Positions 1-64,000 of a stretch of 64,000 nucleotides of DNA are shown here, piece after piece. The notes under the pieces were generated by a model. The model saw nothing but the letters and a program-made list of their open reading frames with translations. It ran no database searches and had not been told where the DNA came from. The position numbers were made by a program, and so were the translations under genes. Positions within the stretch are counted from its first letter, which is position 1. Every line of letters begins with the position of its first letter. Source of the stretch: Escherichia phage IME178. Location: the sequence record NC_104190.1; one strand, given 5' to 3'.

Positions 1-21
1 CTATTTGCAAGAATATATACT

Positions 22-738
22 TTATATAGTGACATTCTTTCTAGCCTTGAGTTTGATACCGAGAGATGCGAAGTAGATATAAGTTGCTAAATAGGACATA
101 GCAGATCCTGTCTCTTCGTAAGACAGAGTTCCTTTCACGTACCGCTCATATTCTGGCTCTAGATTAATAATCGTAGTACTTGGCAATCCTAGCGAATTAC
201 ATAATGATTTGAAAGTTTCTTTATCTCTATGAATCGCATAGTGAATGGCTTTCTCTGTAGGAGTTAATTCTAGATCTTTGGTAATGGCTACGTGCAAACT
301 CGCTATAGTCATGCCAATTCCACGATACGTTTCTTCCTTATTAAGAGAAGGTTTCTGTTTCTCTAGCTCAGGAAGATGTGCAAATTCTCCCTTCTTTCTC
401 GGAATCTTATTATCACTAAGTAATGCTGTTAAGAAATCTGTTTCTTCATAGGCTGGGAGCACTTCATCAATCAATACTAGAATAGAACTAGCATTGATGC
501 CTTTTGCACTAGGATCTAAAGATTTTAATGCTTTATTAGTTTCAACGTAGGAGCCTGCTAATACTACCTTTGAGCTATTCCTATCATATTTAATTTTATT
601 AGCTTCCCAACGTGCAGGACGATAATCTGACAGGAACATTACAGCATACTTCTGTTCATCAGTTAGCTTGGAGAAACATTTCTGGTTTGATTCTTTTGCT
701 AGCGCAATAAGATGTTTTAGTTTTTCTGCTTTATTCAT
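22..738 (-). CDS. hypothetical protein (238 aa)
   Basis: Long ORF in the minus-strand gene array; no motif recognised. Confidence 0.55.
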   Translation of the reverse strand: MNKAEKLKHLIALAKESNQKCFSKLTDEQKYAVMFLSDYRPARWEANKIKYDRNSSKVVLAGSYVETNKALKSLDPSAKGINASSILVLIDEVLPAYEETDFLTALLSDNKIPRKKGEFAHLPELEKQKPSLNKEETYRGIGMTIASLHVAITKDLELTPTEKAIHYAIHRDKETFKSLCNSLGLPSTTIINLEPEYERYVKGTLSYEETGSAMSYLATYIYFASLGIKLKARKNVTI

Positions 739-740
739 TG

Positions 741-1130
741 TTAAACCTCCTGAGCTTTATCTTCTGTATAGAAATCTTCGGTAGCTTGATAATGTAATGT
801 AAAGAATTCAAAAGACAGGCAATCTGATGCTGTATTTTGAATGTATCTTAATTCATTAATAAAGGATTCCTTGAAGATCTTACGGTTAGGTTTTAGTTCT
901 ATCAGTTGGTTAATAAGCTCACCGATTAATTCTATTGCATCATCTATGTACTCATTCATAAATACTGGGGATTCATAGATTATTTCTTCAACTCCGTTAG
1001 TAACTAAAGCGACTACAATTATCTCTCCAGCAGTTTCTTCAGGATAAAGATAATCTGCATCTACTTTACGAACAGTAACACGAGTTTGACTAGTAATTTG
1101 ACGATTTATAGCAATAATATAATGTAACAT
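741..1130 (-). CDS. hypothetical protein (129 aa)
   Basis: ORF tightly packed with neighbours on the same strand. Confidence 0.55.
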   Translation of the reverse strand: MLHYIIAINRQITSQTRVTVRKVDADYLYPEETAGEIIVVALVTNGVEEIIYESPVFMNEYIDDAIELIGELINQLIELKPNRKIFKESFINELRYIQNTASDCLSFEFFTLHYQATEDFYTEDKAQEV

Positions 1131-1191
1131 AATTTCTCCTAATATGCCTCCCCCAATAGAAGGTCTGGAGAGGCGTAGACCTATAAATTAA

Positions 1192-1806
1192 TTAGTAATC
1201 TCTTTTATCTTCATTAATGGCAGCTCCCAACGCCCCCATAATAGCATCCTCTAAACTTCCATGTTGACTAGGATTATTAAAATGAATAGTACAAACAGAA
1301 CTCCTAGAAACTCCAGCATCCGCAGGTGCTACGCTTCGCATATCAGATTCAAAAGCTTCTTGAGTATGTTTCAACTGTACAGAAGGGCCATAATCTTCCC
1401 CAAACTTATATGACTGCGTACTACTTACCACACCCCCACAAGGAACATTGTGCATATCCGACATTAATCTTTTATCGGAGTTATTCAGCATTGCGATTGG
1501 TCCGGACGGCCATGAATCTCGAATAGTTACTGGAGCACTAGGACGGTTCACCTCAGTCTTCACGAGTTTATAACCAGCATCGATCAGTGCATTAATCAGG
1601 TTATCAGCCGGGATGCGAGCCGTGCCAAAAATCTTACGAGCATCTTCGAGCTTACTCTCAAGTTCTTTACAGGCTTTAAGGTCGGTGTGTGCAAATGTTA
1701 GCTTCATAGATTTGAATTGTACAGTAGCAGTTAAATCTTTAAAGCTGTAATCCCATGTGTTCAGTTCATGGTCTGGTACTACTTGAATAGGCTGTTGTGT
1801 AAACAT
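1192..1806 (-). CDS. hypothetical protein (204 aa)
   Basis: Long ORF; start abuts the next gene. Confidence 0.55.
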   Translation of the reverse strand: MFTQQPIQVVPDHELNTWDYSFKDLTATVQFKSMKLTFAHTDLKACKELESKLEDARKIFGTARIPADNLINALIDAGYKLVKTEVNRPSAPVTIRDSWPSGPIAMLNNSDKRLMSDMHNVPCGGVVSSTQSYKFGEDYGPSVQLKHTQEAFESDMRSVAPADAGVSRSSVCTIHFNNPSQHGSLEDAIMGALGAAINEDKRDY

Positions 1807-1991
1807 TATTTATTCTCCAGTTTGTCTAACAGTTTATGGGCTGCTAAATTATATTGTTTAAGTTCACGGTTAAGGATTTGGTTCTCACACTTTAACTCTA
1901 GATTCTTGTTGTTAAGAATGTTGCAGATTAGTAGAAGTGCTAGTATTAGTAACAGAGAACCTACGAGCATTAAAAGAAAAAGAGTTTCCAT
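1806..1991 (-). CDS. small membrane protein (61 aa)
   Basis: Hydrophobic N-terminal segment then coiled-coil-like tail; end-to-end with neighbours. Confidence 0.4.
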   Translation of the reverse strand: METLFLLMLVGSLLLILALLLICNILNNKNLELKCENQILNRELKQYNLAAHKLLDKLENK

Positions 1992-2224
1992 TATTTGATT
2001 CCCATGTAACGTTTAAGATATACGATGAAGTCTTCTGCTGTATGCTCTACGCTACCTTGAGCTACGAATAGCTTGAGAGCTTCACGTTGTAACTTAAGAG
2101 CAGCCAACTCACCCCGTAATTTTACCAGATCTTCTGCTAGTTCTCTAGCTCTACGCATAATAGCAAAAGATACAAGTACTACGATGAATAACATAACTAC
2201 TAAAATAATTGCTATGATTTCCAT
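1991..2224 (-). CDS. small membrane protein (77 aa)
   Basis: N-terminal transmembrane-like stretch; tight packing. Confidence 0.4.
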   Translation of the reverse strand: MEIIAIILVVMLFIVVLVSFAIMRRARELAEDLVKLRGELAALKLQREALKLFVAQGSVEHTAEDFIVYLKRYMGIK

Positions 2225-2502
2225 ATTAACATCCAGCTTTTATCACACATTTGGGCATGATCTATCAGTTCATTCATTGATGTGTTGTTATCATAAATGC
2301 ACTCTAGTATATACTTTCTGTCAAATTCGTCAACCAAATATTCTATATTATTTATTACTACTTTATACAGATCTGGGACTAGAGAGCATGTATTTGGTAT
2401 GGGGCGACTGCTTAAGTCTATTTCATTATAGCCCCACGTTGTTTTAAATAGTTTGTTACTAAGTGCTGCTAATGGATTTGACCATATAATATAGCTACTC
2501 AC
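2212..2502 (-). CDS. hypothetical protein (96 aa)
   Basis: ORF in operon-like array. Confidence 0.45.
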   Translation of the reverse strand: MSSYIIWSNPLAALSNKLFKTTWGYNEIDLSSRPIPNTCSLVPDLYKVVINNIEYLVDEFDRKYILECIYDNNTSMNELIDHAQMCDKSWMLIWKS

Positions 2503-2941
2503 TATTTATCTCCATTCTTAACTTTGAAAACTTATTATACCAAACTATATGATTATCGTCAATTACAAATTTATGATAACATGCTGGTACGGTATAAGTT
2601 CCATAATCCGTGACACGCTGCACAACCTTGTGTGCACACAGTCGACAACCATGCCCTTCTAAATGAGATCTAGCAGTTTGCCAGTAATAACTATCATGAT
2701 CTGGACAATAGATCTCGACTTGCTGTTGCATTGTTTTATAATTTACACGCTCATATCCAAAGAAAGCTCCATGAACTGCAACAGCTTTCTTGATAAATAT
2801 AAGATTTAGTGCTTCTTGTTGAAAGTCGGGATGTAGCTGCTTAATCTTAGTTCTATTAATAGACCCATCCGATTTGATGAATCTATTTATTGGAAAGTTG
2901 TTAGCTTCCTCGATTAATAATTCATTTATTTTATCACGCAT
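2495..2941 (-). CDS. hypothetical Cys/His-rich protein (148 aa)
   Basis: Motifs CPDHD and HGCRLCAH suggest a metal-binding, possibly nuclease-like fold. Confidence 0.5.
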   Translation of the reverse strand: MRDKINELLIEEANNFPINRFIKSDGSINRTKIKQLHPDFQQEALNLIFIKKAVAVHGAFFGYERVNYKTMQQQVEIYCPDHDSYYWQTARSHLEGHGCRLCAHKVVQRVTDYGTYTVPACYHKFVIDDNHIVWYNKFSKLRMEINSE

Positions 2942-2942
2942 G

Positions 2943-3161
2943 TTACTTATTAAATAACTTATTTAGTTTACAGTATAAGTCTTTTGCTTGTTCTTCGGAT
3001 AGCCAAATAATATTGGGGGATGTTCCTCCACCTTTTTGAGCTAATCGTACTGTTTTATTTTTGCTTATTTCACAGGTTACAGCAGATTGATCTTCCGTAG
3101 GGCTATATCTAGCCTTTAGGTAGTTATCTAATGTTTTCATACTAAGTTCCTTGAAACACAA
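2943..3161 (-). CDS. hypothetical protein (72 aa)
   Basis: Small ORF in array. Confidence 0.4.
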   Translation of the reverse strand: MCFKELSMKTLDNYLKARYSPTEDQSAVTCEISKNKTVRLAQKGGGTSPNIIWLSEEQAKDLYCKLNKLFNK

Positions 3162-3194
3162 AAGGCCAGAACAATTAAGTCCTGGCCTCTAGAA

Positions 3195-3566
3195 TTAATG
3201 AAGTTGTTTACCACTTCTTAAAATAGTGGCCATTTCCATAAGATTTAACGTTGTATCACGCTTTTTGATTTGTTTGTCCAGTTCATCGGTACGTTTGCCG
3301 ATGTAAGCGTTAATAGCCATATTCATAGCTGAGGCGAGATCTTCTTTGGTTATCTCTTCATTATCTAAAGCTAATTTAGCTAAAGAATCGAAAGTACTAG
3401 AAAGTCCTATAAGATCTGAGGTTTCACTGGCCAAAATAGGGTTAATATTATCTATTGTTACTTCTAACATAGAGTTAACAATATCTTCACCGTCTATTAG
3501 GCCAGATTCAATATTACTCTCCCATTCCTTCATCTGCTCCAGCAATGGATTTTTCTTTTCTGTCAT
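3195..3566 (-). CDS. hypothetical acidic protein
   Basis: Start moved to ATG at 3566 (MTEKK) with AGGAAA RBS; longest ORF begins at TTG 3632. Confidence 0.45.
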   Translation of the reverse strand: MTEKKNPLLEQMKEWESNIESGLIDGEDIVNSMLEVTIDNINPILASETSDLIGLSSTFDSLAKLALDNEEITKEDLASAMNMAINAYIGKRTDELDKQIKKRDTTLNLMEMATILRSGKQLH

Positions 3567-3975
3567 GGTAAAGGTTTCCTGTATCTGTTGGTAAGAAGGA
3601 CGATTGAGCTTTAGGTGGATGTTGTTTAGCAATCCAGTTAAGAATCAGTACACGACTAGGAACAATATCAGTGTTGCACCAGAAATCATGAACCCACTGA
3701 CGAGCATCCTCAAACTTACCAAATTTATATGCTTTCTTAAACAGTTCAAACCCAAAACAATCTGGTGTGAAGTCTACTTCACGATACTGAATTACTTTAG
3801 AACCAGTTAGGTCTTGGATCGCTGCATTAATTTCTGTATGCGAGAATTTTGTTTCGTGAAACTTATTAAAGAATCGGTAGTTGAAGCGTCCGTTCGTTTC
3901 GACAAACAACTGGATGAAGAGATCGTTAAATTGGTTATCAAACCAGTAATTCTGTAGTTGTTGTAGTGCTGTCAT
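3514..3975 (-). CDS. hypothetical protein (153 aa)
   Basis: ORF; C-terminus overlaps the next gene in another frame. Confidence 0.45.
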   Translation of the reverse strand: MTALQQLQNYWFDNQFNDLFIQLFVETNGRFNYRFFNKFHETKFSHTEINAAIQDLTGSKVIQYREVDFTPDCFGFELFKKAYKFGKFEDARQWVHDFWCNTDIVPSRVLILNWIAKQHPPKAQSSFLPTDTGNLYHDRKEKSIAGADEGMGE

Positions 3976-4172
3976 TTACGAACTCCGTTAATTGCCACGA
4001 TGATGCCTTCGTACATAAAAGGAAGTAATTCAGAAGTGTAGAAGATATTTTCCGTTATTCCTAGATGTCGAAAAAGTATATTAAATAATGCTGTTAGAAA
4101 TACAATCTGAGGCAGTAATACAAAATACTCAGTTACAATCTTTGGTGCCTGATAAACAAGACGTTTTATCAT
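3972..4172 (-). CDS. small membrane protein (66 aa)
   Basis: Hydrophobic ORF; start overlaps neighbour stop. Confidence 0.4.
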   Translation of the reverse strand: MIKRLVYQAPKIVTEYFVLLPQIVFLTALFNILFRHLGITENIFYTSELLPFMYEGIIVAINGVRK

Positions 4173-4271
4173 TGTTTTTAAGTCTCCTTATTACTTTGGC
4201 CTGCTCCACAATAATAAAAACTGCGAGCACTAATAGTGCTAGTAGCCCCGCAGTAATTGATACTAAATCAA

Positions 4272-4598
4272 TCATGGGAGACGCCATACGTAATTAGCTG
4301 TCTGTAGAGTCTTAGCGGTATCATCATGGTACATTACTACAGACTTTGGTGAATAGCTATCAGCTAGTTCTTTACGAATCATTTCACACTCTTCACCAGT
4401 ATCAATATTTTTAACTATCACTTTCATGTTAAGTGGTGTTAATACAGAAAGTGGTTTCCAAGAGTCCTCAATTTCAATTCCTACCTTTTTCTCTATTAAC
4501 ATGAGAACTTCTAATGTATCATCTGGAATACTAATATTATTATTCACAAACTGTAATATCTCATGTAAGGTATTTAATTCATTAAAATTAAGCTTCAT
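4272..4598 (-). CDS. hypothetical protein (108 aa)
   Basis: ORF in array. Confidence 0.45.
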   Translation of the reverse strand: MKLNFNELNTLHEILQFVNNNISIPDDTLEVLMLIEKKVGIEIEDSWKPLSVLTPLNMKVIVKNIDTGEECEMIRKELADSYSPKSVVMYHDDTAKTLQTANYVWRLP

Positions 4599-4833
4599 CT
4601 TTAAGAATATCCTCTACCATATCACAAGACTGTTGCAATTCATCAGCAATACGTTTAATATCGGTTTTTGTTACTTTACCAATTAGCATTACCAGTAACA
4701 TAGAGAAGATAATGAAAGGTACTGGAATAACAAATAAAGCTACCTTAGCTACATTCTTTGGTGTCCATGTGTGGTACTTAGTAACCAGTACACCAACCAC
4801 AACTAAATAAAATGCGAGAATAAACATCATCAT
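4588..4833 (-). CDS. small membrane protein (81 aa)
   Basis: Two hydrophobic segments. Confidence 0.45.
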   Translation of the reverse strand: MMMFILAFYLVVVGVLVTKYHTWTPKNVAKVALFVIPVPFIIFSMLLVMLIGKVTKTDIKRIADELQQSCDMVEDILKDEA

Positions 4834-5111
4834 TTTTTAATCTCCGTAATTATCTGCGCACGCATTACTTTAGCAGGCAATTTATTGTTTCCAACTATTA
4901 CTTCAATATTATTTAACTTTTCTTTAAGAATATCTGAACGTCTTTGGGCCAGTTCAATATCTTGTTCTTGTTCTAGTAAACGGTGGTGCAATCCGCTGTT
5001 AGTAATGAGCATACCTTCCATATTTTTTCGTATGCTTACAATACCAATAATTCCACCAATCGCTGCTAGTGTCATAAGCACTAGCAGTCCAATAAGAATT
5101 TCAATTAACAT
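4830..5111 (-). CDS. membrane-anchored coiled-coil protein (93 aa)
   Basis: N-terminal transmembrane stretch plus charged helix. Confidence 0.45.
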   Translation of the reverse strand: MLIEILIGLLVLMTLAAIGGIIGIVSIRKNMEGMLITNSGLHHRLLEQEQDIELAQRRSDILKEKLNNIEVIVGNNKLPAKVMRAQIITEIKK

Positions 5112-5274
5112 TAAATACCCTTACATTTTTCGTTATTTGGAGTTACTTTGCAAATCTCTACATTTAGCTCATGGAGAGACTTGTCTACTTCAGTTAAGTG
5201 TATGTTAAGAGCAACCATATTATATATTAGTACTCCTATAAGGAATGACAGTATTGAAATTGATACTCTTTCCA

Positions 5275-5544
5275 TTATTTCTTACCTTTCAGTTGCTTAA
5301 CTTCACGCTCAAAAGATGCTGCACGACGTTCGGCAGTCGCTTGATGCTCTTTAGCAAAACGTGCTTCCTGTTTTGCAAGGTTGAATGCCATAGCATTCTT
5401 ATTCAGAGAATCATACATCTTTTTCATTGCCGGAATAGACATCTTCATGAGCTGACCCTCAAAACCCTGCATGTCGAGGAGAATTGCCAGAACGTTAGCC
5501 ATTTCATTTTTAGTCATGTTTTCCATTAGAATTTCCTCTCTCAT
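5275..5544 (-). CDS. hypothetical protein (89 aa)
   Basis: ORF directly downstream of a conserved promoter/leader motif. Confidence 0.5.
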   Translation of the reverse strand: MREEILMENMTKNEMANVLAILLDMQGFEGQLMKMSIPAMKKMYDSLNKNAMAFNLAKQEARFAKEHQATAERRAASFEREVKQLKGKK

Positions 5545-5600
5545 TAATTTATGAACTTATTATACAGAATTTTAAGGCTTAAAGCAACTGAATTTTTTAA
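5545..5600 (-). promoter_or_regulatory. T5-type sigma70 early promoter plus conserved leader
   Basis: Minus-strand TTGCTT, 17-bp spacer, TATAAT (5559-5564), then the conserved AATTAATGAGAG-type leader. Confidence 0.55.
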
Positions 5601-5604
5601 TTAC

Positions 5605-6036
5605 TTACCAATCGTTAACAACGCCAGAGAACTCAGAAGCAAAAACTTTTTCAAATTTCTCTGCAATTTCAGGATGATCTTTGCAGATCAGCTCAATACA
5701 GGCTTCTGGAGTCATTCCTTCATCTTCAGGATCACCATAGTATTTATCCCAAAGATCATCAGGAACGATATGCTCCGCCAAATCTTGGAAAGAGATTAAC
5801 TGATAACGTTCTGCCTCCTCAGGGATAAGAATTTCGCACAGATCTTTATCTATATCGCTACGATAATCCGCAATTAATAGGGCATTGCAAGCATGGCATT
5901 CCCAGACCATCAAACGTTCAGAGATAGGATTAGACTTATCCTGAACGTAAGACTGGAACAAGGTTCGGAAAGTTGCCTTAACTTGTTCAAACTTATCTGC
6001 TGCTGCGAAAACTAGAGCTTTATCAACTTTGTTCAT
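5605..6036 (-). CDS. hypothetical acidic protein (143 aa)
   Basis: ORF downstream of promoter motif. Confidence 0.5.
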   Translation of the reverse strand: MNKVDKALVFAAADKFEQVKATFRTLFQSYVQDKSNPISERLMVWECHACNALLIADYRSDIDKDLCEILIPEEAERYQLISFQDLAEHIVPDDLWDKYYGDPEDEGMTPEACIELICKDHPEIAEKFEKVFASEFSGVVNDW

Positions 6037-6054
6037 TTTGATTCCTTCTCATCA

Positions 6055-6105
6055 ATTTATAAAGTAATTATACAGAAACTTAAGCATTTTAGCAAATAAA
6101 ACTTT
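6055..6105 (-). promoter_or_regulatory. T5-type sigma70 promoter
   Basis: Minus-strand TTGCTA, 17 bp, TATAAT (6067-6072), conserved leader. Confidence 0.55.
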
Positions 6106-6203
6106 TAATTAAGATGCCTAATCCTGTACCAATAGCAATACAAATGATTATAAGTATTGCTATCGCTTGTATAATTCGTTTAATAATAGCCTCAGCTATA
6201 TAC

Positions 6204-6794
6204 TCAGACATTTATATCACCACGTAATACAGCAGCTACATCTTCCCCTATTTGTAATACTTCACCGGTAGTACAATTAACTACTCTGTCATAGCTAGTA
6301 AACTTACCAGACACAATATCCTCTAGTGGAACTGGAGTTTTACTCATTTCAAATGAGACATTAATATAACGTGGGTCACGTAAAGAAATAGTATGTACAT
6401 GTCCGTGAATATTTAGTTTGCCACGAAGTTCATTAGGATGTAAAGGGCAGTGAGATAGCCAAAACTTTTTGCCACCTCCAGTCTGTTTACCTAGAGTCTG
6501 AATATCATCATAAACTTCTGCTAAGTCCCTAATGCTCAGTCCTTGACGTTCCGCATCGTGGTTGCCCATTATAAGTTGGTTAGGAACATTGTGGATAACC
6601 GACTTTAATTTGGCCAGACCTTCACGACCTACTGCAATATCTCCTAGCAAGATAAGTTTTGTTCGTTTACCAATATGCTTGGACAAAGTATCTAGAATAT
6701 ACTCATCATGCTCTTTCATGTTCTTAAACCACGGGCGGAAACGCAACGCTCCAGGGTGGTCTAGGTGCAAGTCTGACCAGAATTTAACTTTCAT
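6204..6794 (-). CDS. calcineurin-like metallophosphoesterase
   Basis: Motifs DLHLDH, GDIAVGR, GNHD and GHVH typical of the metallophosphatase fold. Confidence 0.7.
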   Translation of the reverse strand: MKVKFWSDLHLDHPGALRFRPWFKNMKEHDEYILDTLSKHIGKRTKLILLGDIAVGREGLAKLKSVIHNVPNQLIMGNHDAERQGLSIRDLAEVYDDIQTLGKQTGGGKKFWLSHCPLHPNELRGKLNIHGHVHTISLRDPRYINVSFEMSKTPVPLEDIVSGKFTSYDRVVNCTTGEVLQIGEDVAAVLRGDINV

Positions 6795-7083
6795 TACTCT
6801 TTTCCTTATTCTGTATTAAACTGTCAACCCAAGAGGTTAATACTTTGGTTTTAAACTCCTCGGGAGTTTCTCCTTCCCTAAGGTCTACCTCATTAAGATA
6901 GGTAGTAAGCCTTGTTTCTATCTCTATTTCAGTAGGAGAATTAAAACAAAAATTGACTGCTATTCCAGAATATATTACTCCGGTATCTCCTTTGACGAAA
7001 GCATTAACTAATGCTCTCCAACGAAGGGCATCAATACGCATTGCTCGTAATTCTTCTCGTATTTCCTTCATTCTATCATTCAT
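6784..7083 (-). CDS. hypothetical protein (99 aa)
   Basis: ORF in array. Confidence 0.45.
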   Translation of the reverse strand: MNDRMKEIREELRAMRIDALRWRALVNAFVKGDTGVIYSGIAVNFCFNSPTEIEIETRLTTYLNEVDLREGETPEEFKTKVLTSWVDSLIQNKEKSNES

Positions 7084-7691
7084 TAAAGAATCCTCTGTAC
7101 ACCGCAGCTATTATTTTTGTCTGTGGTAAATGTGGTGATTTTGCCAGTTTCATCATTAACTTGCGCAACCGTCAACTGCCCGTTGAAAACACCGCCAGTA
7201 TCAAGGTAAACACGGTTTTTATAAAGAAGTGGGTAAGGTACTCCAGTATGCCCATGAAACACGAAATCTACCCCTTTAACTTCTGGCACTTCTACCATGT
7301 ATTTTTCTTTAAATCCTGAATAACGCTGGAAATACGGGTGTTCCTCACCATTTTTGGACAAGTAGAAGCCTATTTCTTGGATTACATCTCGATCCCATAA
7401 ATATGGTTCAATATGGTACCCAGGATGGTCATGTGGGTCTTCCTTAGCTGCTTCTACTTGTGCAATAAGATTATCCCATACTGGGGTTTCTACCTCATTA
7501 CCGCATTCTTTGTATGTAAAAGGTACACCACCGTGAACAACACCATACTTCTTACCACGATGTCTAACAGTTAGGAATACTGGCATTTTTTTCAGCCATA
7601 TCTTCGGCGATATTTTTAATGGTGTCTGCATCCAGCTCTTCCATAGCCCATATACCACCGTTATACATCCAATTAGCCCAATCTCCTGCAA
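7083..7691 (-). CDS. Ser/Thr protein phosphatase, C-terminal fragment
   Basis: VVHGGV and FVFHGHT resemble the C-terminal half of lambda-type PPP phosphatases; N-terminal half lies in another frame. Confidence 0.6.
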   Translation of the reverse strand: MQEIGLIGCITVVYGLWKSWMQTPLKISPKIWLKKMPVFLTVRHRGKKYGVVHGGVPFTYKECGNEVETPVWDNLIAQVEAAKEDPHDHPGYHIEPYLWDRDVIQEIGFYLSKNGEEHPYFQRYSGFKEKYMVEVPEVKGVDFVFHGHTGVPYPLLYKNRVYLDTGGVFNGQLTVAQVNDETGKITTFTTDKNNSCGVQRIL

Positions 7692-7959
7692 TCATAAATT
7701 GGTCGTGATTACCACGGACACTGATAAAATGTGGATTATATAGGAATTTGGCTAAAACTTGTAGGTTTTGTGTGCCTCGGTCAATTAAGTCACCAACACA
7801 TACTAAGCAATCTTTCTTGCTATTATACCCAGCTAATTTCAACGCATCTTCCAGCAAATCATTGCATCCATGAATATCACCGACGAAAAACAAGTTGGCG
7901 TCATCCGGCACTACTAGAGTTTTATGTATATTAAATTCTTTTTTCATAATTATTCCCAA
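7564..7959 (-). CDS. Ser/Thr protein phosphatase, N-terminal fragment
   Basis: GDIHG, GDLIDRG and GNHD PPP motifs; ORF ends just after an A7 run. Confidence 0.65.
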   Translation of the reverse strand: MGIIMKKEFNIHKTLVVPDDANLFFVGDIHGCNDLLEDALKLAGYNSKKDCLVCVGDLIDRGTQNLQVLAKFLYNPHFISVRGNHDQFMIAGDWANWMYNGGIWAMEELDADTIKNIAEDMAEKNASIPNC

Positions 7960-8195
7960 ATAACAGTTAAAATAGTTGTGCCATACTCATTAGATAGTTG
8001 GAGAGTATATCCCTCTTTATAGATGGCTTTTATAGCTTCATAACTAATTTCATCACGATTAAACTGTACAAAAGAACCTCCAATCTCCACAGAAGAAACT
8101 ATTCTCTTTTTAACATACTTATACGTTTTCTTCTTGCTCTTAAGGAGTGCAGCTCTATTTATCCTGGCTAAACGTTTTGCTTGTTCCGCTAACAT
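7950..8195 (-). CDS. hypothetical protein (81 aa)
   Basis: ORF in array. Confidence 0.4.
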   Translation of the reverse strand: MLAEQAKRLARINRAALLKSKKKTYKYVKKRIVSSVEIGGSFVQFNRDEISYEAIKAIYKEGYTLQLSNEYGTTILTVIWE

Positions 8196-8199
8196 TTAA

Positions 8200-8577
8200 T
8201 TATCTCCAGTGGTTAGTATGCTTCTCAGCTTCCTCATCGTTAGGCTCAAAGACAACATGGCAGTCAACTGCTTCCCAAAAAGCCTCACGGATTAAAGAGT
8301 TTTTAGCTGAAATGTCTAATTCTCCCCACTCTTCTAAAGTCTCTAGGTCTGTATCAACTTCGGTATCACAGCCAACCAGCCCCAAAGAAACAACAATAGT
8401 AACGCGATCTTCACGTTGTTCGGGATAAACATCAGCATATTCCCAAGCAGCTTCTTCAACATAATATTGTTGTTCCTTTTCTGGAAGTGACTTATACTTT
8501 TCTTCTGTAATACCCATCTCAACAGCACGAGTACCACAAACTACATTGTTATTAATAATTAGATATGCATAGTTCAT
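8200..8577 (-). CDS. hypothetical acidic protein
   Basis: Start moved to ATG 8577 with AGGAG RBS. Confidence 0.45.
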   Translation of the reverse strand: MNYAYLIINNNVVCGTRAVEMGITEEKYKSLPEKEQQYYVEEAAWEYADVYPEQREDRVTIVVSLGLVGCDTEVDTDLETLEEWGELDISAKNSLIREAFWEAVDCHVVFEPNDEEAEKHTNHWR

Positions 8578-8656
8578 CGTAATACTCCTATTTCTTGAGT
8601 GGCAAAGATGTCCATTAATATGGCTAAAATCCCTGCAAAGATAGATGATGTAATCA

Positions 8657-8911
8657 TTATCTCCACCGTGGATAGTCATTACAAGTATATTTAAATTCAA
8701 TTTTCTGAGTAGGAGTAAATATCATATCACCATTGGTGCTAATAGATGTAAGAGTAGTAGATACTGTTCGCATTTCTTGCGTTTGTACACAGTTCTGGGC
8801 TGCCATTTCTTGGGCATCCTTAGCTTTATAATAGGCTTGTACCACCACTAAAGCAGTAGCTACTATACCAAGTCCAACCACTACCTTACCTAAGTGATTA
8901 TATAATATCAT
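8657..8911 (-). CDS. small membrane protein (84 aa)
   Basis: N-terminal transmembrane segment; promoter motif just upstream. Confidence 0.45.
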   Translation of the reverse strand: MILYNHLGKVVVGLGIVATALVVVQAYYKAKDAQEMAAQNCVQTQEMRTVSTTLTSISTNGDMIFTPTQKIEFKYTCNDYPRWR

Positions 8912-8929
8912 TAATTAATCCTCTCATCA

Positions 8930-8972
8930 ATTTATATAAATATTATACCAAAATTTTTAGCAAAAAGCAAGT
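8930..8972 (-). promoter_or_regulatory. T5-type sigma70 promoter
   Basis: Minus-strand TTGCTT, 17 bp, TATAAT (8942-8947), conserved leader. Confidence 0.5.
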
Positions 8973-8978
8973 AAAATA

Positions 8979-9006
8979 AAAGCCTGATCTGCTAAGATCA
9001 GGCTTT
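8979..9006 (-). terminator. rho-independent terminator
   Basis: Perfect hairpin AAGCCTGATC/GATCAGGCTT followed by a T-run on the minus strand. Confidence 0.6.
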
Positions 9007-9027
9007 GTTTATTAGTCTTCTGGATTA

Positions 9028-9303
9028 TCATCCAGGAAATTTTTTAATAGCTTCGTGCATAGTTTCTTTACGAAGCTGACGTCCAATCAGAATATGATTA
9101 GCTTCTACTCGACCATTAGGTAAGCGATCTGCCAGAACTACTACAGGAACTTGGCGCACACCAAATTTCTGCATTAATTCTGTATTATCAGTCTCTTTGT
9201 GGACTTCCAAATTATAGTCATTGACTACTTTATCAAATACTGGCTCAAACATTTTGCAAGGGTTGCAAGTGGAACCTTTCAATAGATATACTAATTTACT
9301 CAT
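9028..9303 (-). CDS. thioredoxin/glutaredoxin-like protein
   Basis: CNPC active-site-like CxxC motif near the N-terminus, small size. Confidence 0.6.
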   Translation of the reverse strand: MSKLVYLLKGSTCNPCKMFEPVFDKVVNDYNLEVHKETDNTELMQKFGVRQVPVVVLADRLPNGRVEANHILIGRQLRKETMHEAIKKFPG

Positions 9304-9727
9304 AGTTATTAATGGCCTCTAAGAAGTTTTTCATAGTTTTTACGGTTGCGGTGCTCAGATCAAGATTTACACCCAAACACTCGGTTAATGCTTCCTGATA
9401 AGGAGCCTTTAATCTGCCTTCCGGGACTTCTACCTTCTTATATTCTTTATTTTTGACCTTTTTAATCATAGTCTCTAGTACAAGAAGCGGTAATTTAGCA
9501 CCTTCAATATCAGTACCCAAAAGTTCAGTTAAAATTTTATTAAGATCAAGACGAGTTAACTTTTTGCCCTTAGACATAGATGCACCTACCTTTGTATCAA
9601 TAGATTTTTCCGCTTTCTTTTCGAGCTTTTTGTACTCAGGAGAGTCATGATCACGGAGTGCAATGTTTAGCTCGTAATGTGGTATACGAAAATGTTCCGC
9701 CATTTGAGTATAGAAACGATCAGACAT
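9296..9727 (-). CDS. hypothetical protein (143 aa)
   Basis: ORF in array. Confidence 0.45.
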   Translation of the reverse strand: MSDRFYTQMAEHFRIPHYELNIALRDHDSPEYKKLEKKAEKSIDTKVGASMSKGKKLTRLDLNKILTELLGTDIEGAKLPLLVLETMIKKVKNKEYKKVEVPEGRLKAPYQEALTECLGVNLDLSTATVKTMKNFLEAINNYE

Positions 9728-9802
9728 AATATATACCTCTCTTAACTAATTTATGTATATATTATATAATAACTAGGGCTAAAAGTCAACTACTTTTTTA
9801 TC

Positions 9803-10219
9803 TTAATCTACTGCATGTATAAATTTTTTCCTAACTAGATACATAGTTATTGGGTAAATTGAGTACATAAGTATCGGGGAGAAAAGGGTGAAATACGCTG
9901 TAACTCCCCCAGCTAACATCAAAGGTATTAATGCTAGAGTAAGGGCCATAAGAATCATACCGAATGAAACAGCCAAAGCTATGGATATAGGATTCTCTAG
10001 TTCCATCCATAACCAACAATATTTCGTATCTCTATGGCAATTGCATTTACAAACGCCGAATGAACCCATAATTATATACTCTAGTCCGTGAATAACCTTT
10101 ATTAATAAGCTATTTCGGGTAGTTAATGCAATGATAGTAAAGACTATCATTAAAACGAATACTACTAGACTTATTTTCCAGATACCTAGCAGCATCATAG
10201 TGAATAGTTCTGCAAACAT
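9803..10219 (-). CDS. membrane protein (138 aa)
   Basis: Multiple hydrophobic segments; downstream of endolysin. Confidence 0.45.
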   Translation of the reverse strand: MFAELFTMMLLGIWKISLVVFVLMIVFTIIALTTRNSLLIKVIHGLEYIIMGSFGVCKCNCHRDTKYCWLWMELENPISIALAVSFGMILMALTLALIPLMLAGGVTAYFTLFSPILMYSIYPITMYLVRKKFIHAVD

Positions 10220-10296
10220 GGCTTTCTCCTATCTTCAAAAATTATTAAAGCCCCCTTTGCCTAAAAAGGCGGGAGTATTCCCGCCTAAGTTATTAA

Positions 10297-10710
10297 TTAA
10301 ACTAGTTCGACATGACCGCCATCATAGGTACCACGTTTTATTTCATCGTGATAGTCTCCAGAATTATTCCAATCAGCACCAAAACGAAGTTTAATACCTA
10401 GTTCTTTACCCGCTTGTTCAAAAGCCTTTTTAACCGCCCAAAATGCTTCTAAGTCATTCCAATCAATTTTGCCATTAATATATGGAGCAAAATCAAGCGC
10501 ATCCCCAGTAATATGCTTGCTTTTACTAGGATCTTTTAAAAATGAAGTACCATTAGCAATATTCTGGGCACTTTGTGCTACTGTACGGATACCCTGTACG
10601 ATTGTGAAATCATATGGGGATAATTCTAAAGCTCTACGAGCTACTTTTTGTAGCTCTGGCTTAACGGTAGCTAATTGTTTTTCGCTATTTTTACCAAATT
10701 TAAAACTCAT
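10297..10710 (-). CDS. lys: endolysin, L-alanyl-D-glutamate peptidase (M15-like)
   Basis: 137 aa, the size I recall for T5 endolysin; zinc-peptidase-like H and D residues. Confidence 0.75.
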   Translation of the reverse strand: MSFKFGKNSEKQLATVKPELQKVARRALELSPYDFTIVQGIRTVAQSAQNIANGTSFLKDPSKSKHITGDALDFAPYINGKIDWNDLEAFWAVKKAFEQAGKELGIKLRFGADWNNSGDYHDEIKRGTYDGGHVELV

Positions 10711-10994
10711 ATTGATCTACCTAAAGATCTCTGTTGTGGGGAACAGAGCTTTGTTAAATATTCCTTAAATTTCTCAGAATCGGCTGCATCTACAGGATTA
10801 TCTTTCCAAGCAATACCAATATATCCAGCATAGATATTGTTTAGATTGAAATATGGACAAGTGTATATGTAATTAAAAGTAACGTTCTTAAACGCAGGTA
10901 TATTTAACCCCGTATATTTATTTACTCTTACACTTAAATCCGATGCGTAGTTAAAGCCCTCTAAGTGACGTCTGTATAGCTCAGACGTTTTTAT
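10707..10994 (-). CDS. holin-like protein, C-terminal fragment (no start codon)
   Basis: About 95 open codons ending at a TGA that overlaps the lys ATG; no ATG/GTG/TTG; frame offset from upstream ORF at an A5 run. Confidence 0.4.
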   Translation of the reverse strand: MKTSELYRRHLEGFNYASDLSVRVNKYTGLNIPAFKNVTFNYIYTCPYFNLNNIYAGYIGIAWKDNPVDAADSEKFKEYLTKLCSPQQRSLGRSI

Positions 10995-11364
10995 TTACTG
11001 CTTTATCGGCCAAGTCAGCCCTATCTAATTGCGCATTGCTTTCCCATGCAATAATGTTAGAATAATCATTAATGGCATCGGGTTTATACTTGACTACAAA
11101 AACAGCATCCGCACCCGTTTGAGAAAAGAGTACCATGCTCTTTTCTCTAGCTACATTAGGAAAGTTATCTATCCTTTGAGTTTGAACATCCTGTAGAACC
11201 GCAGACGTGGAGAAAGTCTTTAAGAATGACATCACCTCGCTAGTATTACTAACAAATAAGAAAATAATGACAGCAACTAAGATAGTTAGCAGACGTTTAA
11301 GAAGCGATGCTGGATCTTTCGCTTCTTGGAGCAGTACCGTTAATAATTGTAAGAACTTTTCCAA
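10981..11364 (-). CDS. holin-like membrane protein, N-terminal fragment
   Basis: Transmembrane segment; directly upstream of endolysin; frame breaks at the A5 run. Confidence 0.5.
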   Translation of the reverse strand: MEKFLQLLTVLLQEAKDPASLLKRLLTILVAVIIFLFVSNTSEVMSFLKTFSTSAVLQDVQTQRIDNFPNVAREKSMVLFSQTGADAVFVVKYKPDAINDYSNIIAWESNAQLDRADLADKAVNKNV

Positions 11365-11479
11365 TTGTAACCTCCTCTAACTAGTACCATTATACTAATT
11401 TTGGAGGAAAATTACAATGTATTTTTAAAGATTTTCTTTGGAGCACAAAATTTTGTCGTTGTCAAGAAGAATTTTAGAT

Positions 11480-11512
11480 AAAAGAAAAGCCAGGGTCGTT
11501 AAACCCTGGCTT
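11480..11512 (-). terminator. rho-independent terminator
   Basis: Hairpin GCCAGGG/CCCTGGC followed by a T-run on the minus strand. Confidence 0.6.
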
Positions 11513-11520
11513 AAAATTAC

Positions 11521-12120
11521 TTACTCTTCGTTGTGCTCCTCGGATTGAGGTAACTGGGCTTTATTATATTGCTCAGATCGATATTTTGCCAAGATTTCAA
11601 TACGCTTATGGATTTCTTTGCTATCTAGATAGATATTTTTGTTGTCTTTTACCATCTCGTCGATTTCGTCTATTGAGAAGAACGGATAGTAGACATCTAG
11701 CATCATATCTTCTACGAACTTGTTGTAAGATTCATAGGCTTTCTTGATTTCTTGACCTTTCTCACAGAACCCACCAGAGAATGTATGTCCCATTAGTGTA
11801 GCATGTGGATGTACCACCCATCCATGACAAGATAGGAAAATTGTGCAGTAAGCAGAAGCACTAGGACCAACCAGATGTCCTATAACTGTTCCACGGCAAT
11901 TAGCAATTAAGTTAGATAACTGTGCAGCAGTATCAACATAACCACCAGGGCCATTAATCATCAGATTAATTTCGTCGTCCTCATTTGCTTGCATAAGTAC
12001 CATTGATAAATCACGGTATTCATCCGGCGGGCCTAATTCTTCATCAAAGAAAAAGGTATACTCATTAGATTGGCGAATGGAGTGAAACAGGTTAGTCTTT
12101 TCTTCTTTTTTATTAGTCAT
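11521..12120 (-). CDS. ClpP-like serine protease
   Basis: NGPGG motif and overall ClpP/crotonase-like pattern. Confidence 0.65.
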   Translation of the reverse strand: MTNKKEEKTNLFHSIRQSNEYTFFFDEELGPPDEYRDLSMVLMQANEDDEINLMINGPGGYVDTAAQLSNLIANCRGTVIGHLVGPSASAYCTIFLSCHGWVVHPHATLMGHTFSGGFCEKGQEIKKAYESYNKFVEDMMLDVYYPFFSIDEIDEMVKDNKNIYLDSKEIHKRIEILAKYRSEQYNKAQLPQSEEHNEE

Positions 12121-12132
12121 AGCGATCCTTGA

Positions 12133-12885
12133 TTATCCAACTAGTGGTTCTAGCTCTAAGTCACAGAAGTTATAAACTTCTAGTTTAAGGTTATTGATAC
12201 CATCGAATTTATTAACTAATTCGTGAGTAATATATTTTGCAGGAATACCACTTTCAGATGGATGATCTGATTTAATAGTGAACTTCTGCTCAGCGGGTAC
12301 TACATTTACTATCAAAGAATCCATATCTAAATGGTTTGTTTCTCTGAGTAACTCTCCTTCATTGGGGAATCTAACATCTGTTATTACGGCGACATCTGGG
12401 TCGTCTTTAGCGATGGATTGCTCCAGAATTATGAGCCAAATGCGTTCATGCACCAGCTGCCTTCCTAGCTCTGTCCCTACGAGCTGTAACATTTTTCTCG
12501 GAGAAATAAATAAACTATAAAGTCCGTCTTCTTTATTCTCTGAGATAAGTTGTTGGGGATTAAGATATTTTTCCTCAAAAATAGGCCAAACGTACGAGAA
12601 GTCTTCAAACTTATCGATACCGTACTTAAACCACACATCCCTGGCTCGCTCCAACTGAGATTGTGTGACCGTAAACCATTGGTCAATCTCTTTTCCCCTG
12701 CGCCCTCCTAGAAACTCTGGAGTTACACCGAGGATTACGGATGCAAGTTCATAAACGGGCTTAGCAAAACTATAACGACGAGATAAACACGTTGGATACG
12801 TGTCATTACACCAATCGATAATTAATTTTGCAACGGTATCTTTTCCCGAACCAGCTTCACCATGTAAACCGACTAATACTGACAT
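12133..12885 (-). CDS. dnk: deoxynucleoside monophosphate kinase
   Basis: P-loop GEAGSGKDT near the N-terminus; 250 aa, the size I recall for T5 dNMP kinase. Confidence 0.75.
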   Translation of the reverse strand: MSVLVGLHGEAGSGKDTVAKLIIDWCNDTYPTCLSRRYSFAKPVYELASVILGVTPEFLGGRRGKEIDQWFTVTQSQLERARDVWFKYGIDKFEDFSYVWPIFEEKYLNPQQLISENKEDGLYSLFISPRKMLQLVGTELGRQLVHERIWLIILEQSIAKDDPDVAVITDVRFPNEGELLRETNHLDMDSLIVNVVPAEQKFTIKSDHPSESGIPAKYITHELVNKFDGINNLKLEVYNFCDLELEPLVG

Positions 12886-12900
12886 TAATCTTTCCTATTG

Positions 12901-13239
12901 TTAATTGGTGGATAGTAAACTAAGCAACGTTTTTTCTTGTAAATCTTGGCGATAGAAGCAAACCATACCAGTCAGTCGTGAAATATATGAGTATTCTGCC
13001 TCACGGCATTTTGCCAACATATTCCAATCTTTATATGGTACAACAACTACTACGCCATCTTCTCCATTTGTAGCTAATTTCTTTTCAAACTTAAAGTCAA
13101 AGCTACACGGTTGAAGTCCTTTAGGCCAGTCTACATGAGCTTGCTTTAACTCATGAGATGGCTCTGGTTTTATTTCTTCTGCACAGCCTGTGATTGTGAT
13201 TGCGGCTGCGAGCAGTATTCCAAGTTTCCAGTTAAACAC
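12901..13239 (-). CDS. putative lipoprotein
   Basis: Signal peptide with lipobox ITGC. Confidence 0.55.
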   Translation of the reverse strand: MFNWKLGILLAAAITITGCAEEIKPEPSHELKQAHVDWPKGLQPCSFDFKFEKKLATNGEDGVVVVVPYKDWNMLAKCREAEYSYISRLTGMVCFYRQDLQEKTLLSLLSTN

Positions 13240-13619
13240 GCTAATCTTTCCTCGAACTCTTTACTCTGCTTTTTAGCAATTAATGTTACCAATCCAGGCT
13301 TTGCAGCTATAATATCTTGGCGACTAAGTGCTTTATCTAACTGCTTAATCTTTTTGTCTAGATCTGCTTGAGAAATATTATTCATCGTGAAATACTGATT
13401 CATTCTAGTCTCACGAAGTTCGCTTTCAGCTTTCACCTTATTAAGCGAAGTCTCTAGAGAAGAGATCTTTTTAGTAGCTACTGCAAGATCACCTGCTAGA
13501 GTCTCCACTTTATCTACTAAATGATAAGCACCAAACCCGATGCCTATCGCTAGACCTGCTCCCAGGATATACCACTTACCGTGCCATATTCCTGAAAGAA
13601 GTTTTTGTATCAAATCCAT
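13170..13619 (-). CDS. membrane-anchored coiled-coil protein
   Basis: N-terminal transmembrane segment followed by charged helices. Confidence 0.45.
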   Translation of the reverse strand: MDLIQKLLSGIWHGKWYILGAGLAIGIGFGAYHLVDKVETLAGDLAVATKKISSLETSLNKVKAESELRETRMNQYFTMNNISQADLDKKIKQLDKALSRQDIIAAKPGLVTLIAKKQSKEFEERLACLTGNLEYCSQPQSQSQAVQKK

Positions 13620-14274
13620 GCGCTGCTAACCTGTCTTTATCTGATACTTTAATCATATCAGGCTCACCAGTTCCTAGTACTCCAAAGATATACTGTTCGA
13701 GAACTTGGTGTAAACGGTATAAGTTACTTTCAATTTCCTGCCACGGAATACCTGACTGATGGAAACGAATGTTAGTCTGAATCACGAAGTTACGAACATC
13801 ATCGTTATCGTTCTTTTTAATACCTTTCACATATGCAATCGGTACACGCAGTTCGGATAAGATACGTTCTGCTTTAGGTTTTGCTTCAGCGAGCAAATCA
13901 CGCATTGTTTCACGAACATCTCCGCGACTCTTATCCATTAAGTAAGAACGAGCATGCAATCCCATCTCTTCCATTTTATCGAACATAGTGTCGAGATTAA
14001 ACGTTTTGAAGCTAAATGCTGGATGCCAGCAGTATAGCTCGTGTAACCAGTAAACTTCACCTGCAACAAATAGTGGGTTTACAAAATATTCGAAATCACC
14101 ACGGAAAGATAGCGAACCATCACGAAATACCTGGCGAGTGTGCACAATGTTCTTTTCTGCATCATCGGTTACTTTAACCAGCAACTCTTCAGTTTTACGT
14201 TCCCAAACACGATCTGGGTCGAACAAACTGTTCTGCAAATCATACACATCAGCGAACTTAGAAATAATCCTCAT
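13576..14274 (-). CDS. hypothetical protein (232 aa)
   Basis: Long ORF downstream of promoter motif. Confidence 0.5.
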   Translation of the reverse strand: MRIISKFADVYDLQNSLFDPDRVWERKTEELLVKVTDDAEKNIVHTRQVFRDGSLSFRGDFEYFVNPLFVAGEVYWLHELYCWHPAFSFKTFNLDTMFDKMEEMGLHARSYLMDKSRGDVRETMRDLLAEAKPKAERILSELRVPIAYVKGIKKNDNDDVRNFVIQTNIRFHQSGIPWQEIESNLYRLHQVLEQYIFGVLGTGEPDMIKVSDKDRLAAHGFDTKTSFRNMAR

Positions 14275-14294
14275 ATTTAATCCTCTTGCCTCAA

Positions 14295-14345
14295 TCTATA
14301 AACATATTATACAAAAGTTTGGGCATCTAAGCAACTAAAATTTTA
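14295..14345 (-). promoter_or_regulatory. T5-type sigma70 promoter
   Basis: Minus-strand TTGCTT, 17 bp, TATAAT (14306-14311), conserved leader. Confidence 0.5.
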
Positions 14346-14349
14346 TTAT

Positions 14350-14386
14350 AAAAATAGCCCAGTCGCAACTTTGCAGGCTGGGCTTT
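14350..14386 (-). terminator. rho-independent terminator
   Basis: Hairpin AGCCCAG/CTGGGCT with T-run on the minus strand. Confidence 0.55.
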
Positions 14387-14429
14387 GTCATTATTTGCTT
14401 TTGCTAGTAAGTTGATTTTAATATCAATC

Positions 14430-14810
14430 TTATGTAATATTAGTTTCTCTAGCTTTGCGTAGTACCCCTGCATTTCTCCACAATTTGATGTCAGCAACTG
14501 TTTCTTTATATGGGGCAATGGTAGAACCAATTGGGCCAGCAACTAATAGTCCAAAGAACCCTACAATACGCATGTAGAACAAGCATTCTTTGGCTGTCAT
14601 ATTATTTACTGCTTTTTTCTGCTTTTCATCTTTAAACTTCTGTTCTTGATCATCAATACGTAGATACTTAACAAACCATTCAGCAGAATATTCGTCCAGA
14701 TGTCTAATAATAGCTATCGCATATCCAGCACCGATTAAAAACCAAGTTGTAACAAGAATTAGTAATGTAGTCATATTATCTCCAGTTATGGCTAGCAGCC
14801 ACCTCACCAC
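14430..14810 (-). CDS. membrane protein (126 aa)
   Basis: Several hydrophobic segments. Confidence 0.45.
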   Translation of the reverse strand: MVRWLLAITGDNMTTLLILVTTWFLIGAGYAIAIIRHLDEYSAEWFVKYLRIDDQEQKFKDEKQKKAVNNMTAKECLFYMRIVGFFGLLVAGPIGSTIAPYKETVADIKLWRNAGVLRKARETNIT

Positions 14811-14884
14811 TTACCGCACTAAGGGGCACGACTCCCTTATCCGTAACAGCTGCAGGTGACGCAACTCGGTCCTACGCGAGTTCT

Positions 14885-15169
14885 TTAGGTATTCTGCATT
14901 TCAGCTTTAAATTTTTTCATATTACGAGTCTTTCTATAAAAGAAAAATACAGATGTTGGGCCTAGAAGAATATCCACAATAAATATCATAGATCTAGCAC
15001 ATCTGAGTAATGTTTTATCATCAAGAGGAGGCAGATCTAACGGTCGAGTTTTATGTATAACGTATAATATTACATCTTTATTCTTAGAAATATACAGATC
15101 ATCAACCAAGCTGTAAATAGCTACTATAGATCCAATGACGAACCAAAGAGCAAATGGAGAGATAATCAT
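14885..15169 (-). CDS. membrane protein (94 aa)
   Basis: Hydrophobic segments. Confidence 0.45.
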   Translation of the reverse strand: MIISPFALWFVIGSIVAIYSLVDDLYISKNKDVILYVIHKTRPLDLPPLDDKTLLRCARSMIFIVDILLGPTSVFFFYRKTRNMKKFKAEMQNT

Positions 15170-15462
15170 TTCAGATCCTTTTCATTAATTAGAATATTAG
15201 TAAACAGTGGAGTAACTCCTAGACTCATAGTAGGTCCAAACGTATTCATGGCTACCCACAATTGCATAGTAATCATCCCATCTTTAATCTCTGGATCTTT
15301 ATATTCTTCGATACGTTTTTTAGCAAAGGCAACTACATCTGGAGTACTACCGTTCTTTACAACATGATCATGCCAAAACTGAGCGTTTTCACTCCGTAGG
15401 AATGTTAAAACATCCTTAGTTGCTGGAATCTGCACTGTGCTATTGATGTTTAGTCTTTTCAC
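15166..15462 (-). CDS. hypothetical protein (98 aa)
   Basis: ORF in array. Confidence 0.45.
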   Translation of the reverse strand: MKRLNINSTVQIPATKDVLTFLRSENAQFWHDHVVKNGSTPDVVAFAKKRIEEYKDPEIKDGMITMQLWVAMNTFGPTMSLGVTPLFTNILINEKDLK

Positions 15463-15859
15463 GTTCTTCTCTCCGACGTTTAGATTCTTTCATCATATGA
15501 GCTGCTACAACTTCGTGGTAGTAGTCATTAATGTTATCTTCTGGCAAGAAATGCTTAATAGTCTCTAGCTGACAAATAACTCGATGAAGATGGTTATTTG
15601 GTAGACACAATTTTATACCTGCAACAAATCCAGAGAAGCCTGGAACACTGAACATGGGTTGGGCTTCTACTCTACCTTCAGAGTTGATATTAAGCTCAAT
15701 TGAGATACCCATTTTCATACTATAAAGCTGGCAATATTCTCCATTACCAGACCTTGACCAAACAGTGAAATCCTCATCAATTTGATCTTGGATTTCTGTA
15801 ATTGCAAATTTAATTCTAGGGTCTAAATTATTCATCTTCACCTTCAAAGTCGCAATCAT
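15440..15859 (-). CDS. hypothetical protein (139 aa)
   Basis: ORF in array. Confidence 0.45.
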   Translation of the reverse strand: MIATLKVKMNNLDPRIKFAITEIQDQIDEDFTVWSRSGNGEYCQLYSMKMGISIELNINSEGRVEAQPMFSVPGFSGFVAGIKLCLPNNHLHRVICQLETIKHFLPEDNINDYYHEVVAAHMMKESKRRREEREKTKHQ

Positions 15860-16133
15860 AACGACAAGTAAAAGAGCTGGAGCTATTAGTACGTTGAGTG
15901 GTTATTTCACCACGTTTGCCAATAGTAACGGCTGGAGTAGAGAAGTTTTTATTAGTATAGATTTCTACTTTACCATTACGTTCTTTAACATCGCGAACTT
16001 TACCATACTCGGTAATAATACCGTTCTGTTGGACTTTAACATTACCATTTTTCATAGAAACTTTGGTAGACGCCAGAGAACCGAAACTAACTGCGGAGAT
16101 CATCAGTGCAATAATAAACTTATTCATCTTCAT
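15828..16133 (-). CDS. secreted protein with signal peptide
   Basis: Start moved to internal Met (MKMNKFIIALMISAVSFGSLAS), which gives a classic signal peptide. Confidence 0.45.
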   Translation of the reverse strand: MKMNKFIIALMISAVSFGSLASTKVSMKNGNVKVQQNGIITEYGKVRDVKERNGKVEIYTNKNFSTPAVTIGKRGEITTQRTNSSSSFTCRYDCDFEGEDE

Positions 16134-16401
16134 CCTCCCCACTACAATCACGACATACATCATAATCGTTGAAAGAACGTTCGTGAGCTTCACACCACCA
16201 AGAACAAGAATCGCAGAGGAACATTTCGGTTTTCTCCAGTGCTTGACCTAAAAGATCATCAGCTTCCTCAGCAGTAATCTTCAATCCGCACACATCTGCC
16301 ACACGTTCTTTAATTAAACGACCTGCTTCATGGTAGGACATACAGGTTCCCGCAACATCATGCTCAAGAACATGAACAGCACAGTCTAGACGAGTTTTCA
16401 T
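16120..16401 (-). CDS. Cys-rich hypothetical protein (93 aa)
   Basis: CDSCSWWC and CRDC motifs suggest zinc binding; promoter upstream. Confidence 0.45.
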   Translation of the reverse strand: MKTRLDCAVHVLEHDVAGTCMSYHEAGRLIKERVADVCGLKITAEEADDLLGQALEKTEMFLCDSCSWWCEAHERSFNDYDVCRDCSGEDEDE

Positions 16402-16419
16402 TTCAAACCTCTCTCATCA

Positions 16420-16470
16420 ATTTATAAACATATTATAGCAAGAAAAGAGAGGTTTAGCAAATGAATTATT
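16420..16470 (-). promoter_or_regulatory. T5-type sigma70 promoter
   Basis: Minus-strand TTGCTA (16455-16460), 17 bp, TATAAT (16432-16437), conserved leader. Confidence 0.55.
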
Positions 16471-16477
16471 TCAGAAT

Positions 16478-16825
16478 TTAGTCATAGCACCACCATAACC
16501 CACGCTTACGCATGTCATGATCGCGATTATAATCGTAATTTTCTGGATCTTTCATCACGCGGTGGAGTTCTTGACGATTACCTTGACGAACCATCTTATT
16601 AGAGTGCCACTTAACATTCTTACTAATAGAATTCCAGTTATAACCATCCTTTTTCTCATTACGAATGGTTGCTTCCTTCATTTCTTTTTTGATGTCGTCC
16701 CAGGATTTGGCATAAATAACACGAATCCAGTAGCCATTTTCTTTGAAGAAAGAATATTCTTGAGAGAAGTGTTCTTTAGACTTCCACCACTGATCACCAG
16801 ATTGTTTACGATAAGTACGGCTCAT
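16478..16825 (-). CDS. hypothetical protein (115 aa)
   Basis: ORF in array. Confidence 0.45.
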   Translation of the reverse strand: MSRTYRKQSGDQWWKSKEHFSQEYSFFKENGYWIRVIYAKSWDDIKKEMKEATIRNEKKDGYNWNSISKNVKWHSNKMVRQGNRQELHRVMKDPENYDYNRDHDMRKRGLWWCYD

Positions 16826-16903
16826 ATTACCTCCATTAAGTCTTTTAAATTAACCTAATGTGGATGAATTTTATTATACATATATTATGTACCTTTATAC
16901 AGA

Positions 16904-16940
16904 AAAACCCCAGACTACTTATTCAATAGCTGGGGTTTGT
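16904..16940 (-). terminator. rho-independent terminator
   Basis: Hairpin ACCCCAG/CTGGGGT followed by a T-run on the minus strand. Confidence 0.55.
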
Positions 16941-16946
16941 TATTAA

Positions 16947-17261
16947 TTACAGGTCGGGGCGTTCATCTTCTAAACAGCCTGAGCTGATTCCTTCTCCGAA
17001 TCCTACAAAGCCATCAAATTCATCATTTGAGATGCCCATAATCATCGCTTCCATTTTCCTGATCTCCGAGGTTTTCATGCCTGCTTTACTATTCTTATAG
17101 TACTTGCGAGGGTTCCCACACATCCAACAAGAACAGATGCAAGGAGTAGTAGTGATAATACCTAACCGCTTAGGGCTTTCTTCATGTGGAAAGACTGTCC
17201 AGTACTTCTTGCGGTTGTTCTTTACACGTTGCCTGTGATGACGTCTTAATGCTCGATCCAC
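16947..17261 (-). CDS. Cys-rich hypothetical protein (104 aa)
   Basis: PCICSCWMC cysteine cluster. Confidence 0.45.
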   Translation of the reverse strand: MDRALRRHHRQRVKNNRKKYWTVFPHEESPKRLGIITTTPCICSCWMCGNPRKYYKNSKAGMKTSEIRKMEAMIMGISNDEFDGFVGFGEGISSGCLEDERPDL

Positions 17262-17342
17262 ACATTTCTCCTAAAACTTGGGAGATAAACGGAGTTTGCT
17301 CGACTACCTTGCGTAGCTGGGAGAAATCGTACCCAAACCCCA

Positions 17343-17711
17343 TTACATCGCCTGAGTAAATGTACGACTAATAACGTCGTTCTGTTGTTCACGAGTCAGT
17401 GCATTAAATCGAACAGCGTACCCTGAAACACGGATAGTTAATTGAGGGTATTTTTCAGGATGTTTCTGCGCATCCAAAAGCTGATCACGGCTTAATACAT
17501 TGACATTTAGGTGCTGACCACCTTCGATTTGAGGAACCACTTCCACATCTACAATGCGAAAGGCCTCAGGGTCAAAGTGAGGTGTGATACCTTCTAGATC
17601 TTCAACTAGAACTTTCTGTTTAAGTTCACCATTATCGGAATATAGCTGAATGATCTGATTATTATGAACAATATTAATTACGCCAGATTTAAGGTTTTGA
17701 TATGCTTTCAT
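17343..17711 (-). CDS. grcA: autonomous glycyl radical cofactor (GrcA/YfiD-like)
   Basis: C-terminus [10 protein letters not shown]...[17 protein letters not shown]...TFT matches the glycyl-radical domain of E. coli GrcA and PFL. Confidence 0.8.
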
Positions 17712-17753
17712 TAGATCTCCCCGATGTTAGAATTTGGCTCAGCTATTTATTCT

Positions 17754-17948
17754 TTATACTTTTCCATAGTATACGGAAACTGTCTTACCAGTTTGGTTCA
17801 TGACATATGCTACTTCATCTTCTTTTAAAAAGATGGCTTGGTCTACTCCAACTATAGCCAGTCTTTTATTTCTAGGATTAAAGCTTACACTTTTGCCTGT
17901 ATGAATCTGTTCCCCATTCTTGGCTGACATTATTTTAATTGTTAACAT
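17754..17948 (-). CDS. hypothetical protein (64 aa)
   Basis: Small ORF. Confidence 0.4.
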   Translation of the reverse strand: MLTIKIMSAKNGEQIHTGKSVSFNPRNKRLAIVGVDQAIFLKEDEVAYVMNQTGKTVSVYYGKV

Positions 17949-17985
17949 AGCTGCTCCTAAAGTTAGCTATCTCTAGCTCTTTTAA

Positions 17986-18061
17986 TGGTAGTTAGTAGTG
18001 GATTTGAACCACTGTAGTCGCTCCGTATGAAGGAGGTGCATAACCACTCTGCCAACTAACT
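17986..18061 (-). tRNA. tRNA with CAU anticodon (Met or Ile2)
   Basis: Hand-folded cloverleaf, acceptor AGTTAGT/ACTAACT, loop TTCATAC, encoded CCA. Confidence 0.65.
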
Positions 18062-18157
18062 ATTATGTTTTACTAGACTAAGTAAGTATTCTTTATACTC
18101 TTTAGACCAATTAGCTTTTTTAAACTTTCCTGGACGCATAGTCTTAATTCCTAAATT

Positions 18158-18234
18158 TGGTACTCCGGGAGGGATTTAAACCCCCGATCTCTCGGTTATC
18201 AGCCGAGTGCTTTAGATCGCTAAGCTACCGAAGC
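18158..18234 (-). tRNA. tRNA-Ile (anticodon GAU)
   Basis: Hand-folded: anticodon stem CTCGG/CCGAG, loop CTGATAA, encoded CCA. Confidence 0.7.
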
Positions 18235-18235
18235 A

Positions 18236-18463
18236 TTAACATTTTGCAGCAGAACGTTTGCCATTTCTAGGTGCACCTGGAAGTCGTGCACGTTCTGTCA
18301 TTCTTCGCTTAATCTTTGAGATATTATCTAGTGTTTGTTCTTCAGGCTTAATACCTGAAACACTACACCACTGATTACCATCCCATGCGGTAATGATCAT
18401 AACACCATTACTCATGATCTTTTCTGTAAAAGTAATCCTCATTATAGCAACTCGTCTAAGCAA
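18236..18463 (-). CDS. hypothetical protein (75 aa)
   Basis: Small ORF between tRNA genes. Confidence 0.35.
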   Translation of the reverse strand: MLRRVAIMRITFTEKIMSNGVMIITAWDGNQWCSVSGIKPEEQTLDNISKIKRRMTERARLPGAPRNGKRSAAKC

Positions 18464-18735
18464 GAGGTATATTTAAGTTTACCATCTTTATCTACTTTGA
18501 TTTCGACTTCCGCTCGTGGTACTTGACGAACTACACCATGAATCATCTTATAGCGAATGCCTTTAGCTGGTTCACGCTCTTTTGGAAATACTTGCTTAAC
18601 CGTTACTACCTTAAAACCCTCACGCGGTGTTAACACTACTACTTGATCACCTTCTTTGATCTTCCAAGAGCCAGGAAATTCGTAAGTATAGCGTTGACCA
18701 CCAGTTTGGAACACAACAGAAAGATAACGTTTCAT
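18442..18735 (-). CDS. hypothetical protein (97 aa)
   Basis: ORF downstream of promoter motif. Confidence 0.45.
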   Translation of the reverse strand: MKRYLSVVFQTGGQRYTYEFPGSWKIKEGDQVVVLTPREGFKVVTVKQVFPKEREPAKGIRYKMIHGVVRQVPRAEVEIKVDKDGKLKYTSCLDELL

Positions 18736-18744
18736 TTGGCTTCC

Positions 18745-18800
18745 CTCTCATTAATTTATATAAATATTATAACAATAAATAAGAGAGAAAGCAAATGAAT
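18745..18800 (-). promoter_or_regulatory. T5-type sigma70 promoter
   Basis: Minus-strand TTGCTT, 17 bp, TATAAT (18766-18771), conserved leader. Confidence 0.5.
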
Positions 18801-18802
18801 TT

Positions 18803-18970
18803 TTAATAAAGTTTAGTCACTTCATAAACTATACTACGAGATTCTTTATTACGTTCTATTAAATTAGCATATGCTTTTTCAGCTTCATTTTTAGTATTAA
18901 AGTCTATAACGTGGGAGGTATTAGCTCTGTTTGATTGACTATACCAGATAACTACTAGGAGTTTAAACAT
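18803..18970 (-). CDS. hypothetical protein
   Basis: Start moved to internal Met so the ORF does not overlap the adjacent tRNA. Confidence 0.35.
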   Translation of the reverse strand: MFKLLVVIWYSQSNRANTSHVIDFNTKNEAEKAYANLIERNKESRSIVYEVTKLY

Positions 18971-18984
18971 AATAGTCCTTAAAT

Positions 18985-19071
18985 TGGTGCTGGGCACAGG
19001 ATTCGAACCTGCAATGGGATTACTCCTCCTGATTACAAATCAGGTGCATTCAACCATTCTGCCAACCCAGC
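18985..19071 (-). tRNA. tRNA with long variable arm; anticodon ambiguous (UGU or GUA)
   Basis: Acceptor GCTGGGT/GCCCAGC, T-arm GGTTCGAATCC, 15-nt variable region, loop TTTGTAA. Confidence 0.55.
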
Positions 19072-19236
19072 AAAACCCGTTATTTCAACGGGATTTCTTT
19101 TTCAATAACAGGAGACTTGTCAGCCATAACTGTCATTGCCATTTGTTGTAGAAATTCAAAAGTGAAGGCTACACGTTCTTCACCAATCTCTACTTCTACA
19201 CGTTTCTTTTGTTTATCAATCTTGACTTTTAGGTTA

Positions 19237-19488
19237 TCAGCCATTAGAGAGTACAGTACTGGTAGTTGGCAATACTACAGATGGAGCAACAGTGTTTAAA
19301 TGCTTTCTCCAGTCTAGGTTAAATTGTTTTCGAAACTCTTCATAAGGTTCTTCTGGATAAAAGCTAAAACCTCCTTTCTCATCATTCAGGATAACGGAGC
19401 CGTCAGTTTGTTCGTATGCTCGGTATGTTTCTCCAATAATAATAACTCGTTTATCGGTACTTTTATTACGAAACTCAAAAACGTGCAT
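19237..19488 (-). CDS. hypothetical protein (83 aa)
   Basis: ORF between tRNA genes. Confidence 0.4.
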   Translation of the reverse strand: MHVFEFRNKSTDKRVIIIGETYRAYEQTDGSVILNDEKGGFSFYPEEPYEEFRKQFNLDWRKHLNTVAPSVVLPTTSTVLSNG

Positions 19489-19504
19489 AACGTTTCCTTA
19501 AAGT

Positions 19505-19580
19505 TGGAGCGGCTAGAGGGAATCGAACCCTACTCAGCGAGGCTTGGAAGGCCTGCGACACAACCCGTGTGCTTAACCGC
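19505..19580 (-). tRNA. tRNA-Gly (anticodon UCC), tentative
   Basis: Hand-folded: acceptor GCGGTTA/TAGCCGC, loop CTTCCAA, encoded CCA. Confidence 0.55.
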
Positions 19581-19588
19581 TTATTATT

Positions 19589-19664
19589 TGGCTGGAGAAG
19601 GAGGAATCGAACCTACCATTAACGGAGTCAAAGGCCGTTGTGCTAACCGTTACACTACTCTCCA
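19589..19664 (-). tRNA. tRNA-Gln (anticodon UUG)
   Basis: Starts with U and ends CCAGCCA like E. coli tRNA-Gln; loop CTTTGAC. Confidence 0.6.
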
Positions 19665-19670
19665 ATTATT

Positions 19671-19746
19671 TGGCTGGGATGCCACGGATCGAACGTGGAA
19701 CCTTCGGAGTCAGAGGCCGACGATCTGCCAATTGATCTACATCCCA
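19671..19746 (-). tRNA. tRNA-Gln (anticodon CUG)
   Basis: Acceptor TGGGATG/CATCCCA, loop CTCTGAC, 3-prime end GCCA. Confidence 0.6.
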
Positions 19747-19758
19747 ATAATTTTTATT

Positions 19759-19953
19759 CTACGGAAAAATTGTTGTTGGCTCAGATTCTTCCAAACGTTT
19801 GCCTTCATGATCTACTCGAATAACTCCGCATCCCTCGCAAATCACAACAGCACCGTAGCCTTCTTTAACTTCAGCTTCTGTAATCAAACCAGAAAGATCA
19901 CCAGTATCTCTGCCCCACATATCAATGGAGCATTGTTTGCAGAAATCAGCCAT
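19759..19953 (-). CDS. Cys-rich hypothetical protein (64 aa)
   Basis: CxxC pairs (CKQC, CEGC). Confidence 0.4.
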   Translation of the reverse strand: MADFCKQCSIDMWGRDTGDLSGLITEAEVKEGYGAVVICEGCGVIRVDHEGKRLEESEPTTIFP

Positions 19954-19977
19954 ATTTATTTCCTATTTAAGTTAATT

Positions 19978-20054
19978 TGGGGTGGCTAGTGGAATTCGAA
20001 TCCACATAGGCCTGATTCACAATCAGGATCATTAACCAATTATGATATAGCCAC
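19978..20054 (-). tRNA. tRNA-His (anticodon GUG)
   Basis: Acceptor GTGGCTA/TAGCCAC, anticodon arm CCTGA-TTGTGAA-TCAGG, encoded CCA. Confidence 0.7.
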
Positions 20055-20420
20055 AATTGAAAACTCGCAGGGTTAGCGAAACCTTCCTCAATTAGCATGT
20101 TCTAGAATACTAATCAAGTTATCTCCTATTGCGCGCAGCTCAAGACGAGTACGAATTTTCAATTGTGGCGGCTCTCAGAAACTCTTCTACTCTAGTCTTA
20201 GCAGCTTACTCCCGAACGCATGTCGGGGAAGTCTTACCAAGAGCATCAAATAGCACCGTTACACTTTGAGCCATAGATGTATCAAGAAGCAGAAGGACTT
20301 GAACCTTCACGAGATAGACCATTTATCTCAGCCGCTTTATGAGGTATGTTGCAGGGAGTGGATGTTCCCTATAAACCTTTTAGGCAGCCCCGTCTACCGA
20401 TTCCGGCATACTTCAAGATT

Positions 20421-20515
20421 TGGAGGTAGGTAAGGGGATCGAACCCTTACACCGTATCACTACGATCAACCGATTTCAAGTCGGAGTCCAGCGCCAGCCA
20501 TTGGATTGACCTACC
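20421..20515 (-). tRNA. tRNA-Ser (anticodon UGA), type II
   Basis: Acceptor GGTAGGT/ACCTACC, loop CTTGAAA, long variable arm, encoded CCA. Confidence 0.65.
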
Positions 20516-20527
20516 ATATAAATTGTT

Positions 20528-20618
20528 TGGCGGAAGAGGAGAGATTTGAACTCTCAAGCCGTTTTACCAGTCAGCCACTTTCCAAGCGGTTTTCGTCGCC
20601 AATTCGATTTGCTCTTCC
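20528..20618 (-). tRNA. type II tRNA, probably Ser (anticodon GGA)
   Basis: Acceptor GGAAGAG/CTCTTCC, T-arm GAGAGTTCAAATCTCTC, long variable arm. Confidence 0.55.
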
Positions 20619-20654
20619 AATAATAAGATGATGCCTCTATCACACCAGGCAGTT

Positions 20655-20730
20655 ACGCCCCGCTGGGATTCGAACCCATTAAAACAGCTCAACCGAGATA
20701 GTAGGTTTAATTTACTCTGACCATCAAATT
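20655..20730 (-). other. tRNA-like element, possible pseudo-tRNA
   Basis: Perfect T-arm-like GGGTTCGAATCCC but no acceptor stem could be paired by hand. Confidence 0.3.
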
Positions 20731-20807
20731 TGGTGCGTGACAAGGGATTCGAACCCTCAAAACCCGACTTCTAAGGACGGTATGTATGCCCATTCCATCA
20801 ATCACGC
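20731..20807 (-). tRNA. tRNA with UAG anticodon loop (Leu-type) but short variable arm
   Basis: Acceptor GCGTGAT/GTCACGC, loop CTTAGAA, 77 nt with CCA; one T-T mismatch in anticodon stem. Confidence 0.5.
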
Positions 20808-20812
20808 GTATT

Positions 20813-20891
20813 TGGTGGAGAATAACGGAATCGAACCGTTCTGATGTCCTCGGTGCAAGCGAGGTGTCCACTCCATGCAGACCCATTCCCC
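20813..20891 (-). tRNA. tRNA-Ala (anticodon UGC)
   Basis: Anticodon arm CCTCG-CTTGCAC-CGAGG, encoded CCA. Confidence 0.65.
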
Positions 20892-21150
20892 AAATTCTTT
20901 AGTTTACTAAGGCTATTAGCTCGGCGTAACTACAGCACCTTCGCTTAGAGCGGAAGGAACTACGTCATCTCGCAAACCCAATACACTATTCAGTTGCCGC
21001 TGAATCTAGTGGACCAATCTAGAACTTCTCCCGAATCGTAGGGATCGTGCTTTTTGGCAGCCAGTCCTAGGTCGAGCTAATACCTTAGTGAACTATGATG
21101 AGGATTTCTCCTCATCAATTTATATAAATATTATAACAAGAAATTAAGCA

Positions 21151-21510
21151 TCAAGCAAGTACATTTTTGCAGACTTCTTGTATTTCCTTAACATCGCTAA
21201 TGAAAAGGTAATCGGAACTTCCAGAGTGCATACTAGACATTAGTACACCACTATCTGGTGCATCTTCTTTTAACGTAATGCCTAACCAGAACTCGGCAAA
21301 ACTAGGTGTTACCTCACCTTGACTTGCCTTGAATACATCGGCTTCTGTGATCTCCTGACCAGTAGAAAGTCCCATGTACGGTACGTTCAGATCAATATCT
21401 TTGTAGAACTCAGCTAAATCTTGTTCGAAGTCCCAACCTTTAGAGATAGCGAACTCCATTGTCACATGACCGAAATAACCTTGAATCTTGCTTGATAATT
21501 GCATTTGCAA
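21151..21510 (-). CDS. hypothetical protein (119 aa)
   Basis: ORF between tRNA blocks, promoter motif upstream. Confidence 0.45.
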   Translation of the reverse strand: MQMQLSSKIQGYFGHVTMEFAISKGWDFEQDLAEFYKDIDLNVPYMGLSTGQEITEADVFKASQGEVTPSFAEFWLGITLKEDAPDSGVLMSSMHSGSSDYLFISDVKEIQEVCKNVLA

Positions 21511-21529
21511 TTCCTTATTTTGAGTTAAT

Positions 21530-21603
21530 TGGTACCCGGTGATAGAATCGAACTATTTCAACCGCCATGTAAAGACGGGGTTCTCCCATTAAACTAACCG
21601 AGC
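21530..21603 (-). tRNA. tRNA-Val (anticodon UAC)
   Basis: Anticodon arm CCGTC-TTTACAT-GGCGG, encoded CCA. Confidence 0.6.
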
Positions 21604-21607
21604 AAAT

Positions 21608-21686
21608 TGGTAGATCGCCTGGGACTTGAACCCAGAACCTTCCGATTAAAAGTCGGATGCTACTAAACCTATTGAGCTAGCGATCT
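21608..21686 (-). tRNA. tRNA-Lys (anticodon UUU)
   Basis: Anticodon arm TCCGA-CTTTTAA-TCGGA, T-arm GGGTTCAAGTCCC, CCA. Confidence 0.65.
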
Positions 21687-21687
21687 A

Positions 21688-21855
21688 TTAGTAACCATTG
21701 TATACTTCTTTAATAGAGTGAACTTTCAAGTAAGGGTGATTAGTACTAAACTCTGCCATTACTTCATCCCAATTTCTACCATAATGAGCAAGTAAGGATT
21801 TTGATGTATTCTTACCTAAGCGTTTGTCACTTACTACTAATCGAAATACTTTCAT
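21688..21855 (-). CDS. small hypothetical protein (about 55 aa)
   Basis: ATG with GAGGAT RBS between tRNA genes; below the ORF-track size cutoff. Confidence 0.3.
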   Translation of the reverse strand: MKVFRLVVSDKRLGKNTSKSLLAHYGRNWDEVMAEFSTNHPYLKVHSIKEVYNGY

Positions 21856-21875
21856 TTCGAAATCCTCTATTAAAA

Positions 21876-21952
21876 TGGAAGCGGGTGCAGGAATCGAACC
21901 TACCTCTTTCTAGCTTATGAGACTAGCGATCTCTACCAGAGATCTAACCCGC
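21876..21952 (-). tRNA. tRNA with CAU anticodon (Met or Ile2)
   Basis: Anticodon arm CTAGT-CTCATAA-GCTAG, encoded CCA. Confidence 0.6.
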
Positions 21953-21959
21953 AATTGTT

Positions 21960-22037
21960 TGGTCTCCGTGGGAGGATTTGAACCCCCGACCCTATCGCCC
22001 CAAACGAAACGCTCTGGCCAAACTGAGCTACACGGAG
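21960..22037 (-). tRNA. tRNA-Pro (anticodon UGG), tentative
   Basis: D-arm TAGCTCAGTTTGG, acceptor CTCCGTG/CACGGAG, loop TTTGGGG. Confidence 0.55.
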
Positions 22038-22041
22038 AATA

Positions 22042-22200
22042 TTATTTCTTCAACCACAACAAAGATAAGCCAAGCATACTAAAGCCACTAACTAATCCGA
22101 TACATTTTTCTTCTATAGTAAAAGTATCTAGATTAAATGCTGTTATAGCTATTGGCATACACCATAATGCCATAAAAACTTGAGCTATCTTGTGTTTCAT
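22042..22200 (-). CDS. small hydrophobic protein (52 aa)
   Basis: ATG with AGAAGGAAAG RBS and conserved promoter/leader at 22205-22270. Confidence 0.35.
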   Translation of the reverse strand: MKHKIAQVFMALWCMPIAITAFNLDTFTIEEKCIGLVSGFSMLGLSLLWLKK

Positions 22201-22653
22201 TTTGCTTTCCTTCTCTTCACTTTATAAAATATATTATACAGATAATTAAGAGAAATAGCAAATGAATTTTTAATAAATTTACTTATTGTGTAGGCCACCT
22301 GGAGGCTACCAACCCCACGGCTGACAAAGAAGTTTGCGAGACCTCTCTTAAATGCCAGAATAGACCCGCCGATCTATCGGAACCTACATAATAAGTAAAC
22401 TTTATAGTGTCATTCTAGACAGGACTCGAACCTATTATCACTTGTGCGGACTTACGAGAACCATTCTTTCACTCGAATCGAACGAGCTTCTGCCCTAGCC
22501 AAGCTGGTTTCCCCATCAACCACGCTAGAATGTTTGATTGTTTTCAGTGCAAGAGTCCGAGTCTTGGACACGACCGCTTTGCAAGTACATAGGCAGCTTA
22601 TCATGAGTCAGCACTTCCGAATTGCTAGCTCCGTGTTCTGCACTGAAATTTTA

Positions 22654-23001
22654 TTAGTTTAACCTTAAAGTATTATCTACTTCACCATTAATTGTTCGGC
22701 ATTCCTCTGGAATTGCTGGAGTAGCCTTGTATTCCCACCACTCAGCTCCATCATATTCCCCACGTTCTAGCCAGGTTCCATCGGCAAACCATACATTACC
22801 ATAAAGTAGTTGTCCACCATAACCAGAATCATACTCAAAGTCTAGGTTATTAAGAAAATCCCCAATATCTTCTTCTGTATACCCCAGAGGTAATACCCAA
22901 ACTTTTTTGTCCCCATAATACCCGAATTCTATTTTAATACACTTAACTTCAGAATTAGTATTTTTTAAGGCAAGTAACAACTCTTCTTTAGCATTACGCA
23001 T
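22654..23001 (-). CDS. hypothetical protein (115 aa)
   Basis: ORF between tRNA blocks. Confidence 0.45.
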   Translation of the reverse strand: MRNAKEELLLALKNTNSEVKCIKIEFGYYGDKKVWVLPLGYTEEDIGDFLNNLDFEYDSGYGGQLLYGNVWFADGTWLERGEYDGAEWWEYKATPAIPEECRTINGEVDNTLRLN

Positions 23002-23027
23002 AGTATATTTCTCGTGCTAGTTTAGTT

Positions 23028-23103
23028 TGGTACACCCACTAGGACTTGAACCTAGAACCCTCCGCTTAAGAGGCGGTAGCTCTAACCATTGAGCTATGGA
23101 TGT
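23028..23103 (-). tRNA. tRNA-Lys (anticodon CUU), tentative
   Basis: D-stem GCTC/GAGC, loop CTCTTAA, T-arm CTAGGTTCAAGTCCTAG, CCA. Confidence 0.55.
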
Positions 23104-23281
23104 ATTAAATTACTTTTTCCAGTTCATCAGCTATGGCTTTGATTTTTTCAAAGTTTACATCACTAATAATGATACCTTCCAGTGACAGAGATATTCTAGC
23201 ATTTTTTCGTAGCAGATTCTTTTATCTGCTCTATCTCTTCTGGAGTAAACTCTCTACGTTCCATAGCTAACCTACATTATT

Positions 23282-23358
23282 TGGCGCGACCGATGGGATT
23301 CGAACCCACATTCTCTCCCGTGACAGGGGAGTACCCTTACCAAGCCAGCCCCGGTCGC
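23282..23358 (-). tRNA. tRNA-Asp (anticodon GUC)
   Basis: Acceptor GCGACCG/CGGTCGC, anticodon arm CTCCC-CTGTCAC-GGGAG, CCA. Confidence 0.7.
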
Positions 23359-23367
23359 ATAATTCAT

Positions 23368-23553
23368 TTACTCAGCTTTGAGTTTTTCAATAGCTGCATT
23401 AAGTTCTTTAAGAAACTCTTTCCGTACATTAAGCTCTCGAATACTCATTAAAAGATCAGCCTTTCGAGCTTCAATATCTTTTTGTCGGCACTTAATGTTA
23501 TTAGCTGTGTTATCACGATGAACTTCTAGCTGTGCAATTACATTCTTGGACAT
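23368..23553 (-). CDS. coiled-coil hypothetical protein (61 aa)
   Basis: Small charged helical ORF. Confidence 0.4.
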   Translation of the reverse strand: MSKNVIAQLEVHRDNTANNIKCRQKDIEARKADLLMSIRELNVRKEFLKELNAAIEKLKAE

Positions 23554-23655
23554 GCTTGTTTCCTCAGTTATTAATGAAAATGGTATCTGTGGCTGAATTC
23601 GATATCAGCAATGATAGCTGGTTGGCTACCGGTTTACTTAACTCTACACAGAATT

Positions 23656-23738
23656 TGGCGGGCCGTGTAGGATTCGAACCTACGTTGTCTTTCGACATGG
23701 ATTAACAGTCCACCGCCAAACCGCTTGGCTAACGACCC
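23656..23738 (-). tRNA. tRNA with GUU anticodon (Asn-type) and extended variable arm
   Basis: Acceptor GGGTCGT/ACGGCCC, loop CTGTTAA, 13-nt variable region, CCA. Confidence 0.55.
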
Positions 23739-23890
23739 TAAATTTATATTGCTGACTAGGATTTTCACCTAGACGGAGTTAGCACCGTAGCGTGTAGCGG
23801 CATACCTCTCCAAACCGTGCCTCATCTTTCAATTACGGAGACAGTGTTCCTACGCGTGCCTGAATTGATTTAACAATTCTTTCAGCAAAT

Positions 23891-23966
23891 TGGACGACCG
23901 CATGAGATTTGAACTCACATAAAAAGGATTTGCAATCCTTCGCCTAAGCCATTCAGCCAACGGTCG
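23891..23966 (-). tRNA. tRNA-Cys (anticodon GCA)
   Basis: Anticodon arm AAGGA-TTGCAAA-TCCTT, encoded CCA. Confidence 0.65.
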
Positions 23967-23971
23967 ATTTA

Positions 23972-24259
23972 TTATCTTTCATAATGTATAGCTACATGGT
24001 CGGAACCACAATTGCTACACACTTTCTTACCTGTTTTAGAGTAGTAATCTTGATCACCACATTCATAACAGATACATAATTCTTTTTCTTGTTTTTCGAG
24101 ATCTTCAAATTCTAGATCATTGAAGTCCCCTAGAGTACGGGTGTAAAACCCATCTCCTGAGTCATAGCCTGATTTACCACAATCACACATTTTAAATTCA
24201 CGAAGATGTGTGAAAATGTGCTTGGAACCACAACACTTAAATCTAACTAATCGTTTCAT
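23972..24259 (-). CDS. zinc-ribbon hypothetical protein (95 aa)
   Basis: Several CxxC pairs (CDCG, CYECG, CSNCG). Confidence 0.45.
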   Translation of the reverse strand: MKRLVRFKCCGSKHIFTHLREFKMCDCGKSGYDSGDGFYTRTLGDFNDLEFEDLEKQEKELCICYECGDQDYYSKTGKKVCSNCGSDHVAIHYER

Positions 24260-24498
24260 TTAACACGCTCCGGTAGATCTTCTAGTTTATATTCAGTAGC
24301 CACATTAGCAGCATCTAAAAGTAATCCCATGTGTTTAAGGATTTTAGTGATAGATTCGCCTTCGGCTTCTTCTACGAAAGAACGTAAATGAACAAAGTCA
24401 ATTCCACCGTCCATACCAGAGAAAATATTTAGTAAGCGAAGCATTACCAGCTTACGTTCATTCAATTCTTGTTCTGTCATGTTGCTTCTCCAGTTCAA
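24256..24498 (-). CDS. hypothetical protein (80 aa)
   Basis: ORF downstream of promoter motif at 24500-24545. Confidence 0.45.
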   Translation of the reverse strand: MNWRSNMTEQELNERKLVMLRLLNIFSGMDGGIDFVHLRSFVEEAEGESITKILKHMGLLLDAANVATEYKLEDLPERVK

Positions 24499-24547
24499 TT
24501 TATGTAATTATTATACAGAACTTTTAGAAACTAAGCAACTACATTTT

Positions 24548-24826
24548 TTAAGAATTTGATGCCTTTTTTTTTTTTTTTTTCTTCTTATACTTCCACGTTA
24601 ATGGATTCTGTCGATTGTGAACGCTTGAGATCTTTGTCTCGTCAAAGTTCTTCAATACCATGTAATCACAAGATAATTGTTCTAATGGAATGTGATCACC
24701 GTCAAAAGCGTATACATAAGGCTGTTGACTAGCACTATAATGATAGACTTTGTTAATTCTACGTTTCAGCAACTTATCCGCGCAGTAAATAAAGAAGTTT
24801 TCAGGATGCATCAGCAGCTCCCTCAA
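24548..24826 (-). CDS. hypothetical protein with C-terminal poly-Lys encoded by an A17 tract
   Basis: ORF runs through a 17-nt homopolymer giving KYKKKKKKKK before the stop. Confidence 0.4.
   Translation of the reverse strand: MRELLMHPENFFIYCADKLLKRRINKVYHYSASQQPYVYAFDGDHIPLEQLSCDYMVLKNFDETKISSVHNRQNPLTWKYKKKKKKKKASNS
24564..24580. repeat. 17-nt T/A homopolymer
   Basis: Uninterrupted T17 on the plus strand inside the 3-prime end of a minus-strand ORF. Confidence 0.9.
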
Positions 24827-24828
24827 TT

Positions 24829-24903
24829 TGGTGCACCCTGTTCGTATCGAACGAACCTCTCAAGCTCTTCAGGCAAGCGCTAATCCATCTCAGCTAAAGG
24901 TGC
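24829..24903 (-). tRNA. tRNA-like gene, possibly Phe (anticodon GAA) with mismatched anticodon stem
   Basis: Good acceptor and T-arm (GTTCG-TTCGATA-CGAAC); loop CTGAAGA; two U-U mismatches in anticodon stem. Confidence 0.4.
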
Positions 24904-24909
24904 AAATTT

Positions 24910-24980
24910 TGGCAGGGGTAAAGGTATTCGAAACCTTTTCATGGGTTTTGGAGGCCCATTTGCAACCTATGCGTACCCCA
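24910..24980 (-). tRNA. tRNA-Trp (anticodon CCA)
   Basis: T-arm AAGGT-TTCGAAT-ACCTT, loop CTCCAAA, encoded CCA. Confidence 0.55.
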
Positions 24981-24989
24981 ATTATTAAT

Positions 24990-25064
24990 TGGCACACCCA
25001 ACGAGGATCGAACTCGTGTTCCCACTGTGAAAGAGTGATGTCCTAACCGCTAGACGATAGGTGC
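24990..25064 (-). tRNA. tRNA-Glu (anticodon UUC)
   Basis: Anticodon arm TCACT-CTTTCAC-AGTGG, T-arm ACGAG-TTCGATC-CTCGT, CCA. Confidence 0.6.
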
Positions 25065-25071
25065 ATTAATT

Positions 25072-25159
25072 TGGTGGGCGTTAATGGAGTCGAACCACTC
25101 GAGTCGCAATGACCAGGGATTTACAATCCCCTCCGCTACCACTTACGGAATAAACGCCC
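25072..25159 (-). tRNA. tRNA-Tyr (anticodon GUA), type II
   Basis: Acceptor GGGCGTT/AACGCCC, anticodon arm GGGGA-TTGTAAA-TCCCT, long variable arm, CCA. Confidence 0.7.
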
Positions 25160-25289
25160 ATATTTAGAAGTATTCAAAAATTTTCATTTAAACACTTTTA
25201 AATATGTTTCCAAATTAGATAAATATTATACCAAGTTTTAAGGCACTGAGCAAGTCAAATTTTAAAGAACTTGCTCAGTACTGTATTAG

Positions 25290-25565
25290 TTAGTCGAACT
25301 TAGGAGTGACAGTTAAGGAGAATGGAAGTTCGAAAACTTCTTCACCCTCATCACTAACAGTAATTACACGGCCTTTAAGTTCAGACATTGAAATATCAAT
25401 ATCAGCTTTTGCATCTGGAGCCATTCCAGCTTCAACACATTTAGCTTTAACTTCCGGCAGAAGTTCTACATCGTAGAAATAAAGCCATTCAATCTCACCT
25501 TCCCAGCCTTCCCAGGATTTACAGATTGCACTTTCAATACCAGTTGCTATAACACGATTTTGCAT
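25290..25565 (-). CDS. hypothetical acidic protein (91 aa)
   Basis: ORF downstream of promoter motif. Confidence 0.45.
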   Translation of the reverse strand: MQNRVIATGIESAICKSWEGWEGEIEWLYFYDVELLPEVKAKCVEAGMAPDAKADIDISMSELKGRVITVSDEGEEVFELPFSLTVTPKFD

Positions 25566-25655
25566 TAGTTAACTCCTTCATCAATTTATATAACTATTAT
25601 ATCAGAAATTTAAAGCAAAAGGCAAGTACATTTTTAAAAATTCTATTTGGAGGAG

Positions 25656-25862
25656 CTAAACTCCAGATTCTTCAGCCAAGTCTAGACTAATAAGAGATAT
25701 AGCCATAATTGCTGCTGCGTGCTCTTTTTCTCCAGTCTCTTTAGCTAGAGTTATAATATCAAGAATTTGCTTATGAAAGTCTGCAACCTCTTGAGTCATA
25801 CCTGCTTCAGCAATCATGCCTTTAAGCATGAAACGTTGTGCGGTAATTTCAGGATTAGCCAT
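25656..25862 (-). CDS. hypothetical protein (68 aa)
   Basis: Small ORF. Confidence 0.4.
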   Translation of the reverse strand: MANPEITAQRFMLKGMIAEAGMTQEVADFHKQILDIITLAKETGEKEHAAAIMAISLISLDLAEESGV

Positions 25863-26037
25863 GTTGTTTCTCCAGTTTCATCTTTAATAGTCTACAAATA
25901 AAATCAATGTCTTCATCCGTGCCTAAATCTCTATCTTCAAGAGTTGCCTTGAAGTTTTTAGTCAATTCCATGAGGATAACTTCTCTAGAACGACGTGTTG
26001 GCGGAGGTGGAGGTCTATACATCTTATTTCCTTAATT

Positions 26038-26114
26038 TGGTAGGGGTGGTGGGATTCGAACCCACAAAACCTGAATTTTAAGTCCAGTACCTATGCCAAT
26101 TCGATTACACCCCC
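26038..26114 (-). tRNA. tRNA with UAA anticodon loop (Leu-type) but short variable arm
   Basis: Acceptor GGGGGTG/CACCCCT, anticodon arm CTGGA-CTTAAAA-TTCAG, T-arm GTGGG-TTCGAAT-CCCAC, 5-nt variable loop, CCA. Confidence 0.55.
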
Positions 26115-26215
26115 ATGTAATCAGTTTATTAGTTGATACATATTATAGCCTAGTGAAAATCCTACTACTAGTCCCACAAACCAACCAATATAATAATCTT
26201 TTAGTTTCACAGGTA

Positions 26216-26401
26216 TTATCCTCTTTCAATATCTAGAGAAATACCACAGCTAGGATTAATACCTGTACCCTTGCAATTTGGGCAAACCCAGATATTGCAA
26301 AAAGTATCTCCTGCTTCTGCATCAGAACTTTCACCGATCCCCCTACACTCAGGGCAGGCACATTCTTCTAGCTCTTGCTTGAGTTCTTGAAACTTAGACA
26401 T
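26216..26401 (-). CDS. zinc-ribbon hypothetical protein (61 aa)
   Basis: CPEC...CPNC cysteine pairs. Confidence 0.4.
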   Translation of the reverse strand: MSKFQELKQELEECACPECRGIGESSDAEAGDTFCNIWVCPNCKGTGINPSCGISLDIERG

Positions 26402-26410
26402 ATAGTCTCC

Positions 26411-26599
26411 TTAGTCAATTACTTTTGAGGCTTCAAGGTAATCGATATAGTGTACGTTTTCTACCGTAATCATATAATCTGCCACTTTATCCATAGCTTG
26501 GGCTTCAGAGGTAGCTCTGGCTAACCTATATCCTTTTTTATATTCATCAGGGTATTCTCTATCTTGAATAAACACAACATAAACTATGTATAATTCCAC
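26411..26599 (-). CDS. hypothetical protein (about 62 aa, GTG start)
   Basis: Track ORF trimmed to GTG 26599 with AGGGGA RBS so it no longer overlaps two tRNA genes. Confidence 0.35.
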   Translation of the reverse strand: MELYIVYVVFIQDREYPDEYKKGYRLARATSEAQAMDKVADYMITVENVHYIDYLEASKVID

Positions 26600-26619
26600 T
26601 TGTAATCCCCTAATTAAGT

Positions 26620-26697
26620 TGGTGGCTCCCCGAGGATTCGAACCTACGTACCTTCCGGTTATGAGCCGGGTGCTCATACCATATGAGCTTGAGAACC
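26620..26697 (-). tRNA. tRNA with CAU anticodon (Met, fMet or Ile2)
   Basis: D-stem GCTC/GAGC, anticodon arm CCGG-CTCATAA-CCGG, CCA; T-stem weak. Confidence 0.5.
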
Positions 26698-26703
26698 AAA
26701 ATC

Positions 26704-26792
26704 TGGCGGAAGAAGTGGGAATCGAACCCACAAGGCTATATTTCAAACCGACAGATTAGCAATCTGCTGCAATACCGTTATGCTATTCTTCC
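26704..26792 (-). tRNA. tRNA-Ser (anticodon GCU), type II
   Basis: Acceptor GGAAGAA/TTCTTCC, loop TTGCTAA, long variable arm, CCA. Confidence 0.65.
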
Positions 26793-26813
26793 GAATTTAT
26801 AAGATATATTATA

Positions 26814-27332
26814 TTAGAAATTTAGCTTCATAGCAAGAAAATTTTTCAAGTTTTCGGTAGACATCTCATCCACATCTACGGGAGAAACAAAGCCGTTTAA
26901 TTTTCTAGCAAATTTTTCACCATCGGGATCATTGTCACCAATAGCTATCAATTTAAAAGGTAGTAATTTCAGTTGCTTTAATAATGCTTTTCCCGGAGAA
27001 GAACCCAACATTGCTAGGGCGGGATAACCAGCGTTATGTAACGCAACTGCCTTAAATACAGATTCAGCAATCAATACTACTTTTTCATCTCCATTGAGAG
27101 TTTCTAGCCCCCATACACACTGTGTAGTAGAATGGGTAAAATATTTAGCTTCAAATGGGCACTTACCCTGCCTTTTGGGAGCAGAGGGATTATAAGTCTG
27201 ATAGCCTCTCAACATCCCAGAGAAGTCATACAACGGGACTGTTAGCCATCCTTCCGGACTTAACCAGCAATGATATTTATCTGTATCAAATCCCCTAGAT
27301 AAGAGGTGCTGTATTAGCTCATCAACATTCAT
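26814..27332 (-). CDS. Toprim-domain protein
   Basis: Start moved to ATG 27332 (AGGAGA RBS); conserved Glu in VVLIAES and DxD in IAIGDNDPDG. Confidence 0.55.
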   Translation of the reverse strand: MNVDELIQHLLSRGFDTDKYHCWLSPEGWLTVPLYDFSGMLRGYQTYNPSAPKRQGKCPFEAKYFTHSTTQCVWGLETLNGDEKVVLIAESVFKAVALHNAGYPALAMLGSSPGKALLKQLKLLPFKLIAIGDNDPDGEKFARKLNGFVSPVDVDEMSTENLKNFLAMKLNF

Positions 27333-27371
27333 ATTTGATCTCCTAGTTAGATTTACAAATACATTATATAG

Positions 27372-27406
27372 AAAAGCCCTGCGCTCTCCAGGGAACGCAG
27401 GGCTCA
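27372..27406 (-). terminator. rho-independent terminator
   Basis: Hairpin GCCCTGCG/CGCAGGGC followed by a T-run on the minus strand. Confidence 0.55.
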
Positions 27407-27428
27407 CTTCAGATGTTACGTGCGGATA

Positions 27429-28376
27429 TTATTTATTACGCATATCCATGATCATTTGACCATCGTAGCCAGTACCTACCACAGTCTGAGGCACACCACC
27501 TTGATACTTCTGAGCACGGATCATTTCAACTTCCAGTTGCTTCCAGCGAATCATCTCAGGAGTAATGGTACGTTGCAATGCGGCGTTAGCTTCAGCTTCT
27601 TTCTTAGCTGCGTACAATTTAGCATCTGCGTCACGTTCATTAGCAATAGCTTGGTTGTTGCGAGCTTCACGATCTGCTTCTGCTTGTTTAACTTTTTGCT
27701 GTGCTTCCTGTTCAACACGAGCTAATTCAGCTTTAGCAGCATTAACTTGCTCTTCACGAACTTTGGTATTCTGTACCTGTTCCATGATTACCGGTGGCAA
27801 AGTAATATCCTGAAGGAACACCTGCTTAACTGTGTAACCATATGGGCGTGCATACTCTTCAACTTCCTGTTGAATTGCAGTTTGCAATTGAGCCTGAATT
27901 TTAGCATCAAACAAATCTTGTGCTTTAGGTACAGACTTACCAAACTCACGAATAGTAGACAGTAATTTTTCAGTTACATATTTGTCTAACGCTTGATCCT
28001 GAGTACCTGCATTAATACGGTTAATCGGTGCTTTAGAACCATCAAACTGCAACATAACAGTCAGGTCAACAGTGGATTTAAACTTATCCTGACTAGGAAC
28101 CTGAAGTTTATCTAATTTCAGAGCAATATCTTTAGTACTAAAAGTATCAAAAGAAGCAAAAGGATTTACAATATGAAAGCCCGGCAATACAGGGTTAGGA
28201 TCAACTTTACCCAAGAAAGTCTGGGTCTTAACAGTACCGTCTTGAACAACGGTATAGGAGTTAAGAGCTAGAACTAAACCTGCTAAACCAACTACAGCAC
28301 CAATACCCCAACGTTTAATAGTGCGAATTACTTTTTGCTCAGAAGTCAATTCTTTCATATTTTTAGTATTAAACAT
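27429..28376 (-). CDS. SPFH/band-7 (prohibitin/HflC-like) membrane protein
   Basis: N-terminal transmembrane anchor, SPFH-like core, long Ala/Glu/Gln-rich coiled coil. Confidence 0.65.
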   Translation of the reverse strand: MFNTKNMKELTSEQKVIRTIKRWGIGAVVGLAGLVLALNSYTVVQDGTVKTQTFLGKVDPNPVLPGFHIVNPFASFDTFSTKDIALKLDKLQVPSQDKFKSTVDLTVMLQFDGSKAPINRINAGTQDQALDKYVTEKLLSTIREFGKSVPKAQDLFDAKIQAQLQTAIQQEVEEYARPYGYTVKQVFLQDITLPPVIMEQVQNTKVREEQVNAAKAELARVEQEAQQKVKQAEADREARNNQAIANERDADAKLYAAKKEAEANAALQRTITPEMIRWKQLEVEMIRAQKYQGGVPQTVVGTGYDGQMIMDMRNK

Positions 28377-28410
28377 ATATTTCCTTTGTTTTAGCTACAG
28401 TTAATAAAAT

Positions 28411-28485
28411 TGGCCGAGGTGACAGGATTCGAACCTGCATAAAGGAATTTAGAAGACTCCTGCCTCTCCCTTAGACTACACCCCG
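28411..28485 (-). tRNA. tRNA-Arg (anticodon UCU)
   Basis: T-arm GCAGG-TTCGAAT-CCTGT, anticodon arm AGGAGT-CTTCTAA-ATTCCT, CCA. Confidence 0.65.
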
Positions 28486-28984
28486 TTTAAGTATTTTTAA
28501 GAACTCTCGTAAAAACTCTTAAAAATACAGACGATACCGGGAGAGTCATAAGTCTCACTCATTAAGTATTTCAAGACAAAATACAGTAACGTCTATTATT
28601 TTCCAGTTTAAGTCAGGGTGACTTAGTGGTTATGTCCTGCGGTATATTGAGGACTCGGTTAGGCTTGGGGTCATGACTTCCCGCCTTTTGCTGCTACTCA
28701 ACAGGAGTTATCGCGAATTACCTGTGCTATTGTGCACCATTAGTGGCATCTCTCATGCCAGCATTTCCCACTTTATGGATAGCTTGAAAAACTACTCCGA
28801 TATGGAGGAAAAACTTCACTATCTAGAATACCTTCTAAAGTTCTTCTTTAGCCTGGACATAGTTAAATCGTAATAAAACTATTCAGCAGACTGGTTGGTT
28901 AGTCTGGAACCAACTACCGCGTGGTTTAGGCAGTGCGCAACTAACCTCGGAAGCTTTTACGTTAAAAGCATCAGTTATCCAGTT

Positions 28985-29066
28985 CTTACCGACCGTAGGA
29001 TTCGAACCTACATCTTCCACCAGTTACGGCTTGATAATACCAATTATACTAGGACGGCAGTGTTAC
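28985..29066 (-). other. tRNA-like element, possible pseudo-tRNA
   Basis: T-arm GTAGG-TTCGAAT-CCTAC and D-arm-like AGTATAATTGG, but no anticodon stem found and no CCA. Confidence 0.3.
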
Positions 29067-29104
29067 TACATAAGTGATTTCCACACCCCACTATTTATAA
29101 ATTA

Positions 29105-29165
29105 GAGAGTAATTTCTATCTAATTTATGAATATATTATACAGAATTTATAAGCATTTAGCAAAT
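29105..29165 (-). promoter_or_regulatory. T5-type sigma70 promoter upstream of the tRNA cluster
   Basis: Minus-strand TTGCTA, 17 bp, TATAAT (29135-29140), conserved leader. Confidence 0.5.
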
Positions 29166-29171
29166 GAATTT

Positions 29172-29606
29172 TTAGAAAAATTCGCTAGCAATCAAAGCAG
29201 TTGTTTTACCATCATAACGCCCTGGAAACTCTGCCTTAATGGTTTTCATTAAGAGAGCTTTGGTGATACCGGGGTTTAGCTTAACCAGTTCTGCAAAATA
29301 CTTACGAATTTCAGTTTCAGTCAGTTGACTTGGCTGATACTCTTGCAGCATGGAATAAAGCAGTTGCTCATAGTCTACATCAGCAGGAACTTTCGTACCA
29401 ACTTTAATAGTGCGCTGTTTTGCATTTTCTAAAGCCTTAATCTGAGCTTTCAGATAGGCTACGAACTCGGTTCGAGTAATAATGTCTTTATCAATACGTT
29501 GCAAATCACCAATCATGGTCTGAAGATTAAGCGCCCGCTCTTTATCACCGTGAGTACGTGCTAGACTAAGCAGTCCACGAAGGGTCATTAGGATATTTTC
29601 ACCCAT
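29172..29606 (-). CDS. hypothetical protein (144 aa)
   Basis: ORF; ATG overlaps the stop of the upstream small ORF. Confidence 0.5.
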   Translation of the reverse strand: MGENILMTLRGLLSLARTHGDKERALNLQTMIGDLQRIDKDIITRTEFVAYLKAQIKALENAKQRTIKVGTKVPADVDYEQLLYSMLQEYQPSQLTETEIRKYFAELVKLNPGITKALLMKTIKAEFPGRYDGKTTALIASEFF

Positions 29607-29776
29607 TATTTCATCCCCAATGCTTGGTTAAAAGATTGCTCTGTCATAACTGCTGAGACTTTGGCGAAATCAAACTTTTTAGGGTTCGTAGTGATTTCAG
29701 CAACGTTAGAAGTTTTAACAGTTTTCGTAGTACGAATACCGCGAGTGTTAACACCAATAATTACAACTGATTTCAT
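29606..29776 (-). CDS. small hypothetical protein (56 aa)
   Basis: ATG 29776 with GAGAGGAAG RBS in the conserved leader; stop overlaps next gene's ATG. Confidence 0.4.
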   Translation of the reverse strand: MKSVVIIGVNTRGIRTTKTVKTSNVAEITTNPKKFDFAKVSAVMTEQSFNQALGMK

Positions 29777-29844
29777 ATTTCGCTTCCTCTCATTAATTTA
29801 TGGAAGTATTATACGGAAATTTAAGTATTTAAGCAAGTAAATTT

Positions 29845-30312
29845 TTAAGTTTTAGTGACAACAGGTTTATAAAACGTATGTCCCTTAATCTTAGTTGTTT
29901 TCTTAAATTTCTTTGTCCAGTAAGGTTTATCTTTACCACTATGGAAGTATAGTGCTCCATGTGTAGGATCTTGTGGTAAATCAACGTAGTATATCACTCT
30001 AGCTAAATTCTTAGCGGTTTGCCAAGCCTCATCAGTTTTATCAACTTTTGGTCTCTTAGATACCCAAGAGAACTGGTTAGACTGATATACTACTTTACAG
30101 TAGGAATCTGGGAATTTACCGGAGTTTACACGGTTTTTAGTAACATGTGCAATCGCCGTCATCCCCTTTATGCCCTCACCACGACTTTCGAAATAGATAT
30201 TTTTAGCAATGCAATCTATTTCTTTTGCATCGTGCGATGCCTGACTACTAAAGCTGAAGGTAAGGGCAGCTACTAAAAGCAAAGCTGCCTTCATTCTTTT
30301 TACTCCTGCCAA
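29845..30312 (-). CDS. secreted cell-wall hydrolase (SleB-like)
   Basis: Signal peptide MKAALLLVAALTFSFSSQA; body resembles SleB/hydrolase-2 family by memory. Confidence 0.55.
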   Translation of the reverse strand: MAGVKRMKAALLLVAALTFSFSSQASHDAKEIDCIAKNIYFESRGEGIKGMTAIAHVTKNRVNSGKFPDSYCKVVYQSNQFSWVSKRPKVDKTDEAWQTAKNLARVIYYVDLPQDPTHGALYFHSGKDKPYWTKKFKKTTKIKGHTFYKPVVTKT

Positions 30313-30617
30313 TCATATTCAACACGATTGGGGTTTTCTTTATACCCTAAGTCAAGCAAATCATTACGCATAGTTTGCTTAGCTACTGGGTTCGAGGTTA
30401 CTAGTACCACTTTCTTTGGTCTCTGCCCAAATTCTAAGAGTAAACGAAGAATTTGATAACCTTCCATACCATCTACAGCCAAGTCATTATCCATATAAAC
30501 GAAATGGCCTGTGGTATCAGTTTTATTCAGAAACTCTATAGCGGCTTCTGGGGTTCGAATGATAATGTCCATTCCGTGAAGATTACGCACATCATCAATC
30601 AAAATATGAAAAGTCAT
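30300..30617 (-). CDS. stand-alone receiver-like (CheY/REC-like) domain protein
   Basis: Alternating beta/alpha pattern with DD (LIDDV), D (YMDNDL) and T (VVLVTS) at REC positions. Confidence 0.45.
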   Translation of the reverse strand: MTFHILIDDVRNLHGMDIIIRTPEAAIEFLNKTDTTGHFVYMDNDLAVDGMEGYQILRLLLEFGQRPKKVVLVTSNPVAKQTMRNDLLDLGYKENPNRVEYDWQE

Positions 30618-31059
30618 AATAGCCTCGTTTCATCAATTTAAAAATATATTATACAGATAACTTAGTAAATTAGCAAATACATTTTTAAATTGTGAAACTA
30701 GTAAACCGATAAACAGCCTAGAGGCGCCACAGGCCATATCTTATGAGCCATGTACCTTTAATCTAGGGTTTGAATCATCAACGAATACTTTGCATCTTTT
30801 AGCTTTAGAAGTTTAGAAGTTTGAGTTCTTTAAACTTTTCAGCTTTCATACTTAAATGTTGATCTTTGAAGTTGTGTCGGTAATATCAACGACGCTTTGT
30901 TCTTACGTGTCAGCTTAAAAGGCTGGTGTAATAAACATAATCTCCAATAGATTATACTTTATAGTATGGTCAGCGGTCCTATTTAACCTCGTATTTCAAC
31001 CGCTGCTGCGAGGTAAGATGCTTGGGCTTTCGTCTACCGATTTACTAGCTTTTAAATTA

Positions 31060-31413
31060 TTACTCTACTTCAATGAAGGTAGAGGCGTTAGACTCGGACA
31101 GAACAAAGTCAACATTTGTTGCAAAGTCCTGATATTCCTCGTCATGCTGCTTAATCAGCTTTTCCAGTTCCAGCGGATCAATCAAGAATGGAGTATTCTT
31201 GAGTTCCAGCAGGTTGAGCTGCATTTTAACTTCATCTTCGGAAGTTTTTCTTATCGCGGGTAGCCATGCTATCCTGCAAACGCTCATATTTAGCATCAAA
31301 CTGTGCTTTCTGCGTATTAAACTTAACCGTGGCGGCATGGAACTGCTTACGCATGTTAGCCAGCAGTTGGGCTTTAAGTTCCATAGAACGCTTAGCTTCA
31401 ATTGCTTCCGCAA
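31060..31413 (-). CDS. hypothetical protein, probable C-terminal fragment
   Basis: Overlaps the upstream ORF by 182 nt in another frame; frames meet at an A5 run. Confidence 0.4.
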   Translation of the reverse strand: MRKQLKLSVLWNLKPNCWLTCVSSSMPPRLSLIRRKHSLMLNMSVCRIAWLPAIRKTSEDEVKMQLNLLELKNTPFLIDPLELEKLIKQHDEEYQDFATNVDFVLSESNASTFIEVE

Positions 31414-31699
31414 CAGTCATCTTACGAGAGCCAATCTCAACGATTGTTTCCGCATTGCTTTTAATCAGAGCAGCTTTGATACGATCACGCTGGGACATCA
31501 TATCCAGCAGAGACTGGAAATCAGTCTTAATACGAGTAGACAGATCAGCTACTTCGATTGCAGCGCCAACTACAACCTGGTTTTTATCCTTACCTTCACC
31601 AACAGCGATCAGAAGCTGCTGTTCAGTAGCTTTACGGATTTTAGCTTCCAGAGATTTGATAGTTGCCAGAGCGCGAGTTTTAGAAATACGAGTAGTCAT
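31232..31699 (-). CDS. hypothetical coiled-coil protein (155 aa)
   Basis: ORF with charged helical composition. Confidence 0.5.
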   Translation of the reverse strand: MTTRISKTRALATIKSLEAKIRKATEQQLLIAVGEGKDKNQVVVGAAIEVADLSTRIKTDFQSLLDMMSQRDRIKAALIKSNAETIVEIGSRKMTVAEAIEAKRSMELKAQLLANMRKQFHAATVKFNTQKAQFDAKYERLQDSMATRDKKNFRR

Positions 31700-31752
31700 T
31701 ATTTGCTTCCTTATATGAAGTTTGAGATTTGAATTTGTTTAAAGTTGGCCTA

Positions 31753-31935
31753 TTACAGACCAATTGCCAGCAGAGTGCGCAGAACAGTATCATTACTGTT
31801 ATCAATTTTAGGATTAGCACGATTTAGCAGATCAAAGATTTTCTGGATACCTGATTGACGTTCAGCCATACAACGGATACCCAGATTACGAGTAGCTTTC
31901 TTACCATTTTTACGAACATTTTTAGATACTGGCAT
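31753..31935 (-). CDS. small basic protein (60 aa)
   Basis: Lys/Arg-rich ORF. Confidence 0.4.
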   Translation of the reverse strand: MPVSKNVRKNGKKATRNLGIRCMAERQSGIQKIFDLLNRANPKIDNSNDTVLRTLLAIGL

Positions 31936-32005
31936 ATATGTTTTCCTTTTATTGTTTTCTCAAATTTATGAATATATTATACAGAATTTTGGGGCCGGAA
32001 GCAAA

Positions 32006-32707
32006 TCAAATTTTCATTTTTTCGATCATAGCTGCAACACAATAGCTTTCAACTAAGGCATCAAATGCAGGGTCATGCTTAGCTGGATAGATCCCATAAC
32101 GAATAGTGTCCATCTTCTCCATTTTAGCTATTGCCCAGCTAATACCTTCGGTCTCTAGAGCTTTATAACTGTACCCAGCTTGCATCCAGAGATTACGAAG
32201 AGATCGAACATTACCCAAATTCCAGAATTTCCACGGAACTACCTCTTCATTAGTTCCAGCATGGAACGTGTTTGCAGAGTAGATAGTCATATCAAACTCT
32301 GGACCATTGCCATAATACAAAGCATTTTCGCCTAGAGCCAACTCCATAATATTTTGAGCCATAGAGAAGGCAGCATAGTTTGAGCCAAATTTATTAGTGC
32401 AATTATGTTTACCATTTTGGAAGGCAATCAGTTTTGGATTACGTTCTTTCATGGCTTCCATAATGTGGATAGCAGACGGGCTATTTTTAGCTTGATCCAT
32501 CCAGAATGCTAGAGTAGATGCTGTAACTTTGGCACCAGAATTAAGCTGATCCTGCACATCCAAAGTAGCAAATACTAAGTCAGGGTCTTTATCAATCCCA
32601 TGCATAGCCACAAAAGCGAAAGAAGGCATTACGATATGAGTAGTACCACAATCTCCTGGAGTTCCTAGAGATTCAATATCTAGCATACCAAATGGTTTTA
32701 CTTTCAT
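32006..32707 (-). CDS. DEDD-type 3-prime to 5-prime exonuclease (DexA-like)
   Basis: N-terminal MLDIESLG (Exo I-like DxE) and C-terminal H/D motifs, like T4 DexA. Confidence 0.55.
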   Translation of the reverse strand: MKVKPFGMLDIESLGTPGDCGTTHIVMPSFAFVAMHGIDKDPDLVFATLDVQDQLNSGAKVTASTLAFWMDQAKNSPSAIHIMEAMKERNPKLIAFQNGKHNCTNKFGSNYAAFSMAQNIMELALGENALYYGNGPEFDMTIYSANTFHAGTNEEVVPWKFWNLGNVRSLRNLWMQAGYSYKALETEGISWAIAKMEKMDTIRYGIYPAKHDPAFDALVESYCVAAMIEKMKI

Positions 32708-32735
32708 AACTTATCCTTTATTGTGTAGAAAACTA

Positions 32736-32972
32736 TTAAAGAGCTGTCTCTTTAATAGACTCCCACTTCTTGGGGTCTTTAAAACCAGGAAGCATATCCT
32801 CACTGACATCCCAGTTCTCTTCCATAGAGAAGTCGGGCCAGTCATTCCAGCTACCTTCCAGCTCTTCATAACAGGTATCCATTACTTCATGACTAGAAAG
32901 TCGTGTATAATCCCTAGCGGACTTATGGGTGCTAGCACGGTTAAAATCATTCTTTGCTACAAAATTACGCAT
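32736..32972 (-). CDS. hypothetical acidic protein (78 aa)
   Basis: ORF in array. Confidence 0.4.
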   Translation of the reverse strand: MRNFVAKNDFNRASTHKSARDYTRLSSHEVMDTCYEELEGSWNDWPDFSMEENWDVSEDMLPGFKDPKKWESIKETAL

Positions 32973-32984
32973 AGTTTCTCCAAA

Positions 32985-33006
32985 TAAGAGGGGCTTTCGC
33001 CCCTAT
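32985..33006 (-). terminator. rho-independent terminator
   Basis: Hairpin GAGGGGC-TTTC-GCCCCT flanked by a T-run on the minus strand. Confidence 0.55.
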
Positions 33007-33013
33007 TTATCTA

Positions 33014-33529
33014 TTACTTCGCTTTACGCTTGCGAGCTGGTTTAGCAGATTTACGAGCGGAATCACCCGTGAACTTAATGCCTACACCATAACACAGAGC
33101 ACGAACATTATCTTTACTATACTCTACACCAAAGATATTTGGCTTAACAGAACCAAACTGTCCACGAGTATCACGCAATACATCTGCTGTTGGTTTACGC
33201 TTCTGGTTAACTGCCTTCTCATAGTCTTTCATAGACATACCATTACGAGAGAACAATTCAGCCCCAGCATTGAAGCTCAGGGAAACTGGGACAGATTTAT
33301 GGCCGTAATTTTCTACATACATAACCATTTTGTAGGATTTACGGGTGGCATTTTTAGCTTTAGGCTTCTTACGAATCGGAGCCGGATTATTCAGTGCTTG
33401 CGCAGCCTGAGCATCGGTAGGATGCTTACGCAGGTGACGTTCCAGACGAGCTTTGCGATTAGCCTCGGTCTGCGGGAAAGTTTTAACTGCCGGAGCTGCT
33501 TGAGTTTTTGCGTTTTTCTGCTTAGCCAT
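33014..33529 (-). CDS. basic hypothetical protein (171 aa)
   Basis: Lys/Ala-rich termini; promoter motif upstream. Confidence 0.5.
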   Translation of the reverse strand: MAKQKNAKTQAAPAVKTFPQTEANRKARLERHLRKHPTDAQAAQALNNPAPIRKKPKAKNATRKSYKMVMYVENYGHKSVPVSLSFNAGAELFSRNGMSMKDYEKAVNQKRKPTADVLRDTRGQFGSVKPNIFGVEYSKDNVRALCYGVGIKFTGDSARKSAKPARKRKAK

Positions 33530-33544
33530 TATTTATTTTCCTTT

Positions 33545-33605
33545 TTGTTTATCAATTTATGAAATATATTATACGAGAATTTGAAACGTTTAGCAAATGA
33601 ATTTT
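33545..33605 (-). promoter_or_regulatory. T5-type sigma70 promoter
   Basis: Conserved TTGCT -35 / TATAAT -10 / leader motif family. Confidence 0.5.
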
Positions 33606-33612
33606 TTAAAAA

Positions 33613-33891
33613 TTATCTACCAACCATCTTAGCTTGTTCAGCATCTGAGACATATTGATACGCTCCTTTATTATACGCCGGAGCAGTACACATTTTCTTA
33701 CGCTCAATCTCTTCTTGAGCTTTTCTTTCGCGTTCAGCTAATTCTTCGTCCAGATAAACTAAACGTTGTTCTGGAGGGGGTGGAAGACGTGTTTCTGGCT
33801 CACCAATATTAGCCTTTCTTATTTGACGAGGTGATTGTGCACGTTTTCTCAATGGTTTAAATCCTAGTGAATTTGAGTTATAAATTCGCAT
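33613..33891 (-). CDS. hypothetical protein (92 aa)
   Basis: ORF in array. Confidence 0.45.
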   Translation of the reverse strand: MRIYNSNSLGFKPLRKRAQSPRQIRKANIGEPETRLPPPPEQRLVYLDEELAERERKAQEEIERKKMCTAPAYNKGAYQYVSDAEQAKMVGR

Positions 33892-33967
33892 AAAGCCCTC
33901 CTCACTTTCAATACGAATATTATACTAAATTAGAGGGCTTTAAGCAAGAAAATTTTTAATTTATTTA

Positions 33968-34444
33968 TCACATCTCAGCCATTTCAGCTTCAGTAATAAC
34001 TGTATTACATAAGGCATCTACAGCTTCATTACCACTGATACCAGAATGTCCTTTAACCTTAATAAAGGTAGGGTTAGTATTATGAAAGTTGATATACTGC
34101 TGTGTTAATTTAAATGCTTCCTGCCAAAGTTCTAGATTAAGAGGGACTTCACCATCTGCTTTCTTCCAACCTTTCCTTTGCCAAGAAAACATCCAACTTT
34201 CCATACCATTTTTGCAATAAGCAGAGTCAGTATATATAGCAATTGGTCTATTATCTTTTTTAACAGACCAACGTAGGGCTTCTACGATAGCTGTGAGTTC
34301 CATCTCATTATTTGTAGTTTTAGGATTATAACCAGATTTAGAACCTAAACGATCGTCGTTATCATCATAGACAATAAAACCCCAAGCACCTGGACCTGGA
34401 TTAGACTTACAAGCACCATCTGTGTAAATGTGGAAAACCGACAT
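33968..34444 (-). CDS. rnhA: ribonuclease H
   Basis: RNase HI motifs: TDGAC, NNEMEL and KVKGHSG...NEAVD. Confidence 0.85.
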   Translation of the reverse strand: MSVFHIYTDGACKSNPGPGAWGFIVYDDNDDRLGSKSGYNPKTTNNEMELTAIVEALRWSVKKDNRPIAIYTDSAYCKNGMESWMFSWQRKGWKKADGEVPLNLELWQEAFKLTQQYINFHNTNPTFIKVKGHSGISGNEAVDALCNTVITEAEMAEM

Positions 34445-34707
34445 TATTTTTCACCTTCTGTTACAACTCTAGTTTTTGGCGGAATTGGAGGCATTGGTGG
34501 AACTCTTGGGTACTTTCTTTGTGGACCATTTGATGCTAAAGACGGCTCAGGAGGCTTAGGTTTTATAGCCTCTAATTCCCTATCCAAGAATTCCTCTATT
34601 GCTCTATCTACAAAGTAGTCATAAGGTAAATGATAGTATTCTGATAGAGTAAGAAGTTTGTGTTCTTGCCTTTCTGTTAAATAAATTTTCTTTCTAAAGA
34701 GTCCCAT
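34444..34707 (-). CDS. hypothetical Pro-rich protein (87 aa)
   Basis: ORF; stop overlaps rnh start. Confidence 0.4.
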   Translation of the reverse strand: MGLFRKKIYLTERQEHKLLTLSEYYHLPYDYFVDRAIEEFLDRELEAIKPKPPEPSLASNGPQRKYPRVPPMPPIPPKTRVVTEGEK

Positions 34708-34802
34708 ATGTGTACCTCCAATTTATAAAATATATTATATTTAAATTTCACTAAATAAGCAAATGAAATTTAAATATAATAGCCCCGAAGGGGCTATTTG
34801 AG

Positions 34803-35156
34803 CTAAATTATAATTAAGATTATGAGAGCATAGGTTAAGTAATGGAGTAACTGATCAAATCCTAAAGCTATCCAAAACCTGGAATCACTTATATCGTATT
34901 TACAACATTGTGCTTTCCAGTAATCTATGATAAAGTGTAGGATTAATTCCATTATAACTAAAGTTATAGCCATTCCTAGTGATGTGAACATAGTAAGGAT
35001 TATAAAGGTTAATCCAGCATGTACTAGAGAATGAGTTAGTAATGGAAGTTTCCATCCTATTTTGTGAGTCTTCCTTAACATGTATGGGGTTTGGAGGGGA
35101 TAATCAGCCATAAAATGTTTTAGGAAGAATATAACAAATAATAATATTGTAAACAT
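34803..35156 (-). CDS. membrane protein (117 aa)
   Basis: Multiple transmembrane segments. Confidence 0.5.
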   Translation of the reverse strand: MFTILLFVIFFLKHFMADYPLQTPYMLRKTHKIGWKLPLLTHSLVHAGLTFIILTMFTSLGMAITLVIMELILHFIIDYWKAQCCKYDISDSRFWIALGFDQLLHYLTYALIILIII

Positions 35157-35159
35157 ATA

Positions 35160-36014
35160 TTATACCGTAAAGGGGTATGCAATAGCGGGGTGATGTTCGT
35201 AACCACGAACAGTAAAATCATCCTTACTTACCCAGATCAATACATCCTCTAGAGTTCGGATATTTGGGTTGATTTCTAGAGTAGGAGGTGCAAAAGGTTC
35301 ACGATCGAATTGCTTATGCTCCATCAAAACATTATACTGATCCTCATAGATATGAAGATTGATAATCTTCTGGCGTGCAATTCCTGGTTTAAGGCCTGTA
35401 ATCTGTGCCATTAATGCTAGAAGCGTATAGCACTGAACCATGTTAAATACTTGGCCTAGCAGGAAGTCATTAGATCTCTGGAAAGAGTTCAGGTATAATG
35501 TATCTCCCAAAATAGAGAACTGATGAGTGTGCATACATGGACGTAAGCAACCCTTTGAGAACTCCCCCGGATTCCAGAACGTTAGAATTTCCCCACGATC
35601 ATCAATGCCCTTCTTCAGGTTATGGTAAATCTTGGCTAGCTGGTCAAACATAAGACCATCGGAATTAGTCCACTGACGTCCTTGAACACCATAGACTCGT
35701 CCCATATCATCCTCACCTTTACGGTATGGATTGTCTAGCCAAGCTAAGTTTTCATTTGCATTAGCATTCCATGTGTTAACACCAATAGCGCGGAATTGTG
35801 CTGCTGAATCATACCCACGTAGATACCCAATCATTTCCATTATTGCTTGTTTTGCAAACGCCTTACGGGTAGTAATAAGTGGAAATTCACCTGCACCTAC
35901 GTTAAAAGTAAAATCTGCGTCAATAATGGTGAGGCAACGAACCCCTGTTCTAGGATTCGTTACCCACTGACCTTCTGATAGAATACGTTTTCCAACTTCG
36001 ATATACTGATTCAT
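35160..36014 (-). CDS. thyA: thymidylate synthase
   Basis: ThyA-like sequence throughout; sits beside DHFR and RNR genes. Confidence 0.85.
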
Positions 36015-36547
36015 TAATAAGTAACCAATTCCTGTACAAATCGCAGGCTGTTATCACTGTTTGCGCCAGTTGCGTAAACTAAACGAGTAGATTCATAATT
36101 GTAATCTAGAATCGTATTATCCAGATGTACATCTGCCTCTAGTTTTTGATTACTAAAGATTGTGGATACGAAAGCACTTTCAATATGTCCATGAATATAC
36201 ATTTCATACAGTAATGTTGCGCCACCTAAAACCACTGTCTGTTGATCTTTTAAGAATGTAGGCAATGTATCCCCAATCTTAGAAATTGGGGTGTAAATAT
36301 CATGCGTAATATCGTCTGGCAGTGGACGATCAGCACGAATAAATAGGTCAGAAGCTCCAATCATACGTTCCCTAACGGCGTATGGAAGAGCTAAATAAGT
36401 ACCAGCACCAATGATGATGTTATCCGGATTCAACATGTCCAGTTGAGAATAGAAAGCATCTAGTTCTTCTTTGAAGGAACCCCATGGAAGTTTACCGTGG
36501 AGGCCGAACTCCCCATTCGGCCCAACTGCATACATTGCTGTAATCAT
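36014..36547 (-). CDS. frd: dihydrofolate reductase
   Basis: DHFR N-terminal motif [11 protein letters not shown]...LPW; size and position between thyA and nrdB. Confidence 0.8.
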
Positions 36548-37689
36548 AAGAAATCTCCAAATTCATTACCCAGATCTTTCAGAGTATCAGTAGAGGTTTC
36601 GGTGACTTGACCTACACGATATGCTGCACCAATCTGGATTTCTTGTGGAGCAGGCTGTAAAGAAGTGGTATCCAACCAGTTCATGATCCACGGAATAGGG
36701 TTTTTGGTGATTACTGGTAAATGACTAGGCCATTCTACACCAATGTGCATAAATGCATTACGCCCCACAAAGTACAGATATTCTTCTAGAAGTTCTGCAT
36801 TCAAGCCAATCAGACTACGACCTTTGAAAATGAAATGACCCCATTCAATTTCAGTTTTCAAAGTTTTCAGGAGCTGTGCTGGTGCTTTAGCCACTGCTTC
36901 ATCTACCAGATCTTTGTCAAATTGCTGAAACATAATCTGGATGATTGCTTTGGACATCTGAGTGTGCAGAGCTTCATCTTTAGCGATTAATTGCAGATTT
37001 TTAGCAATACCTTGCAGAATATCGTTCTCTGCTAATGCAAAGGTACATGCAAAGGATGCGTAAAACTGCATTGCTTCCAGACCATAGATCGCAAAGTAAG
37101 CGTCTAATAGTTTAGCCTGAGTTTCACGTTTAACTTCAGGGAACTCAGTTTCTGGGTATGTATTGTCGCCACGATGATCGCGTACTGCGATGAAATACTG
37201 ACCTAACTGGTACAGTTCATCGAATAGTTCAACAGAATCAGCGATACGTGCGAATGCTTCTTGGTTTTTGGTTACAGAATCAATAAATTCTGCTGGATCA
37301 GTCAGCACATTACGAATAATATTGCTATAAGCACGACTATGTAGGTCTTCAAAATAGCTCCACTGTTTGAGCATACCTTCCAATTCTGGACGACTTACAA
37401 GCGGCATAATAGCCGCTTCAGGGGCACGACTGATAAAGGAATCAGTTTGAGTTTGCCATGCTAAGTTCAGGAGTGTAATTTCCTGAATTTCTCGTGGGAG
37501 ATTAGGCCATTGTTTCTTATCTGCTTCCAGACTGATTTCAGTTTCAGTCCAAAATTGAGAGCGTTGCAGAAGTGCCAGACGTTCTAGTTCTGGGTGTGCT
37601 ACACGTACGTAATCTGCGATACCGAGAGAATCTCCCAGGAAAAGGTCAGCGTTAGTATGATCCCAATTCAGGTTTAGTAAAGTAGTCAT
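36544..37689 (-). CDS. nrdB: ribonucleotide reductase class Ia small subunit
   Basis: Ferritin-like di-iron radical subunit pattern; adjacent to nrdA. Confidence 0.85.
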   Translation of the reverse strand: MTTLLNLNWDHTNADLFLGDSLGIADYVRVAHPELERLALLQRSQFWTETEISLEADKKQWPNLPREIQEITLLNLAWQTQTDSFISRAPEAAIMPLVSRPELEGMLKQWSYFEDLHSRAYSNIIRNVLTDPAEFIDSVTKNQEAFARIADSVELFDELYQLGQYFIAVRDHRGDNTYPETEFPEVKRETQAKLLDAYFAIYGLEAMQFYASFACTFALAENDILQGIAKNLQLIAKDEALHTQMSKAIIQIMFQQFDKDLVDEAVAKAPAQLLKTLKTEIEWGHFIFKGRSLIGLNAELLEEYLYFVGRNAFMHIGVEWPSHLPVITKNPIPWIMNWLDTTSLQPAPQEIQIGAAYRVGQVTETSTDTLKDLGNEFGDFL

Positions 37690-37764
37690 TGATTTTCCTC
37701 TTTCTCACTATTTCAGGAATATTATAGCAAATCTGGTAGCGATTAGCAAGTAAAATTTCAAAGA

Positions 37765-37795
37765 AAAAGGAGACCCGAAGATCTCCTTGTTTTTA
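37765..37795 (-). terminator. intergenic hairpin terminator (T-runs on both sides)
   Basis: Hairpin AAGGAGA/TCTCCTT between nrdA and nrdB. Confidence 0.45.
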
Positions 37796-40126
37796 TTAAA
37801 TAGTACAACCGCCTGATGCACAACCGGCTGCTTCCTCTCCTGCACCTCCACCATTTGCGGTATTGAAGTTAGCATAATAGAAAGTTTTCCACCCGTATTT
37901 AACAGCAGTCATGAAATCACGAACTACTACTGGGCCAGGAATAACTTCATTCTCAAACTTGGTGTAGTCGTAGTACATATTCGTACTGATAGACTGACTG
38001 AAGAATTTCTGCATAGTTGCTACCCATTTGATCAACTCGATACGATCTACATCATAAGCCAGTTTATAGCTCATTAACGTTTCCCAATCGGTTGCACCCG
38101 GGGCAATTGCAATTACTTTATTTACTGCACTACCCTTGATAGATACAATCTTACGAGGCGGTTCAATAGAGTTAGTAACACCTAACAGAACAGAAGAACT
38201 TTCTCCCGGCATCTGAGCAGTCAGAACAGAGTTACGCATACCGTATTTCAGAATATCTGCACGCAGAGACTCCCAATCCATTTCTAGACCTACGGATACC
38301 AGTTCATCAACAGTTTTCTTATACGTGTCGATTACTAGAATTCCTTTAGATGGTTTAGTACGATCAAACCACTCACATGCGCCCTGTTCTTTAGCCAGGC
38401 GTACAGAGGCTTTATGCAGGAAGTAAGACAGTTTTTCAGCCTCACGGTGAATCCAGTTACGGGCTTCAATACCTTCGTAAGCCAGACCTTCTGCTGCCAT
38501 TGCACCCGCTGCGTTCATCAGGCCAATACCAACATTACGACGTTTCTTAGCCGTATATTCCATAGTTGGGAACGGATAATCCTGAATTTCAATAATTGTG
38601 TCAACAAATTTCAGAAGGATGTAGCAAGTTTTTTCCCACTCAGCCAGAGATTCCATGCGTCCAAGTACAACACCACCTAAGTTACATAGAGATACTTCAC
38701 CAATATCCTCCGGCTTCATTTGATCAAGCTGCTCTTTTGTCTTATACAGCTCTGTAATGTGGTGGAATGGACGTGTAGGCTGAGTAATTTCAACACAAAG
38801 GTTTGTCATACGGATCGGATCAAGGAAGTTACCGTGACGGTTAGATTCCCCAATGTGGTGAGCATACATACGTCCTGTTTCCATCCTGATACGTAGCCAA
38901 GTATCTAGGATTTCTTTTGCAGAGACCCTAGGAGCTGCTGGAACTGTTTTTCCTTCGTGGTCGATCTTTGTAAGAGATGCCACACGTTTCTCCGCTGCCA
39001 CGTAGATTTCTTCAAATTTAGCCTCGTCATCACTATAAAACGCTTCATGAACTTCTGGAGCATAGAAGTATGACATTAGCGTAATATCTTCGTTTTTAAG
39101 ATAACGTTTTAACAAAAGATTGTTAAAGCTCAGAGAATAATCCATCTTATCGATTTTATTCTCATCTGTAGCACGTTGTTGCTTAACCTGCATTAATTGA
39201 ATGATTTCAGGGTCGAAGTATGGATAAGACACTGTAGCAGAACCACCACGAGTTTGCTGGGTATTGGCCTTTACTGAGCGATCAATGTGTCGATAATATG
39301 GCAGTTTTCCGGAATGCGGGAATGCCCCATTTCGCACCGGATCAGCAATTGATCGGCTTTCAAGATGATACCCGATTCCCGCTCTGGCTGCAACCATTTT
39401 GAAGACGATGTGCTCGGCGGTGTCGATTGAATCCAACGTGTCAGTGGAATCCACGAGGCAGCAACTAGCAAATCCACGATCACTAGAGCGCAGACCAACC
39501 AGTGGCGGCGTAGGAACGTTGATTTTGTGGAGTGACATTGCGTTGTAGAGGTCGATTGCATCTAGAATTGTCCAGTTAGGTTGAGATAGCATCGCCATTG
39601 CCATACCCATGTAGGCGAATTGCGGGGTTTCATAAATTTCACCAGTAGCTATATTACGACGGGAATACTTATCAAAGAACTGCTTCAGCCCACCACTAGT
39701 AAAAAGACGGTCACGATCATGGTCGATAACCTGATTCAGAGCTTCAAATTGCTCATCTGTAATCCATGCACTCATATCTTCCCATGCACCTACGCTAACC
39801 ATGTGATCATGGAAGAAGCGTAAAGAAGGTGGTTCGAAAGAATCATAAAGGCGTTTACGCATTTGCGCAAGACGTAATTCCTTTGCTGGCACATCGTATG
39901 CTGGATTATCTTTGATAAGACTTTCAGCAGCTTTAATTAATGCATCCATCAGAGTGTCGGAATCTACAACCCCTTTAGGTAGGGTTTTTTGAGCAGCCAT
40001 AGTAATGGCTGACCAGCTTACATCAACTGTTTTGCAACCATACTCTGCCCAACCATTGAGTTTTTCAGGAGCAAAGTCTTCTACAGTACCGTCACGTTTA
40101 ATTACTTTTTCAATGCGATGGCTCAT
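37796..40126 (-). CDS. nrdA: ribonucleotide reductase class Ia large subunit
   Basis: ATP-cone start MSHRIEKVIKRDG and NrdA-like core; start moved to ATG 40126 with AAGGAAA RBS. Confidence 0.85.
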   Translation of the reverse strand: MSHRIEKVIKRDGTVEDFAPEKLNGWAEYGCKTVDVSWSAITMAAQKTLPKGVVDSDTLMDALIKAAESLIKDNPAYDVPAKELRLAQMRKRLYDSFEPPSLRFFHDHMVSVGAWEDMSAWITDEQFEALNQVIDHDRDRLFTSGGLKQFFDKYSRRNIATGEIYETPQFAYMGMAMAMLSQPNWTILDAIDLYNAMSLHKINVPTPPLVGLRSSDRGFASCCLVDSTDTLDSIDTAEHIVFKMVAARAGIGYHLESRSIADPVRNGAFPHSGKLPYYRHIDRSVKANTQQTRGGSATVSYPYFDPEIIQLMQVKQQRATDENKIDKMDYSLSFNNLLLKRYLKNEDITLMSYFYAPEVHEAFYSDDEAKFEEIYVAAEKRVASLTKIDHEGKTVPAAPRVSAKEILDTWLRIRMETGRMYAHHIGESNRHGNFLDPIRMTNLCVEITQPTRPFHHITELYKTKEQLDQMKPEDIGEVSLCNLGGVVLGRMESLAEWEKTCYILLKFVDTIIEIQDYPFPTMEYTAKKRRNVGIGLMNAAGAMAAEGLAYEGIEARNWIHREAEKLSYFLHKASVRLAKEQGACEWFDRTKPSKGILVIDTYKKTVDELVSVGLEMDWESLRADILKYGMRNSVLTAQMPGESSSVLLGVTNSIEPPRKIVSIKGSAVNKVIAIAPGATDWETLMSYKLAYDVDRIELIKWVATMQKFFSQSISTNMYYDYTKFENEVIPGPVVVRDFMTAVKYGWKTFYYANFNTANGGGAGEEAAGCASGGCTI

Positions 40127-40268
40127 TTGGCTTTCCTTTTTATAGTTATCAGGATTTAAGGAATATTCTACTTTATTATCGGTCATTAGGCAAATAAAAT
40201 TTTCTGATAGAAAAGGCCCGAGTATTTTCATACCCAGGCCCTGTATATTACCAGTCTAGCTTTTTAGC

Positions 40269-40490
40269 TTATTCAATTACTTTAGCTCTAGCTACTTCTT
40301 TTAATAGAATATCTATGGAGGTGCTCAGCTCGTTATAATTGAATGGTTTATTTGGATTTGAGGTTACAATTTTCCACGCTAGGGTTGTCTTAGGACTTTC
40401 TTCCCCTTCCTTACGTGTAATCATATTAGCAGCACTCAGTGAAGTACGATGTATTTTAGTTTTACGGCTCAGATGAACGACGTTTCCCAT
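40269..40490 (-). CDS. hypothetical protein
   Basis: Start moved to ATG 40490, directly after the phoH stop. Confidence 0.4.
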   Translation of the reverse strand: MGNVVHLSRKTKIHRTSLSAANMITRKEGEESPKTTLAWKIVTSNPNKPFNYNELSTSIDILLKEVARAKVIE

Positions 40491-40491
40491 A

Positions 40492-41244
40492 TTACACCTT
40501 CCCCATGTCTTTAAAGATGTCATAGAATGCTTTAGACTCAACAGAACGAACGTTATCAATCAATTCGATCATTGAGAATGGGGCATTTTCGTATTTCTCA
40601 TAGACTTCCATAAGGAGTGCTAGACCTGAGTCACCTTTAATGTCTTTCTGAGCTATATCTCCGCAGATAATTAAACGGCAGTCTTGCCCTACACGAGTTA
40701 GAAGACAAATCATTGCCTCAACGGAAATATTCTGAGCTTCATCGACAATTACATAGGAGTTGTTGAAAGTTCTGCCACGAGCATGTTCGACAGCCAAAAA
40801 TTTAATTTTCTGACGTTCGACGTATCCCTTATAGGCATGATCGCCGATGGCCCATTTCATACCATCAGCTATTGGCTCCAACCAAGGCTCTAGCTTTTCT
40901 GCTAGATCACCAGGAAGCATACCAAGAGACTTACCTAGAGGTTCATTAGGACGTACGAGGATCACTTGCTCAATATCTGAGTGAATGTCTACGAGTTCCT
41001 GAGCTGCAAGAACGGACGGGATAAAGGTTTTACCAGTACCTGGCTCACCAATACCCACAGTCACTGTGTTGTTCTTGATCATATTGATATATGATTTTTG
41101 CTCGCGGTTTTTACCTACTAGGGATTTAGCAACTGGGTTAGCGTAATCATTAGAAAAATCAGCCTGAATTACGTTATTCTCATACTTGTTGCCACGCTTT
41201 CTTGAACCATTGCGGTTCTCTCTTTTTTGACGTGCTTTTCCCAT
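40492..41244 (-). CDS. phoH: PhoH-like ATPase
   Basis: Walker A GEPGTGKT and PhoH-like core; start moved to ATG 41244 with AGGAG RBS. Confidence 0.8.
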   Translation of the reverse strand: MGKARQKRENRNGSRKRGNKYENNVIQADFSNDYANPVAKSLVGKNREQKSYINMIKNNTVTVGIGEPGTGKTFIPSVLAAQELVDIHSDIEQVILVRPNEPLGKSLGMLPGDLAEKLEPWLEPIADGMKWAIGDHAYKGYVERQKIKFLAVEHARGRTFNNSYVIVDEAQNISVEAMICLLTRVGQDCRLIICGDIAQKDIKGDSGLALLMEVYEKYENAPFSMIELIDNVRSVESKAFYDIFKDMGKV

Positions 41245-41299
41245 AAATAACACTCCTATAGTGTACTTCGCTAACAGAGGATCAACAAAAAGATCTTGT

Positions 41300-41350
41300 T
41301 TATCAACTTACAAATATATTATACCAATATATACAGTAAAAAGCAACTAC
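41300..41350 (-). promoter_or_regulatory. T5-type sigma70 promoter for the phoH/nrd operon
   Basis: Minus-strand TTGCTT (41341-41346), 17 bp, TATAAT (41318-41323), conserved leader. Confidence 0.5.
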
Positions 41351-41538
41351 AATTTTAAATAAGCCTATGATATTGCATTTAAATAAAAAATTTGCTTGCT
41401 TTTAACGTGAGATGTGTGATACTAGATAATCATTTTATATCGCGTGCACGAGTGCGTGATTATACAATTTTTAATAGAAATTGGCAAATAAAATTTTTTG
41501 ACTCAGATCATGTTACAGAACTTTATAGTAAAATATTG

Positions 41539-41567
41539 TTGACATCCGCCCTCGAATGAGTTATAAT
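41539..41567 (+). promoter_or_regulatory. consensus sigma70 promoter upstream of nrdD
   Basis: TTGACA (41539-41544), 17-bp spacer, TATAAT (41562-41567). Confidence 0.6.
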
Positions 41568-41596
41568 AGTAGTCTTAGTTAGAGAAGGAGAGTATA

Positions 41597-43471
41597 ATGA
41601 ATCGCAATGAAGAACTAAAGTATAAAGAAATGCAGGCGTTAATTAGAAACTGCAAAGAGATTATCGAAGGGTCAGCAGATGAAGAGCTGCTGTTTAATAA
41701 TGCCAATAAACCCTCAGAACGTTTCCCTACACAAAGGGATATGCTTGCAGGTGAATTGAGTAAATATCTGATTCTAGAAGAAATGCCAATTCAGATTCGA
41801 AATGCTCATATGATTGGGGATATTCATTTCCATGATGCTGATTATGCTGCATTAGGCATGACTAACTGTTGTCTGGTAGCTCTGGAAGATATGTTGAAGA
41901 ATGGTATGAAGGTTGGTAATGCTGAAATTAGCACTCCAAACTCTATCACTACTGCGGCGGCTATTACTGCTCAGATTATCACTCAAGTTAGCTCCCATCA
42001 GTATGGTGGTACTTCTGTAGACCGCCTTGATGAAGTATTAGCCCCTTATGTTCGTAAATCCTATGACAAAAATCATGCGTTTGCAAAACGTTGGACTAAG
42101 GATGAAGCCAAAGCATCCGTAATGGCTACGGAAATGACTGAGAAAGAAGTCTATGACGCTTGTCAGGGTTTAGAATATGAAATCAATACCATGTTCAACT
42201 CTAATGGTCAGAGTCCATTTATTACCTTTGGTTTTGGTCTAGGAACTTCTTGGGAGGCACGTCTAGTACAGAAAGCAATACTAAAAGTACGTATGGATGG
42301 TTTAGGTATCAATAAACGTACAGCTATCTTCCCGAAACTAGTATTTGTGCTTCGTGATGGCGTTAACATGAAACCAGGAGATGTTAATTATGACATCAAG
42401 AAGTTAGCTATGAAATGTACGTCTGAACGTATGTATCCAGATTATATCAGCTATGATAAGGTTGTGGAAGTTACTGGAGACTATAAAGTTTCTATGGGCT
42501 GCCGTTCATTCCTAGCTGCTACAGAAGATGGTGAAACTGCTGGTCGTAATAACTTAGGTGTTGTTTCTGTAAACTTGCCTAGAATTGCTATCGAAGCTGA
42601 AGGAAATATTGACCTATTCTTTGATTTGCTTGAGCTACGTGTGGATACAGCGTTAAAAGCATTGGAGTGGAGAGTTGATCGCTTAAAATACATCCAAGCT
42701 AAAGCTGCACCCATCCTCTATATGTCAGGAGCCTTTGGGTTACGCTTGGGGCCTGATGAGTATGTATTCGATCATTTCTATAACCGTGCTTCTGTATCTC
42801 TAGGGTATATTGGTTGCCATGAAATGCTACAGTTCATGTTTGGCAAAGATGTAGACACAATGTCCGAGACCTGCATCAAGTTTGTTCAGCGTGTATTGCA
42901 GTACATGCGGGATAGAGTCGATCAGAAGAAGGAAGAAACTAAGTTAGGTTATAGCCTGTATGCTACACCATCAGAATCCCTATGTGATCGTTTTTGTCGT
43001 CTAGACCGTGAATATTTCCCGGAGCATGAAGATATTCTATCCAAAGGATACTATACTAATTCTCATCACCTTGATGTGGAACGTAAAGTTGCTCCCAATG
43101 TGAAATTTGATTATGAGTCTAACTTTACGCCGATCGCTTCTGGTGGATGTATTTCCTATGTAGAGCTACCAGATATGAAACGATTCCCAGATGCACTGGA
43201 ATGGGTTATTAATTATGCTGCTAGTAAAGTTCATTACTTCGGTATTAATACTCCAGTGGATTCTTGTGGTAAATGTGGATTCTTAGGTGAAACAATAGCA
43301 TCCGAAGATGGATTTAAGTGCCCTATCTGTGGTAATCATGACCCCGAAACTCTTGAAGTAACTCGTCGAGTTTGTGGGTATCTTGGAAATCCTGGTGCTC
43401 GTCCATTTAACCCAGGCAAACAGCATGAGGTTATGGGCAGGGTGAAACATCAGGATATTCGAGCTAAATAA
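41597..43471 (+). CDS. nrdD: anaerobic ribonucleoside-triphosphate reductase (class III)
   Basis: C-terminal glycyl-radical motif RVCGYLG; Cys-rich zinc site CGKCG...CPICG. Confidence 0.85.
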   Translation: MNRNEELKYKEMQALIRNCKEIIEGSADEELLFNNANKPSERFPTQRDMLAGELSKYLILEEMPIQIRNAHMIGDIHFHDADYAALGMTNCCLVALEDMLKNGMKVGNAEISTPNSITTAAAITAQIITQVSSHQYGGTSVDRLDEVLAPYVRKSYDKNHAFAKRWTKDEAKASVMATEMTEKEVYDACQGLEYEINTMFNSNGQSPFITFGFGLGTSWEARLVQKAILKVRMDGLGINKRTAIFPKLVFVLRDGVNMKPGDVNYDIKKLAMKCTSERMYPDYISYDKVVEVTGDYKVSMGCRSFLAATEDGETAGRNNLGVVSVNLPRIAIEAEGNIDLFFDLLELRVDTALKALEWRVDRLKYIQAKAAPILYMSGAFGLRLGPDEYVFDHFYNRASVSLGYIGCHEMLQFMFGKDVDTMSETCIKFVQRVLQYMRDRVDQKKEETKLGYSLYATPSESLCDRFCRLDREYFPEHEDILSKGYYTNSHHLDVERKVAPNVKFDYESNFTPIASGGCISYVELPDMKRFPDALEWVINYAASKVHYFGINTPVDSCGKCGFLGETIASEDGFKCPICGNHDPETLEVTRRVCGYLGNPGARPFNPGKQHEVMGRVKHQDIRAK

Positions 43472-43477
43472 GCTAAT

Positions 43478-43512
43478 CAGCCGGGTTGCTAGTCGACCTG
43501 GCTTTTATTTTA
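43478..43512 (+). terminator. rho-independent terminator
   Basis: Imperfect hairpin AGCCGGG/CCTGGCT followed by a T-run. Confidence 0.45.
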
Positions 43513-43570
43513 TTTGCTTTCAGCCAAAAATTTATATATAATAGATTTATAAATTTGATAGGAGAAAGCT

Positions 43571-43783
43571 ATGAGAGTTCACAAGGTAGATAAAGAACGT
43601 ATCTATTTTATTATGGATTCTGGGGCATATGGTTCCATTCTCCGTGAGGATATAACTAAATTATGTTTAGTAAATACTTGGATGGACGAAGGGAAGATTG
43701 ATCCTAGGGTGGGATTGTGCTTATCTGAGCCCTCCCTTTCTATTGCTAGTGCAGAAATTGAAATGTTTGAGGAACAAGAATGA
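43571..43783 (+). CDS. hypothetical protein (70 aa)
   Basis: ORF with GGAGA RBS. Confidence 0.45.
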   Translation: MRVHKVDKERIYFIMDSGAYGSILREDITKLCLVNTWMDEGKIDPRVGLCLSEPSLSIASAEIEMFEEQE

Positions 43784-43983
43784 AAAACGTAAAACATCTT
43801 AAATATCGCTTAATTTACAATGGGCGTATGGAGACAGAAGATCTGGCCCAGTTAGCTATTAACTCTAATGAGGTTACAGTGCGTGCGCTGGCAATTGAAA
43901 AGTTGCGTGCCTCTTATGAAAATCGTGTTATGGAACTAGAGGAGAAACTTTATGGACTTCTTGAATCAGAATCTACCAGATAA
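43780..43983 (+). CDS. hypothetical protein (67 aa)
   Basis: Start overlaps upstream stop. Confidence 0.45.
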   Translation: MKNVKHLKYRLIYNGRMETEDLAQLAINSNEVTVRALAIEKLRASYENRVMELEEKLYGLLESESTR

Positions 43984-44173
43984 GGGTTTAAACTCCGCTT
44001 TGGAAAACGCATTAATACAGTACTGGGAAACTGGTTATAAGGATGGTGTTGAATCCTGCGCTACTATGCTAGAAGTTATTGCTAATACCTTAATGGAGAA
44101 AGGCAATAAAGAATTAGCTGAGCTATTAGACAGTATTGGGCAAAACTTCAGAGAACAGGTGAAAAATGCGTAG
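43952..44173 (+). CDS. hypothetical protein (73 aa)
   Basis: ORF in plus-strand array. Confidence 0.4.
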   Translation: MDFLNQNLPDKGLNSALENALIQYWETGYKDGVESCATMLEVIANTLMEKGNKELAELLDSIGQNFREQVKNA

Positions 44174-44981
44174 ATTAATTATTATTAGCGGTGCAGGTTT
44201 GAGTGTTGAAAGTGGTGTACGAGCTTTTCGTACTGATACTGCTAGTGGTAAAGCATTGTGGGATGATTATGATCTAGAGGAAGTATGTAATATTCATGCC
44301 TTTCGTGGTAATTTTTATCATAAAACCCATATGTTTTACAACAACCGTCGTGAAGAGCTAAAAACTGTTGAACCCAATCTTGCGCATTTGCGTATTGGTG
44401 AATGGTATAAACAATATCCAGGTCAAGTAGTAAACTTGACCACTAACGTTGATGACCTTATTGAGCGTGCTGGCGTTCCACATAGTGACATTCTACACAT
44501 TCACGGATATTTGAAAGAGGTTGTTGTAGCTGATAGCTACAATAGTAGCAATAAACGGATTATTGATGTAGGATACAGTTCTATTGATCCAGATGATTAT
44601 AAATGGGTTAAGCCTAATGTAATCTTCTTTGGAGAGCATGCCCCTGCATACGCAGAAATGTATAATGTTTTTGATGGTATTACCAGTCAAGATATGATCA
44701 TTGTGGTTGGTTGCTCTAACCAAGTAATTAACTTCTACTGGGAATTATTTCCTGTTCTTAATAGGACTGCTGCGAAATTTATGGTAGTTAACTACTATGA
44801 TAGTGCCCTAGCAGCAGAGCCAGGCTATCAAGGTATGACTCGTAGTGAGATGTACCAGTTGGAAGAACGCGGTGTCCCTTACTGGAGTAAAGGTGCGGTA
44901 GATGCTTTCAGTGACCCTGATTTTATTGCTCGTGTAGAAGCTCATTTAGAGGGTAGACCTTATGTGTCAGGAAATAAGTAA
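44166..44981 (+). CDS. Sir2-family NAD-dependent protein
   Basis: Sirtuin motifs GAGLSVESGVRAFR, TTNVDDL and HIHG; no Zn-ribbon CxxC pairs seen. Confidence 0.65.
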   Translation: MRRLIIISGAGLSVESGVRAFRTDTASGKALWDDYDLEEVCNIHAFRGNFYHKTHMFYNNRREELKTVEPNLAHLRIGEWYKQYPGQVVNLTTNVDDLIERAGVPHSDILHIHGYLKEVVVADSYNSSNKRIIDVGYSSIDPDDYKWVKPNVIFFGEHAPAYAEMYNVFDGITSQDMIIVVGCSNQVINFYWELFPVLNRTAAKFMVVNYYDSALAAEPGYQGMTRSEMYQLEERGVPYWSKGAVDAFSDPDFIARVEAHLEGRPYVSGNK

Positions 44982-45474
44982 TACTCCAATTATTTTTCTA
45001 GATATTGATGGGGTGCTCAATTCGAGCATCTCCCACCATCATGCACCTGATAATGAAAAGATTTTCTTTGGGAGTGACTGGGTTTTCAAACCGCTTCTCA
45101 AGGCTTTTCAAGATTTTATTCGTCCTTCCTCGATAATGATTGTTGGGGTATCCTCATGGTTCTCTGTCAGGAATGAGATGGAGAACGTTCAGATTATGAC
45201 CGGATTAGGTCTTATCGATCGTTTTCTTGGTACAACGGATTTTACTGGGGGTGGGCTATCTAGAGGTAATTCTGTTCTCCGTTTCGTTGAAAAGCATAAG
45301 CTCAAACATTGGTGTGTACTTGATGATGCGGGTGCTATGATGTATCAGTACCCAACGGTTATAGTCAACGGTAGGACTGGGATAAATCTTCAGGATTTAA
45401 GAGCTGTTAGCTATATGCTAGAATTTAGCCCAGATCTTGAAATGTGTAAATCCTTACAACAATTTAAGGTGTAA
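44962..45474 (+). CDS. HAD-like phosphatase/hydrolase
   Basis: HAD motif I FLDIDGVL near the N-terminus, later VLDD acidic motif. Confidence 0.5.
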   Translation: MCQEISNTPIIFLDIDGVLNSSISHHHAPDNEKIFFGSDWVFKPLLKAFQDFIRPSSIMIVGVSSWFSVRNEMENVQIMTGLGLIDRFLGTTDFTGGGLSRGNSVLRFVEKHKLKHWCVLDDAGAMMYQYPTVIVNGRTGINLQDLRAVSYMLEFSPDLEMCKSLQQFKV

Positions 45475-45486
45475 ATATGTTCAATA

Positions 45487-45903
45487 ATGTATTCTCTAAA
45501 GAAGCTAACCCAGTTTTGGTTAACTTTTGGCGTACTCTCCCAGCTAGTGTATAATGAGGCTATTAACTCTTTGAAAATATGGTGTGAGAATAACGAAATC
45601 TCCTTTGCTTTTAAAGATGATATTGATGAGGCCCCCTGTATTGGTTTAATTGTGCAGGTAGAGGATGGCCTTGAAGAGATTGTGGGCTGGAAAGAGTTAG
45701 ACGAAATGGGCTTAGTTTTTGCGTTAAACTATAAGCTGTTTATGCCTGCTAAGCATCGCCTCGTTGTTAACTATAAAAATAGTGAATCTCCTGGTTTTCA
45801 GGTTAATGAACGTTATGGTTGGTCTTACTTACCGGAAGAAGTAAATGAGGGGATTCAGAAACTTCGACGTTTCGGGTATATGATCCCAGGTTTAACTGCT
45901 TAA
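45487..45903 (+). CDS. hypothetical protein, paralog A
   Basis: Shares PCIG, W-x-EL-x-MGL and C-terminal G-Y-x-PGL motifs with the next ORF. Confidence 0.5.
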   Translation: MYSLKKLTQFWLTFGVLSQLVYNEAINSLKIWCENNEISFAFKDDIDEAPCIGLIVQVEDGLEEIVGWKELDEMGLVFALNYKLFMPAKHRLVVNYKNSESPGFQVNERYGWSYLPEEVNEGIQKLRRFGYMIPGLTA

Positions 45904-45912
45904 GGAGGCAGA

Positions 45913-46302
45913 ATGGAACAAGTATACTGGCGTCAGATTGACCCTAGTTTGGTGAAGCGTGCGGAGAAGCTGCTACAACGTTGGTTGGGGGTAAGACAAG
46001 CCTCCTTCACTTTTCCTGAGCAGCAAACAGATGATCCCTGTATTGGTGTTTTCCTATCCGGCTACGCCGGGGAATGGGAGATGGACTGGAATGAATTGTC
46101 CGCTATGGGTTTAATTGTTGCCCTAAACTTCTCTATATTCCATCCACGTGGTTTGGCCATATGTCGTGTGCCTGATGACGGTTGTTCGCCCCATCTTTTA
46201 CAGGTGGAAGATGATACTTGGGAGTATACTCCGGATATTCTTAAAGAAGCTAAAGAACAATTAAACCGTGTTGGGATCTATGTTCCGGGATTAAATGACT
46301 AA
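45913..46302 (+). CDS. hypothetical protein, paralog B
   Basis: Tandem duplicate of the preceding ORF by shared motifs. Confidence 0.5.
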   Translation: MEQVYWRQIDPSLVKRAEKLLQRWLGVRQASFTFPEQQTDDPCIGVFLSGYAGEWEMDWNELSAMGLIVALNFSIFHPRGLAICRVPDDGCSPHLLQVEDDTWEYTPDILKEAKEQLNRVGIYVPGLND

Positions 46303-46328
46303 TGATTTTTATTAGCTGAACTATGATT

Positions 46329-46356
46329 ACCGAGTCATTTTGGCTCGGTTTTATCC
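46329..46356 (+). terminator. rho-independent terminator
   Basis: Hairpin CCGAG/CTCGG followed by TTTTAT. Confidence 0.45.
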
Positions 46357-46396
46357 GTACTCAAGACCAATGATAGCACCATCCGGAAAATTTTAC

Positions 46397-46425
46397 TTGC
46401 AGGATGCCCAAAATCTTGATATAAT
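46397..46425 (+). promoter_or_regulatory. T5-type sigma70 promoter
   Basis: TTGCAG -35-like, 17 bp, TATAAT (46420-46425), conserved leader. Confidence 0.5.
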
Positions 46426-46925
46426 ATTTATATTGAATTGAGAGACATTAGTAAAAATTGATTTTGCTAATTTTTCTTGTTTACAATCCGCGATACGGAA
46501 CAGTTAGGCTGCCCCATTAAGGGTTGTTTTAACTGTTACATGTTAGTTTTTAAACAAATAGTTAATAGAATACTTAGCGATCTGCGCCCCATAGGAACCC
46601 TGGTAAGGCCTCGAAGCAACCTAGTATGAGGTGGTTGTGAAGTGAGATGGGAGGAGTGAAAAACTACCGAGACGTGATTCTGTAAGTTATATTGCATCTA
46701 GTATGAGCTAGTATATGAAGCATTAGGTGAGCAAATCTGGCTTAGCGGCCATCCTCAAGGATTTGTGCGATATAGCAAAGCAGCAGCGCAGCGTGAAAGT
46801 GGAAGTTGCCACCCCACTTCAGTATTTGCGATTAATTTGTTGAGAAATTGACAGTAACAGTTGTTCTATTCTTTCTGAATAGTCCTAAAGAAAATTTATT
46901 TCATTTCCAACACAGGAGTATTGTT

Positions 46926-49715
46926 GTGTTCTCAATCCTACAAGGTCATGCAGGATTTCATCGCGATTTAGCCACAGGCAATTGGCGAGAAGTTAAAGCA
47001 GAAGATTATCTTTTTGCTAAAAGATTTTCCTCAAAGCATCCTGAAGGTAAACCAGCTTCAATGCCCTTCAAGTTTGATGTAATTGATGAAGTTGATCCTC
47101 AAACCCTAGTAGAAATGCTTCCTCTTATGAGACGTTTAACGTCTGACCCTCATATCGTTGCGGTACGAGGTAGATGTCTTGCACCTAAAAATAATGTGCG
47201 ACGTAAGAAGGGCAACTTTAATGTATCTAACCCAAGTCATATAATTGCAATGGACGTGGATGGTATTGTGGATACAGGTGGTTGTAACAAGTTTGATCTT
47301 GTTGGCATGGCTCGACATATTATTAGAATGTTAAATAGTATTAGTGAGGATATGTTTCCTCTTGATGCAGGGTTTATCGCTCATGCATCGTCTTCGGCTG
47401 GGCTAAAACCAGGTATCCGAATGCACTTAATACTAGAATCTAATGTTAAAGTAACTCAGGGTCAAATCAAATTCTTATTTACATCTATCAATGAAAGTAG
47501 TAGACAAAAGTATGGCTTTGATATTGCCGACTTAGCTTATTACTCTTCCGTACAGCTCCATTATTTTGCAGATCCGTTATTTACCGATGGTATAGTAGAT
47601 CCGTTTAAAGCGGAGGGTGCTTCACGTCTGGTATTTGTTAAAGGTTCTAAAGTAAATTTACCAAATAATCTGGTTGACTATGAAACAACTAGAGGTGAGT
47701 TTAAGGAGGAGTTTTACTCTTTACTCGATCAAATTAAAGGTAAAAAAGCTGCCTCTGATAAAGTAGAGGAAACTATCAGCGAACTAGAAGAAGCTGAGGA
47801 TGGGGTGTACTTGCGTATTATCCCCAAACTATACCATAGAGCATTAGAGGATGGTGTTGATTTTGCATGGCTAGAAAAAGAAATCCGTCCAGCCTTATCA
47901 GAATATATCGCAACTAAAGATAACAGTCGTAATATTCAAGATTACTTTAATAACGGTCGTAAACAGGCTCTGAAAGCATTTGTTAATAATTCTAAACGCG
48001 ATATACCTGATGTTTTAAAAGGTATTCCACTTAAAAAGCTAGAAACTAACTCCCTAGAAACTGATAACTTCTTGAAATTAAATACTGTGCCACCAGAAGG
48101 TTATATGACTTTTGTAAAAGCAAGTCTAGGTACAGGTAAAACCACGGCGGTTGTGCGTTGGTTAGATTCAGGAGTTATTAAAGGTAATTTCTTAGCAATT
48201 ACCAATACTAGAGCGCTGGTGTCTTCAAATGCTAAGAAATTCAGTGCAGGACAATATGATAAGTCTGTAGATATGCTTAATTTTAAGCGTGGTGCTATTG
48301 ACCGTATGTCCACAACTATTCACTCTTTGCATAAGTTCAAGAGTTTTATTGGTCAAATTGATGCAATCTTTATCGATGAATGTGATGCTGTAATGAATGA
48401 CCTGTTATTCGCCCCGGTTGTTAAACAACGTCGTGAGTGTATTCAGGTTCTTCGGGATATTCTTGCAACTGCAAAAATCATTATATTATCAGATGGTGAT
48501 ATTAGTGCAGAAACAATTGAAGCATATGGTTCCTTGATTGAGTTTGATAAACCGGTTGCATTTTATAATCACCACCGTAAGATGTTGTCAAAAGCTCATG
48601 CTTATGAGTTCCCTGATGAATCCAGTATTTGGGTTGCACTTCAGACTTCTCTAGAGATGGGTGAGAAATCTATTCTGGTATCTGACTGTGGCCCTGATGA
48701 GCTGAATGAGAAGGGCATGGCATTACGTCGTAATACGGGTGCGTTAGTTAAGGAAATCCACTCAAACTCTACGTCTGATGTAGATATTCGACGTATTCTG
48801 GATTACACAACTAATGAGCTAATTGACCAACAAATTGATTGCTTATTATGTAGTCCATCCGTAACTAGTGGTGTTGACTTCAACTATTTTGATAACGTAT
48901 TCGTTATTACTAGAACCAGCAACCAAGCGCCAAACATGCGTTTCCAAGCAATCAGGCGCGACCGTGGTGCTCAGAACATCTATTATTTTATTGATAAATC
49001 TACGAGTGGATTCTCCGCAGGTTCTGAACAATATAACATTGATGAAGGTTGGCTGGAGTTAGCACAGCAATTATACGCACGTCGCAGGGAGCTGGAATCT
49101 AGGAACTATACTAGTACTTTACGTTATTACTTGCTTGATCAGGGTGCAACTATTGATATTTTCAGTGAAAGCTGGGGAACTATCGAAGGTGCAGGCAAAG
49201 AGTATACAGAAGAGCGAATCAAAGCCATTTTGTATTCAACTCCTGATTATTGCGCTCCACGTCATGCGGATGCGTATGAAGCTAAACTACTTCTTGTTCG
49301 CTACTATCATCTTGAGTCTATTAAAGATGTAACAGTTGAGCATGTTGAACAATATATCAAGGATAAACCGAATGATCGAGCTGCATTCTTCCATAAAATG
49401 CACGAGATGTTCTGGGAAGATATTAAGAAGTGTTCAAACGTCACTATCAAACCATTCATAGAAGCTCTGAAAGGTAAGAAGAAAGATTTCTTCCTTAAAA
49501 CAGGTCAGAGTGCTAACCCAAAATATGCGAGAATGTATCTTGGTATGATGGGTATTGGTAAGGATATGAACACTGAAAATATTGTAGACTGGTACAGAAC
49601 CTATTGTAAAATCGAGTGTATGCCAATCCCATATAAGTTTATGACTGATGAGGAGAAACATATGCATGATGAAGCAATGGCAGAGCTAGGTGCTAGAAAT
49701 GACAGTGAAGAATAA
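46926..49715 (+). CDS. primase-polymerase (AEP-like) / P-loop helicase fusion, origin-binding-type replication protein
   Basis: N-terminal IIAMDVDG and GIRMHLIL (AEP-like); Walker A GTGKTT and Walker B IFIDECD; start set to GTG 46926 after AGGAG RBS. Confidence 0.6.
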   Translation: MFSILQGHAGFHRDLATGNWREVKAEDYLFAKRFSSKHPEGKPASMPFKFDVIDEVDPQTLVEMLPLMRRLTSDPHIVAVRGRCLAPKNNVRRKKGNFNVSNPSHIIAMDVDGIVDTGGCNKFDLVGMARHIIRMLNSISEDMFPLDAGFIAHASSSAGLKPGIRMHLILESNVKVTQGQIKFLFTSINESSRQKYGFDIADLAYYSSVQLHYFADPLFTDGIVDPFKAEGASRLVFVKGSKVNLPNNLVDYETTRGEFKEEFYSLLDQIKGKKAASDKVEETISELEEAEDGVYLRIIPKLYHRALEDGVDFAWLEKEIRPALSEYIATKDNSRNIQDYFNNGRKQALKAFVNNSKRDIPDVLKGIPLKKLETNSLETDNFLKLNTVPPEGYMTFVKASLGTGKTTAVVRWLDSGVIKGNFLAITNTRALVSSNAKKFSAGQYDKSVDMLNFKRGAIDRMSTTIHSLHKFKSFIGQIDAIFIDECDAVMNDLLFAPVVKQRRECIQVLRDILATAKIIILSDGDISAETIEAYGSLIEFDKPVAFYNHHRKMLSKAHAYEFPDESSIWVALQTSLEMGEKSILVSDCGPDELNEKGMALRRNTGALVKEIHSNSTSDVDIRRILDYTTNELIDQQIDCLLCSPSVTSGVDFNYFDNVFVITRTSNQAPNMRFQAIRRDRGAQNIYYFIDKSTSGFSAGSEQYNIDEGWLELAQQLYARRRELESRNYTSTLRYYLLDQGATIDIFSESWGTIEGAGKEYTEERIKAILYSTPDYCAPRHADAYEAKLLLVRYYHLESIKDVTVEHVEQYIKDKPNDRAAFFHKMHEMFWEDIKKCSNVTIKPFIEALKGKKKDFFLKTGQSANPKYARMYLGMMGIGKDMNTENIVDWYRTYCKIECMPIPYKFMTDEEKHMHDEAMAELGARNDSEE

Positions 49716-49932
49716 AAAATGGGAAACAAGGAAGTTTCCAGTAAAAGAACGTAAAGTTCCTGTTTACGACACTTCGGAAAAGCTATGTAGGGTGGTACCG
49801 CATAGACTAGCTGGCATCCCTAACATATCCGAGTGGTTACTTAAACAACGGAAAACTAACGTGTCTCTTCGCGTAGGCTTTGAGTTAGATAAAGTCTATG
49901 CTGAACTTGCTTCTTTGCTCAAGGAATCGTAA
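49690..49932 (+). CDS. hypothetical basic protein (80 aa)
   Basis: ORF overlapping the end of the upstream gene; true start may be ATG 49699. Confidence 0.4.
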   Translation: MLEMTVKNKKWETRKFPVKERKVPVYDTSEKLCRVVPHRLAGIPNISEWLLKQRKTNVSLRVGFELDKVYAELASLLKES

Positions 49933-49949
49933 AAATTTATTTGCATAGT

Positions 49950-49985
49950 GCAAAAAATTTCTGTATAATAGATTCATAAATTTGA
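49950..49985 (+). promoter_or_regulatory. T5-type promoter/leader
   Basis: TATAAT (49974-49979) followed by conserved AAATTTGAGAGAGGAG leader. Confidence 0.45.
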
Positions 49986-50000
49986 GAGAGGAGTTTAAAT

Positions 50001-50705
50001 ATGGCTGGTTCTCGTAGAAAGAAACATATCCATGAAATCCCGGATGAAGTCTTTAAAAAGGTTATAGAGCATCTGGAGAACGGTGGTACTAAGAAAGCAG
50101 CATGTGAAATGCTCGGCGTATCGTCCAATCCAACTATGGAAAGGATGATTGAAGAATGGCAAGACCGCCAGATTCAGGTTGCCGAAATGAAGAAAAAGAA
50201 ACGTGGCACTCTCATTGAAGGCATTGAGTTAGCCAACGTTATTGAGCAGTATTTATCTGGTGATTCTTTTGAAGAAATTGCCGATCGTAATTATCGCTCT
50301 GTAGCAATGGTTAAATCTGTTCTGGAACGATATGGTGCTCTACTTCGTTTGAACGATATTGTAGATCCATTGAATCCTCCAATTATTCCTGATGATGCTG
50401 TAGCAGAAGAATTTGCAGTTGGTGAGCTTGTTTGGGTTCCTGGATACCAGTGTATCGGTGAAATCAAAAAAGCAATGGATAATCCTGTTGGTTGTTACCG
50501 TGTATGGCTTCTATCAGAAGGCAAACAACAGAACGTTCATTATATGAATTACGAGTTGGCCTCTGTTAAACATCTGGAAAAGTTAGGGGTTGACGTAAAA
50601 TCTCTAGGATATAAATGGACTAGTGAAGAAATTATTACGTTGATTAACGAAGCTGTTAAGGCTGCCCTGAAACTTGATAAAGAAAAAGGAAAACGCCGTG
50701 AGTAA
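50001..50705 (+). CDS. putative HTH DNA-binding protein (234 aa)
   Basis: N-terminal helix-turn-helix-like segment (GGTKKAACEMLGVS). Confidence 0.5.
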   Translation: MAGSRRKKHIHEIPDEVFKKVIEHLENGGTKKAACEMLGVSSNPTMERMIEEWQDRQIQVAEMKKKKRGTLIEGIELANVIEQYLSGDSFEEIADRNYRSVAMVKSVLERYGALLRLNDIVDPLNPPIIPDDAVAEEFAVGELVWVPGYQCIGEIKKAMDNPVGCYRVWLLSEGKQQNVHYMNYELASVKHLEKLGVDVKSLGYKWTSEEIITLINEAVKAALKLDKEKGKRRE

Positions 50706-50961
50706 GCTAACAGATTTGCTTAAAGATGGAGATGTAAAATATCTCCAGCGGGATAGCTGGGGTAATTGGGATGCTCGTACTTATTACTCTACTATTATAA
50801 AAGTAGATGTTGATAATAATGATATTATCGAGTTTACCTGGTGGCCCAATGAAGATGGGTATACCAAGTTCGATATAAAAGACGCAACATGGAAGACCAC
50901 CTCCCTAACCCTAGAAGAAGCTCTGGCGGATGATTGGGAGATCGTTGAGCTAGATGTATAG
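50698..50961 (+). CDS. hypothetical protein
   Basis: Start moved to GTG 50698 with AAGGAAAA RBS. Confidence 0.4.
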   Translation: MSKLTDLLKDGDVKYLQRDSWGNWDARTYYSTIIKVDVDNNDIIEFTWWPNEDGYTKFDIKDATWKTTSLTLEEALADDWEIVELDV

Positions 50962-51067
50962 CAGTTATCGAAAAATTTCAGTTGCTTAATCCTATAATTC
51001 TTGATATAATATTCTCATAGTTTGAAAGAACTATTCTGTTTAATTCTTAATTAAGGAAATATAAAAT

Positions 51068-51478
51068 ATGACTACTCCAACTCAGTGGACTGATGAACTG
51101 TTCGAAAAAATGTCTTCCGAATACGTTGCTCGTATGGAACAATTCCCAGAGGATGAACGTCCTGGTGTTAGCATGGAAATTGTTAGCGAAATTGCCCAGG
51201 AAAATGGTGTAACTCCGAACGGTTTTCGTATGAAGCTAACTAAAGCAGGTTTGTATATCAAGAAAGCTGCTGGCTCTGCTTCTAAATCTAGTGCATCTAC
51301 TGGAGAAAAAGCTTCTGGTGGTTCTCGCACTTCTAAAGCTCAAGCTCATGCCGACCTTCGTTCAGCATTCTCTGATGCTGGCCTAGCACCAGATTTTCTG
51401 GATGATGCAATTATCGACAAACTGACCGGTAAAGCGGCTGCTCATCTGGCAGAAGCAATCCGAGCTATCACTAAGTAA
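51068..51478 (+). CDS. hypothetical Ala/Ser-rich protein (136 aa)
   Basis: ORF with promoter/leader motif at about 51000. Confidence 0.5.
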   Translation: MTTPTQWTDELFEKMSSEYVARMEQFPEDERPGVSMEIVSEIAQENGVTPNGFRMKLTKAGLYIKKAAGSASKSSASTGEKASGGSRTSKAQAHADLRSAFSDAGLAPDFLDDAIIDKLTGKAAAHLAEAIRAITK

Positions 51479-51514
51479 TTTTTAGATAAATCCACCAACA
51501 AAAGGAACACAGTT

Positions 51515-51811
51515 ATGACCAAAGCTGAAATTATCGCACAATGTGAAAAATTTGGTGAGTTTTATCTTCATTACGAGAAACTTCGTCAGAAAGGAACCAC
51601 ATACCTTCAGGGTACGATGGAATTTGATCCAGCCCAAGATAAATATCTAGCTGAGCGTATTAAACGTGAACGTATTCGTAAAGCGAAAGATGATGAGATC
51701 CTTGTCTTCTCTCGTACTAATGATAGTTTCCGTTTTATTCCTGTCGAGAAAGTCCGTCGTGTGACTAGCCTCCAATCAGAGTTAGATCGTGCTTCTCCAG
51801 TAGGCCGATAA
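51515..51811 (+). CDS. hypothetical protein (98 aa)
   Basis: ORF with AAAGGAA RBS. Confidence 0.5.
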   Translation: MTKAEIIAQCEKFGEFYLHYEKLRQKGTTYLQGTMEFDPAQDKYLAERIKRERIRKAKDDEILVFSRTNDSFRFIPVEKVRRVTSLQSELDRASPVGR

Positions 51812-51819
51812 GAAACCAA

Positions 51820-51846
51820 TTAGCCCCTATATGGGGCTTTTTGTGT
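51820..51846 (+). terminator. rho-independent terminator
   Basis: Hairpin AGCCCC-TATAT-GGGGCT followed by a T-run. Confidence 0.6.
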
Positions 51847-51861
51847 ATTTGGAATATGTAA

Positions 51862-52170
51862 ATGAGCGAACAGGTAAATCAAAACTATGAAGGACACGTT
51901 GATGACCAGTCCATCATACTTTGGGAGAAGGAGGGAGAACAAGTAAGATTAACAGTATCTGAATTTCGTGGGAATCTATACATGGGTATTCGTTACTGGC
52001 TTCTTGATATTAATGATGAATGGTTTCCAACGAAATCTGGCTTCTCTTTTCCTTACACCCTAGAAACAACATCACAGCTTTTCTATGCGTTTACACAGAT
52101 TCTTAGCGAATCTGAGGTTTTACATGAAGTACAGAAACGAGCTGAAGAACTCAAAGCCAAGAATGCCTAG
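51862..52170 (+). CDS. hypothetical protein (102 aa)
   Basis: ORF between two terminators. Confidence 0.5.
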   Translation: MSEQVNQNYEGHVDDQSIILWEKEGEQVRLTVSEFRGNLYMGIRYWLLDINDEWFPTKSGFSFPYTLETTSQLFYAFTQILSESEVLHEVQKRAEELKAKNA

Positions 52171-52186
52171 TTCTTGGCTTTTTCTT
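52156..52186 (+). terminator. rho-independent terminator
   Basis: Hairpin AGCCAAGAA/TTCTTGGCT followed by TTTTTCTTT. Confidence 0.6.
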
Positions 52187-52197
52187 TATAAATGTAT

Positions 52198-52226
52198 TTG
52201 CTTTCAACTCAGTTTTATTATATAAT
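52198..52226 (+). promoter_or_regulatory. T5-type sigma70 promoter
   Basis: TTGCTT (52198-52203), 17 bp, TATAAT (52221-52226), conserved leader. Confidence 0.55.
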
Positions 52227-52257
52227 ATTTATATAAATTGATGAGAGATATAAATAA

Positions 52258-52857
52258 ATGACTAATGTAAAAGACTTTATTAAACGCTGTCAAGAAGCAT
52301 ATTATCAAGGTATGTCTTTAATCTCTGACGAAGAATATGATCGTCTGATTAAAAGATTTCCATTAGAAGAAGAGATCGGGCCTAAGGGTGATATTCCACA
52401 TCTGTATCGTATGTATTCTTTACAGAAAGTTTATTATAATCGTGGAGATAAACCTCCGTTCAACCCGTTAGGTCAGGTAGAAACTGATAAGTTAGATGGT
52501 TGTGCGATTTCTCTGTTATATATTAATGGAGAATTTGTTCAAGCACTAACTCGTGGTAATGGTATTCTAGGGAATGATGTCACAAGCAACGTAAGATTGC
52601 TGAATATCCCTAAAAAGATTTCCCAAAAAGTACCTACTCAAATCACTGGTGAAGTTCTAATTACAAAAGAAGTAGAAAATAAACGTAACTTTGCCTCTGG
52701 TGCTATTAACCTCAAAGATAGCGATGATTTCGTACAACGTATTGGGGAAGGTGGTTTAATCTTCGTTGCATATGGTATCCAGTGTTCTGCTGAATCTGTA
52801 GGTATTACAGAAGCGTACTTAAAAGATATGCTCTGGCTGGAGAATGAGACTTCTTAA
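52258..52857 (+). CDS. lig: NAD-dependent DNA ligase, adenylation-domain piece
   Basis: KxDG adenylation motif ([10 protein letters not shown]) and LigA-like N-terminal Ia/NTase sequence. Confidence 0.8.
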
Positions 52858-52868
52858 CAGTTGTTAAT

Positions 52869-53228
52869 GTGCGTTCCTTCTTTAAGTGGATTCCGACGGA
52901 TGGTAAAGTTGTTCGTATTAATGACAACAACAAATTCTTCCGTGAAGGCTGGACTAATAAATTTCCTCGTGGAGCATTCGCTATTAAAGAAGATGAAGAA
53001 GGCGAGATTACAACTCTTACTAAAGTTGAATGGCAGGTAGGGGCTTCTGGTAAAGTAACTCCAGTTGGTTATTTCGAATCGGTAATTATTGATGATGCTA
53101 CAATTGTTAAGGCGACTCTTAATAACGTTGATTATATTAACTCTCTTGATCTAGAGATCGGTTGCCAGATTCGAGTAATTCGTGCTGGTGGTGTAATCCC
53201 GTGCATAGTAGAGCGAGTATACGATTAA
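52869..53228 (+). CDS. lig: NAD-dependent DNA ligase, NTase motif IV-V plus OB-fold piece
   Basis: Aligns by eye to E. coli LigA DIDGVVIK...PRWAVAFKF...VEFQVGRTG...RAGDVIP; GTG start without RBS. Confidence 0.7.
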
Positions 53229-53280
53229 TATATGTAACCCTTTGCTACCCATCTACCATATAGGAATTATAAAGTGGTTA

Positions 53281-53309
53281 TTGACATTTTCGCCGCTTAG
53301 GTATATACT
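53281..53309 (+). promoter_or_regulatory. consensus sigma70 promoter inside the ligase locus
   Basis: TTGACA (53281-53286), 17 bp, TATACT (53304-53309). Confidence 0.5.
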
Positions 53310-53373
53310 ATTATCATTCAGTTGAGGGATAGAAAGTTATGGCGAGGGTAAGCAAAGTTAGTTAAAATTGTAG

Positions 53374-53402
53374 TTGCTAAATGCTTAAATACTTGCTATA
53401 AT
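53374..53402 (+). promoter_or_regulatory. T5-type sigma70 promoter
   Basis: TTGCTA (53374-53379), 17 bp, TATAAT (53397-53402), conserved leader with AAGGAAG RBS. Confidence 0.55.
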
Positions 53403-53429
53403 ATTTATATAAATTGATAAGGAAGAAAT

Positions 53430-54203
53430 TTGATGAAAATCGAAATTCCAACACAATGTCCCTCTTGTGGTTCTAAGCTAGATCTTGTCAATGGACAATT
53501 ATTCTGTCGTAATAAGTCCAACTGTCCAGCGCAATCAAGTAAGTTAATTGAGAACTTCTGTACAAAAATGAAGTTAAAGGGCTTTGGTCCAAAAACTATT
53601 GAGAAGCTGGAGCTGACGAAGATTTCAGAACTATTTTACCTAACCGAACAAGATTTGGTTAGAGCCGTGGGTAGCAAGGTTGCCGCTAAGTTAATTAGCG
53701 AATTAAATACTAAAGTTCGCGGAGACATTGACTTTGGTTCAGTTCTCGGTTCTTTAGGAATCCCTCTAATAGGAGAGGTTGCAGCAAAGAAATTATCCCA
53801 AAATTGCAACAGCTTCCATGATGTGAAGGCTGACGGCAAGGCTGGAGAAAACTATAAAGCCTGGCTAAATTCCCCACAAGGCAAGGATGTTATCGAACTA
53901 CCGTGGAAATTCTCAACTGGTGCTAAAGCTAAAACCGTCGTTACTGATGATTTAGTTGCCCAGCCAAATGGAATCGCGGTATGTATTACCGGGTCTTTGC
54001 AAGACTTTGCAAATAGAACGGATGCAACAAACTATTTAGAAGGTCTAGGATATACGGTTAAGAAATCCGTTACCAAAGACGTCAAATACCTGATCTGTGA
54101 GGATGAATCAAAACGTTCTTCCTCATCTTATAAGAAAGCCGAAACGAATGGGATAGAAATCCTGTCGATTAAAGAACTATTGGAGAAAAATAATAATGTC
54201 TAA
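53430..54203 (+). CDS. lig: NAD-dependent DNA ligase, Zn-finger/HhH/BRCT piece
   Basis: CPSCGS...CRNKSNCPAQ zinc finger, helix-hairpin-helix region, C-terminal BRCT-like domain. Confidence 0.8.
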   Translation: MMKIEIPTQCPSCGSKLDLVNGQLFCRNKSNCPAQSSKLIENFCTKMKLKGFGPKTIEKLELTKISELFYLTEQDLVRAVGSKVAAKLISELNTKVRGDIDFGSVLGSLGIPLIGEVAAKKLSQNCNSFHDVKADGKAGENYKAWLNSPQGKDVIELPWKFSTGAKAKTVVTDDLVAQPNGIAVCITGSLQDFANRTDATNYLEGLGYTVKKSVTKDVKYLICEDESKRSSSSYKKAETNGIEILSIKELLEKNNNV

Positions 54204-54963
54204 ACTGAACTGGAACGTAGAAGGTGTAACCGAGTCTCTGAAAGCAAAAGCCACTGCTCTGGGTGTTTCTGTAATCTCTCAAGAACAAGTAGCTGCTATC
54301 GCTGCTGAACTGGCTGCTGAAACTGGCAAAGATGTTACTGCTCGCTCTGTTGGCTCTAAACTGCGTAAAGAAGGTTTTGAAGTACAGAAAGCTAACGAAG
54401 TACAGAAATCCCCGTGGACTCCTGAGCAGGAAGCTGAACTGGTTGATTTCCTGAACGCTCATGCTGGTCAGTATACCTATGCTGAAATCGCTGCTGCTGT
54501 AGCTGGTGGTCAGTTCGGTGCTAAGCAGGTACAGGGTAAGATTCTGAGCCTGGAAATGACCGCTTCTGTTAAGCCAACCGAAAAAGCTGCTGCTGTTCGT
54601 TCCTTCACTCCGGATGAAGAAACTGATTTTGTTAATCAGGTTGTTGCTGGTGCTACTATTGAAGCTATCGCTGCTCACTTCGGTCGTAATATCAAGCAGA
54701 TCCGTGGTAAAGCTCTGAGCCTGCTTCGTGAAGGTCGTATCGCTGCTATGCCGGTACAGGAAACTTCAAGTGCTAAAACTCGTGAAGATTTGTTAGAAGG
54801 TCTGGATCTGGTTAACATGACTGTTGCTGAGATCGCTGAGAAAACTGGTAAGTCTGAGCGCGGTGTTAAATCTATGCTGTCTCGTCGTGGTCTGGTTGCT
54901 AAGGACTATGATGGTGCCGCTAAGCGTGCTAAACTGGATGCAAAAGCTGCGGCTGCTGAATAA
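54196..54963 (+). CDS. abundant DNA-binding protein with internal repeats (D5-like)
   Basis: Three HTH-like repeats; codon usage of highly expressed genes (GCT/CTG/GGT-rich); 255 aa. Confidence 0.55.
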   Translation: MSKLNWNVEGVTESLKAKATALGVSVISQEQVAAIAAELAAETGKDVTARSVGSKLRKEGFEVQKANEVQKSPWTPEQEAELVDFLNAHAGQYTYAEIAAAVAGGQFGAKQVQGKILSLEMTASVKPTEKAAAVRSFTPDEETDFVNQVVAGATIEAIAAHFGRNIKQIRGKALSLLREGRIAAMPVQETSSAKTREDLLEGLDLVNMTVAEIAEKTGKSERGVKSMLSRRGLVAKDYDGAAKRAKLDAKAAAAE

Positions 54964-54979
54964 TCTGGTAAATTAAACC

Positions 54980-55012
54980 TAAGGGGAGGGGGCTATGCTC
55001 CTTCCCCTTTTT
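54980..55012 (+). terminator. rho-independent terminator
   Basis: GC-rich hairpin AAGGGGAGG/CCTTCCCCTT followed by a T-run. Confidence 0.6.
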
Positions 55013-55045
55013 GCATTTAGAAGGCACGAAAGCGTGCAAAGGAGA

Positions 55046-56518
55046 ATGACCTTGTTTAACGTGCAAGCTGTAGTGTTGAAGATGCTTCTAGCTTCTGAAC
55101 AGAAGCAAATAGCATTGGAAACATTCTCAAAACTGCATAAAGATCATTTTAATGACGCTTTCTCCTCAATTTACCAAGCCGTCCAGAATTATTATAAAAA
55201 ATATAACACAATGCCGTCCATTGACGCACTGATGCTTGAAGCTAATAGGAACGCCCGCCTTTCTCAAGCTCTAGTCGTCTTAGCTAACACTCAAATTCCA
55301 GAAGTGAGCATGGAACAGGCACTTGAAGTCCTAGAGGCTGAATATACACAGGATTTATTCCTGAAGCTTCTAGAAACAGACGTGCTTCAAGATTTAACAA
55401 TGCTGGATCAGGGAGAAATTCTCAACCGAGTTGCCTCCCTTCACTTAAAATTAGAAGAGAAAGTAACGAATACTGGAAAAGTATTCAACGCAGATAACAT
55501 GCGTATTTTCCAGAGAGAAGAAGATACCAAACTGAACCTAATCGCTCTTGGTATTTGTAATGAGTTTGACGCTCAAATTGGTTTAGCTCGCACAGAAACG
55601 TTACTGCTTGGTGGTTGGCGTGGTACTGGTAAATCCATTATCTGTTCAAACATACAGGTTCAGCAATATTTGAATGGAGATATTGCTCCATACTTCTCAA
55701 TTGAGATGAAAGAACATGAAGTATTTAGACGTAATCTAGCCATGTTAGCTGGTGTATCCGCACTAGCAATGCGTAATAATACTCTAGAAGGTGCAGCTCT
55801 GCTGAGATTAGCCAGAACTAGAGCTAGAATGTTTAATGGCGGTGAAGAGCTTTTCGATAACTTCGTTAAACAGTACACAATGGCTAAGATGAGTGATTTC
55901 TACGATATGGAGAGTAAACTAATAGAAGGGTATGAACTACATACTCCTATGATTATCGTTTATGACCCTGAACTGTCCATTACAACAGTTGATGTAGAAT
56001 TAAATAAATTAGTTGCTAGATATGGTGATAAAGTTACAGTAGCTTTATTGGACTATATTAACCAAACCCGACTTCCAGACTCTAAAACCATTGATATGTA
56101 TGACTGGAAAGAACAGATGGTTGTTAGCTCGTCTTTCAAATCTATCTGCCAGAAACATAACGTGGCTGGCGTAGCTCCTTACCAGATCGATCAAGATGGT
56201 AGAACACGTATGTCAAAGGGTATTCTTGATTCCGCAGACATGGCTGCTAATCTTAATGCTGCAAAAGCTGATAATGGTCAAGGTGCTATTATGTTTGACT
56301 TCGTTAAGACTCGTTCTTCTGATAGCGTGAAGTTTATGCCTAAAATGAACTGGGAAACCTTGCGGATGGATAACACTACCAACCTAGCGATGGAAGATAT
56401 ATCTCAAATGGAAGCTGAGTTCGTTATCCCTATTGAGAAGGATAAGCCGGCTCAACCTAAACGTGCTAAGAAAGACAAAACCGAAAATTCAACAGGTGAA
56501 CAGGCCAGCGATATATGA
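55046..56518 (+). CDS. DnaB-like replicative helicase
   Basis: RecA-fold Walker A GGWRGTGKS; longest-ORF start sits inside the terminator hairpin so start moved downstream (55046-55082 uncertain). Confidence 0.65.
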   Translation: MTLFNVQAVVLKMLLASEQKQIALETFSKLHKDHFNDAFSSIYQAVQNYYKKYNTMPSIDALMLEANRNARLSQALVVLANTQIPEVSMEQALEVLEAEYTQDLFLKLLETDVLQDLTMLDQGEILNRVASLHLKLEEKVTNTGKVFNADNMRIFQREEDTKLNLIALGICNEFDAQIGLARTETLLLGGWRGTGKSIICSNIQVQQYLNGDIAPYFSIEMKEHEVFRRNLAMLAGVSALAMRNNTLEGAALLRLARTRARMFNGGEELFDNFVKQYTMAKMSDFYDMESKLIEGYELHTPMIIVYDPELSITTVDVELNKLVARYGDKVTVALLDYINQTRLPDSKTIDMYDWKEQMVVSSSFKSICQKHNVAGVAPYQIDQDGRTRMSKGILDSADMAANLNAAKADNGQGAIMFDFVKTRSSDSVKFMPKMNWETLRMDNTTNLAMEDISQMEAEFVIPIEKDKPAQPKRAKKDKTENSTGEQASDI

Positions 56519-57294
56519 GTAGAATAACAGAACTACTTGATCTGAAAGGCATTGAATATAAAGACACAGGTGGGGACATCCTCATCTGTTGTCTCAATCC
56601 AGATCATGACGATAAACACCCAAGTTTGCGTATTGATCCTGAAACAGGTATTATGCACTGCTTGAGTTGTGGCTTCGGTAAAGGTATACCGAGCATTTAC
56701 CATTATTTTAATGAGACTCAGTACCGACAGTCCCCAAGGCTATCGCAAGTACGTAAAAAGATTTCAGAGATTAGGAATGGGTCAACGAATCTTGCAATTC
56801 CTGAATCTGCTTACCTTTTCGAAGGTGATTTCCGAGGTATAAGTTCTAAGACCTTGAAGAAATATTTTGCTTTCCAACACCAAGCAGACTGGGAAGGCAG
56901 AATTGTATTCCCAATCACAGATGCTGTTGGACGCAATATCCTATTTTTGGGTCGTTCTATAAACAGTTCTGCCCCTCCTAAATACTTAGTAAAACCAAAA
57001 CAAGTTTCACCACCAATTTTTCCTGTACGATATAATACCCCAATTCTTATTCTAGTTGAAGGTATCTTTGATATGCTGAATCTAGAGGATAATGGTATAG
57101 ACTATGCTTCTTGTTGCTTCGGTACACATCAGTTTACTTCAGATAACATTGCAGATAAGTTTAGTCCGTATATTATTGCTGGTGTTAAAGTTGTTGTTAT
57201 CTTACTAGATAATGATGCTTCTGGTAATAAAGCTGCACAAGCACTGGCTAAGCTAATTCGTACAAAAAACGCGTTTAACACCTGTAGTTGCTAA
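56515..57294 (+). CDS. DnaG-like DNA primase (zinc-binding plus TOPRIM), truncated by frameshift
   Basis: Zn ribbon CCLNPDH...HCLSCGFG, TOPRIM ILVEGIFD and LLDNDASG; ORF stops just after an A6 run. Confidence 0.75.
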   Translation: MSRITELLDLKGIEYKDTGGDILICCLNPDHDDKHPSLRIDPETGIMHCLSCGFGKGIPSIYHYFNETQYRQSPRLSQVRKKISEIRNGSTNLAIPESAYLFEGDFRGISSKTLKKYFAFQHQADWEGRIVFPITDAVGRNILFLGRSINSSAPPKYLVKPKQVSPPIFPVRYNTPILILVEGIFDMLNLEDNGIDYASCCFGTHQFTSDNIADKFSPYIIAGVKVVVILLDNDASGNKAAQALAKLIRTKNAFNTCSC

Positions 57295-57406
57295 CTTTCT
57301 TCTGCCTGAAGGTAAAGACCCAGGTGACTTAAGTAAAGAAGAAATTGATATGTTAGCAAAACGTATTGAAATTTTAGTTGCTGAATCGCTTAAAGATTTG
57401 GTATAA
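57257..57406 (+). CDS. DNA primase C-terminal fragment (+1 frame)
   Basis: +1 frame after the A6 run encodes the canonical TOPRIM tail LPEGKDPGDL. Confidence 0.6.
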   Translation, partial: FVQKTRLTPVVANFLLPEGKDPGDLSKEEIDMLAKRIEILVAESLKDLV

Positions 57407-57455
57407 TAGTCCTAAATAACTGAGGAGCTACTATGGAATATGTATATATATTTAT

Positions 57456-57764
57456 GTGGATGTTCCAGTGTATGATAGTATAACACACAAAGAGGTTAAA
57501 CTAGAGCGGTTTACAACACTGGAGTCCCTTAATAAACGAAAGAATTTCCATTTATTTGGTGATCCTAAATTACCTGCATCTTATATTTACTTTAAAGTAA
57601 AAGATACAGGTCAAGAGGTATACCTAACATATGATTGGGCTGTTGTAGAAAATACTGAGCAATCTATGAAAGCGCTAGATGCTTTTCTGCGTATAGATGA
57701 AGAATTTCGGGTACTAGAAAAGCAGCGCAATGAAATGCGTAAATTACTTCACACCTATAAATAG
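57456..57764 (+). CDS. hypothetical protein (102 aa)
   Basis: GTG start without RBS; overlapped by a 16-codon ORF (57433-57483) that has a strong GAGGAG RBS. Confidence 0.4.
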   Translation: MDVPVYDSITHKEVKLERFTTLESLNKRKNFHLFGDPKLPASYIYFKVKDTGQEVYLTYDWAVVENTEQSMKALDAFLRIDEEFRVLEKQRNEMRKLLHTYK

Positions 57765-57767
57765 TAT

Positions 57768-57796
57768 TTGCTATTATCCCAATATTTTGATATAAT
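57768..57796 (+). promoter_or_regulatory. T5-type sigma70 promoter upstream of DNA polymerase
   Basis: TTGCTA (57768-57773), 17 bp, TATAAT (57791-57796). Confidence 0.55.
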
Positions 57797-57857
57797 ATAT
57801 TGGTAAGTTAGAGAAGAAACACTGAAGTTATACTTACTTACCAAGAGGAGATTAAAT

Positions 57858-60425
57858 TTGAAAATCGCAGTAGTTGATAAAGCTCTAAATAACACTCGTT
57901 ATGATAAACATTTCCAGCTATACGGCGAGGAAGTTGATGTATTCCATATGTGTAACGAGAAGTTATCTGGTCGTTTGCTTAAAAAGCACATTACTATTGG
58001 AACACCAGAAAACCCATTTGATCCGAATGATTATGATTTTGTTATACTAGTAGGTGCTGAACCTTTCCTGTATTTCGCAGGTAAGAAAGGCATTGGTGAC
58101 TATACTGGTAAACGTGTAGAGTATAATGGATATGCTAACTGGATTGCGAGTATCAGCCCAGCCCAGTTACACTTTAAACCTGAAATGAAACCAGTTTTCG
58201 ATGCAACAGTAGAAAATATCCACGATATTATCAATGGTCGTGAGAAGGTTGCAAAAGCTGGTGATTATCGTCCTATTACTGACCCTGAGGAGGCAGAAGA
58301 ATATATCAAGATGGTGTATAATATGGTTATCGGACCTGTCGCATTCGACTCCGAAACCTCAGCACTATACTGTCGAGATGGTTATCTGCTTGGTGTTTCT
58401 ATGTCTCACCAAGAGTATCAGGGTGTGTATATCGATTCTGATTGTCTCACAGAGGTTGCAGTATATTATCTCCAGAAAATTCTGGACAGTGAAAACCACA
58501 CTATTGTTTTTCACAACTTGAAGTTCGATATGCACTTTTATAAGTACCATCTGGGGCTTACTTTTGATAAAGCGCATAAAGAACGCAGGCTCCATGATAC
58601 CATGTTGCAGCACTATGTTCTAGATGAGCGTCGTGGTACTCATGGCTTAAAATCTCTAGCTATGAAGTACACCGATATGGGTGACTATGACTTCGAACTA
58701 GATAAGTTTAAAGATGATTACTGCAAAGCACATAAAATTAAGAAAGAAGATTTCAGCTATGATCTGATTCCTTTTGATATTATGTGGCCATATGCTGCAA
58801 AAGATACAGATGCTACTCTACGTCTTCATAACTTCTTCTTACCAAAAATTGAGAAGAATGAAAAACTTTGCAGTCTGTATTATGATGTTCTAATGCCTGG
58901 TTGTGTATTTCTCCAGCGTGTTGAGGATCGTGGTGTACCTATTTCTATTGATCGTTTAAAAGAAGCTCAGTACCAGTTAACCCATAATCTGAATAAAGCT
59001 CGTGAAAAGCTGTATACTTATCCAGAAGTCGTTCAGCTAGAGAAAGATCAGAACGAAGCATTTAATCCTAACTCTGTTAAGCAGCTACGTGTTCTTCTGT
59101 TTGACTATGTTGGCTTAACTCCAACAGGTAAACTGACGGATACTGGAGCAGACTCTACAGATGCAGAAGCTCTGAACGAATTGTCTACGCAGCATCCAAT
59201 TGCTAAGACTCTACTAGAGATTCGTAAGCTGACTAAGCTGATCTCTACTTATGTTGAGAAAATTCTTCTGAGCATTGATGCAGATGGTTGCATTCGTACT
59301 GGCTTCCACGAACACATGACTACTTCTGGTCGTCTGAGTTCTTCTGGTAAACTGAACCTGCAACAGTTACCTCGTGATGAATCTATTATCAAGGGTTGTG
59401 TAGTAGCTCCTCCGGGGTACCGTGTAATCGCGTGGGACTTAACAACTGCGGAAGTTTATTATGCTGCTGTTCTATCTGGTGATAGAAATATGCAACAGGT
59501 ATTTATCAACATGAGAAATGAACCTGATAAATACCCGGACTTCCACTCTAACATCGCACACATGGTATTTAAGCTCCAATGCGAACCCCGTGATGTTAAA
59601 AAGCTGTTCCCAGCTTTGCGTCAAGCAGCTAAAGCAATCACCTTTGGTATTCTGTATGGTTCTGGCCCAGCTAAAGTAGCTCATTCTGTTAACGAAGCTC
59701 TTCTGGAACAGGCTGCTAAGACAGGCGAACCGTTTGTAGAATGTACGGTTGCAGATGCTAAAGAGTATATCGAAACTTACTTCGGTCAGTTCCCACAGCT
59801 TAAGCGTTGGATTGATAAGTGCCACGATCAGATCAAGAATCATGGATTTATCTATAGTCACTTTGGTCGTAAGCGTCGTCTGCACAATATCCACTCCGAA
59901 GACCGTGGTGTTCAGGGTGAGGAAATCCGTTCTGGATTTAACGCAATCATTCAGTCTGCTTCTTCTGATAGTCTCCTTTTAGGTGCTGTAGATGCAGATA
60001 ATGAGATCATTTCTCTTGGCCTAGAACAAGAGATGAAGATTGTTATGCTAGTTCACGACTCCGTAGTTGCTATTGTTCGTGAGGATTTGATCGACCAATA
60101 CAATGAAATCTTGATTCGTAATATTCAGAAAGACCGCGGTATTAGTATTCCTGGCTGTCCGATTGGTATTGATTCAGATTCTGAAGCTGGAGGTTCTCGC
60201 GACTACTCTTGTGGTAAGATGAAGAAACAGCACCCATCAATCGCTTGTATTGATGATGATGAATATACTCGTTATGTCAAGGGTGTATTACTTGACGCAG
60301 AATTCGAGTATAAGAAACTAGCTGCAATGGATAAAGAGCATCCAGATCATAGCAAATACAAGGATGATAAGTTTATTGCTGTATGTAAAGATTTGGATAA
60401 CGTGAGAAGGATTCTCGGTGCTTGA
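57858..60425 (+). CDS. DNA polymerase (family A, T5-type)
   Basis: 855 aa, the size I recall for T5 polymerase; 3-prime to 5-prime exo motifs (AFDSET) and Pol A motifs; TTG start after AGGAG RBS. Confidence 0.85.
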   Translation: MKIAVVDKALNNTRYDKHFQLYGEEVDVFHMCNEKLSGRLLKKHITIGTPENPFDPNDYDFVILVGAEPFLYFAGKKGIGDYTGKRVEYNGYANWIASISPAQLHFKPEMKPVFDATVENIHDIINGREKVAKAGDYRPITDPEEAEEYIKMVYNMVIGPVAFDSETSALYCRDGYLLGVSMSHQEYQGVYIDSDCLTEVAVYYLQKILDSENHTIVFHNLKFDMHFYKYHLGLTFDKAHKERRLHDTMLQHYVLDERRGTHGLKSLAMKYTDMGDYDFELDKFKDDYCKAHKIKKEDFSYDLIPFDIMWPYAAKDTDATLRLHNFFLPKIEKNEKLCSLYYDVLMPGCVFLQRVEDRGVPISIDRLKEAQYQLTHNLNKAREKLYTYPEVVQLEKDQNEAFNPNSVKQLRVLLFDYVGLTPTGKLTDTGADSTDAEALNELSTQHPIAKTLLEIRKLTKLISTYVEKILLSIDADGCIRTGFHEHMTTSGRLSSSGKLNLQQLPRDESIIKGCVVAPPGYRVIAWDLTTAEVYYAAVLSGDRNMQQVFINMRNEPDKYPDFHSNIAHMVFKLQCEPRDVKKLFPALRQAAKAITFGILYGSGPAKVAHSVNEALLEQAAKTGEPFVECTVADAKEYIETYFGQFPQLKRWIDKCHDQIKNHGFIYSHFGRKRRLHNIHSEDRGVQGEEIRSGFNAIIQSASSDSLLLGAVDADNEIISLGLEQEMKIVMLVHDSVVAIVREDLIDQYNEILIRNIQKDRGISIPGCPIGIDSDSEAGGSRDYSCGKMKKQHPSIACIDDDEYTRYVKGVLLDAEFEYKKLAAMDKEHPDHSKYKDDKFIAVCKDLDNVRRILGA

Positions 60426-60915
60426 TTTCAAATTGCCCGTATATGCTTTACGGGCTTTTGTATCAATTGAGCAAGAAGGTGATTATTCCGTAATTACAAC
60501 AAGATATAATAAATATGTGCTAGATAACAGGAAGTTGCCTGGCACTTTTTCTCAACGTAGGCTTATTCTATTTGAGAAACGGAAAGAATTACCATATAAG
60601 CTCTATCCTATTAGAGGTAGAATATCAATGTTGTCTCAATTAGTTGGGTCAAAGCGTAGCCAATTTATAGATTCTGATGGAAATCTTATTAACTGGAAGA
60701 AAACTACGTTCTATGATGTTGTCACCTCTAAAGTTTTGCATTCAGCTAGAATTTATAACGGAAAATACCAATGCTATGTAGCTAAAGTTCCGTATCCATT
60801 TGTATTATCCTATGTTCCAGCTTATATAAGCTATATTCTGGTAAATAATAGCCCTGTTATTTATCAAGTCCATCAAGAGGAGCCTGAAATTCCTAGACTT
60901 AGAATAAAATTATGA
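60418..60915 (+). CDS. hypothetical protein (165 aa)
   Basis: ORF between polymerase and helicase. Confidence 0.5.
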   Translation: MLDFKLPVYALRAFVSIEQEGDYSVITTRYNKYVLDNRKLPGTFSQRRLILFEKRKELPYKLYPIRGRISMLSQLVGSKRSQFIDSDGNLINWKKTTFYDVVTSKVLHSARIYNGKYQCYVAKVPYPFVLSYVPAYISYILVNNSPVIYQVHQEEPEIPRLRIKL

Positions 60916-62264
60916 AGGTTGTTATATCTAATAAAGCCTATTTCAAGCCCGATGATGAACTTTGGGATTATTGTAGTAAGCAAACCACTTATCACATAGA
61001 GACAATGACTAGTAAATACCCTATTATGTATAAGAATAGTGGTGTTGTTGCCAAAGAGATTAAGTGGATTCCTATTACACGTCTGGACTTACTAGATGCT
61101 AAAGGAGTAAAATACGAATTAGTAGATAAACGTACATTAGCTCCGGTAGATATACCAAAACCTAAGTTCAAGCTGCGTGAAGAAGACCAGCTCCCAATAT
61201 ATGAAGAGTGCGATGATACCTGTATTATTAATGGTAAGCCTGGGTTTGGTAAAACTATCCTAGCCCTTGCACTTGCGTATAAATTTGGCCAGAAAACTTT
61301 GGTAATCTGTACGAATACATCCATTCGTGAAATGTGGGCGGCAGAAGTTCGTAAATGGTTTGGGTTTGAACCGGGCATTATAGGTTCTGGGAAATACAAT
61401 ATTGATCCACCAATTGTGGTCAGTAATATTCAAACAGTGAATAAACATGCGAATAATCTTTCTAAAGTATTCGGTACTGTTATAGTTGATGAAGTTCACC
61501 ATTGTGTGGCTACAACTTTCACTAACTTCCTAGAAATATCATGTGCTCGCTATAAAATTGGACTATCCGGCACATTAAAACGGAAAGATGGTCTACAAGT
61601 TATGTTCAAAGATTTCTTTGGATATAAGATCTTTAGCCCCCCGGTTAATAATACTGTTGCACCTACAATCCATAGGTACTCCGTACCTGTTGAGTTATCA
61701 GGAAACCAAAACGTACCATGGGCATTACGTGCTAACGATGTGTATAATCATCCTAAATATCGAGAGACTATTATAAACCTGGCACATTTATACGTGAATA
61801 TGGGGCATAAAGTACTCATTGTAAGTGATAGAACAGAGTTAATCCAAACAGTATTAGAAGCTCTTGCACAGCGTGGTGTTACAACATATGAAATTATAGG
61901 GGCAACCCACTTAGATGACCGATTAAAAATTCAGGAAGATATAGCAAAAGGTGGACCTTGTGTACTTGCAGCAGCTCAAAGCATCTTCTCTGAAGGTATT
62001 TCTCTTAATGAGTTGTCTTGTTTAATAATGGGAAGTCTCATTAATAATGAGTCTCTCATTGAACAGCTTGCAGGTCGTGTTCAACGTATTGTCGATGGTA
62101 AACTCGACCCTATTGTTGTAGATCTAATTATGAAAGGTGGCACTGGACTAAGACAGGCTTCTGGACGTATGGCAGTATATCGTAACAACGGGTGGAAAAC
62201 TATTACCATGACTCCTGAGAAAGCAGTTCAATTAGCTAAAATTGCATTTGGCAACAGCTCATAA
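60912..62264 (+). CDS. SF2 DNA helicase (D10-like)
   Basis: Walker A GKPGFGKT, DEVH box VIVDEVHH, C-terminal helicase domain motifs. Confidence 0.75.
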   Translation: MKVVISNKAYFKPDDELWDYCSKQTTYHIETMTSKYPIMYKNSGVVAKEIKWIPITRLDLLDAKGVKYELVDKRTLAPVDIPKPKFKLREEDQLPIYEECDDTCIINGKPGFGKTILALALAYKFGQKTLVICTNTSIREMWAAEVRKWFGFEPGIIGSGKYNIDPPIVVSNIQTVNKHANNLSKVFGTVIVDEVHHCVATTFTNFLEISCARYKIGLSGTLKRKDGLQVMFKDFFGYKIFSPPVNNTVAPTIHRYSVPVELSGNQNVPWALRANDVYNHPKYRETIINLAHLYVNMGHKVLIVSDRTELIQTVLEALAQRGVTTYEIIGATHLDDRLKIQEDIAKGGPCVLAAAQSIFSEGISLNELSCLIMGSLINNESLIEQLAGRVQRIVDGKLDPIVVDLIMKGGTGLRQASGRMAVYRNNGWKTITMTPEKAVQLAKIAFGNSS

Positions 62265-62485
62265 ATGATGTATAATATACACATAAATTTGAGAGAGAAA
62301 GTTTCGGATTGATAAGAAAGTCCGAAGCAGAAAAATAAAAAATTTTAGTTGCTAAATTCTCTCGAAATCTAGTATAATATATACATAAATTCGAGGAGAA
62401 AATAAAAATTAAATTCTTCGATTATGAAAAGCTATACTTACTAGCTAGAGGAAATTCCGACCTAATTATTAAGCTATTCAAAAGA

Positions 62486-62770
62486 ATGCTTACAGAGCCT
62501 GATGCTCACCAATTATTGGTCGGTTCCTCATTCATTTTGAATGAATCAACAATAGTTGATAATCCAAATAAATTGTCTAATAGACAACTGGCAGAATATC
62601 TAGGAATTTTAAGTCTACGAAATTATGCCGAATACAAGTTTACAAACGATCCTAGTTTGGACATACAATATGTTCCAGTATGGATACCACGTTTAGTAAT
62701 CGACACTAACCCACTAATCGCAATTAACAAATCGAAATTAATCTTTAAAGAGGAAATAAAATATGGCTAA
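62486..62770 (+). CDS. hypothetical protein (94 aa)
   Basis: ORF downstream of two tandem promoter motifs (62265-62300, 62370-62400). Confidence 0.45.
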   Translation: MLTEPDAHQLLVGSSFILNESTIVDNPNKLSNRQLAEYLGILSLRNYAEYKFTNDPSLDIQYVPVWIPRLVIDTNPLIAINKSKLIFKEEIKYG

Positions 62771-63536
62771 GTCTTGGGGCGAAACTACTGGCGGTTCTAA
62801 CGATAAAATCGAATTCCTGAAGTTCAACAACGGTATCACTCGTGTTCGTATCGTTTCTGGTGTTCTTCCACGTTATGTCTATTGGCTGACTAATAAAGAG
62901 GGTAATGTAGCTCCTTTCGAATGTCTCCGTTTTAACCGTGACAAAGAGAGCTTTGTTCGTGGTAAAGCTGATCCGGTTCATGAGATGGGCTTTTTCGAGA
63001 AAGAGCTGGATAAAGACGGTAATCGTGTTCCGCTGAAACCGAAGAAAAACTATATCGCTTTTGTTATCGACCGTTCTGATAACAAACTGAAAGTAATGGA
63101 AGTCAAGGCTACTATTCTGAAAGGCATCCAGTCTATCATGAAGCAGTTGAATCTGGCAACTCCGTTTGATATTGATATTTCTATCGAGAAAAAAGGTAAA
63201 GGTTTCGATACTGAGTATGATGTACAGCAGATTGCTGCTATGCAGTTCCAGATTAAGCTGCAAGATCCCAACAGTGCAGAATCTAAGCAATACGCTGCAG
63301 ATGTAGATCTGATCGGTGAAGCTATGTGTGATGGAGATGGCGACATCATTAAGTTCGAAAAAGTTCCTTCTCTGGAACAAACTTATCCGGTTCCTACCTA
63401 TGAAGAGCAGAAAGAAGCAATTCAAGCCTTCATGGAGGGTCGTGAGAATAAAGATGATGATGCCAAATCTGGTAATAGCAATGCAGGCTCCCAGAAAGGT
63501 ATTGACACAGAAGCTGCAAGCGATCTGGACGACTAA
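62763..63536 (+). CDS. abundant acidic-tailed protein (257 aa)
   Basis: Strong E. coli-like high-expression codon usage; acidic C-terminal tail. Confidence 0.5.
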   Translation: MAKSWGETTGGSNDKIEFLKFNNGITRVRIVSGVLPRYVYWLTNKEGNVAPFECLRFNRDKESFVRGKADPVHEMGFFEKELDKDGNRVPLKPKKNYIAFVIDRSDNKLKVMEVKATILKGIQSIMKQLNLATPFDIDISIEKKGKGFDTEYDVQQIAAMQFQIKLQDPNSAESKQYAADVDLIGEAMCDGDGDIIKFEKVPSLEQTYPVPTYEEQKEAIQAFMEGRENKDDDAKSGNSNAGSQKGIDTEAASDLDD

Positions 63537-63542
63537 TAAATA

Positions 63543-63568
63543 GAGGGGCTTCGGCCCCTTTCTTTTTA
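63543..63568 (+). terminator. rho-independent terminator
   Basis: Hairpin AGGGGC-TTCG-GCCCCT followed by a T-run. Confidence 0.65.
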
Positions 63569-63572
63569 ACCA

Positions 63573-64000
63573 ATGAGAATATTATTTAGTGCTGATCATC
63601 ATATCAAACTAGGACAAGATAAAGTTCCAAAGGAATGGCAGAAGCGTCGCTTCCTGATGCTGGGAGAACGGTTAAATGATATATTCCATAATCATAACTG
63701 TGATCTTCATATTGCTGGTGGTGATATACTTGATGTTGCCGATCCGTCGTCAGAAGAAATAGAACTGCTTGAACAGTTCATGTCAAGACTTGACCATCCA
63801 GGCAAAATCTTTACTGGAAATCATGAAATGTTAACGAAAACTATTTCATGCCTATATCATTATGCGGGGGTTATTAATAAAGTAACGAGTGGGAAGTGGG
63901 AAGTAGTTACCAAACCATATCGTTCCCCTGAATTTGATATTGTTCCGTATGATGAAATCCATAAGTCTAAGTGGAAACCATCTGAATCAAAACTATGTTT
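63573..64000 (+). CDS. Mre11/SbcD-like nuclease subunit (5-prime partial, runs off window)
   Basis: Calcineurin-like nuclease motifs DHH, GGDILD and GNHE. Confidence 0.65.
   Translation, partial: MRILFSADHHIKLGQDKVPKEWQKRRFLMLGERLNDIFHNHNCDLHIAGGDILDVADPSSEEIELLEQFMSRLDHPGKIFTGNHEMLTKTISCLYHYAGVINKVTSGKWEVVTKPYRSPEFDIVPYDEIHKSKWKPSESKLC

What the first reader, a model, noticed from the sequence alone, without database searches (positions are those of the whole stretch)
29845..30617. Secreted SleB-like cell-wall hydrolase coupled to a stand-alone receiver-like domain
A 105-aa ORF with REC-like acidic pocket residues overlaps by 13 nt the start of a signal-peptide-bearing cell-wall hydrolase-like protein, distinct from the M15 endolysin at 10297-10710. 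A phospho-acceptor-like domain next to a second peptidoglycan hydrolase is an unusual pairing.
Basis: inference. Interest (0 to 1): 0.45.

Follow-up and report, generated by a model that had tools for sequence, protein, structure and literature searches.

The report
T5-like phage cREC gene beside SleB-like hydrolase
These are two already catalogued early genes of a T5-like phage, a small receiver-fold protein of the uncharacterised 'cREC' family and an exported SleB-type cell-wall hydrolase. They sit side by side only in this phage lineage, so the pairing looks like shared gene order rather than a functional module.

Summary
The window is a Tequintavirus (T5-like) genome, 98-99.6% identical to phages PK7 and AKFV33.

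**What is there**
- Both ORFs are real and lie on the minus strand. They are the homologues of T5.084 and T5.083.
- The 105-aa protein belongs to Pfam cREC_REC (E=5e-15). Its model folds as a receiver domain and keeps the acidic pocket. It has no conserved Lys, no Response_reg match, no output domain and no kinase partner.
- The downstream protein is a Hydrolase_2 (SleB/CwlJ catalytic domain, E=2e-25). It has the catalytic YxExRGE glutamate and a signal-peptide-like N-terminus. It lies 19 kb from the holin/M15-endolysin/spanin cassette.

**What does not hold**
- The 13-nt overlap is probably an artefact of picking the TTG start. An ATG at 30294 with a GGAG 8 nt upstream leaves a 5-nt gap.
- The adjacency is confined to T5-like phages.
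  - In Pectobacterium phage My1 the two genes are 2.8 kb apart.
  - The Klebsiella and Providencia T5 relatives examined have the hydrolase with no cREC within the roughly 3-kb flanks.
  - None of 27 cREC loci elsewhere has a Hydrolase_2 within 4-6 kb.
  - Of 68 other hydrolase loci, 3 have a cREC nearby and none has one adjacent.

**Verdict**
The domain calls are right, but functional coupling is not supported. Both exact proteins are already in public databases under these names. Interest is low.

The parts
30648..30676 (-). Early sigma-70-type promoter (TTGCTA-17 nt-TATAAT) upstream of the cREC gene. It probably drives both genes.
   Evidence: Consensus scan, 10 of 12 matches. The sequence was read directly. 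The homologous site is annotated as a T5-consensus promoter in AKFV33.
30300..30617 (-). cREC-family stand-alone divergent receiver domain, 105 aa (homologue of T5.084 and AKFV33 orf082). SD GAGG at 30626-30623. Conserved DD at residues 8-9 and DxD at 43-45.
   Evidence: Pfam PF20274, E=5.2e-15; phrog_1479, E=1e-29. AF2 model with pLDDT 91.5. Foldseek top hits are receiver domains. Invariant residues. The exact sequence is in NCBI.
30303..30306 (-). Shine-Dalgarno GGAG for the hydrolase gene. It lies inside the last codons of the cREC gene, 8 nt before the ATG at 30294.
   Evidence: Sequence read directly.
29845..30294 (-). Exported SleB/CwlJ-type peptidoglycan hydrolase, 149 aa (homologue of T5.083 and AKFV33 orf081). 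Catalytic-motif Glu36 in YFESRGE. Cys28 and Cys66 are conserved in the Demerecviridae homologues.
   Evidence: Pfam PF07486, E=2.4e-25; phrog_938. PDB 4F55 and 4FET, E about 1e-8. Alignment A2. TIGR02869 scores only 50 bits against a cutoff of 236.5.
30238..30294 (-). Predicted Sec signal peptide (residues 1-19, MKAALLLVAALTFSFSSQA, with cleavage expected before Ser20).
   Evidence: Read from the sequence. The same n/h/c organisation is seen in all 9 homologues. No signal-peptide predictor was available.
29807..29836 (-). Next T5-consensus promoter (TTGCTT-17 nt-TATAATA). It starts 8 nt after the hydrolase stop codon and marks the end of the two-gene unit. No terminator lies in between.
   Evidence: Sequence read directly. 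The homologous site is annotated in AKFV33. The terminator scan found none on this strand.

Best explanation
These are two functionally independent early genes of a T5-like phage. They share one early promoter and are tightly packed: a 5-nt spacer, with the ribosome-binding site of the second gene inside the end of the first.

**Gene 1** makes a small cytoplasmic protein of the cREC family. It has a minimal receiver fold that keeps the Asp-Asp / Asp pocket but has lost the features of a phosphorylation switch.
- Inferred from the family's published gene contexts: it acts as a phosphoesterase on a cyclic-phosphate or ADP-ribose-derived nucleotide.
- Candidate substrates are 2',3'-cyclic RNA ends, ADPR>P, or cADPR-type immune signals.
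- This would place it in RNA repair or counter-defence. The substrate is unresolved.

**Gene 2** makes a Sec-exported, signal-peptide-bearing SleB/CwlJ-type muramidase or lytic transglycosylase.
- It would act on periplasmic peptidoglycan.
- It is additional to the holin / M15 endolysin / spanin cassette 19 kb away.

**The adjacency** is inherited gene order in Markadamsvirinae-type phages, not a conserved module.

**Shown:** family membership, fold, motifs, gene order and its distribution.
**Inferred:** the enzymatic activities, export and timing of expression.
For: **Identity of the window and genes**
- The window is a Tequintavirus; the genes correspond to T5.084 and T5.083.

**Gene 1 (cREC)**
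- cREC_REC scores 56 bits; there is no Response_reg hit.
- The AF2 model has pLDDT 91.5 and matches receiver domains with TM 0.55-0.59.
- D8, D9, D17, R21, D43, D45 and G53 are invariant, and there is no conserved Lys.
- The family has 437 cluster representatives, and nearly all of the 150 best listed are stand-alone proteins of about 100 aa.
- No Hydrolase_2 fusion was found among the 10 longer members tested.

**Published and observed contexts of cREC**
- RNA ligases, kinases, Nudix and sirtuin; never a histidine kinase (PMC7824862, PMC9503650).
- Within 2.5 kb of cREC in other viral contigs: T4 RNA ligase, AAA_33 kinase, Metallophos and Tad3.
- Two Sequestin (anti-Thoeris sponge) genes flank cREC in one divergent T5-like contig (PMC12265669).
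- Vibrio T4-like phages carry cREC near a TROVE-like RNA-binding gene, and in phage 6E35.1a near a tRNA cluster, with no hydrolase.

**Gene 2 (hydrolase)**
- establish the family, the catalytic motif and the signal-peptide-like N-terminus.
- The lysis cassette lies elsewhere.

**Pairing test**
- Adjacent in 11 of 11 T5-like IMG/VR loci. Adjacent in three of the four divergent T5-like contigs examined; in the fourth a Sequestin gene separates them.
- 2.8 kb and 5 genes apart in My1.
- The hydrolase has no cREC neighbour in the Klebsiella and Providencia T5 relatives.
- 0 of 27 non-Demerecviridae cREC loci have a Hydrolase_2 within 4-6 kb.
Against: - Three of 68 non-T5 hydrolase loci, representing two lineages, carry a divergent cREC 1.1-3.3 kb away. 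This is somewhat more than a naive chance estimate and could hint at a loose link.
- Co-transcription with a 5-nt spacer is the kind of arrangement seen for functional partners.
- No activity of any cREC protein, and no activity of the T5-type hydrolase, has been measured in the literature I could search.
- Export was judged by eye only.
Confidence: 0.72

Rival explanations
1. The first reader's module: the REC-like protein is a phospho-acceptor, or nucleotide-binding, regulator functionally coupled to the secreted hydrolase. It would control the hydrolase's synthesis, export or activity.
For: - The two genes share a promoter and are 5 nt apart.
- The acidic pocket is retained.
- The pair stays adjacent in T5-like phages down to 57% cREC identity.
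- cREC lies within 1-3.3 kb of a Hydrolase_2 gene in two other lineages.
Against: - No Response_reg match, no conserved Lys, no output domain and no kinase.
- The pair is uncoupled in My1, and no cREC lies near the hydrolase in the Klebsiella and Providencia relatives examined.
- 0 of 27 other cREC loci have the hydrolase nearby.
- In one T5-like contig a Sequestin gene is inserted between the two genes.
- The products would be in different compartments: one has no signal peptide, the other has one.
Confidence: 0.06
2. The cREC protein is specifically an anti-defence enzyme that destroys TIR/Thoeris-type cADPR or ADPR-derived immune signals. It is not an RNA-end repair enzyme, and the hydrolase is unrelated to it.
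For: - Iyer et al. predict cADPR or ADPR>P processing (PMC7824862, PMC9503650).
- Two Sequestin 3'cADPR sponge genes flank cREC in L003 (PMC12265669).
- A Tad3 (type I Thoeris inhibitor) gene lies within 2.5 kb of cREC in one viral contig.
Against: - These are single occurrences.
- Other neighbours point to RNA repair (T4 RNA ligase, kinase, calcineurin-like phosphoesterase) or to nucleotide metabolism.
- In T5-like and Vibrio phages the gene sits by tRNA clusters.
- There are no experimental data.
Confidence: 0.25
3. The SleB-like protein is not an auxiliary lysis enzyme. It is instead an early periplasmic wall-remodelling or superinfection-related factor. An inactive binding protein is a further possibility.
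For: - It is transcribed from an early-type promoter, far from the holin/endolysin/spanin genes.
- It is exported independently of a holin through a signal peptide.
- It is conserved at this position in the Demerecviridae and T5-like relatives examined, including one that lacks cREC nearby.
Against: - The catalytic Glu and the YxExRGE motif are invariant, which argues for an active enzyme.
- Databases label it an endolysin, but by homology only.
- No phenotype is known.
Confidence: 0.35

Closest known systems
Phage T5 genes T5.084 and T5.083 (AKFV33 orf082 and orf081)
   Same: - Same two genes, in the same order, with the same promoter layout. The region is 98.3% identical to AKFV33 at the DNA level.
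- The exact protein sequences are already in NCBI and UniRef.
   Different: Nothing of substance. This window carries a variant identical to the phage IME178 protein (cREC) and the SP15 protein (hydrolase).
cREC (cyclic-phosphate processing Receiver) family, Pfam PF20274 (Iyer, Anantharaman, Krishnan, Burroughs, Aravind 2021)
   Same: - HMM match above the family cutoff.
- Stand-alone protein of about 100 aa, encoded by a phage.
- Conserved Asp-Asp and Asp residues, and a receiver-like fold.
   Different: - Its immediate neighbour here is a peptidoglycan hydrolase, not the RNA ligase, Nudix, sirtuin or kinase genes described for the family.
- The activity is still untested for the whole family.
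Canonical stand-alone receivers (CheY, Spo0F; Pfam Response_reg)
   Same: - A flavodoxin-like alpha/beta fold, with an acidic pocket at the C-terminal ends of strands 1 and 3.
- These proteins are the best structural matches.
   Different: - No sequence-profile match.
- The helix after strand 1 and the last helix are missing in the model.
- No conserved Lys. The Thr/Ser position is variable, while an Asn is conserved.
- Extra invariant Arg and Asp residues (R11, D17, R21).
- No kinase partner.
Bacillus SleB / CwlJ spore cortex-lytic enzymes (PDB 4F55, 4FET)
   Same: The catalytic Hydrolase_2 domain, including the conserved glutamate motif.
   Different: - No N-terminal peptidoglycan-binding domain.
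- Far below the SleB equivalog cutoff (50 against 236.5 bits).
- A Gram-negative host with no spore cortex.
- A pair of Cys residues that the Bacillus enzymes lack.
Sec-exported (signal-peptide) phage endolysins such as Lys44 of Oenococcus phage fOg44 (from my own knowledge, not checked here)
   Same: A wall hydrolase that reaches the wall through the host Sec system rather than through a holin lesion.
   Different: - A different catalytic family and a different kind of host.
- Here a complete holin/endolysin/spanin set also exists, so this enzyme is a second, separately placed one.

Membership tests
cREC_REC (PF20274) | Profile match above Pfam's gathering score | tested here: met
   56.3 bits against a cutoff of 27, E=5.2e-15, covering 85 of 88 profile positions.
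cREC_REC (PF20274) | Receiver-like Rossmannoid fold | tested here: met
   The AF2 model has pLDDT 91.5 and pTM 0.85. The Foldseek PDB top hits are DesR, BfmR, GacS-D1, PmrA and NtrX receiver domains, with TM 0.55-0.59 and probability 0.95-1.0.
cREC_REC (PF20274) | Conserved catalytic aspartates shared with receivers | tested here: met
   D8, D9, D43 and D45 are invariant in 54 members that are 30-65% identical to the window protein.
cREC_REC (PF20274) | Not associated with histidine kinases; found in phages with RNA-repair or NAD/ADPR genes | tested here: inconclusive
   - No kinase family appears among the top families of 119 neighbour ORFs.
- RNA ligase, kinase, Metallophos and Tad3 each occur once.
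- In this window the neighbours are a hydrolase, tRNA genes, a YqeY-like protein and an Rv2179c-like exoribonuclease.
cREC_REC (PF20274) | Hydrolysis of cyclic phosphate or cADPR-type substrates | not testable with these tools
   This is a prediction only (PMC7824862, PMC9503650). No experimental paper was found.
Two-component receiver (Response_reg, PF00072) | Profile match | tested here: not met
   No Response_reg hit was reported in a search with a cutoff of E=1. A profile search of PDB sequences gave no receiver.
Two-component receiver (Response_reg, PF00072) | Conserved Lys after strand 5 and Thr/Ser after strand 4 | tested here: not met
   No conserved Lys anywhere in the C-terminal third. 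Position 74 varies (T, S, M, A, G, N, D), while N76 is nearly invariant.
Two-component receiver (Response_reg, PF00072) | Cognate histidine kinase or output domain | tested here: not met
   It is a single-domain 105-aa protein. None of the window genes I scanned or the AKFV33 annotations I examined around it is a kinase.
Hydrolase_2 (SleB/CwlJ catalytic domain, PF07486) | Profile match and similarity to solved SleB catalytic domains | tested here: met
   89.5 bits against a cutoff of 27, covering 100 of 100 profile positions. 4F55 at E=2.6e-8 and 4FET at E=1.1e-7.
Hydrolase_2 (SleB/CwlJ catalytic domain, PF07486) | Catalytic glutamate motif (Y-x-E-[AS]-R-G-E) | tested here: met
   YFESRGE aligns with YGESRGE of SleB. 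Y34, E36 and R38 are invariant in 9 phage homologues. That this Glu is the catalytic residue comes from my own knowledge of the SleB structure papers.
SleB proper (TIGR02869 equivalog) | Score above the equivalog cutoff; N-terminal peptidoglycan-binding domain | tested here: not met
   50.3 bits against a cutoff of 236.5. Only profile positions 79-201 are matched, and the N-terminus here is just a signal peptide.
Holin-dependent endolysin of a lysis cassette | Encoded next to holin and spanin genes | tested here: not met
   The holin, M15 endolysin and spanins lie about 19 kb away. They correspond to AKFV33 orf041-046, near window position 10.3 kb.
SAR (signal-anchor-release) endolysin | Uncleaved, weakly hydrophobic, Gly/Ala-rich N-terminal membrane segment | tested here: inconclusive
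   By eye, the hydrophobic segment is short (about 13 residues) and is followed by an S-Q-A cleavage-type site. That resembles a cleavable signal peptide. No predictor was run.

The most novel reading that the evidence does not exclude
The receiver-fold cREC enzyme and the exported SleB-like hydrolase form a loose functional pair. For example, the cytoplasmic enzyme might process a nucleotide or muropeptide-derived product or signal that arises when the phage remodels the wall. Their repeated proximity would then not be mere gene order. They are adjacent in T5-like phages, and 1-3 kb apart in My1 and in two unrelated viral lineages.
Probability: 0.06. Interest if true: 0.6.

Novelty: already known. 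Interest (0 to 1): 0.17.

Why it matters
As found, it matters little. Both genes are standard, already named components of T5-like genomes.

What remains open is biochemical.
- No cREC protein has ever been assayed, and T5-like phages are easy to manipulate. T5.084 would therefore be a convenient entry point for testing the predicted cyclic-phosphate or cADPR phosphoesterase activity and any counter-defence role.
- It is also unknown why a phage with a complete lysis cassette secretes a second wall hydrolase from an early promoter.

Tried and rejected
- **Profile against one CheY sequence.** Uninformative: probability 2%.
- **Sequence search of PDB with the cREC profile.** Only insignificant resolvase hits. 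The fold search was needed instead.
Bacterial and prophage contexts of cREC were therefore not sampled.
- **Sub-family scans.** They added only 9 loci.
- **Rfam on 28300-31300.** Nothing inside the finding.
- **Literature searches for cREC experiments, or for tests of the T5-type SleB-like protein.** Only annotations and predictions were found.
- **Hidden cREC upstream of the hydrolase in Providencia PR1 (gp123) or phage V5 (ORF3).** Rejected: neither has any Pfam hit.
- **Lipoprotein reading of the hydrolase.** Rejected: there is no lipobox Cys.
- **Not done.** Structure prediction of the hydrolase was skipped because the sequence evidence was already decisive. The metagenome scan was also not run.

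Full report
**Where the window comes from.** The 2.5 kb around the finding matches 447 phage records. The best are Salmonella phage PK7 (99.6%) and Escherichia phage AKFV33 (98.3%), a Tequintavirus of the Demerecviridae. The window also carries 22 tRNA genes, as T5-like phages do. In AKFV33 the two genes are orf082 and orf081, annotated as similar to T5.084 and T5.083.

**The observation.**
- Two minus-strand ORFs are present: 30617..30300 (105 aa) and 30312..29845 (155 aa from the first TTG).
- On the coding strand the junction reads ...TGG CAG GAG TAA aaaga ATG AAG....
- The ATG at 30294 has a GGAG 8 nt upstream; the TTG at 30312 has no such site.
- The related record examined (AKFV33) annotates the 149-aa form, the exact 149-aa protein is in public databases, and all nine aligned homologues begin at this Met.
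- The reported 13-nt overlap is therefore most likely an artefact of taking the longest ORF. The real arrangement is a 5-nt spacer, with the second gene's ribosome-binding site inside the last codons of the first.
- A TTGCTA-17-TATAAT promoter lies at 30676-30648.
- A T5-consensus TTGCTT-17-TATAATA promoter lies at 29836-29807, just after the hydrolase stop codon. Both sites are annotated at the homologous positions in AKFV33.
- No terminator-like site lies between them on this strand. The two genes thus look like one short early transcription unit.

**The REC-like protein.**
- It matches Pfam cREC_REC (PF20274) at E=5.2e-15, which is 56 bits against a cutoff of 27. It also matches phrog_1479. 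It gives no Response_reg hit.
- A profile of close homologues finds 437 cluster representatives among 1.84 billion proteins. Nearly all of the 150 best listed are stand-alone proteins of about 100 aa.
- Ten longer members were scanned. They showed only cREC plus, in one case, an HNH nuclease domain. None carried a wall hydrolase.
- The AlphaFold2 model is confident (pLDDT 91.5). It shows five strands and three helices, with no helix after strand 1 and no terminal helix.
- Its best PDB matches are response-regulator receiver domains (DesR, BfmR, GacS D1, PmrA, NtrX), with TM 0.55-0.59.
- Across 54 members that are 30-65% identical to the window protein, D8, D9, D17, R21, D43, D45 and G53 are invariant. 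R11 and N76 are nearly invariant.
- There is no conserved Lys, and the Thr/Ser position varies.
- The family was defined by Iyer et al. (PMC7824862; extended in PMC9503650). They describe a receiver-derived domain that is never found with histidine kinases and is linked to RNA ligases, kinases, Nudix, sirtuins and WYL sensors. They predict that it opens cyclic phosphates in RNA ends or in ADP-ribose derivatives, and they state that it is experimentally uncharacterised.
- I found no later experimental work.
- NCBI and UniRef already name cluster members 'cyclic-phosphate processing receiver domain-containing protein'. The exact sequence is on record from phage IME178.

**The hydrolase.**
- It matches Pfam Hydrolase_2 over the whole profile (E=2.4e-25) and phrog_938.
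- It aligns with the solved catalytic domains of Bacillus SleB (4F55, 4FET; E about 1e-8). Its YFESRGE lies over the YGESRGE of SleB.
- Y34, E36 and R38 are invariant in nine phage homologues.
- It is not SleB proper. It scores 50 bits against the 236.5-bit equivalog cutoff and lacks the N-terminal wall-binding domain.
- All nine homologues start with a basic residue, a hydrophobic run of about 13 residues and a small-x-small site, here SQA|S. Cys28 and Cys66 are conserved in the Demerecviridae and T5-like homologues. Both observations fit export to the periplasm. This is my reading; no predictor was run.
- The canonical lysis genes (holin, M15 endolysin, spanins) lie about 19 kb away.
- The presence of a second, SleB-like 'endolysin' in T5-like phages has been noted in print, without any functional test (PMC3326045, PMC11180984).

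**Is the pairing meaningful? Within T5-like phages.**
- The genes are adjacent in all 11 T5-like IMG/VR loci.
- Three of the four divergent T5-like contigs examined, with cREC identity down to 57%, also have them adjacent.
- In the fourth contig (L003) a Sequestin gene lies between them and a second Sequestin lies upstream.

**Is the pairing meaningful? Other Demerecviridae and T5 relatives.**
- In Pectobacterium phage My1 the cREC gene lies 2.8 kb and five genes away from the hydrolase.
- Klebsiella phage phi1_146058 and Providencia phage PR1 have the hydrolase at the same place with no cREC in the roughly 3-kb flanks examined.

**Is the pairing meaningful? Outside the family.**
- Vibrio T4-like phages carry cREC next to hypothetical genes and a TROVE-like RNA-binding protein. 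In phage 6E35.1a it also lies near a tRNA cluster.
- None of 27 further cREC loci has a Hydrolase_2 within 4-6 kb. These represent about 22 distinct loci.
- By tblastn the hydrolase occurs in 1376 phage records and this cREC in 492.
- Going the other way, 3 of 68 non-T5 hydrolase loci hold a clearly recognisable but divergent cREC. These represent two lineages and share only the hydrolase with this window. The cREC lies 1.1 kb (L056, L057) or 3.3 kb (L045) from the hydrolase and is never adjacent.
- That is a little more than I would expect naively. I cannot put a proper null on it, because accessory early genes tend to cluster.

**What cREC sits next to elsewhere.**
- Among 119 ORFs within 2.5 kb of cREC in other viral contigs, the families are mixed.
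- They include T4 RNA ligase, an AAA_33 kinase, a calcineurin-like phosphoesterase, an HD domain, Tad3 (a Thoeris inhibitor), an Rv2179c-like exoribonuclease and nucleotide-metabolism enzymes.
- Among the 27 immediately flanking ORFs no family dominates.
- Sequestin is an experimentally verified 3'cADPR sponge (PMC12265669).
- These contexts fit the published RNA-repair or nucleotide-signal reading and give no support to a wall-related role.

**Conclusion.**
- The inference of a coupled phospho-acceptor and hydrolase module is not supported.
- The most economical account is two unrelated early functions packed behind one promoter in one phage lineage:
  - a cytoplasmic cREC enzyme, with substrate unknown, probably in RNA repair or counter-defence;
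  - a Sec-exported second wall hydrolase.
- Both are already catalogued, and their biochemical roles remain untested.

Noticed in passing
window 31060-31699 (-), indel near 31249: The homologue of T5.085 / AKFV33 orf083 (212 aa, labelled 'tail fiber protein' in RefSeq) is split into two overlapping ORFs. The cause is one extra A in a homopolymer: AAAAA here against AAAA in AKFV33. This is either a frameshifted gene or a sequencing error.
   Followed up: partly
window 28987-29058 (-): Rfam's tRNA model scores 35.5 bits here (gathering score 29), but ARAGORN did not call a tRNA. It may be a 23rd tRNA or a tRNA-like remnant just downstream of the YqeY-like gene. Some relatives have about 146 bp more DNA in this region, and one of them annotates a tRNA-Ser.
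   Followed up: no
L003 3763-3993 and 4331-4546: In a divergent T5-like metagenomic contig, two PF21825 (Sequestin, anti-Thoeris 3'cADPR sponge) genes flank the cREC gene. One of them separates cREC from the hydrolase gene.
   Followed up: partly
L056 2365-4390; L045 3800-8026: Two viral contigs share only the hydrolase with this window. They carry a divergent cREC 1.1 kb upstream (L056, L057) or 3.3 kb downstream (L045) of a membrane-anchored or signal-bearing Hydrolase_2. L056 also has a GDS-motif ORF just before the hydrolase and an ORF about 1.4 kb after it that looked Band_7/SPFH-like to my eye (not scanned), reminiscent of the T5-like layout.
   Followed up: partly
window 32006-32707 (-): The homologue of T5.087 is annotated 'putative metallopeptidase' in AKFV33, T5 and My1. 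It actually matches the Rv2179c-like 3'-5' exoribonuclease family (E=8e-8), so the annotation is probably wrong.
   Followed up: no
window 27429-28376 (-): The homologue of T5.080 is annotated 'lipoprotein'. It is a Band_7/SPFH-domain protein (E=3e-17).
   Followed up: no
P0033 (273 aa); hit H76 in Salmonella phage Kenya-K44: Some T5-like phages carry an HNH_3 nuclease domain fused upstream of the cREC domain. In Kenya-K44 the cREC match lies inside a gene annotated as an HNH endonuclease. This suggests a homing-endonuclease insertion or fusion at this locus.
   Followed up: no
L023 3995-4634: A viral contig has a second, weaker cREC-like ORF (E=1e-7) directly after the first, which may be a tandem duplication.
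   Followed up: no

What the first reader, a model, noticed from the sequence alone, without database searches (positions are those of the whole stretch)
31060..31699. Fourth homopolymer-associated frame break (A5 run at 31245-31249)
ORFs 31232-31699 and 31060-31413 overlap by 182 nt in different frames. Removing one A from AAGAAAAAC makes a single ORF of about 217 aa. Together with the primase, holin and phosphatase cases this is a recurring pattern of single-A excess in A-runs of coding strands.
Basis: inference. Interest (0 to 1): 0.4.

Follow-up and report, generated by a model that had tools for sequence, protein, structure and literature searches.

The report
Extra-A sequencing error splits phage gene
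The frame break is real in the sequence as given, but it is almost certainly a homopolymer-length sequencing or assembly error that splits an ordinary 212-residue early gene of a T5-like phage, one of at least nine such errors in this window.

Summary
The window is a T5-like phage (Tequintavirus). On the minus strand, 31060-31699 holds the homolog of T5 gene T5.085, a single 639-bp, 212-aa gene in all relatives examined. Here it is 640 bp: the run at 31245-31249 is A5 where relatives have A4. That gives a 155-aa ORF and an overlapping +1-frame ORF. None of 227 phage records and none of 22 IMG/VR contigs with matching flanks carries A5. 242 homologs, down to 32% identity, are single proteins of about 204-215 aa. 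The family's most conserved motif lies downstream of the break.

The event is not isolated. The window has nine private one-base differences from three relatives, all insertions, all in homopolymers. Their frequency rises with run length: 0/540 for length 4, 2/201 for length 5, 5/37 for length 6, 1/1 for length 7. Seven break conserved genes (phosphatase, thioredoxin, holin, T5.044, a small ORF, T5.085, primase). Deleting one base restores each. The comparators have 0-1 such events despite more private substitutions.

The apparent sense-strand bias is explained by composition (p about 0.44). No recoding signals were found.

Verdict: homopolymer overcall artefact. Interest is low.

The parts
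31060..31699 (-). Homolog of T5 gene T5.085 (AKFV33 orf083; PHROG 1491). It is 640 bp as read, and 639 bp / 212 aa once one A is removed.
   Evidence: Annotated as a single 639-bp CDS in AKFV33, NBSal003 and ECOP18. Alignment A1 shows one gap only. Full-length PHROG match.
31245..31249 (-). A5 run on the coding strand (T5 on the + strand) carrying one base more than the A4 of relatives. This is the site of the frame break.
   Evidence: No phage record among 227 matches the 81-nt query at 99% or better, and every row listed aligns 81 nt to 80 nt. All 22 IMG/VR matches have A4.
31232..31699 (-). Upstream ORF as read (155 aa). Residues 1-151 are authentic; the last four (NFRR) are out-of-frame read-through to a TGA.
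31060..31244 (-). The authentic C-terminal 61 codons (TSEDE...FIEVE) plus stop, displaced into the +1 frame. They hold the invariant residues D174, P175 and the motif VDFVLSESNAxT.
   Evidence: Alignment A2 of 38 homologs.
7586..7592 (-). Private +1 in a run (T7 on +, A7 in sense) that splits the Ser/Thr phosphatase gene. Repair reopens 7083-7985.
9040..9045 (-). Private +1 (A6 in sense) near the 3' end of the thioredoxin gene.
10988..10992 (-). Private +1 (A5 in sense) that splits the holin gene. Repair reopens 10707-11375.
12930..12935 (-). Private +1 (A6 in sense) near the 3' end of the T5.044 homolog, which is labelled o-spanin in one record.
23202..23207 (-). Private +1 (A6 in sense) in a small ORF of the tRNA region. 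Repair reopens 23105-23275.
57264..57269 (+). Private +1 (A6) that truncates the primase gene. Repair reopens 56500-57405.
34790..34793 (.). Private +1 in an intergenic G4 run, inside the hairpin GCCCC-GAA-GGGGC.
62337..62342 (.). Private +1 in an intergenic A6 run downstream of the helicase gene.

Best explanation
The extra A at 31245-31249 is a homopolymer-length overcall introduced during sequencing, consensus calling or assembly of this T5-like phage genome. The real phage most likely has A4 here and encodes one 212-aa protein (T5.085 family). This protein is made from the early region, is mostly alpha-helical with a DIP1984-like fold, and has unknown function. The same technical process added one base to at least eight other homopolymers in the window, producing seven apparent frameshifts in conserved genes.

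Shown: the extra base, that it is private to this sequence, the single-ORF state of all homologs, and the run-length-dependent, one-directional genome-wide pattern.

Inferred: that the cause is technical rather than mutational. No reads are available.
For: (1) The only indel relative to AKFV33, NBSal003 and ECOP18 across the gene is A5 against A4.
(2) No record with A5 among 227 phage records. 22 of 22 IMG/VR contigs have A4.
(3) 242 homologs down to 32% identity are single proteins of about 204-215 aa covering 96-100% of the repaired query. The alignment runs through the break without interruption, and the strongest conservation lies downstream of it.
(4) Nine private isolated 1-bp indels in the window, all insertions and all in homopolymers. 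The strict control gives window 7, AKFV33 1, ECOP18 1, PK7 0. The window nevertheless has the fewest private substitutions: 325 against 783, 1039 and 449. Fisher p = 1.5e-5.
(5) The rate rises with run length: 0/2016, 0/540, 2/201, 5/37, 1/1 for lengths 3 to 7.
(6) Nine of nine events are +1 (two-sided binomial p = 0.004).
(7) Deleting one base restores ORFs matching the relatives' annotated genes in all seven coding cases, including primase and holin (lengths).
(8) All seven coding events are absent from every phage record with matching flanks.
Against: No reads, quality values or platform information are available, so a real mutation at this one site cannot be excluded. T5.085 is not known to be essential. 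Real replication slippage also depends on run length. The source record could not be identified.
Confidence: 0.86

Rival explanations
1. The extra A is a genuine +1 insertion in this phage stock. The T5.085 homolog would then be a real pseudogene or split gene: a 155-aa N-terminal fragment, possibly with a C-terminal peptide re-initiated at the in-frame ATG about 10 nt after the TGA.
For: The gene is an accessory early gene of unknown function. Homopolymer slippage is a common real mutation. An ATG in the second frame (KMQLN...) lies just after the ORF1 stop.
Against: This would require the same isolate to carry six further private frameshifts in conserved genes, including primase and holin, while having the fewest private substitutions of the four genomes compared. 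All events are +1. The break separates the N-terminal part from the invariant C-terminal motif.
Confidence: 0.1
2. Programmed recoding: a +1 ribosomal slip of tRNA-Lys on AAA-AAC, or RNA-polymerase slippage on the A run, restores the full-length protein from a deliberately out-of-frame gene.
For: A +1 slip on AAAAA would yield exactly the relatives' peptide ...DKKTSEDE... This follows from reading.
Against: The frameshift is not conserved in any homolog. The A-site codon AAC is neither a stop nor a rare codon, and no SD-like element precedes the site. The downstream RNA shows no notable structure (z = -1.66). There is no Rfam hit. From general knowledge, A5 is far shorter than the runs of about 8-9 or more that give efficient transcriptional slippage in E. 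coli.
Confidence: 0.02
3. Two genuinely separate, overlapping genes occupy 31232-31699 and 31060-31413.
For: Both ORFs exist as read.
Against: All homologs are single ORFs. The second ORF's TTG start and first 56 codons are simply the other frame of the conserved N-terminal part. The PHROG profile spans both parts in one match.
Confidence: 0.01

Closest known systems
T5 gene T5.085 / AKFV33 orf083 / PHROG 1491 (labelled 'tail fiber protein' or 'hypothetical protein' in databases)
   Same: About 99% nucleotide identity to AKFV33 and ECOP18. Same position, between the T5.084 and T5.086 homologs. Full-length profile match.
   Different: The window copy has one extra A (A5 against A4) that breaks the frame. 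The 'tail fiber' label is not supported by fold or context.
Homopolymer-length errors of flow-based or long-read sequencing (454, Ion Torrent, nanopore, PacBio); attribution is general knowledge
   Same: The errors are confined to homopolymers, their frequency rises with run length, they go in one direction, they are private to one record, and they create spurious frameshifts in conserved genes.
   Different: The platform is unknown and no reads could be examined, so the attribution is an inference.
DIP1984 family (PDB 3kdq; NCBIfam NF038048; Pfam PF20935 / DUF6847)
   Different: Sequence-profile matches are far below threshold: E 0.07-0.19 in 2-3 of 38 members, and E 0.15 for the profile against 3kdq. 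The phage protein is about 60 residues longer. The function of both is unknown.
Programmed +1 frameshift sites (for example prfB) and transcriptional-slippage genes
   Same: A run of A at the frame junction, where a +1 slip would give the conserved peptide.
   Different: No conservation in homologs, no stimulatory elements, and the run is too short.

Membership tests
T5.085 / PHROG 1491 protein family | End-to-end match to the family profile | tested here: met
   The repaired 212-aa protein matches profile positions 1-210 of 211 over residues 1-212, E 7.6e-82.
T5.085 / PHROG 1491 protein family | Single uninterrupted ORF of about 204-215 codons | tested here: not met
   As read, the gene is split into 155-aa and 117-aa ORFs. 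It meets the feature only after one A is deleted. The homologs listed in full length are about 204-215 aa.
T5.085 / PHROG 1491 protein family | Conserved C-terminal motif DP...VDFVLSESNAxT and central TVAEAIE | tested here: met
   Both are present. The C-terminal motif lies in the +1 frame downstream of the break.
T5.085 / PHROG 1491 protein family | Synteny in Tequintavirus, between the T5.084 and T5.086 homologs on the early-gene strand | tested here: met
Homopolymer-length sequencing/assembly error | The variant is private to one record while close relatives agree with each other | tested here: met
   No record at 99% identity or better at any of the seven coding sites. 22 of 22 IMG/VR contigs have A4.
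Homopolymer-length sequencing/assembly error | Many such events in one genome, confined to homopolymers, with frequency rising with run length and a single direction | tested here: met
   Nine events, all +1. Rates are 0/540, 2/201, 5/37 and 1/1 for lengths 4 to 7. Comparators have 0-1. Fisher p = 1.5e-5.
Homopolymer-length sequencing/assembly error | Read-level evidence: mixed or ambiguous run length in reads, or a platform known for such errors | not testable with these tools
   No reads or metadata are available. The source record was not found.
Programmed +1 ribosomal frameshift / transcriptional slippage | The frameshift is conserved among homologs | tested here: not met
   All homologs are in frame.
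Programmed +1 ribosomal frameshift / transcriptional slippage | Stimulatory context: a slow A-site codon or stop, an upstream SD-like element, downstream structure, or an A/T run of about 8-9 or more | tested here: not met
   The A-site codon is AAC and there is no SD-like sequence. Downstream fold z = -1.66. The run is only A5. No Rfam hit.
DIP1984 family (NF038048 / PF20935 / PDB 3kdq) | Sequence-profile score above the curated cut-off | tested here: not met
   Only 2 of 38 members match NF038048 (best E 0.071) and 3 of 38 match PF20935 (best E 0.19). The A2 profile against 3kdq gives E 0.15.
DIP1984 family (NF038048 / PF20935 / PDB 3kdq) | Shared fold | tested here: met
   [not shown]
Phage tail fibre protein (database label) | Encoded in the tail/structural module, with a fibre-like fold | tested here: not met
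   The gene lies in the early region among phosphatase, lysis-gene, tRNA and nucleotide-metabolism genes. In a roughly 150-kb phage contig the homolog sits among UvsY, RNA ligase, nuclease and homing-endonuclease genes. In Tepidibacter it is a solitary chromosomal gene. The model is a helical bundle with a small sheet.

The most novel reading that the evidence does not exclude
The phage really carries +1 insertions in A5-A7 runs of seven conserved genes, primase and holin among them. It stays viable because low-level +1 ribosomal slippage or RNA-polymerase slippage on these runs supplies enough full-length protein. An alternative version is that a slippage-prone replicase makes these runs hypervariable within the population, so the consensus captured a heterogeneous state.
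Probability: 0.03. Interest if true: 0.7.

Novelty: not a real feature. Interest (0 to 1): 0.07.

Why it matters
The main value is quality control. If taken at face value, this window would add at least seven truncated or split proteins to databases: phosphatase, thioredoxin, holin, T5.044, a small ORF, T5.085 and primase. It could also be misread as overlapping genes or as recoding. The census gives a practical rule for this genome: A/T runs of 6 or more are unreliable, since 6 of 39 were over-called.

A minor by-product concerns the 'tail fiber protein' label that has spread through T5-like genomes for this gene. It is unsupported. The family has a DIP1984-like fold and sits in an early-gene context.

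Tried and rejected
- I looked up the exact truncated products (the 155-aa ORF and the 259-aa truncated primase) in the 153-billion-gene index to identify the source record and platform. Neither is on record.
- Three literature searches (T5-like + frameshift + homopolymer; Tequintavirus + homopolymer; DIP1984) returned nothing relevant.
- Pfam and NCBIfam gave no significant family for the protein.
- An Rfam scan of 30500-32100 found nothing at E of 1 or below. The promoter/terminator scan found only the expected T5-type promoter at 30676-30648.
- I tested whether the 'sense-strand A' bias points to a transcription-linked process. It is rejected, because composition alone predicts it (p about 0.44).
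- I tested whether the window is simply more divergent than its relatives. It is rejected: it has the fewest private substitutions.
- The first raw indel list was dominated by compensated indels in divergent stretches. I replaced it with a filter for isolated indels with clean flanks.

Full report
**What is in the sequence**

The + strand reads ...ggaagTTTTTcttatc... with T5 at 31245-31249. On the minus strand this is GAT AAG AAA AAC TTC CGA AGA TGA. They overlap by 182 nt in different frames. Deleting one A gives a 639-nt ORF of 212 aa.

**What the locus is**

The window is a T5-like phage (Tequintavirus, Demerecviridae).
- 437 phage records match 30900-31950, the best at 99.3% identity.
- In AKFV33, NBSal003 and ECOP18 the corresponding stretch is one 639-bp CDS. 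This is AKFV33 orf083, the homolog of T5.085, lying between the T5.084 and T5.086 homologs.
- A four-way DNA alignment of the gene shows a single gap column: window A5 against A4 in all three relatives. The rest is a handful of substitutions.

**Is A5 found anywhere else?**

- An 81-nt query centred on the run matches 227 phage records. None reaches 99% identity, and every row listed aligns 81 nt to 80 nt.
- A pattern scan of IMG/VR allowing either A4 or A4 plus one more base found 22 contigs. All 22 matches are 28 nt long, meaning A4.

**Is the single ORF the family norm?**

- The repaired protein matches PHROG 1491 over its full length (E 7.6e-82).
- A search of 5.8 billion proteins returned 242 homologs with E of 0.001 or better. 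Identity goes down to 32%. Nearly all of the 120 listed are about 204-215 aa and cover 96-100% of the query.
- In an alignment of 38 diverse members, the region of the break (...RDK-KTSEDE...) is continuous.
- The most conserved part of the family lies downstream of the break: D174, P175 and the motif VDFVLSESNAxT.

It fails, so the single-gene reading stands.

**Genome-wide pattern**

I aligned the whole window to AKFV33, ECOP18 and PK7 and kept only isolated 1-bp indels with clean flanks of 30 nt on each side.

The window differs from all or most comparators at nine sites:

| Site | Run (+ strand) |
|---|---|
| 7586-7592 | T7 |
| 9040-9045 | T6 |
| 10988-10992 | T5 |
| 12930-12935 | T6 |
| 23202-23207 | T6 |
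| 31245-31249 | T5 |
| 34790-34793 | G4 |
| 57264-57269 | A6 |
| 62337-62342 | A6 |

All nine are insertions in the window, and all are in homopolymers.

Further results:
- **Symmetric control.** Each genome was taken in turn as the query, requiring every covering genome to disagree with it. This gives 7 private events for the window against 1, 1 and 0 for the comparators.
- **Divergence.** The window has the fewest private substitutions: 325 against 783, 1039 and 449. The indel excess is therefore not a by-product of divergence (Fisher p = 1.5e-5).
- **Run length.** The event rate climbs with run length: 0/2016 (length 3), 0/540 (4), 2/201 (5), 5/37 (6), 1/1 (7).
- **Repair test.** Deleting one base at each coding site reopens an ORF matching the relatives' annotated gene (reference annotations):
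  - phosphatase, 7083-7985
  - thioredoxin, 9012-9317
  - holin, 10707-11375
  - T5.044 homolog, 12885-13259
  - a 56-codon ORF, 23105-23275
  - T5.085 homolog, 31060-31737
  - primase, 56500-57405
- **Private status.** For all seven coding sites, 81-nt queries find 56 to 422 matching phage records each, and none carries the extra base.

**The 'coding-strand A' remark**

All eight A/T events are A on the sense strand. This is what composition predicts. Of length-6 A/T runs, 36 of 37 are sense-A. Of length-5 runs, 142 of 201 are. The probability of the observed pattern under strand-blind error is about 0.44. Nothing points to a transcription-linked process.

**Recoding?**

A +1 slip of tRNA-Lys on AAAAA would give exactly the conserved peptide DKKTSEDE. 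The evidence is against it:
- The frameshift is absent from every homolog.
- The A-site codon (AAC) is ordinary, and there is no SD-like element upstream.
- The 95 nt downstream fold no better than shuffled sequence would suggest (z = -1.66).
- Rfam finds nothing.
- A5 is too short for efficient transcriptional slippage (general knowledge).

**Most likely explanation**

This is a systematic homopolymer overcall in the sequencing or assembly of this genome (confidence about 0.86). The private, one-directional, run-length-dependent pattern is shown. Its technical origin is inferred, because reads and platform are not available. The source record could not be identified from its truncated products.

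A genuine mutation at this particular site (about 0.1) cannot be excluded. It would, however, require one isolate to carry seven frameshifts in conserved genes, primase and holin among them, while being the least divergent of the four genomes.

**The gene itself**

- An AlphaFold2 model built from the 38-sequence alignment is confident (mean pLDDT 88). It is mostly helical with a small sheet formed by the termini and a central hairpin.
- Sequence-level support is weak. The profile against 3kdq gives E 0.15. NF038048 (DIP1984 family) matches 2 of 38 members and PF20935 (DUF6847) matches 3 of 38, all below threshold.
- Distant homologs sit among UvsY, RNA ligase, nuclease and homing-endonuclease genes on a roughly 150-kb phage contig, or stand alone in a Tepidibacter chromosome.

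The widespread 'tail fiber protein' label is therefore unsupported. The function is unknown.

**Verdict**

The frame break is best treated as an artefact and is of low interest.

Noticed in passing
window 24564-24580: There is a T17 run on the + strand, which is A17 on the sense strand of a small minus-strand ORF (homolog of AKFV33 orf070). AKFV33 and ECOP18 have TTTCTTTTT there instead. The window therefore has 8 extra T and a C-to-T change, which would shift the frame of the last dozen or so codons. This could be another homopolymer artefact or a real expansion.
   Followed up: partly
They fall in the thioredoxin 3' end, the T5.044 homolog 3' end and a 56-codon ORF in the tRNA region.
   Followed up: yes
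window 34790-34793 and 62337-62342: Two private +1 events in intergenic runs. One is G4 inside the hairpin GCCCC-GAA-GGGGC. The other is A6 downstream of the helicase gene. They were not checked against the full phage collection.
   Followed up: partly
[not shown]
   Followed up: partly
window 30677-31059: A stretch of about 380 nt between the T5.085 homolog's stop and the T5-type promoter of the next gene carries no annotated feature in AKFV33, NBSal003 or ECOP18. It gave no Rfam hit at E of 1 or below.
   Followed up: partly
PV611632.1 (PK7), region matching window 30900-31950: The PK7 record has no annotated CDS over its intact (A4) T5.085 and T5.086 homologs. Its near-identical sister record PK8 does annotate them. 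This is an annotation gap, not a sequence difference.
   Followed up: no

What the first reader, a model, noticed from the sequence alone, without database searches (positions are those of the whole stretch)
44166..45474. Sir2-like NAD-binding protein overlapping a HAD-like hydrolase: candidate NAD-linked host-modification or counter-defence pair
Clear sirtuin motifs (GAGxS...FR, TTNVDDL, HG) but no zinc-ribbon, followed with a 20-nt overlap by an ORF carrying the HAD DxDG motif. Sir2 domains act in several bacterial defence systems as NAD-consuming effectors; a phage copy paired with a phosphatase could deacylate, ADP-ribosylate or process NAD-derived products.
Basis: partly seen in the sequence, partly recalled or inferred. 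Interest (0 to 1): 0.6.

Follow-up and report, generated by a model that had tools for sequence, protein, structure and literature searches.

The report
T5-type phage sirtuin plus HAD phosphatase
These are the well-conserved but never biochemically tested Sir2-like (T5.102) and small HAD phosphatase (T5.105) genes of a T5-like phage; their neighbourhood was already described and predicted to act in RNA repair, and the 20-base overlap seen here is only a recent deletion scar.

Summary
ORF 44166-44981 is a sirtuin (Pfam SIR2, E 7e-25) with its catalytic residues intact and no zinc-binding cysteines. ORF 44962-45474 is a capless HAD phosphatase (Pfam HAD_SAK_2, E 5e-20) with all four HAD motifs. 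They overlap by 20 nt.

The window is a Tequintavirus (T5-like phage), and the genes are the orthologues of T5.102 and T5.105. Iyer et al. 2022 (PMC9503650) already described this sirtuin plus "Swiss-army-knife" HAD neighbourhood. They predicted a Tpt1/KptA-like, NAD-dependent role in RNA repair. I found no experimental work on either protein.

New here:
- The overlap is a microhomology deletion of about 330 bp that phage T5 still carries.
- The two genes occur together only in the T5-like lineage: 0 of 38 other Sir2 loci and 0 of 136 other HAD loci hold the partner.
- Sugarlandvirus keeps the Sir2 without the HAD.
- The Sir2 body is a swapped mosaic cassette, 53% identical between phages whose flanking genes are 90-98% identical.
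- The Sir2 is closest to CobB/SIRT5, keeps the class III YxxR signature, and is not a defence-type SIR2.

Verdict: a real, ordinary, already catalogued gene pair of unproven function. The coupling between the two genes is weaker than the overlap suggests.

The parts
43479..43503 (+). Terminator hairpin of the upstream nrdD gene; marks the start of the Sir2 transcription unit
   Evidence: Terminator-like site with 10 pairs followed by a T-run. It is conserved with the terminator annotated in T5.
43514..43542 (+). Probable early promoter (TTGCTT, 17 nt, TATAAT) of the seven-gene unit
   Evidence: It aligns with the promoter region annotated in T5 upstream of T5.100. The -35 hexamer is too weak for the simple consensus scan.
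43571..43783 (+). Small ORF (70 aa), phrog_20147, unknown function
43780..43983 (+). Small ORF (67 aa), phrog_5236, unknown function
43952..44173 (+). Small ORF (73 aa), phrog_5827, unknown function; overlaps the Sir2 start by 8 nt
44166..44981 (+). Phage-clade sirtuin (T5.102 orthologue): zinc-less, class III-like, with NAD-binding and catalytic residues intact
   Evidence: Pfam SIR2 E 6.8e-25. Best solved relative is CobB 1s5p, E 2.6e-17 by sequence. AF2 model pLDDT 89.7; Foldseek finds CobB at E 7e-18, then SIRT5 and Sir2Af. Invariant G9 A10 G11 S13 F21 R22 Y58 R61 R62 N94 D96 H113 F155 E157.
44290..44969 (+). Mosaic cassette inside Sir2 (from about residue 42 to the C-terminus): 66% identical or unalignable to Epseptimavirus-type relatives, whose flanks are 85-90% identical
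   Evidence: blastn segments; per-gene protein identities
44949..44981 (+). Junction region: Shine-Dalgarno GAGGG (44949-44953), new HAD start ATG (44962), microhomology GGAAATAAGTAATA, Sir2 stop (44979-44981). This is the scar of an approximately 330-bp deletion that removed the T5.103 and T5.104 equivalents.
   Evidence: Three-way alignment of window, T5 and SIA3lw; T5 annotation
44962..45474 (+). Capless HAD phosphatase of the HAD_SAK_2 family (T5.105 orthologue)
45487..45903 (+). DUF7415 protein A (T5.106 orthologue), two internal repeats, unknown function
   Evidence: Pfam PF24187 E 2e-29; phrog_2502
45913..46302 (+). DUF7415 protein B (T5.107 orthologue), paralogue of A
   Evidence: Pfam PF24187 E 8e-32. 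Found next to Sir2 in HAD-less Sugarlandvirus and near the HAD in Sir2-less Aeromonas phages.
46330..46352 (+). Terminator hairpin (CCGAGTC-ATTTT-GGCTCGG-TTTT) that ends the unit
   Evidence: Identical to the terminator annotated in T5 after T5.107

Best explanation
**Shown.** The window is a Tequintavirus. The two ORFs are the orthologues of T5.102 (Sir2-like) and T5.105. They are co-transcribed in a seven-gene early unit running from a promoter near 43514 to a terminator at 46330. The unit holds three tiny ORFs, Sir2, the HAD and two DUF7415 paralogues.

The Sir2 belongs to a phage-specific sirtuin clade. It keeps every residue needed to bind NAD+ and expel nicotinamide, and it keeps the class III Tyr-x-x-Arg pocket for an anionic group. 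It has lost the zinc ligands. The HAD is a complete, capless Asp-nucleophile phosphomonoesterase.

**Inferred; this is the mechanism I commit to, at about 0.4.** The unit works in NAD+-dependent processing of damaged RNA ends, as proposed by Iyer et al. 2022.
1. The sirtuin transfers ADP-ribose from NAD+ onto an anionic acceptor, a 2'-phosphate left on tRNA or RNA cut by host metal-independent RNases.
2. His113 then activates the ribose 2''-OH, exactly as in deacylation. The phosphate leaves as ADP-ribose 1'',2''-cyclic phosphate. This is Tpt1/KptA-like chemistry on a sirtuin scaffold.
3. The HAD removes a terminal phosphate. Its target is either the RNA 3'/2' end or the ADP-ribose phosphate by-product.

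The two enzymes would be loosely cooperating parts of one pathway, not an obligate complex.
For: - **Identity and expression.** About 95% nucleotide identity to Tequintavirus genomes, with 445 matching phage records. T5 annotation of the promoter, T5.100-T5.107 and the terminator; both regulatory elements are conserved in the window.
- **Sir2 competence.** Pfam, PDB and fold matches. Invariant GAGxS, FR, N94, D96, H113, FGE and GxS across the clade, including distant members.
- **Anion pocket.** Y58 and R61 align with CobB Y92 and R95 (alignment with an offset of 25, cross-checked against the mutation names in the 6rx* entries).
- **HAD competence.** All four motifs are invariant or nearly so. 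The fold is closest to capless HADs: MDP-1, SCP1, UBLCP1, Fcp1.
- **RNA-repair association of the same Sir2 clade in unrelated phages.**
  - In rV5-like JeffSchatz, an Rnl1-type RNA ligase (PF09511), cREC (PF20274) and Sir2 are contiguous on one strand. A PNK-like kinase and a Metallophos esterase lie alongside, next to a tRNA cluster.
  - In jumbo phage fHe-Yen9-04, NAMPT, a small gene annotated 'RNA ligase', Sir2 and a Nudix hydrolase lie together.
  - In my clustering of 31 non-T5 Sir2 loci, the recurrent neighbours are a ligase (13 loci), Metallophos esterases (12 and 12), an AAA_33 kinase (11) and NAMPT (11).
- **Literature.** The neighbourhood, explicitly including T5-like phage SP15 with the SAK-like HAD, is published with this prediction (PMC9503650). 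HAD_SAK is described as the stand-alone RNA-end phosphatase of phages (PMC7824862).
- **Phage specificity.** The clade is nearly absent from 185,579 bacterial genomes.
Against: - I found no biochemical or genetic test of this clade.
- T5-like genomes have no detectable homologue of the RNA ligase, kinase or NAMPT that accompany the Sir2 elsewhere (annotation). The T5 version would therefore be an incomplete pathway that relies on host enzymes.
- The retained FGE loop and YxxR signature are exactly what a protein desuccinylase or demalonylase would keep.
- Both proteins are acidic: Sir2 clade median pI 5.3 and net charge -11; HAD family median pI 5.1. This is not typical of RNA-binding enzymes.
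- Sir2 and the HAD are not co-inherited outside one lineage. Sugarlandvirus keeps Sir2 without the HAD.
- The Sir2 body has been swapped independently of the HAD.
- T4-type Rnl1 plus kinase plus esterase healing does not in itself produce a 2'-phosphate (established knowledge of the T4 pathway).
Confidence: 0.4

Rival explanations
1. Protein lysine deacylase. The phage sirtuin does what its closest relatives CobB and SIRT5 do. It removes succinyl, malonyl or acetyl groups from lysines of host or phage proteins early in infection. Possible targets are adenylate-forming enzymes and ligases, whose catalytic lysines are blocked by acylation, as in the CobB-Acs paradigm. The HAD phosphatase is a separate enzyme that merely shares the operon.
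For: - Best sequence and fold matches are all bona fide deacylases.
- NCBIfam hits are all CobB-type models.
- The catalytic His, the FGE substrate loop and the class III YxxR signature are invariant.
- The protein is acidic.
- Sir2 and the HAD are uncoupled in evolution.
- Recurrent adjacency to ligases could equally reflect enzyme-substrate relations.
- An earlier in-silico study of Vibrio phage Sir2 argued for this role (PMC5107563).
Against: - NCBIfam scores (100 bits) are far below the CobB cut-offs of 243-320 bits, so this is not a CobB equivalog.
- The zinc ligands are lost and the small domain is remodelled, with a variable insertion of about 35 aa.
- The host already has CobB.
- This reading does not explain why the clade repeatedly sits among cyclic-phosphate, kinase, ligase and Nudix genes.
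Confidence: 0.35
2. Small-molecule NAD or nucleotide metabolism. The Sir2 acts as an NAD+ glycohydrolase or ADP-ribose donor that makes or destroys a soluble NAD-derived molecule, for example to interfere with host immune signalling. The HAD dephosphorylates a nucleotide or ADP-ribose phosphate.
For: - NAMPT and a Nudix hydrolase lie next to the Sir2 in other phages.
- The HAD's best structural match, MDP-1, is a small sugar-phosphate phosphatase (substrate range from my own knowledge).
- In other phages HAD_SAK_2 genes sit beside thymidylate synthase (td) or ThyX. Here the unit lies among the nrdD, nrdAB, td and frd genes.
Against: - There is no similarity to defence NADase SIR2 domains.
- T5-like phages depend on NAD+ for their own NAD-dependent DNA ligase, and some carry an NAD+-rebuilding NARP3 module (PMC13464706). 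A free-running NADase would therefore be self-harming.
- The conserved acyl or anion pocket argues for a specific acceptor, not for water.
Confidence: 0.15
3. No functional pair at all. Sir2 and the HAD are unrelated accessory genes. They are neighbours only because of inherited synteny in T5-like phages, and they were brought into contact here by a deletion.
For: - The overlap is a deletion scar.
- Spacing varies among relatives from -20 nt through roughly 150 and 260 nt to about 320 nt.
- 0 of 38 non-T5 Sir2 loci hold the HAD, and 0 of 136 non-T5 HAD loci hold a Sir2.
- Sugarlandvirus lacks the HAD in the same synteny.
- The histories are discordant: Sir2 is 53% identical where the HAD is 90-92% identical.
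- There is no Sir2-HAD fusion among the 150 best HAD representatives.
Against: - All 28 T5-like Sir2 loci and all 19 T5-like HAD loci keep both genes in one transcription unit. The distant relative Pectobacterium phage My1 does too, with a HAD only 44% identical.
- Both families are independently linked to RNA-end chemistry.
- DUF7415 is found with each of them separately, which suggests a shared module.
Confidence: 0.45

Closest known systems
[quoted passage not shown]
   Same: The same two gene families, in the same phage group, in the same order. This window is another instance of that neighbourhood.
   Different: Nothing substantive. Added here: the pairing is confined to one lineage, the overlap is a deletion scar, the HAD is missing in Sugarlandvirus, and the Sir2 is a swapped cassette.
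E. coli CobB and human SIRT5 (class III sirtuin deacylases)
   Same: Rossmann core; GAGxS, FR, xNxD, HG, FGE and GxS motifs; the YxxR pocket. Foldseek E 7e-18, TM-score 0.71 by query length and 0.84 by target length.
   Different: About 24% identity. No zinc-binding cysteines. The V-x-P substrate motif is replaced by V-I-x-F. An extra C-terminal helical region is present. Scores are far below the NCBIfam CobB cut-offs.
Tpt1/KptA RNA 2'-phosphotransferase
   Same: Only the proposed chemistry: NAD+ as ADP-ribose donor to an anionic oxygen, followed by attack of the ribose 2''-OH. This is an inference and the published hypothesis.
   Different: An unrelated fold (ART superfamily) with no sequence similarity. 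Tpt1-like activity has not been shown for any sirtuin.
Defence-associated SIR2 NADases (ThsA, DSR1/2, SIR2-HerA, SIR2-APAZ)
   Same: They belong to the same superfamily and use NAD+.
   Different: No PADLOC model matches. None appears among the top 50 structural matches, which are all deacylases. The protein is stand-alone, with no sensor or partner domain.
Capless (C0) HAD phosphatases: MDP-1, SCP1/Fcp1 CTD phosphatases, the T4 Pnkp phosphatase domain
   Different: 10-16% identity. There is no kinase domain, unlike T4 Pnkp. The substrate is unknown. No solved structure is detectable by sequence.

Membership tests
Sirtuin / SIR2 family (Pfam PF02146) | Profile match above the curated threshold | tested here: met
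   88.5 bits against a cut-off of 24, covering positions 1-178 of the 180-position model
Sirtuin / SIR2 family (Pfam PF02146) | NAD-binding and catalytic residues: GAGxS, FR loop, xNxD, catalytic His | tested here: met
   G9 A10 G11 S13, F21 R22, N94 D96 and H113 are invariant in 26 clade members and in distant relatives
Sirtuin / SIR2 family (Pfam PF02146) | Four-Cys zinc ribbon in the small domain | tested here: not met
   Only two Cys in the protein. The CobB Cys positions align to V120 and to a gap. A Cys-free beta ribbon is predicted in its place.
Class III sirtuins (CobB/SIRT5 type) | Tyr-x-x-Arg motif that binds acidic acyl groups | tested here: met
   Y58 and R61 are invariant and align with CobB Y92 and R95. 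In the jumbo-phage branch R61 is Leu.
Class III sirtuins (CobB/SIRT5 type) | Equivalog-level similarity to CobB | tested here: not met
   Best NCBIfam score is 100 bits against cut-offs of 243-320
Class III sirtuins (CobB/SIRT5 type) | NAD-dependent lysine deacylase activity | not testable with these tools
   Needs an enzyme assay
Defence-associated SIR2 NADases | Match to defence SIR2 models, or fusion or adjacency to a sensor or partner (SLOG, HerA, APAZ/pAgo, DSR domains) | tested here: not met
   No PADLOC hit. The neighbours are small ORFs, the HAD and DUF7415 proteins.
SirTM (macrodomain-linked ADP-ribosylating sirtuins) | Adjacent or fused macrodomain | tested here: not met
   None of the seven ORFs of the unit matches Macro
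HAD superfamily phosphatases | Motifs I (DxD), II (S/T), III (K/R) and IV (DD) | tested here: met
   D14, D16, S64/S65, R101 and D121 are invariant, and D122 is at least 90% conserved
HAD superfamily phosphatases | Rossmannoid HAD fold | tested here: met
HAD_SAK_2 (PF18143, 'Swiss Army Knife' RNA-repair HAD) | Profile match above the curated threshold | tested here: met
   72.7 bits against a cut-off of 27.5, covering positions 1-138 of 139
HAD_SAK_2 (PF18143, 'Swiss Army Knife' RNA-repair HAD) | Phosphatase activity on RNA ends | not testable with these tools
   This is a prediction from gene context only
Phage sirtuin RNA-repair neighbourhood (Iyer et al. 2022) | Sirtuin of the phage-specific clade | tested here: met
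   57-65% identical to the rV5-like and Mydovirus-type sirtuins, 42% to a jumbo-phage one. Nearly absent from bacterial genomes.
Phage sirtuin RNA-repair neighbourhood (Iyer et al. 2022) | Conserved linkage to an RNA-end-processing gene (here the SAK-like HAD) | tested here: met
   28 of 28 T5-like Sir2 loci carry the HAD within 1.3 kb downstream. The linkage is absent outside the lineage.
Phage sirtuin RNA-repair neighbourhood (Iyer et al. 2022) | A sealing enzyme (RNA ligase) in the same genome | tested here: not met
   No homologue of the partner ligase or kinase in the window or in most of a T5-like genome. None is annotated. Sensitivity is limited to tblastn.

The most novel reading that the evidence does not exclude
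The phage-clade sirtuin is the first sirtuin that acts on nucleic acid. It would be an NAD+-dependent RNA 2'-phosphotransferase, convergent with Tpt1/KptA. In T5-like phages it would work with the HAD_SAK_2 phosphatase, and perhaps the DUF7415 proteins, to heal tRNAs cut by host anticodon-nuclease defences. The cassette-like swapping of the Sir2 body between near-identical phages would then reflect an arms race with those defences.
Probability: 0.3. Interest if true: 0.8.

Novelty: already known. Interest (0 to 1): 0.3.

Why it matters
About a thousand sequenced phages carry this sirtuin clade, including the model phage T5 and many phage-therapy candidates. Nobody has measured what it does.

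If the published prediction is right, it would be a new sirtuin chemistry acting on RNA, and a further phage answer to tRNA-cleaving immunity. If it is a deacylase, it would be a case of a phage rewriting host protein acylation.

For this scan the practical message is narrower. The finding is real but already catalogued. The overlap that drew attention carries no functional weight. Many database records that list 'Sir2' twice at this locus label the HAD wrongly.

Tried and rejected
- **Defence-type Sir2.** Rejected: no PADLOC hit, and the structural neighbours are deacylases.
- **Translationally coupled ancestral pair.** Rejected: the overlap arose by a microhomology deletion, and gene spacing varies among relatives.
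- **Independent co-occurrence of Sir2 and the HAD.** I looked in 31 viral and 7 genomic non-T5 Sir2 loci, and in 60 viral and 76 metagenomic non-T5 HAD loci. I found none. Caveats: flanks were at most 8 kb, and 47 of the 76 metagenomic loci are shorter than 8 kb.
- **Sir2-HAD fusion proteins.** None among the 150 best of 14,108 HAD_SAK_2 representatives. The longer proteins are tandem HADs, plus one Metallophos fusion.
- **RNA ligase, kinase or NAMPT partners in T5-like DNA.** None found; only a distant Metallophos phosphatase matched.
- **DUF7415.** No PDB relative by sequence. The homologue search returned only stand-alone T5-like proteins. Its function is still unknown.
- **PDB sequence search for the HAD.** No hit. 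The fold search was needed.
- **Literature.** Searches for experimental work on T5 Sir2 or on phage sirtuins found only genome notes, one in-silico study (PMC5107563) and the comparative-genomics prediction.
- **Simple promoter scan.** It did not pick up the operon promoter. I relied instead on conservation with the T5 annotation.
Full report
**1. What the window is**

The 2.9 kb around the finding is about 95% identical to Tequintavirus genomes such as Salmonella phage SIA3lw and Escherichia phage mar004NP2. It matches 445 phage records.

The window carries the T5-type early region:
- a 22-tRNA array on the minus strand;
- phoH, nrdAB, td and frd on the minus strand;
- nrdD, the Sir2 unit and the replication genes on the plus strand.

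The GC skew changes sign where the two strands diverge, near 41 kb.

**2. The observation**

ORF 44166-44981 (271 aa) is a sirtuin:
- Pfam SIR2, E 6.8e-25, and phrog_2162, E 3e-121.
- The best solved relative is E. coli CobB (1s5p, E 2.6e-17), followed by Sir2Af1/2 and SIRT5.
- There are only two cysteines. The CobB zinc ligands align to Val or to a gap. The AlphaFold model (pLDDT 89.7) keeps a Cys-free beta ribbon.

ORF 44962-45474 (170 aa) is a HAD phosphatase:
- Pfam HAD_SAK_2, E 5e-20.
- All four HAD motifs are conserved.
- The model has pLDDT 95.3.

The 20-nt overlap is real.

**3. The overlap is a scar, not a design feature**

In T5 itself the genes are T5.102 and T5.105, with two small ORFs (T5.103 and T5.104) between them.

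A three-way alignment shows how the overlap arose:
- T5 has a short direct repeat, GGAA(G/A)TAAG(A/T)AATA, at the end of Sir2 and again at the start of the HAD gene.
- The window has lost the roughly 330 bp between the two copies.
- The original HAD start (ATG GAA ATA AGT..., MEISNTP) is gone.
- An ATG that lies out of frame inside the Sir2 3' end now starts the protein (MCQEISNTP). It sits behind a GAGGG that T5 also has at that position.
- SIA3lw carries a smaller deletion of the same interval.

Among related loci the gap between the two genes is -20 nt, roughly 150 and 260 nt, or about 320 nt.

The two genes are nevertheless co-transcribed. The T5-annotated terminator and promoter after nrdD, and the terminator after T5.107, are conserved in the window. 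Together they bound a seven-gene unit from 43571 to 46302.

**4. Is it a conserved pair?**

By tblastn the Sir2 is in 1,006 phage records. These include T5-like, rV5-like and Mydovirus-type phages, Vibrio schizo-T4-like phages and jumbo phages. The HAD is in 499 records, mostly T5-like phages plus Aeromonas, Proteus and Morganella T4-like phages.

I fetched flanks of up to 8 kb and scanned them with profile HMMs of both families:

| Loci scanned | Partner gene found |
|---|---|
| T5-like Sir2 loci (28), including distant Pectobacterium phage My1 | HAD in 28 of 28 |
| T5-like HAD loci (19) | Sir2 in 19 of 19 |
| Other viral Sir2 loci (31) | HAD in 0 |
| Genomic Sir2 loci (7) | HAD in 0 |
| Other viral HAD loci (60) | Sir2 in 0 |
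| Metagenomic HAD loci (76; 29 of them at least 8 kb) | Sir2 in 0 |

Further points:
- Klebsiella Sugarlandvirus, also a member of Demerecviridae, has the same synteny (phoH, nrdD, small ORF, Sir2, two DUF7415 genes, origin-binding protein) with no HAD.
- HAD_SAK_2 is a very large family: 14,108 clusters at 50% identity with E of 1e-3 or better. Nearly all members are stand-alone proteins of about 160 aa. None of the longer ones I checked is fused to a sirtuin.
- The histories of the two genes disagree. In Epseptimavirus-type loci NrdD is up to 98% identical, the HAD 90-92% and the primase 90-95% to the window's proteins. The Sir2 is only 52-53% identical, which is less than to the Sir2 of Mydovirus-type phages (61-65%).
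- At the DNA level identity is 88% over the first 125 nt of Sir2. It drops to 66% and then becomes unalignable, and it returns to 85% exactly at the HAD start.

The Sir2 body is therefore a replaceable cassette at a fixed locus. Selection keeps some Sir2 there, but not a co-adapted Sir2-HAD couple.

**5. What kind of sirtuin is it?**

- It is not a defence NADase: there is no PADLOC hit.
- It is not a CobB equivalog: 100 bits against cut-offs of 243-320.
- It is not macrodomain-linked.
- Structurally it is nearest to CobB (Foldseek E 7e-18) and SIRT5.
- It keeps the class III Tyr-x-x-Arg signature. Y58 and R61 are invariant and align with CobB Y92 and R95. The numbering was checked against the A76G and Y92A mutant names of the 6rx* entries, using the alignment. 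The motif also holds in rV5-like and MAG-derived relatives. In jumbo phages R61 is Leu.
- The clade is essentially phage-only. A scan of 185,579 bacterial genomes gave two MAG contigs at 37-42% identity, and otherwise only ordinary cellular sirtuins.

**6. Context of the same clade elsewhere, and the literature**

- In rV5-like phage JeffSchatz the order is Metallophos esterase, PNK-like kinase, then on one strand an Rnl1-type RNA ligase (PF09511), cREC (PF20274) and Sir2. An ATP-dependent DNA ligase follows, and the cluster lies beside a tRNA cluster.
- In jumbo phage fHe-Yen9-04 the order is NAMPT, a 149-aa gene annotated 'RNA ligase', Sir2, Nudix hydrolase and PhoH.
- My neighbour clustering of 31 non-T5 Sir2 loci recovered a ligase (13 loci), two Metallophos families (12 each), an AAA_33 kinase (11) and NAMPT (11).

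This reproduces what Iyer, Burroughs, Anantharaman and Aravind published in 2022 (PMC9503650, section 3.7.3). They described a distinct phage sirtuin clade in three neighbourhood types. [quoted passage not shown] They proposed that the sirtuin acts like KptA/Tpt1 in removing 2'-phosphates during RNA repair. The same group describes the SAK HAD as the stand-alone linear-phosphate phosphatase of phage RNA repair (PMC7824862).

I found no experimental paper on T5.102, T5.105 or any member of the clade.

**7. Mechanism**

I commit, at about 0.4, to the RNA-end-processing reading.

The chemistry is plausible, though this step is inference. A sirtuin already makes an anionic or carbonyl oxygen attack C1'' of NAD+. 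It then uses the catalytic His to drive the ribose 2''-OH onto the attached group. With a 2'-phosphate as acceptor, this is the Tpt1 reaction. The YxxR pocket could hold a phosphate as readily as a carboxylate.

The partner genes form a coherent chain for the ends and for the ADP-ribose cyclic-phosphate by-product. Those partners are 2H or cREC, a kinase, a ligase, an esterase or the HAD, and a Nudix hydrolase.

Against this reading:
- T5-like phages lack the ligase and the kinase.
- Both proteins are acidic.
- Everything conserved in the Sir2 is equally what a desuccinylase-type protein deacylase needs.

The deacylase rival gets about 0.35. A soluble NAD or nucleotide-metabolism role gets about 0.15. 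Independently of what each enzyme does, I put about 0.45 on the two not being functionally coupled at all.

**8. Verdict**

The feature is real, correctly read at the motif level, and already known as a predicted but untested phage module. The specific hook, an overlapping and therefore coupled pair, does not hold.

The open biochemical question is whether a sirtuin acts on RNA. It is interesting, but it is not new to this window.

Noticed in passing
window 45487-45903 and 45913-46302: Two tandem DUF7415 paralogues (T5.106 and T5.107), each with two internal repeats of about 53 aa. They are the only genes linked to both partners separately. They follow Sir2 directly in HAD-less Sugarlandvirus, and lie about 1.7 kb downstream of the HAD in Sir2-less Aeromonas phages. 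Their function is unknown, and several records mis-annotate them as 'tail tube protein'.
   Followed up: partly
window 44962-45474 (relatives in many RefSeq phage records): phrog_18062 is labelled 'Sir2 (NAD-dependent deacetylase)' but matches the C-terminal half of the HAD protein (E 5e-58). This probably explains why many records list 'Sir2' twice at this locus. It is a propagated mis-annotation.
   Followed up: partly
window 41597-43471 (nrdD): NrdD is 96-100% identical in most close relatives but only about 60% identical in a subset of phages that are otherwise at least 93% identical (L003, L004, L006, L008, L018, L020, L038). This looks like a second swapped allele next to the Sir2 cassette.
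   Followed up: no
window 17986-28485, minus strand: An array of 22 tRNA genes covering most amino acids, typical of T5-like phages. It is relevant to the tRNA-damage hypothesis, but I did not analyse it further.
   Followed up: no
window 46303-46850: A gap of about 550 nt with few ORFs lies between the operon terminator and the 955-aa primase/origin-binding ORF. The listed TTG start of that ORF (46848) is probably upstream of the true start. The gap contains a conserved promoter-like element, TTGCAG...TATAAT, shared with T5.
   Followed up: no
window about 40000-42000: GC skew switches from negative to positive at the divergent phoH (minus strand) / nrdD (plus strand) boundary, following the direction of transcription.
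   Followed up: no
window 40492-41253 (minus strand); L227 7046-8500: A PhoH-like ATPase gene lies within a few kb of the phage-clade Sir2 in T5-like phages, in Sugarlandvirus and in the jumbo Yersinia phage. This could be coincidence or a further recurring neighbour.
   Followed up: no
L026-L031, L058 (Mydovirus-type loci), e.g. L026 8750-10078: In this group a 443-aa ATP-dependent ligase starts immediately after Sir2. It matches the DNA_ligase_A_M and OB-fold domains, which makes it DNA-ligase-like and not Rnl1-like. The literature describes the group's partner as a tRNA ligase, so the nucleic-acid target of this ligase deserves a check.
   Followed up: no
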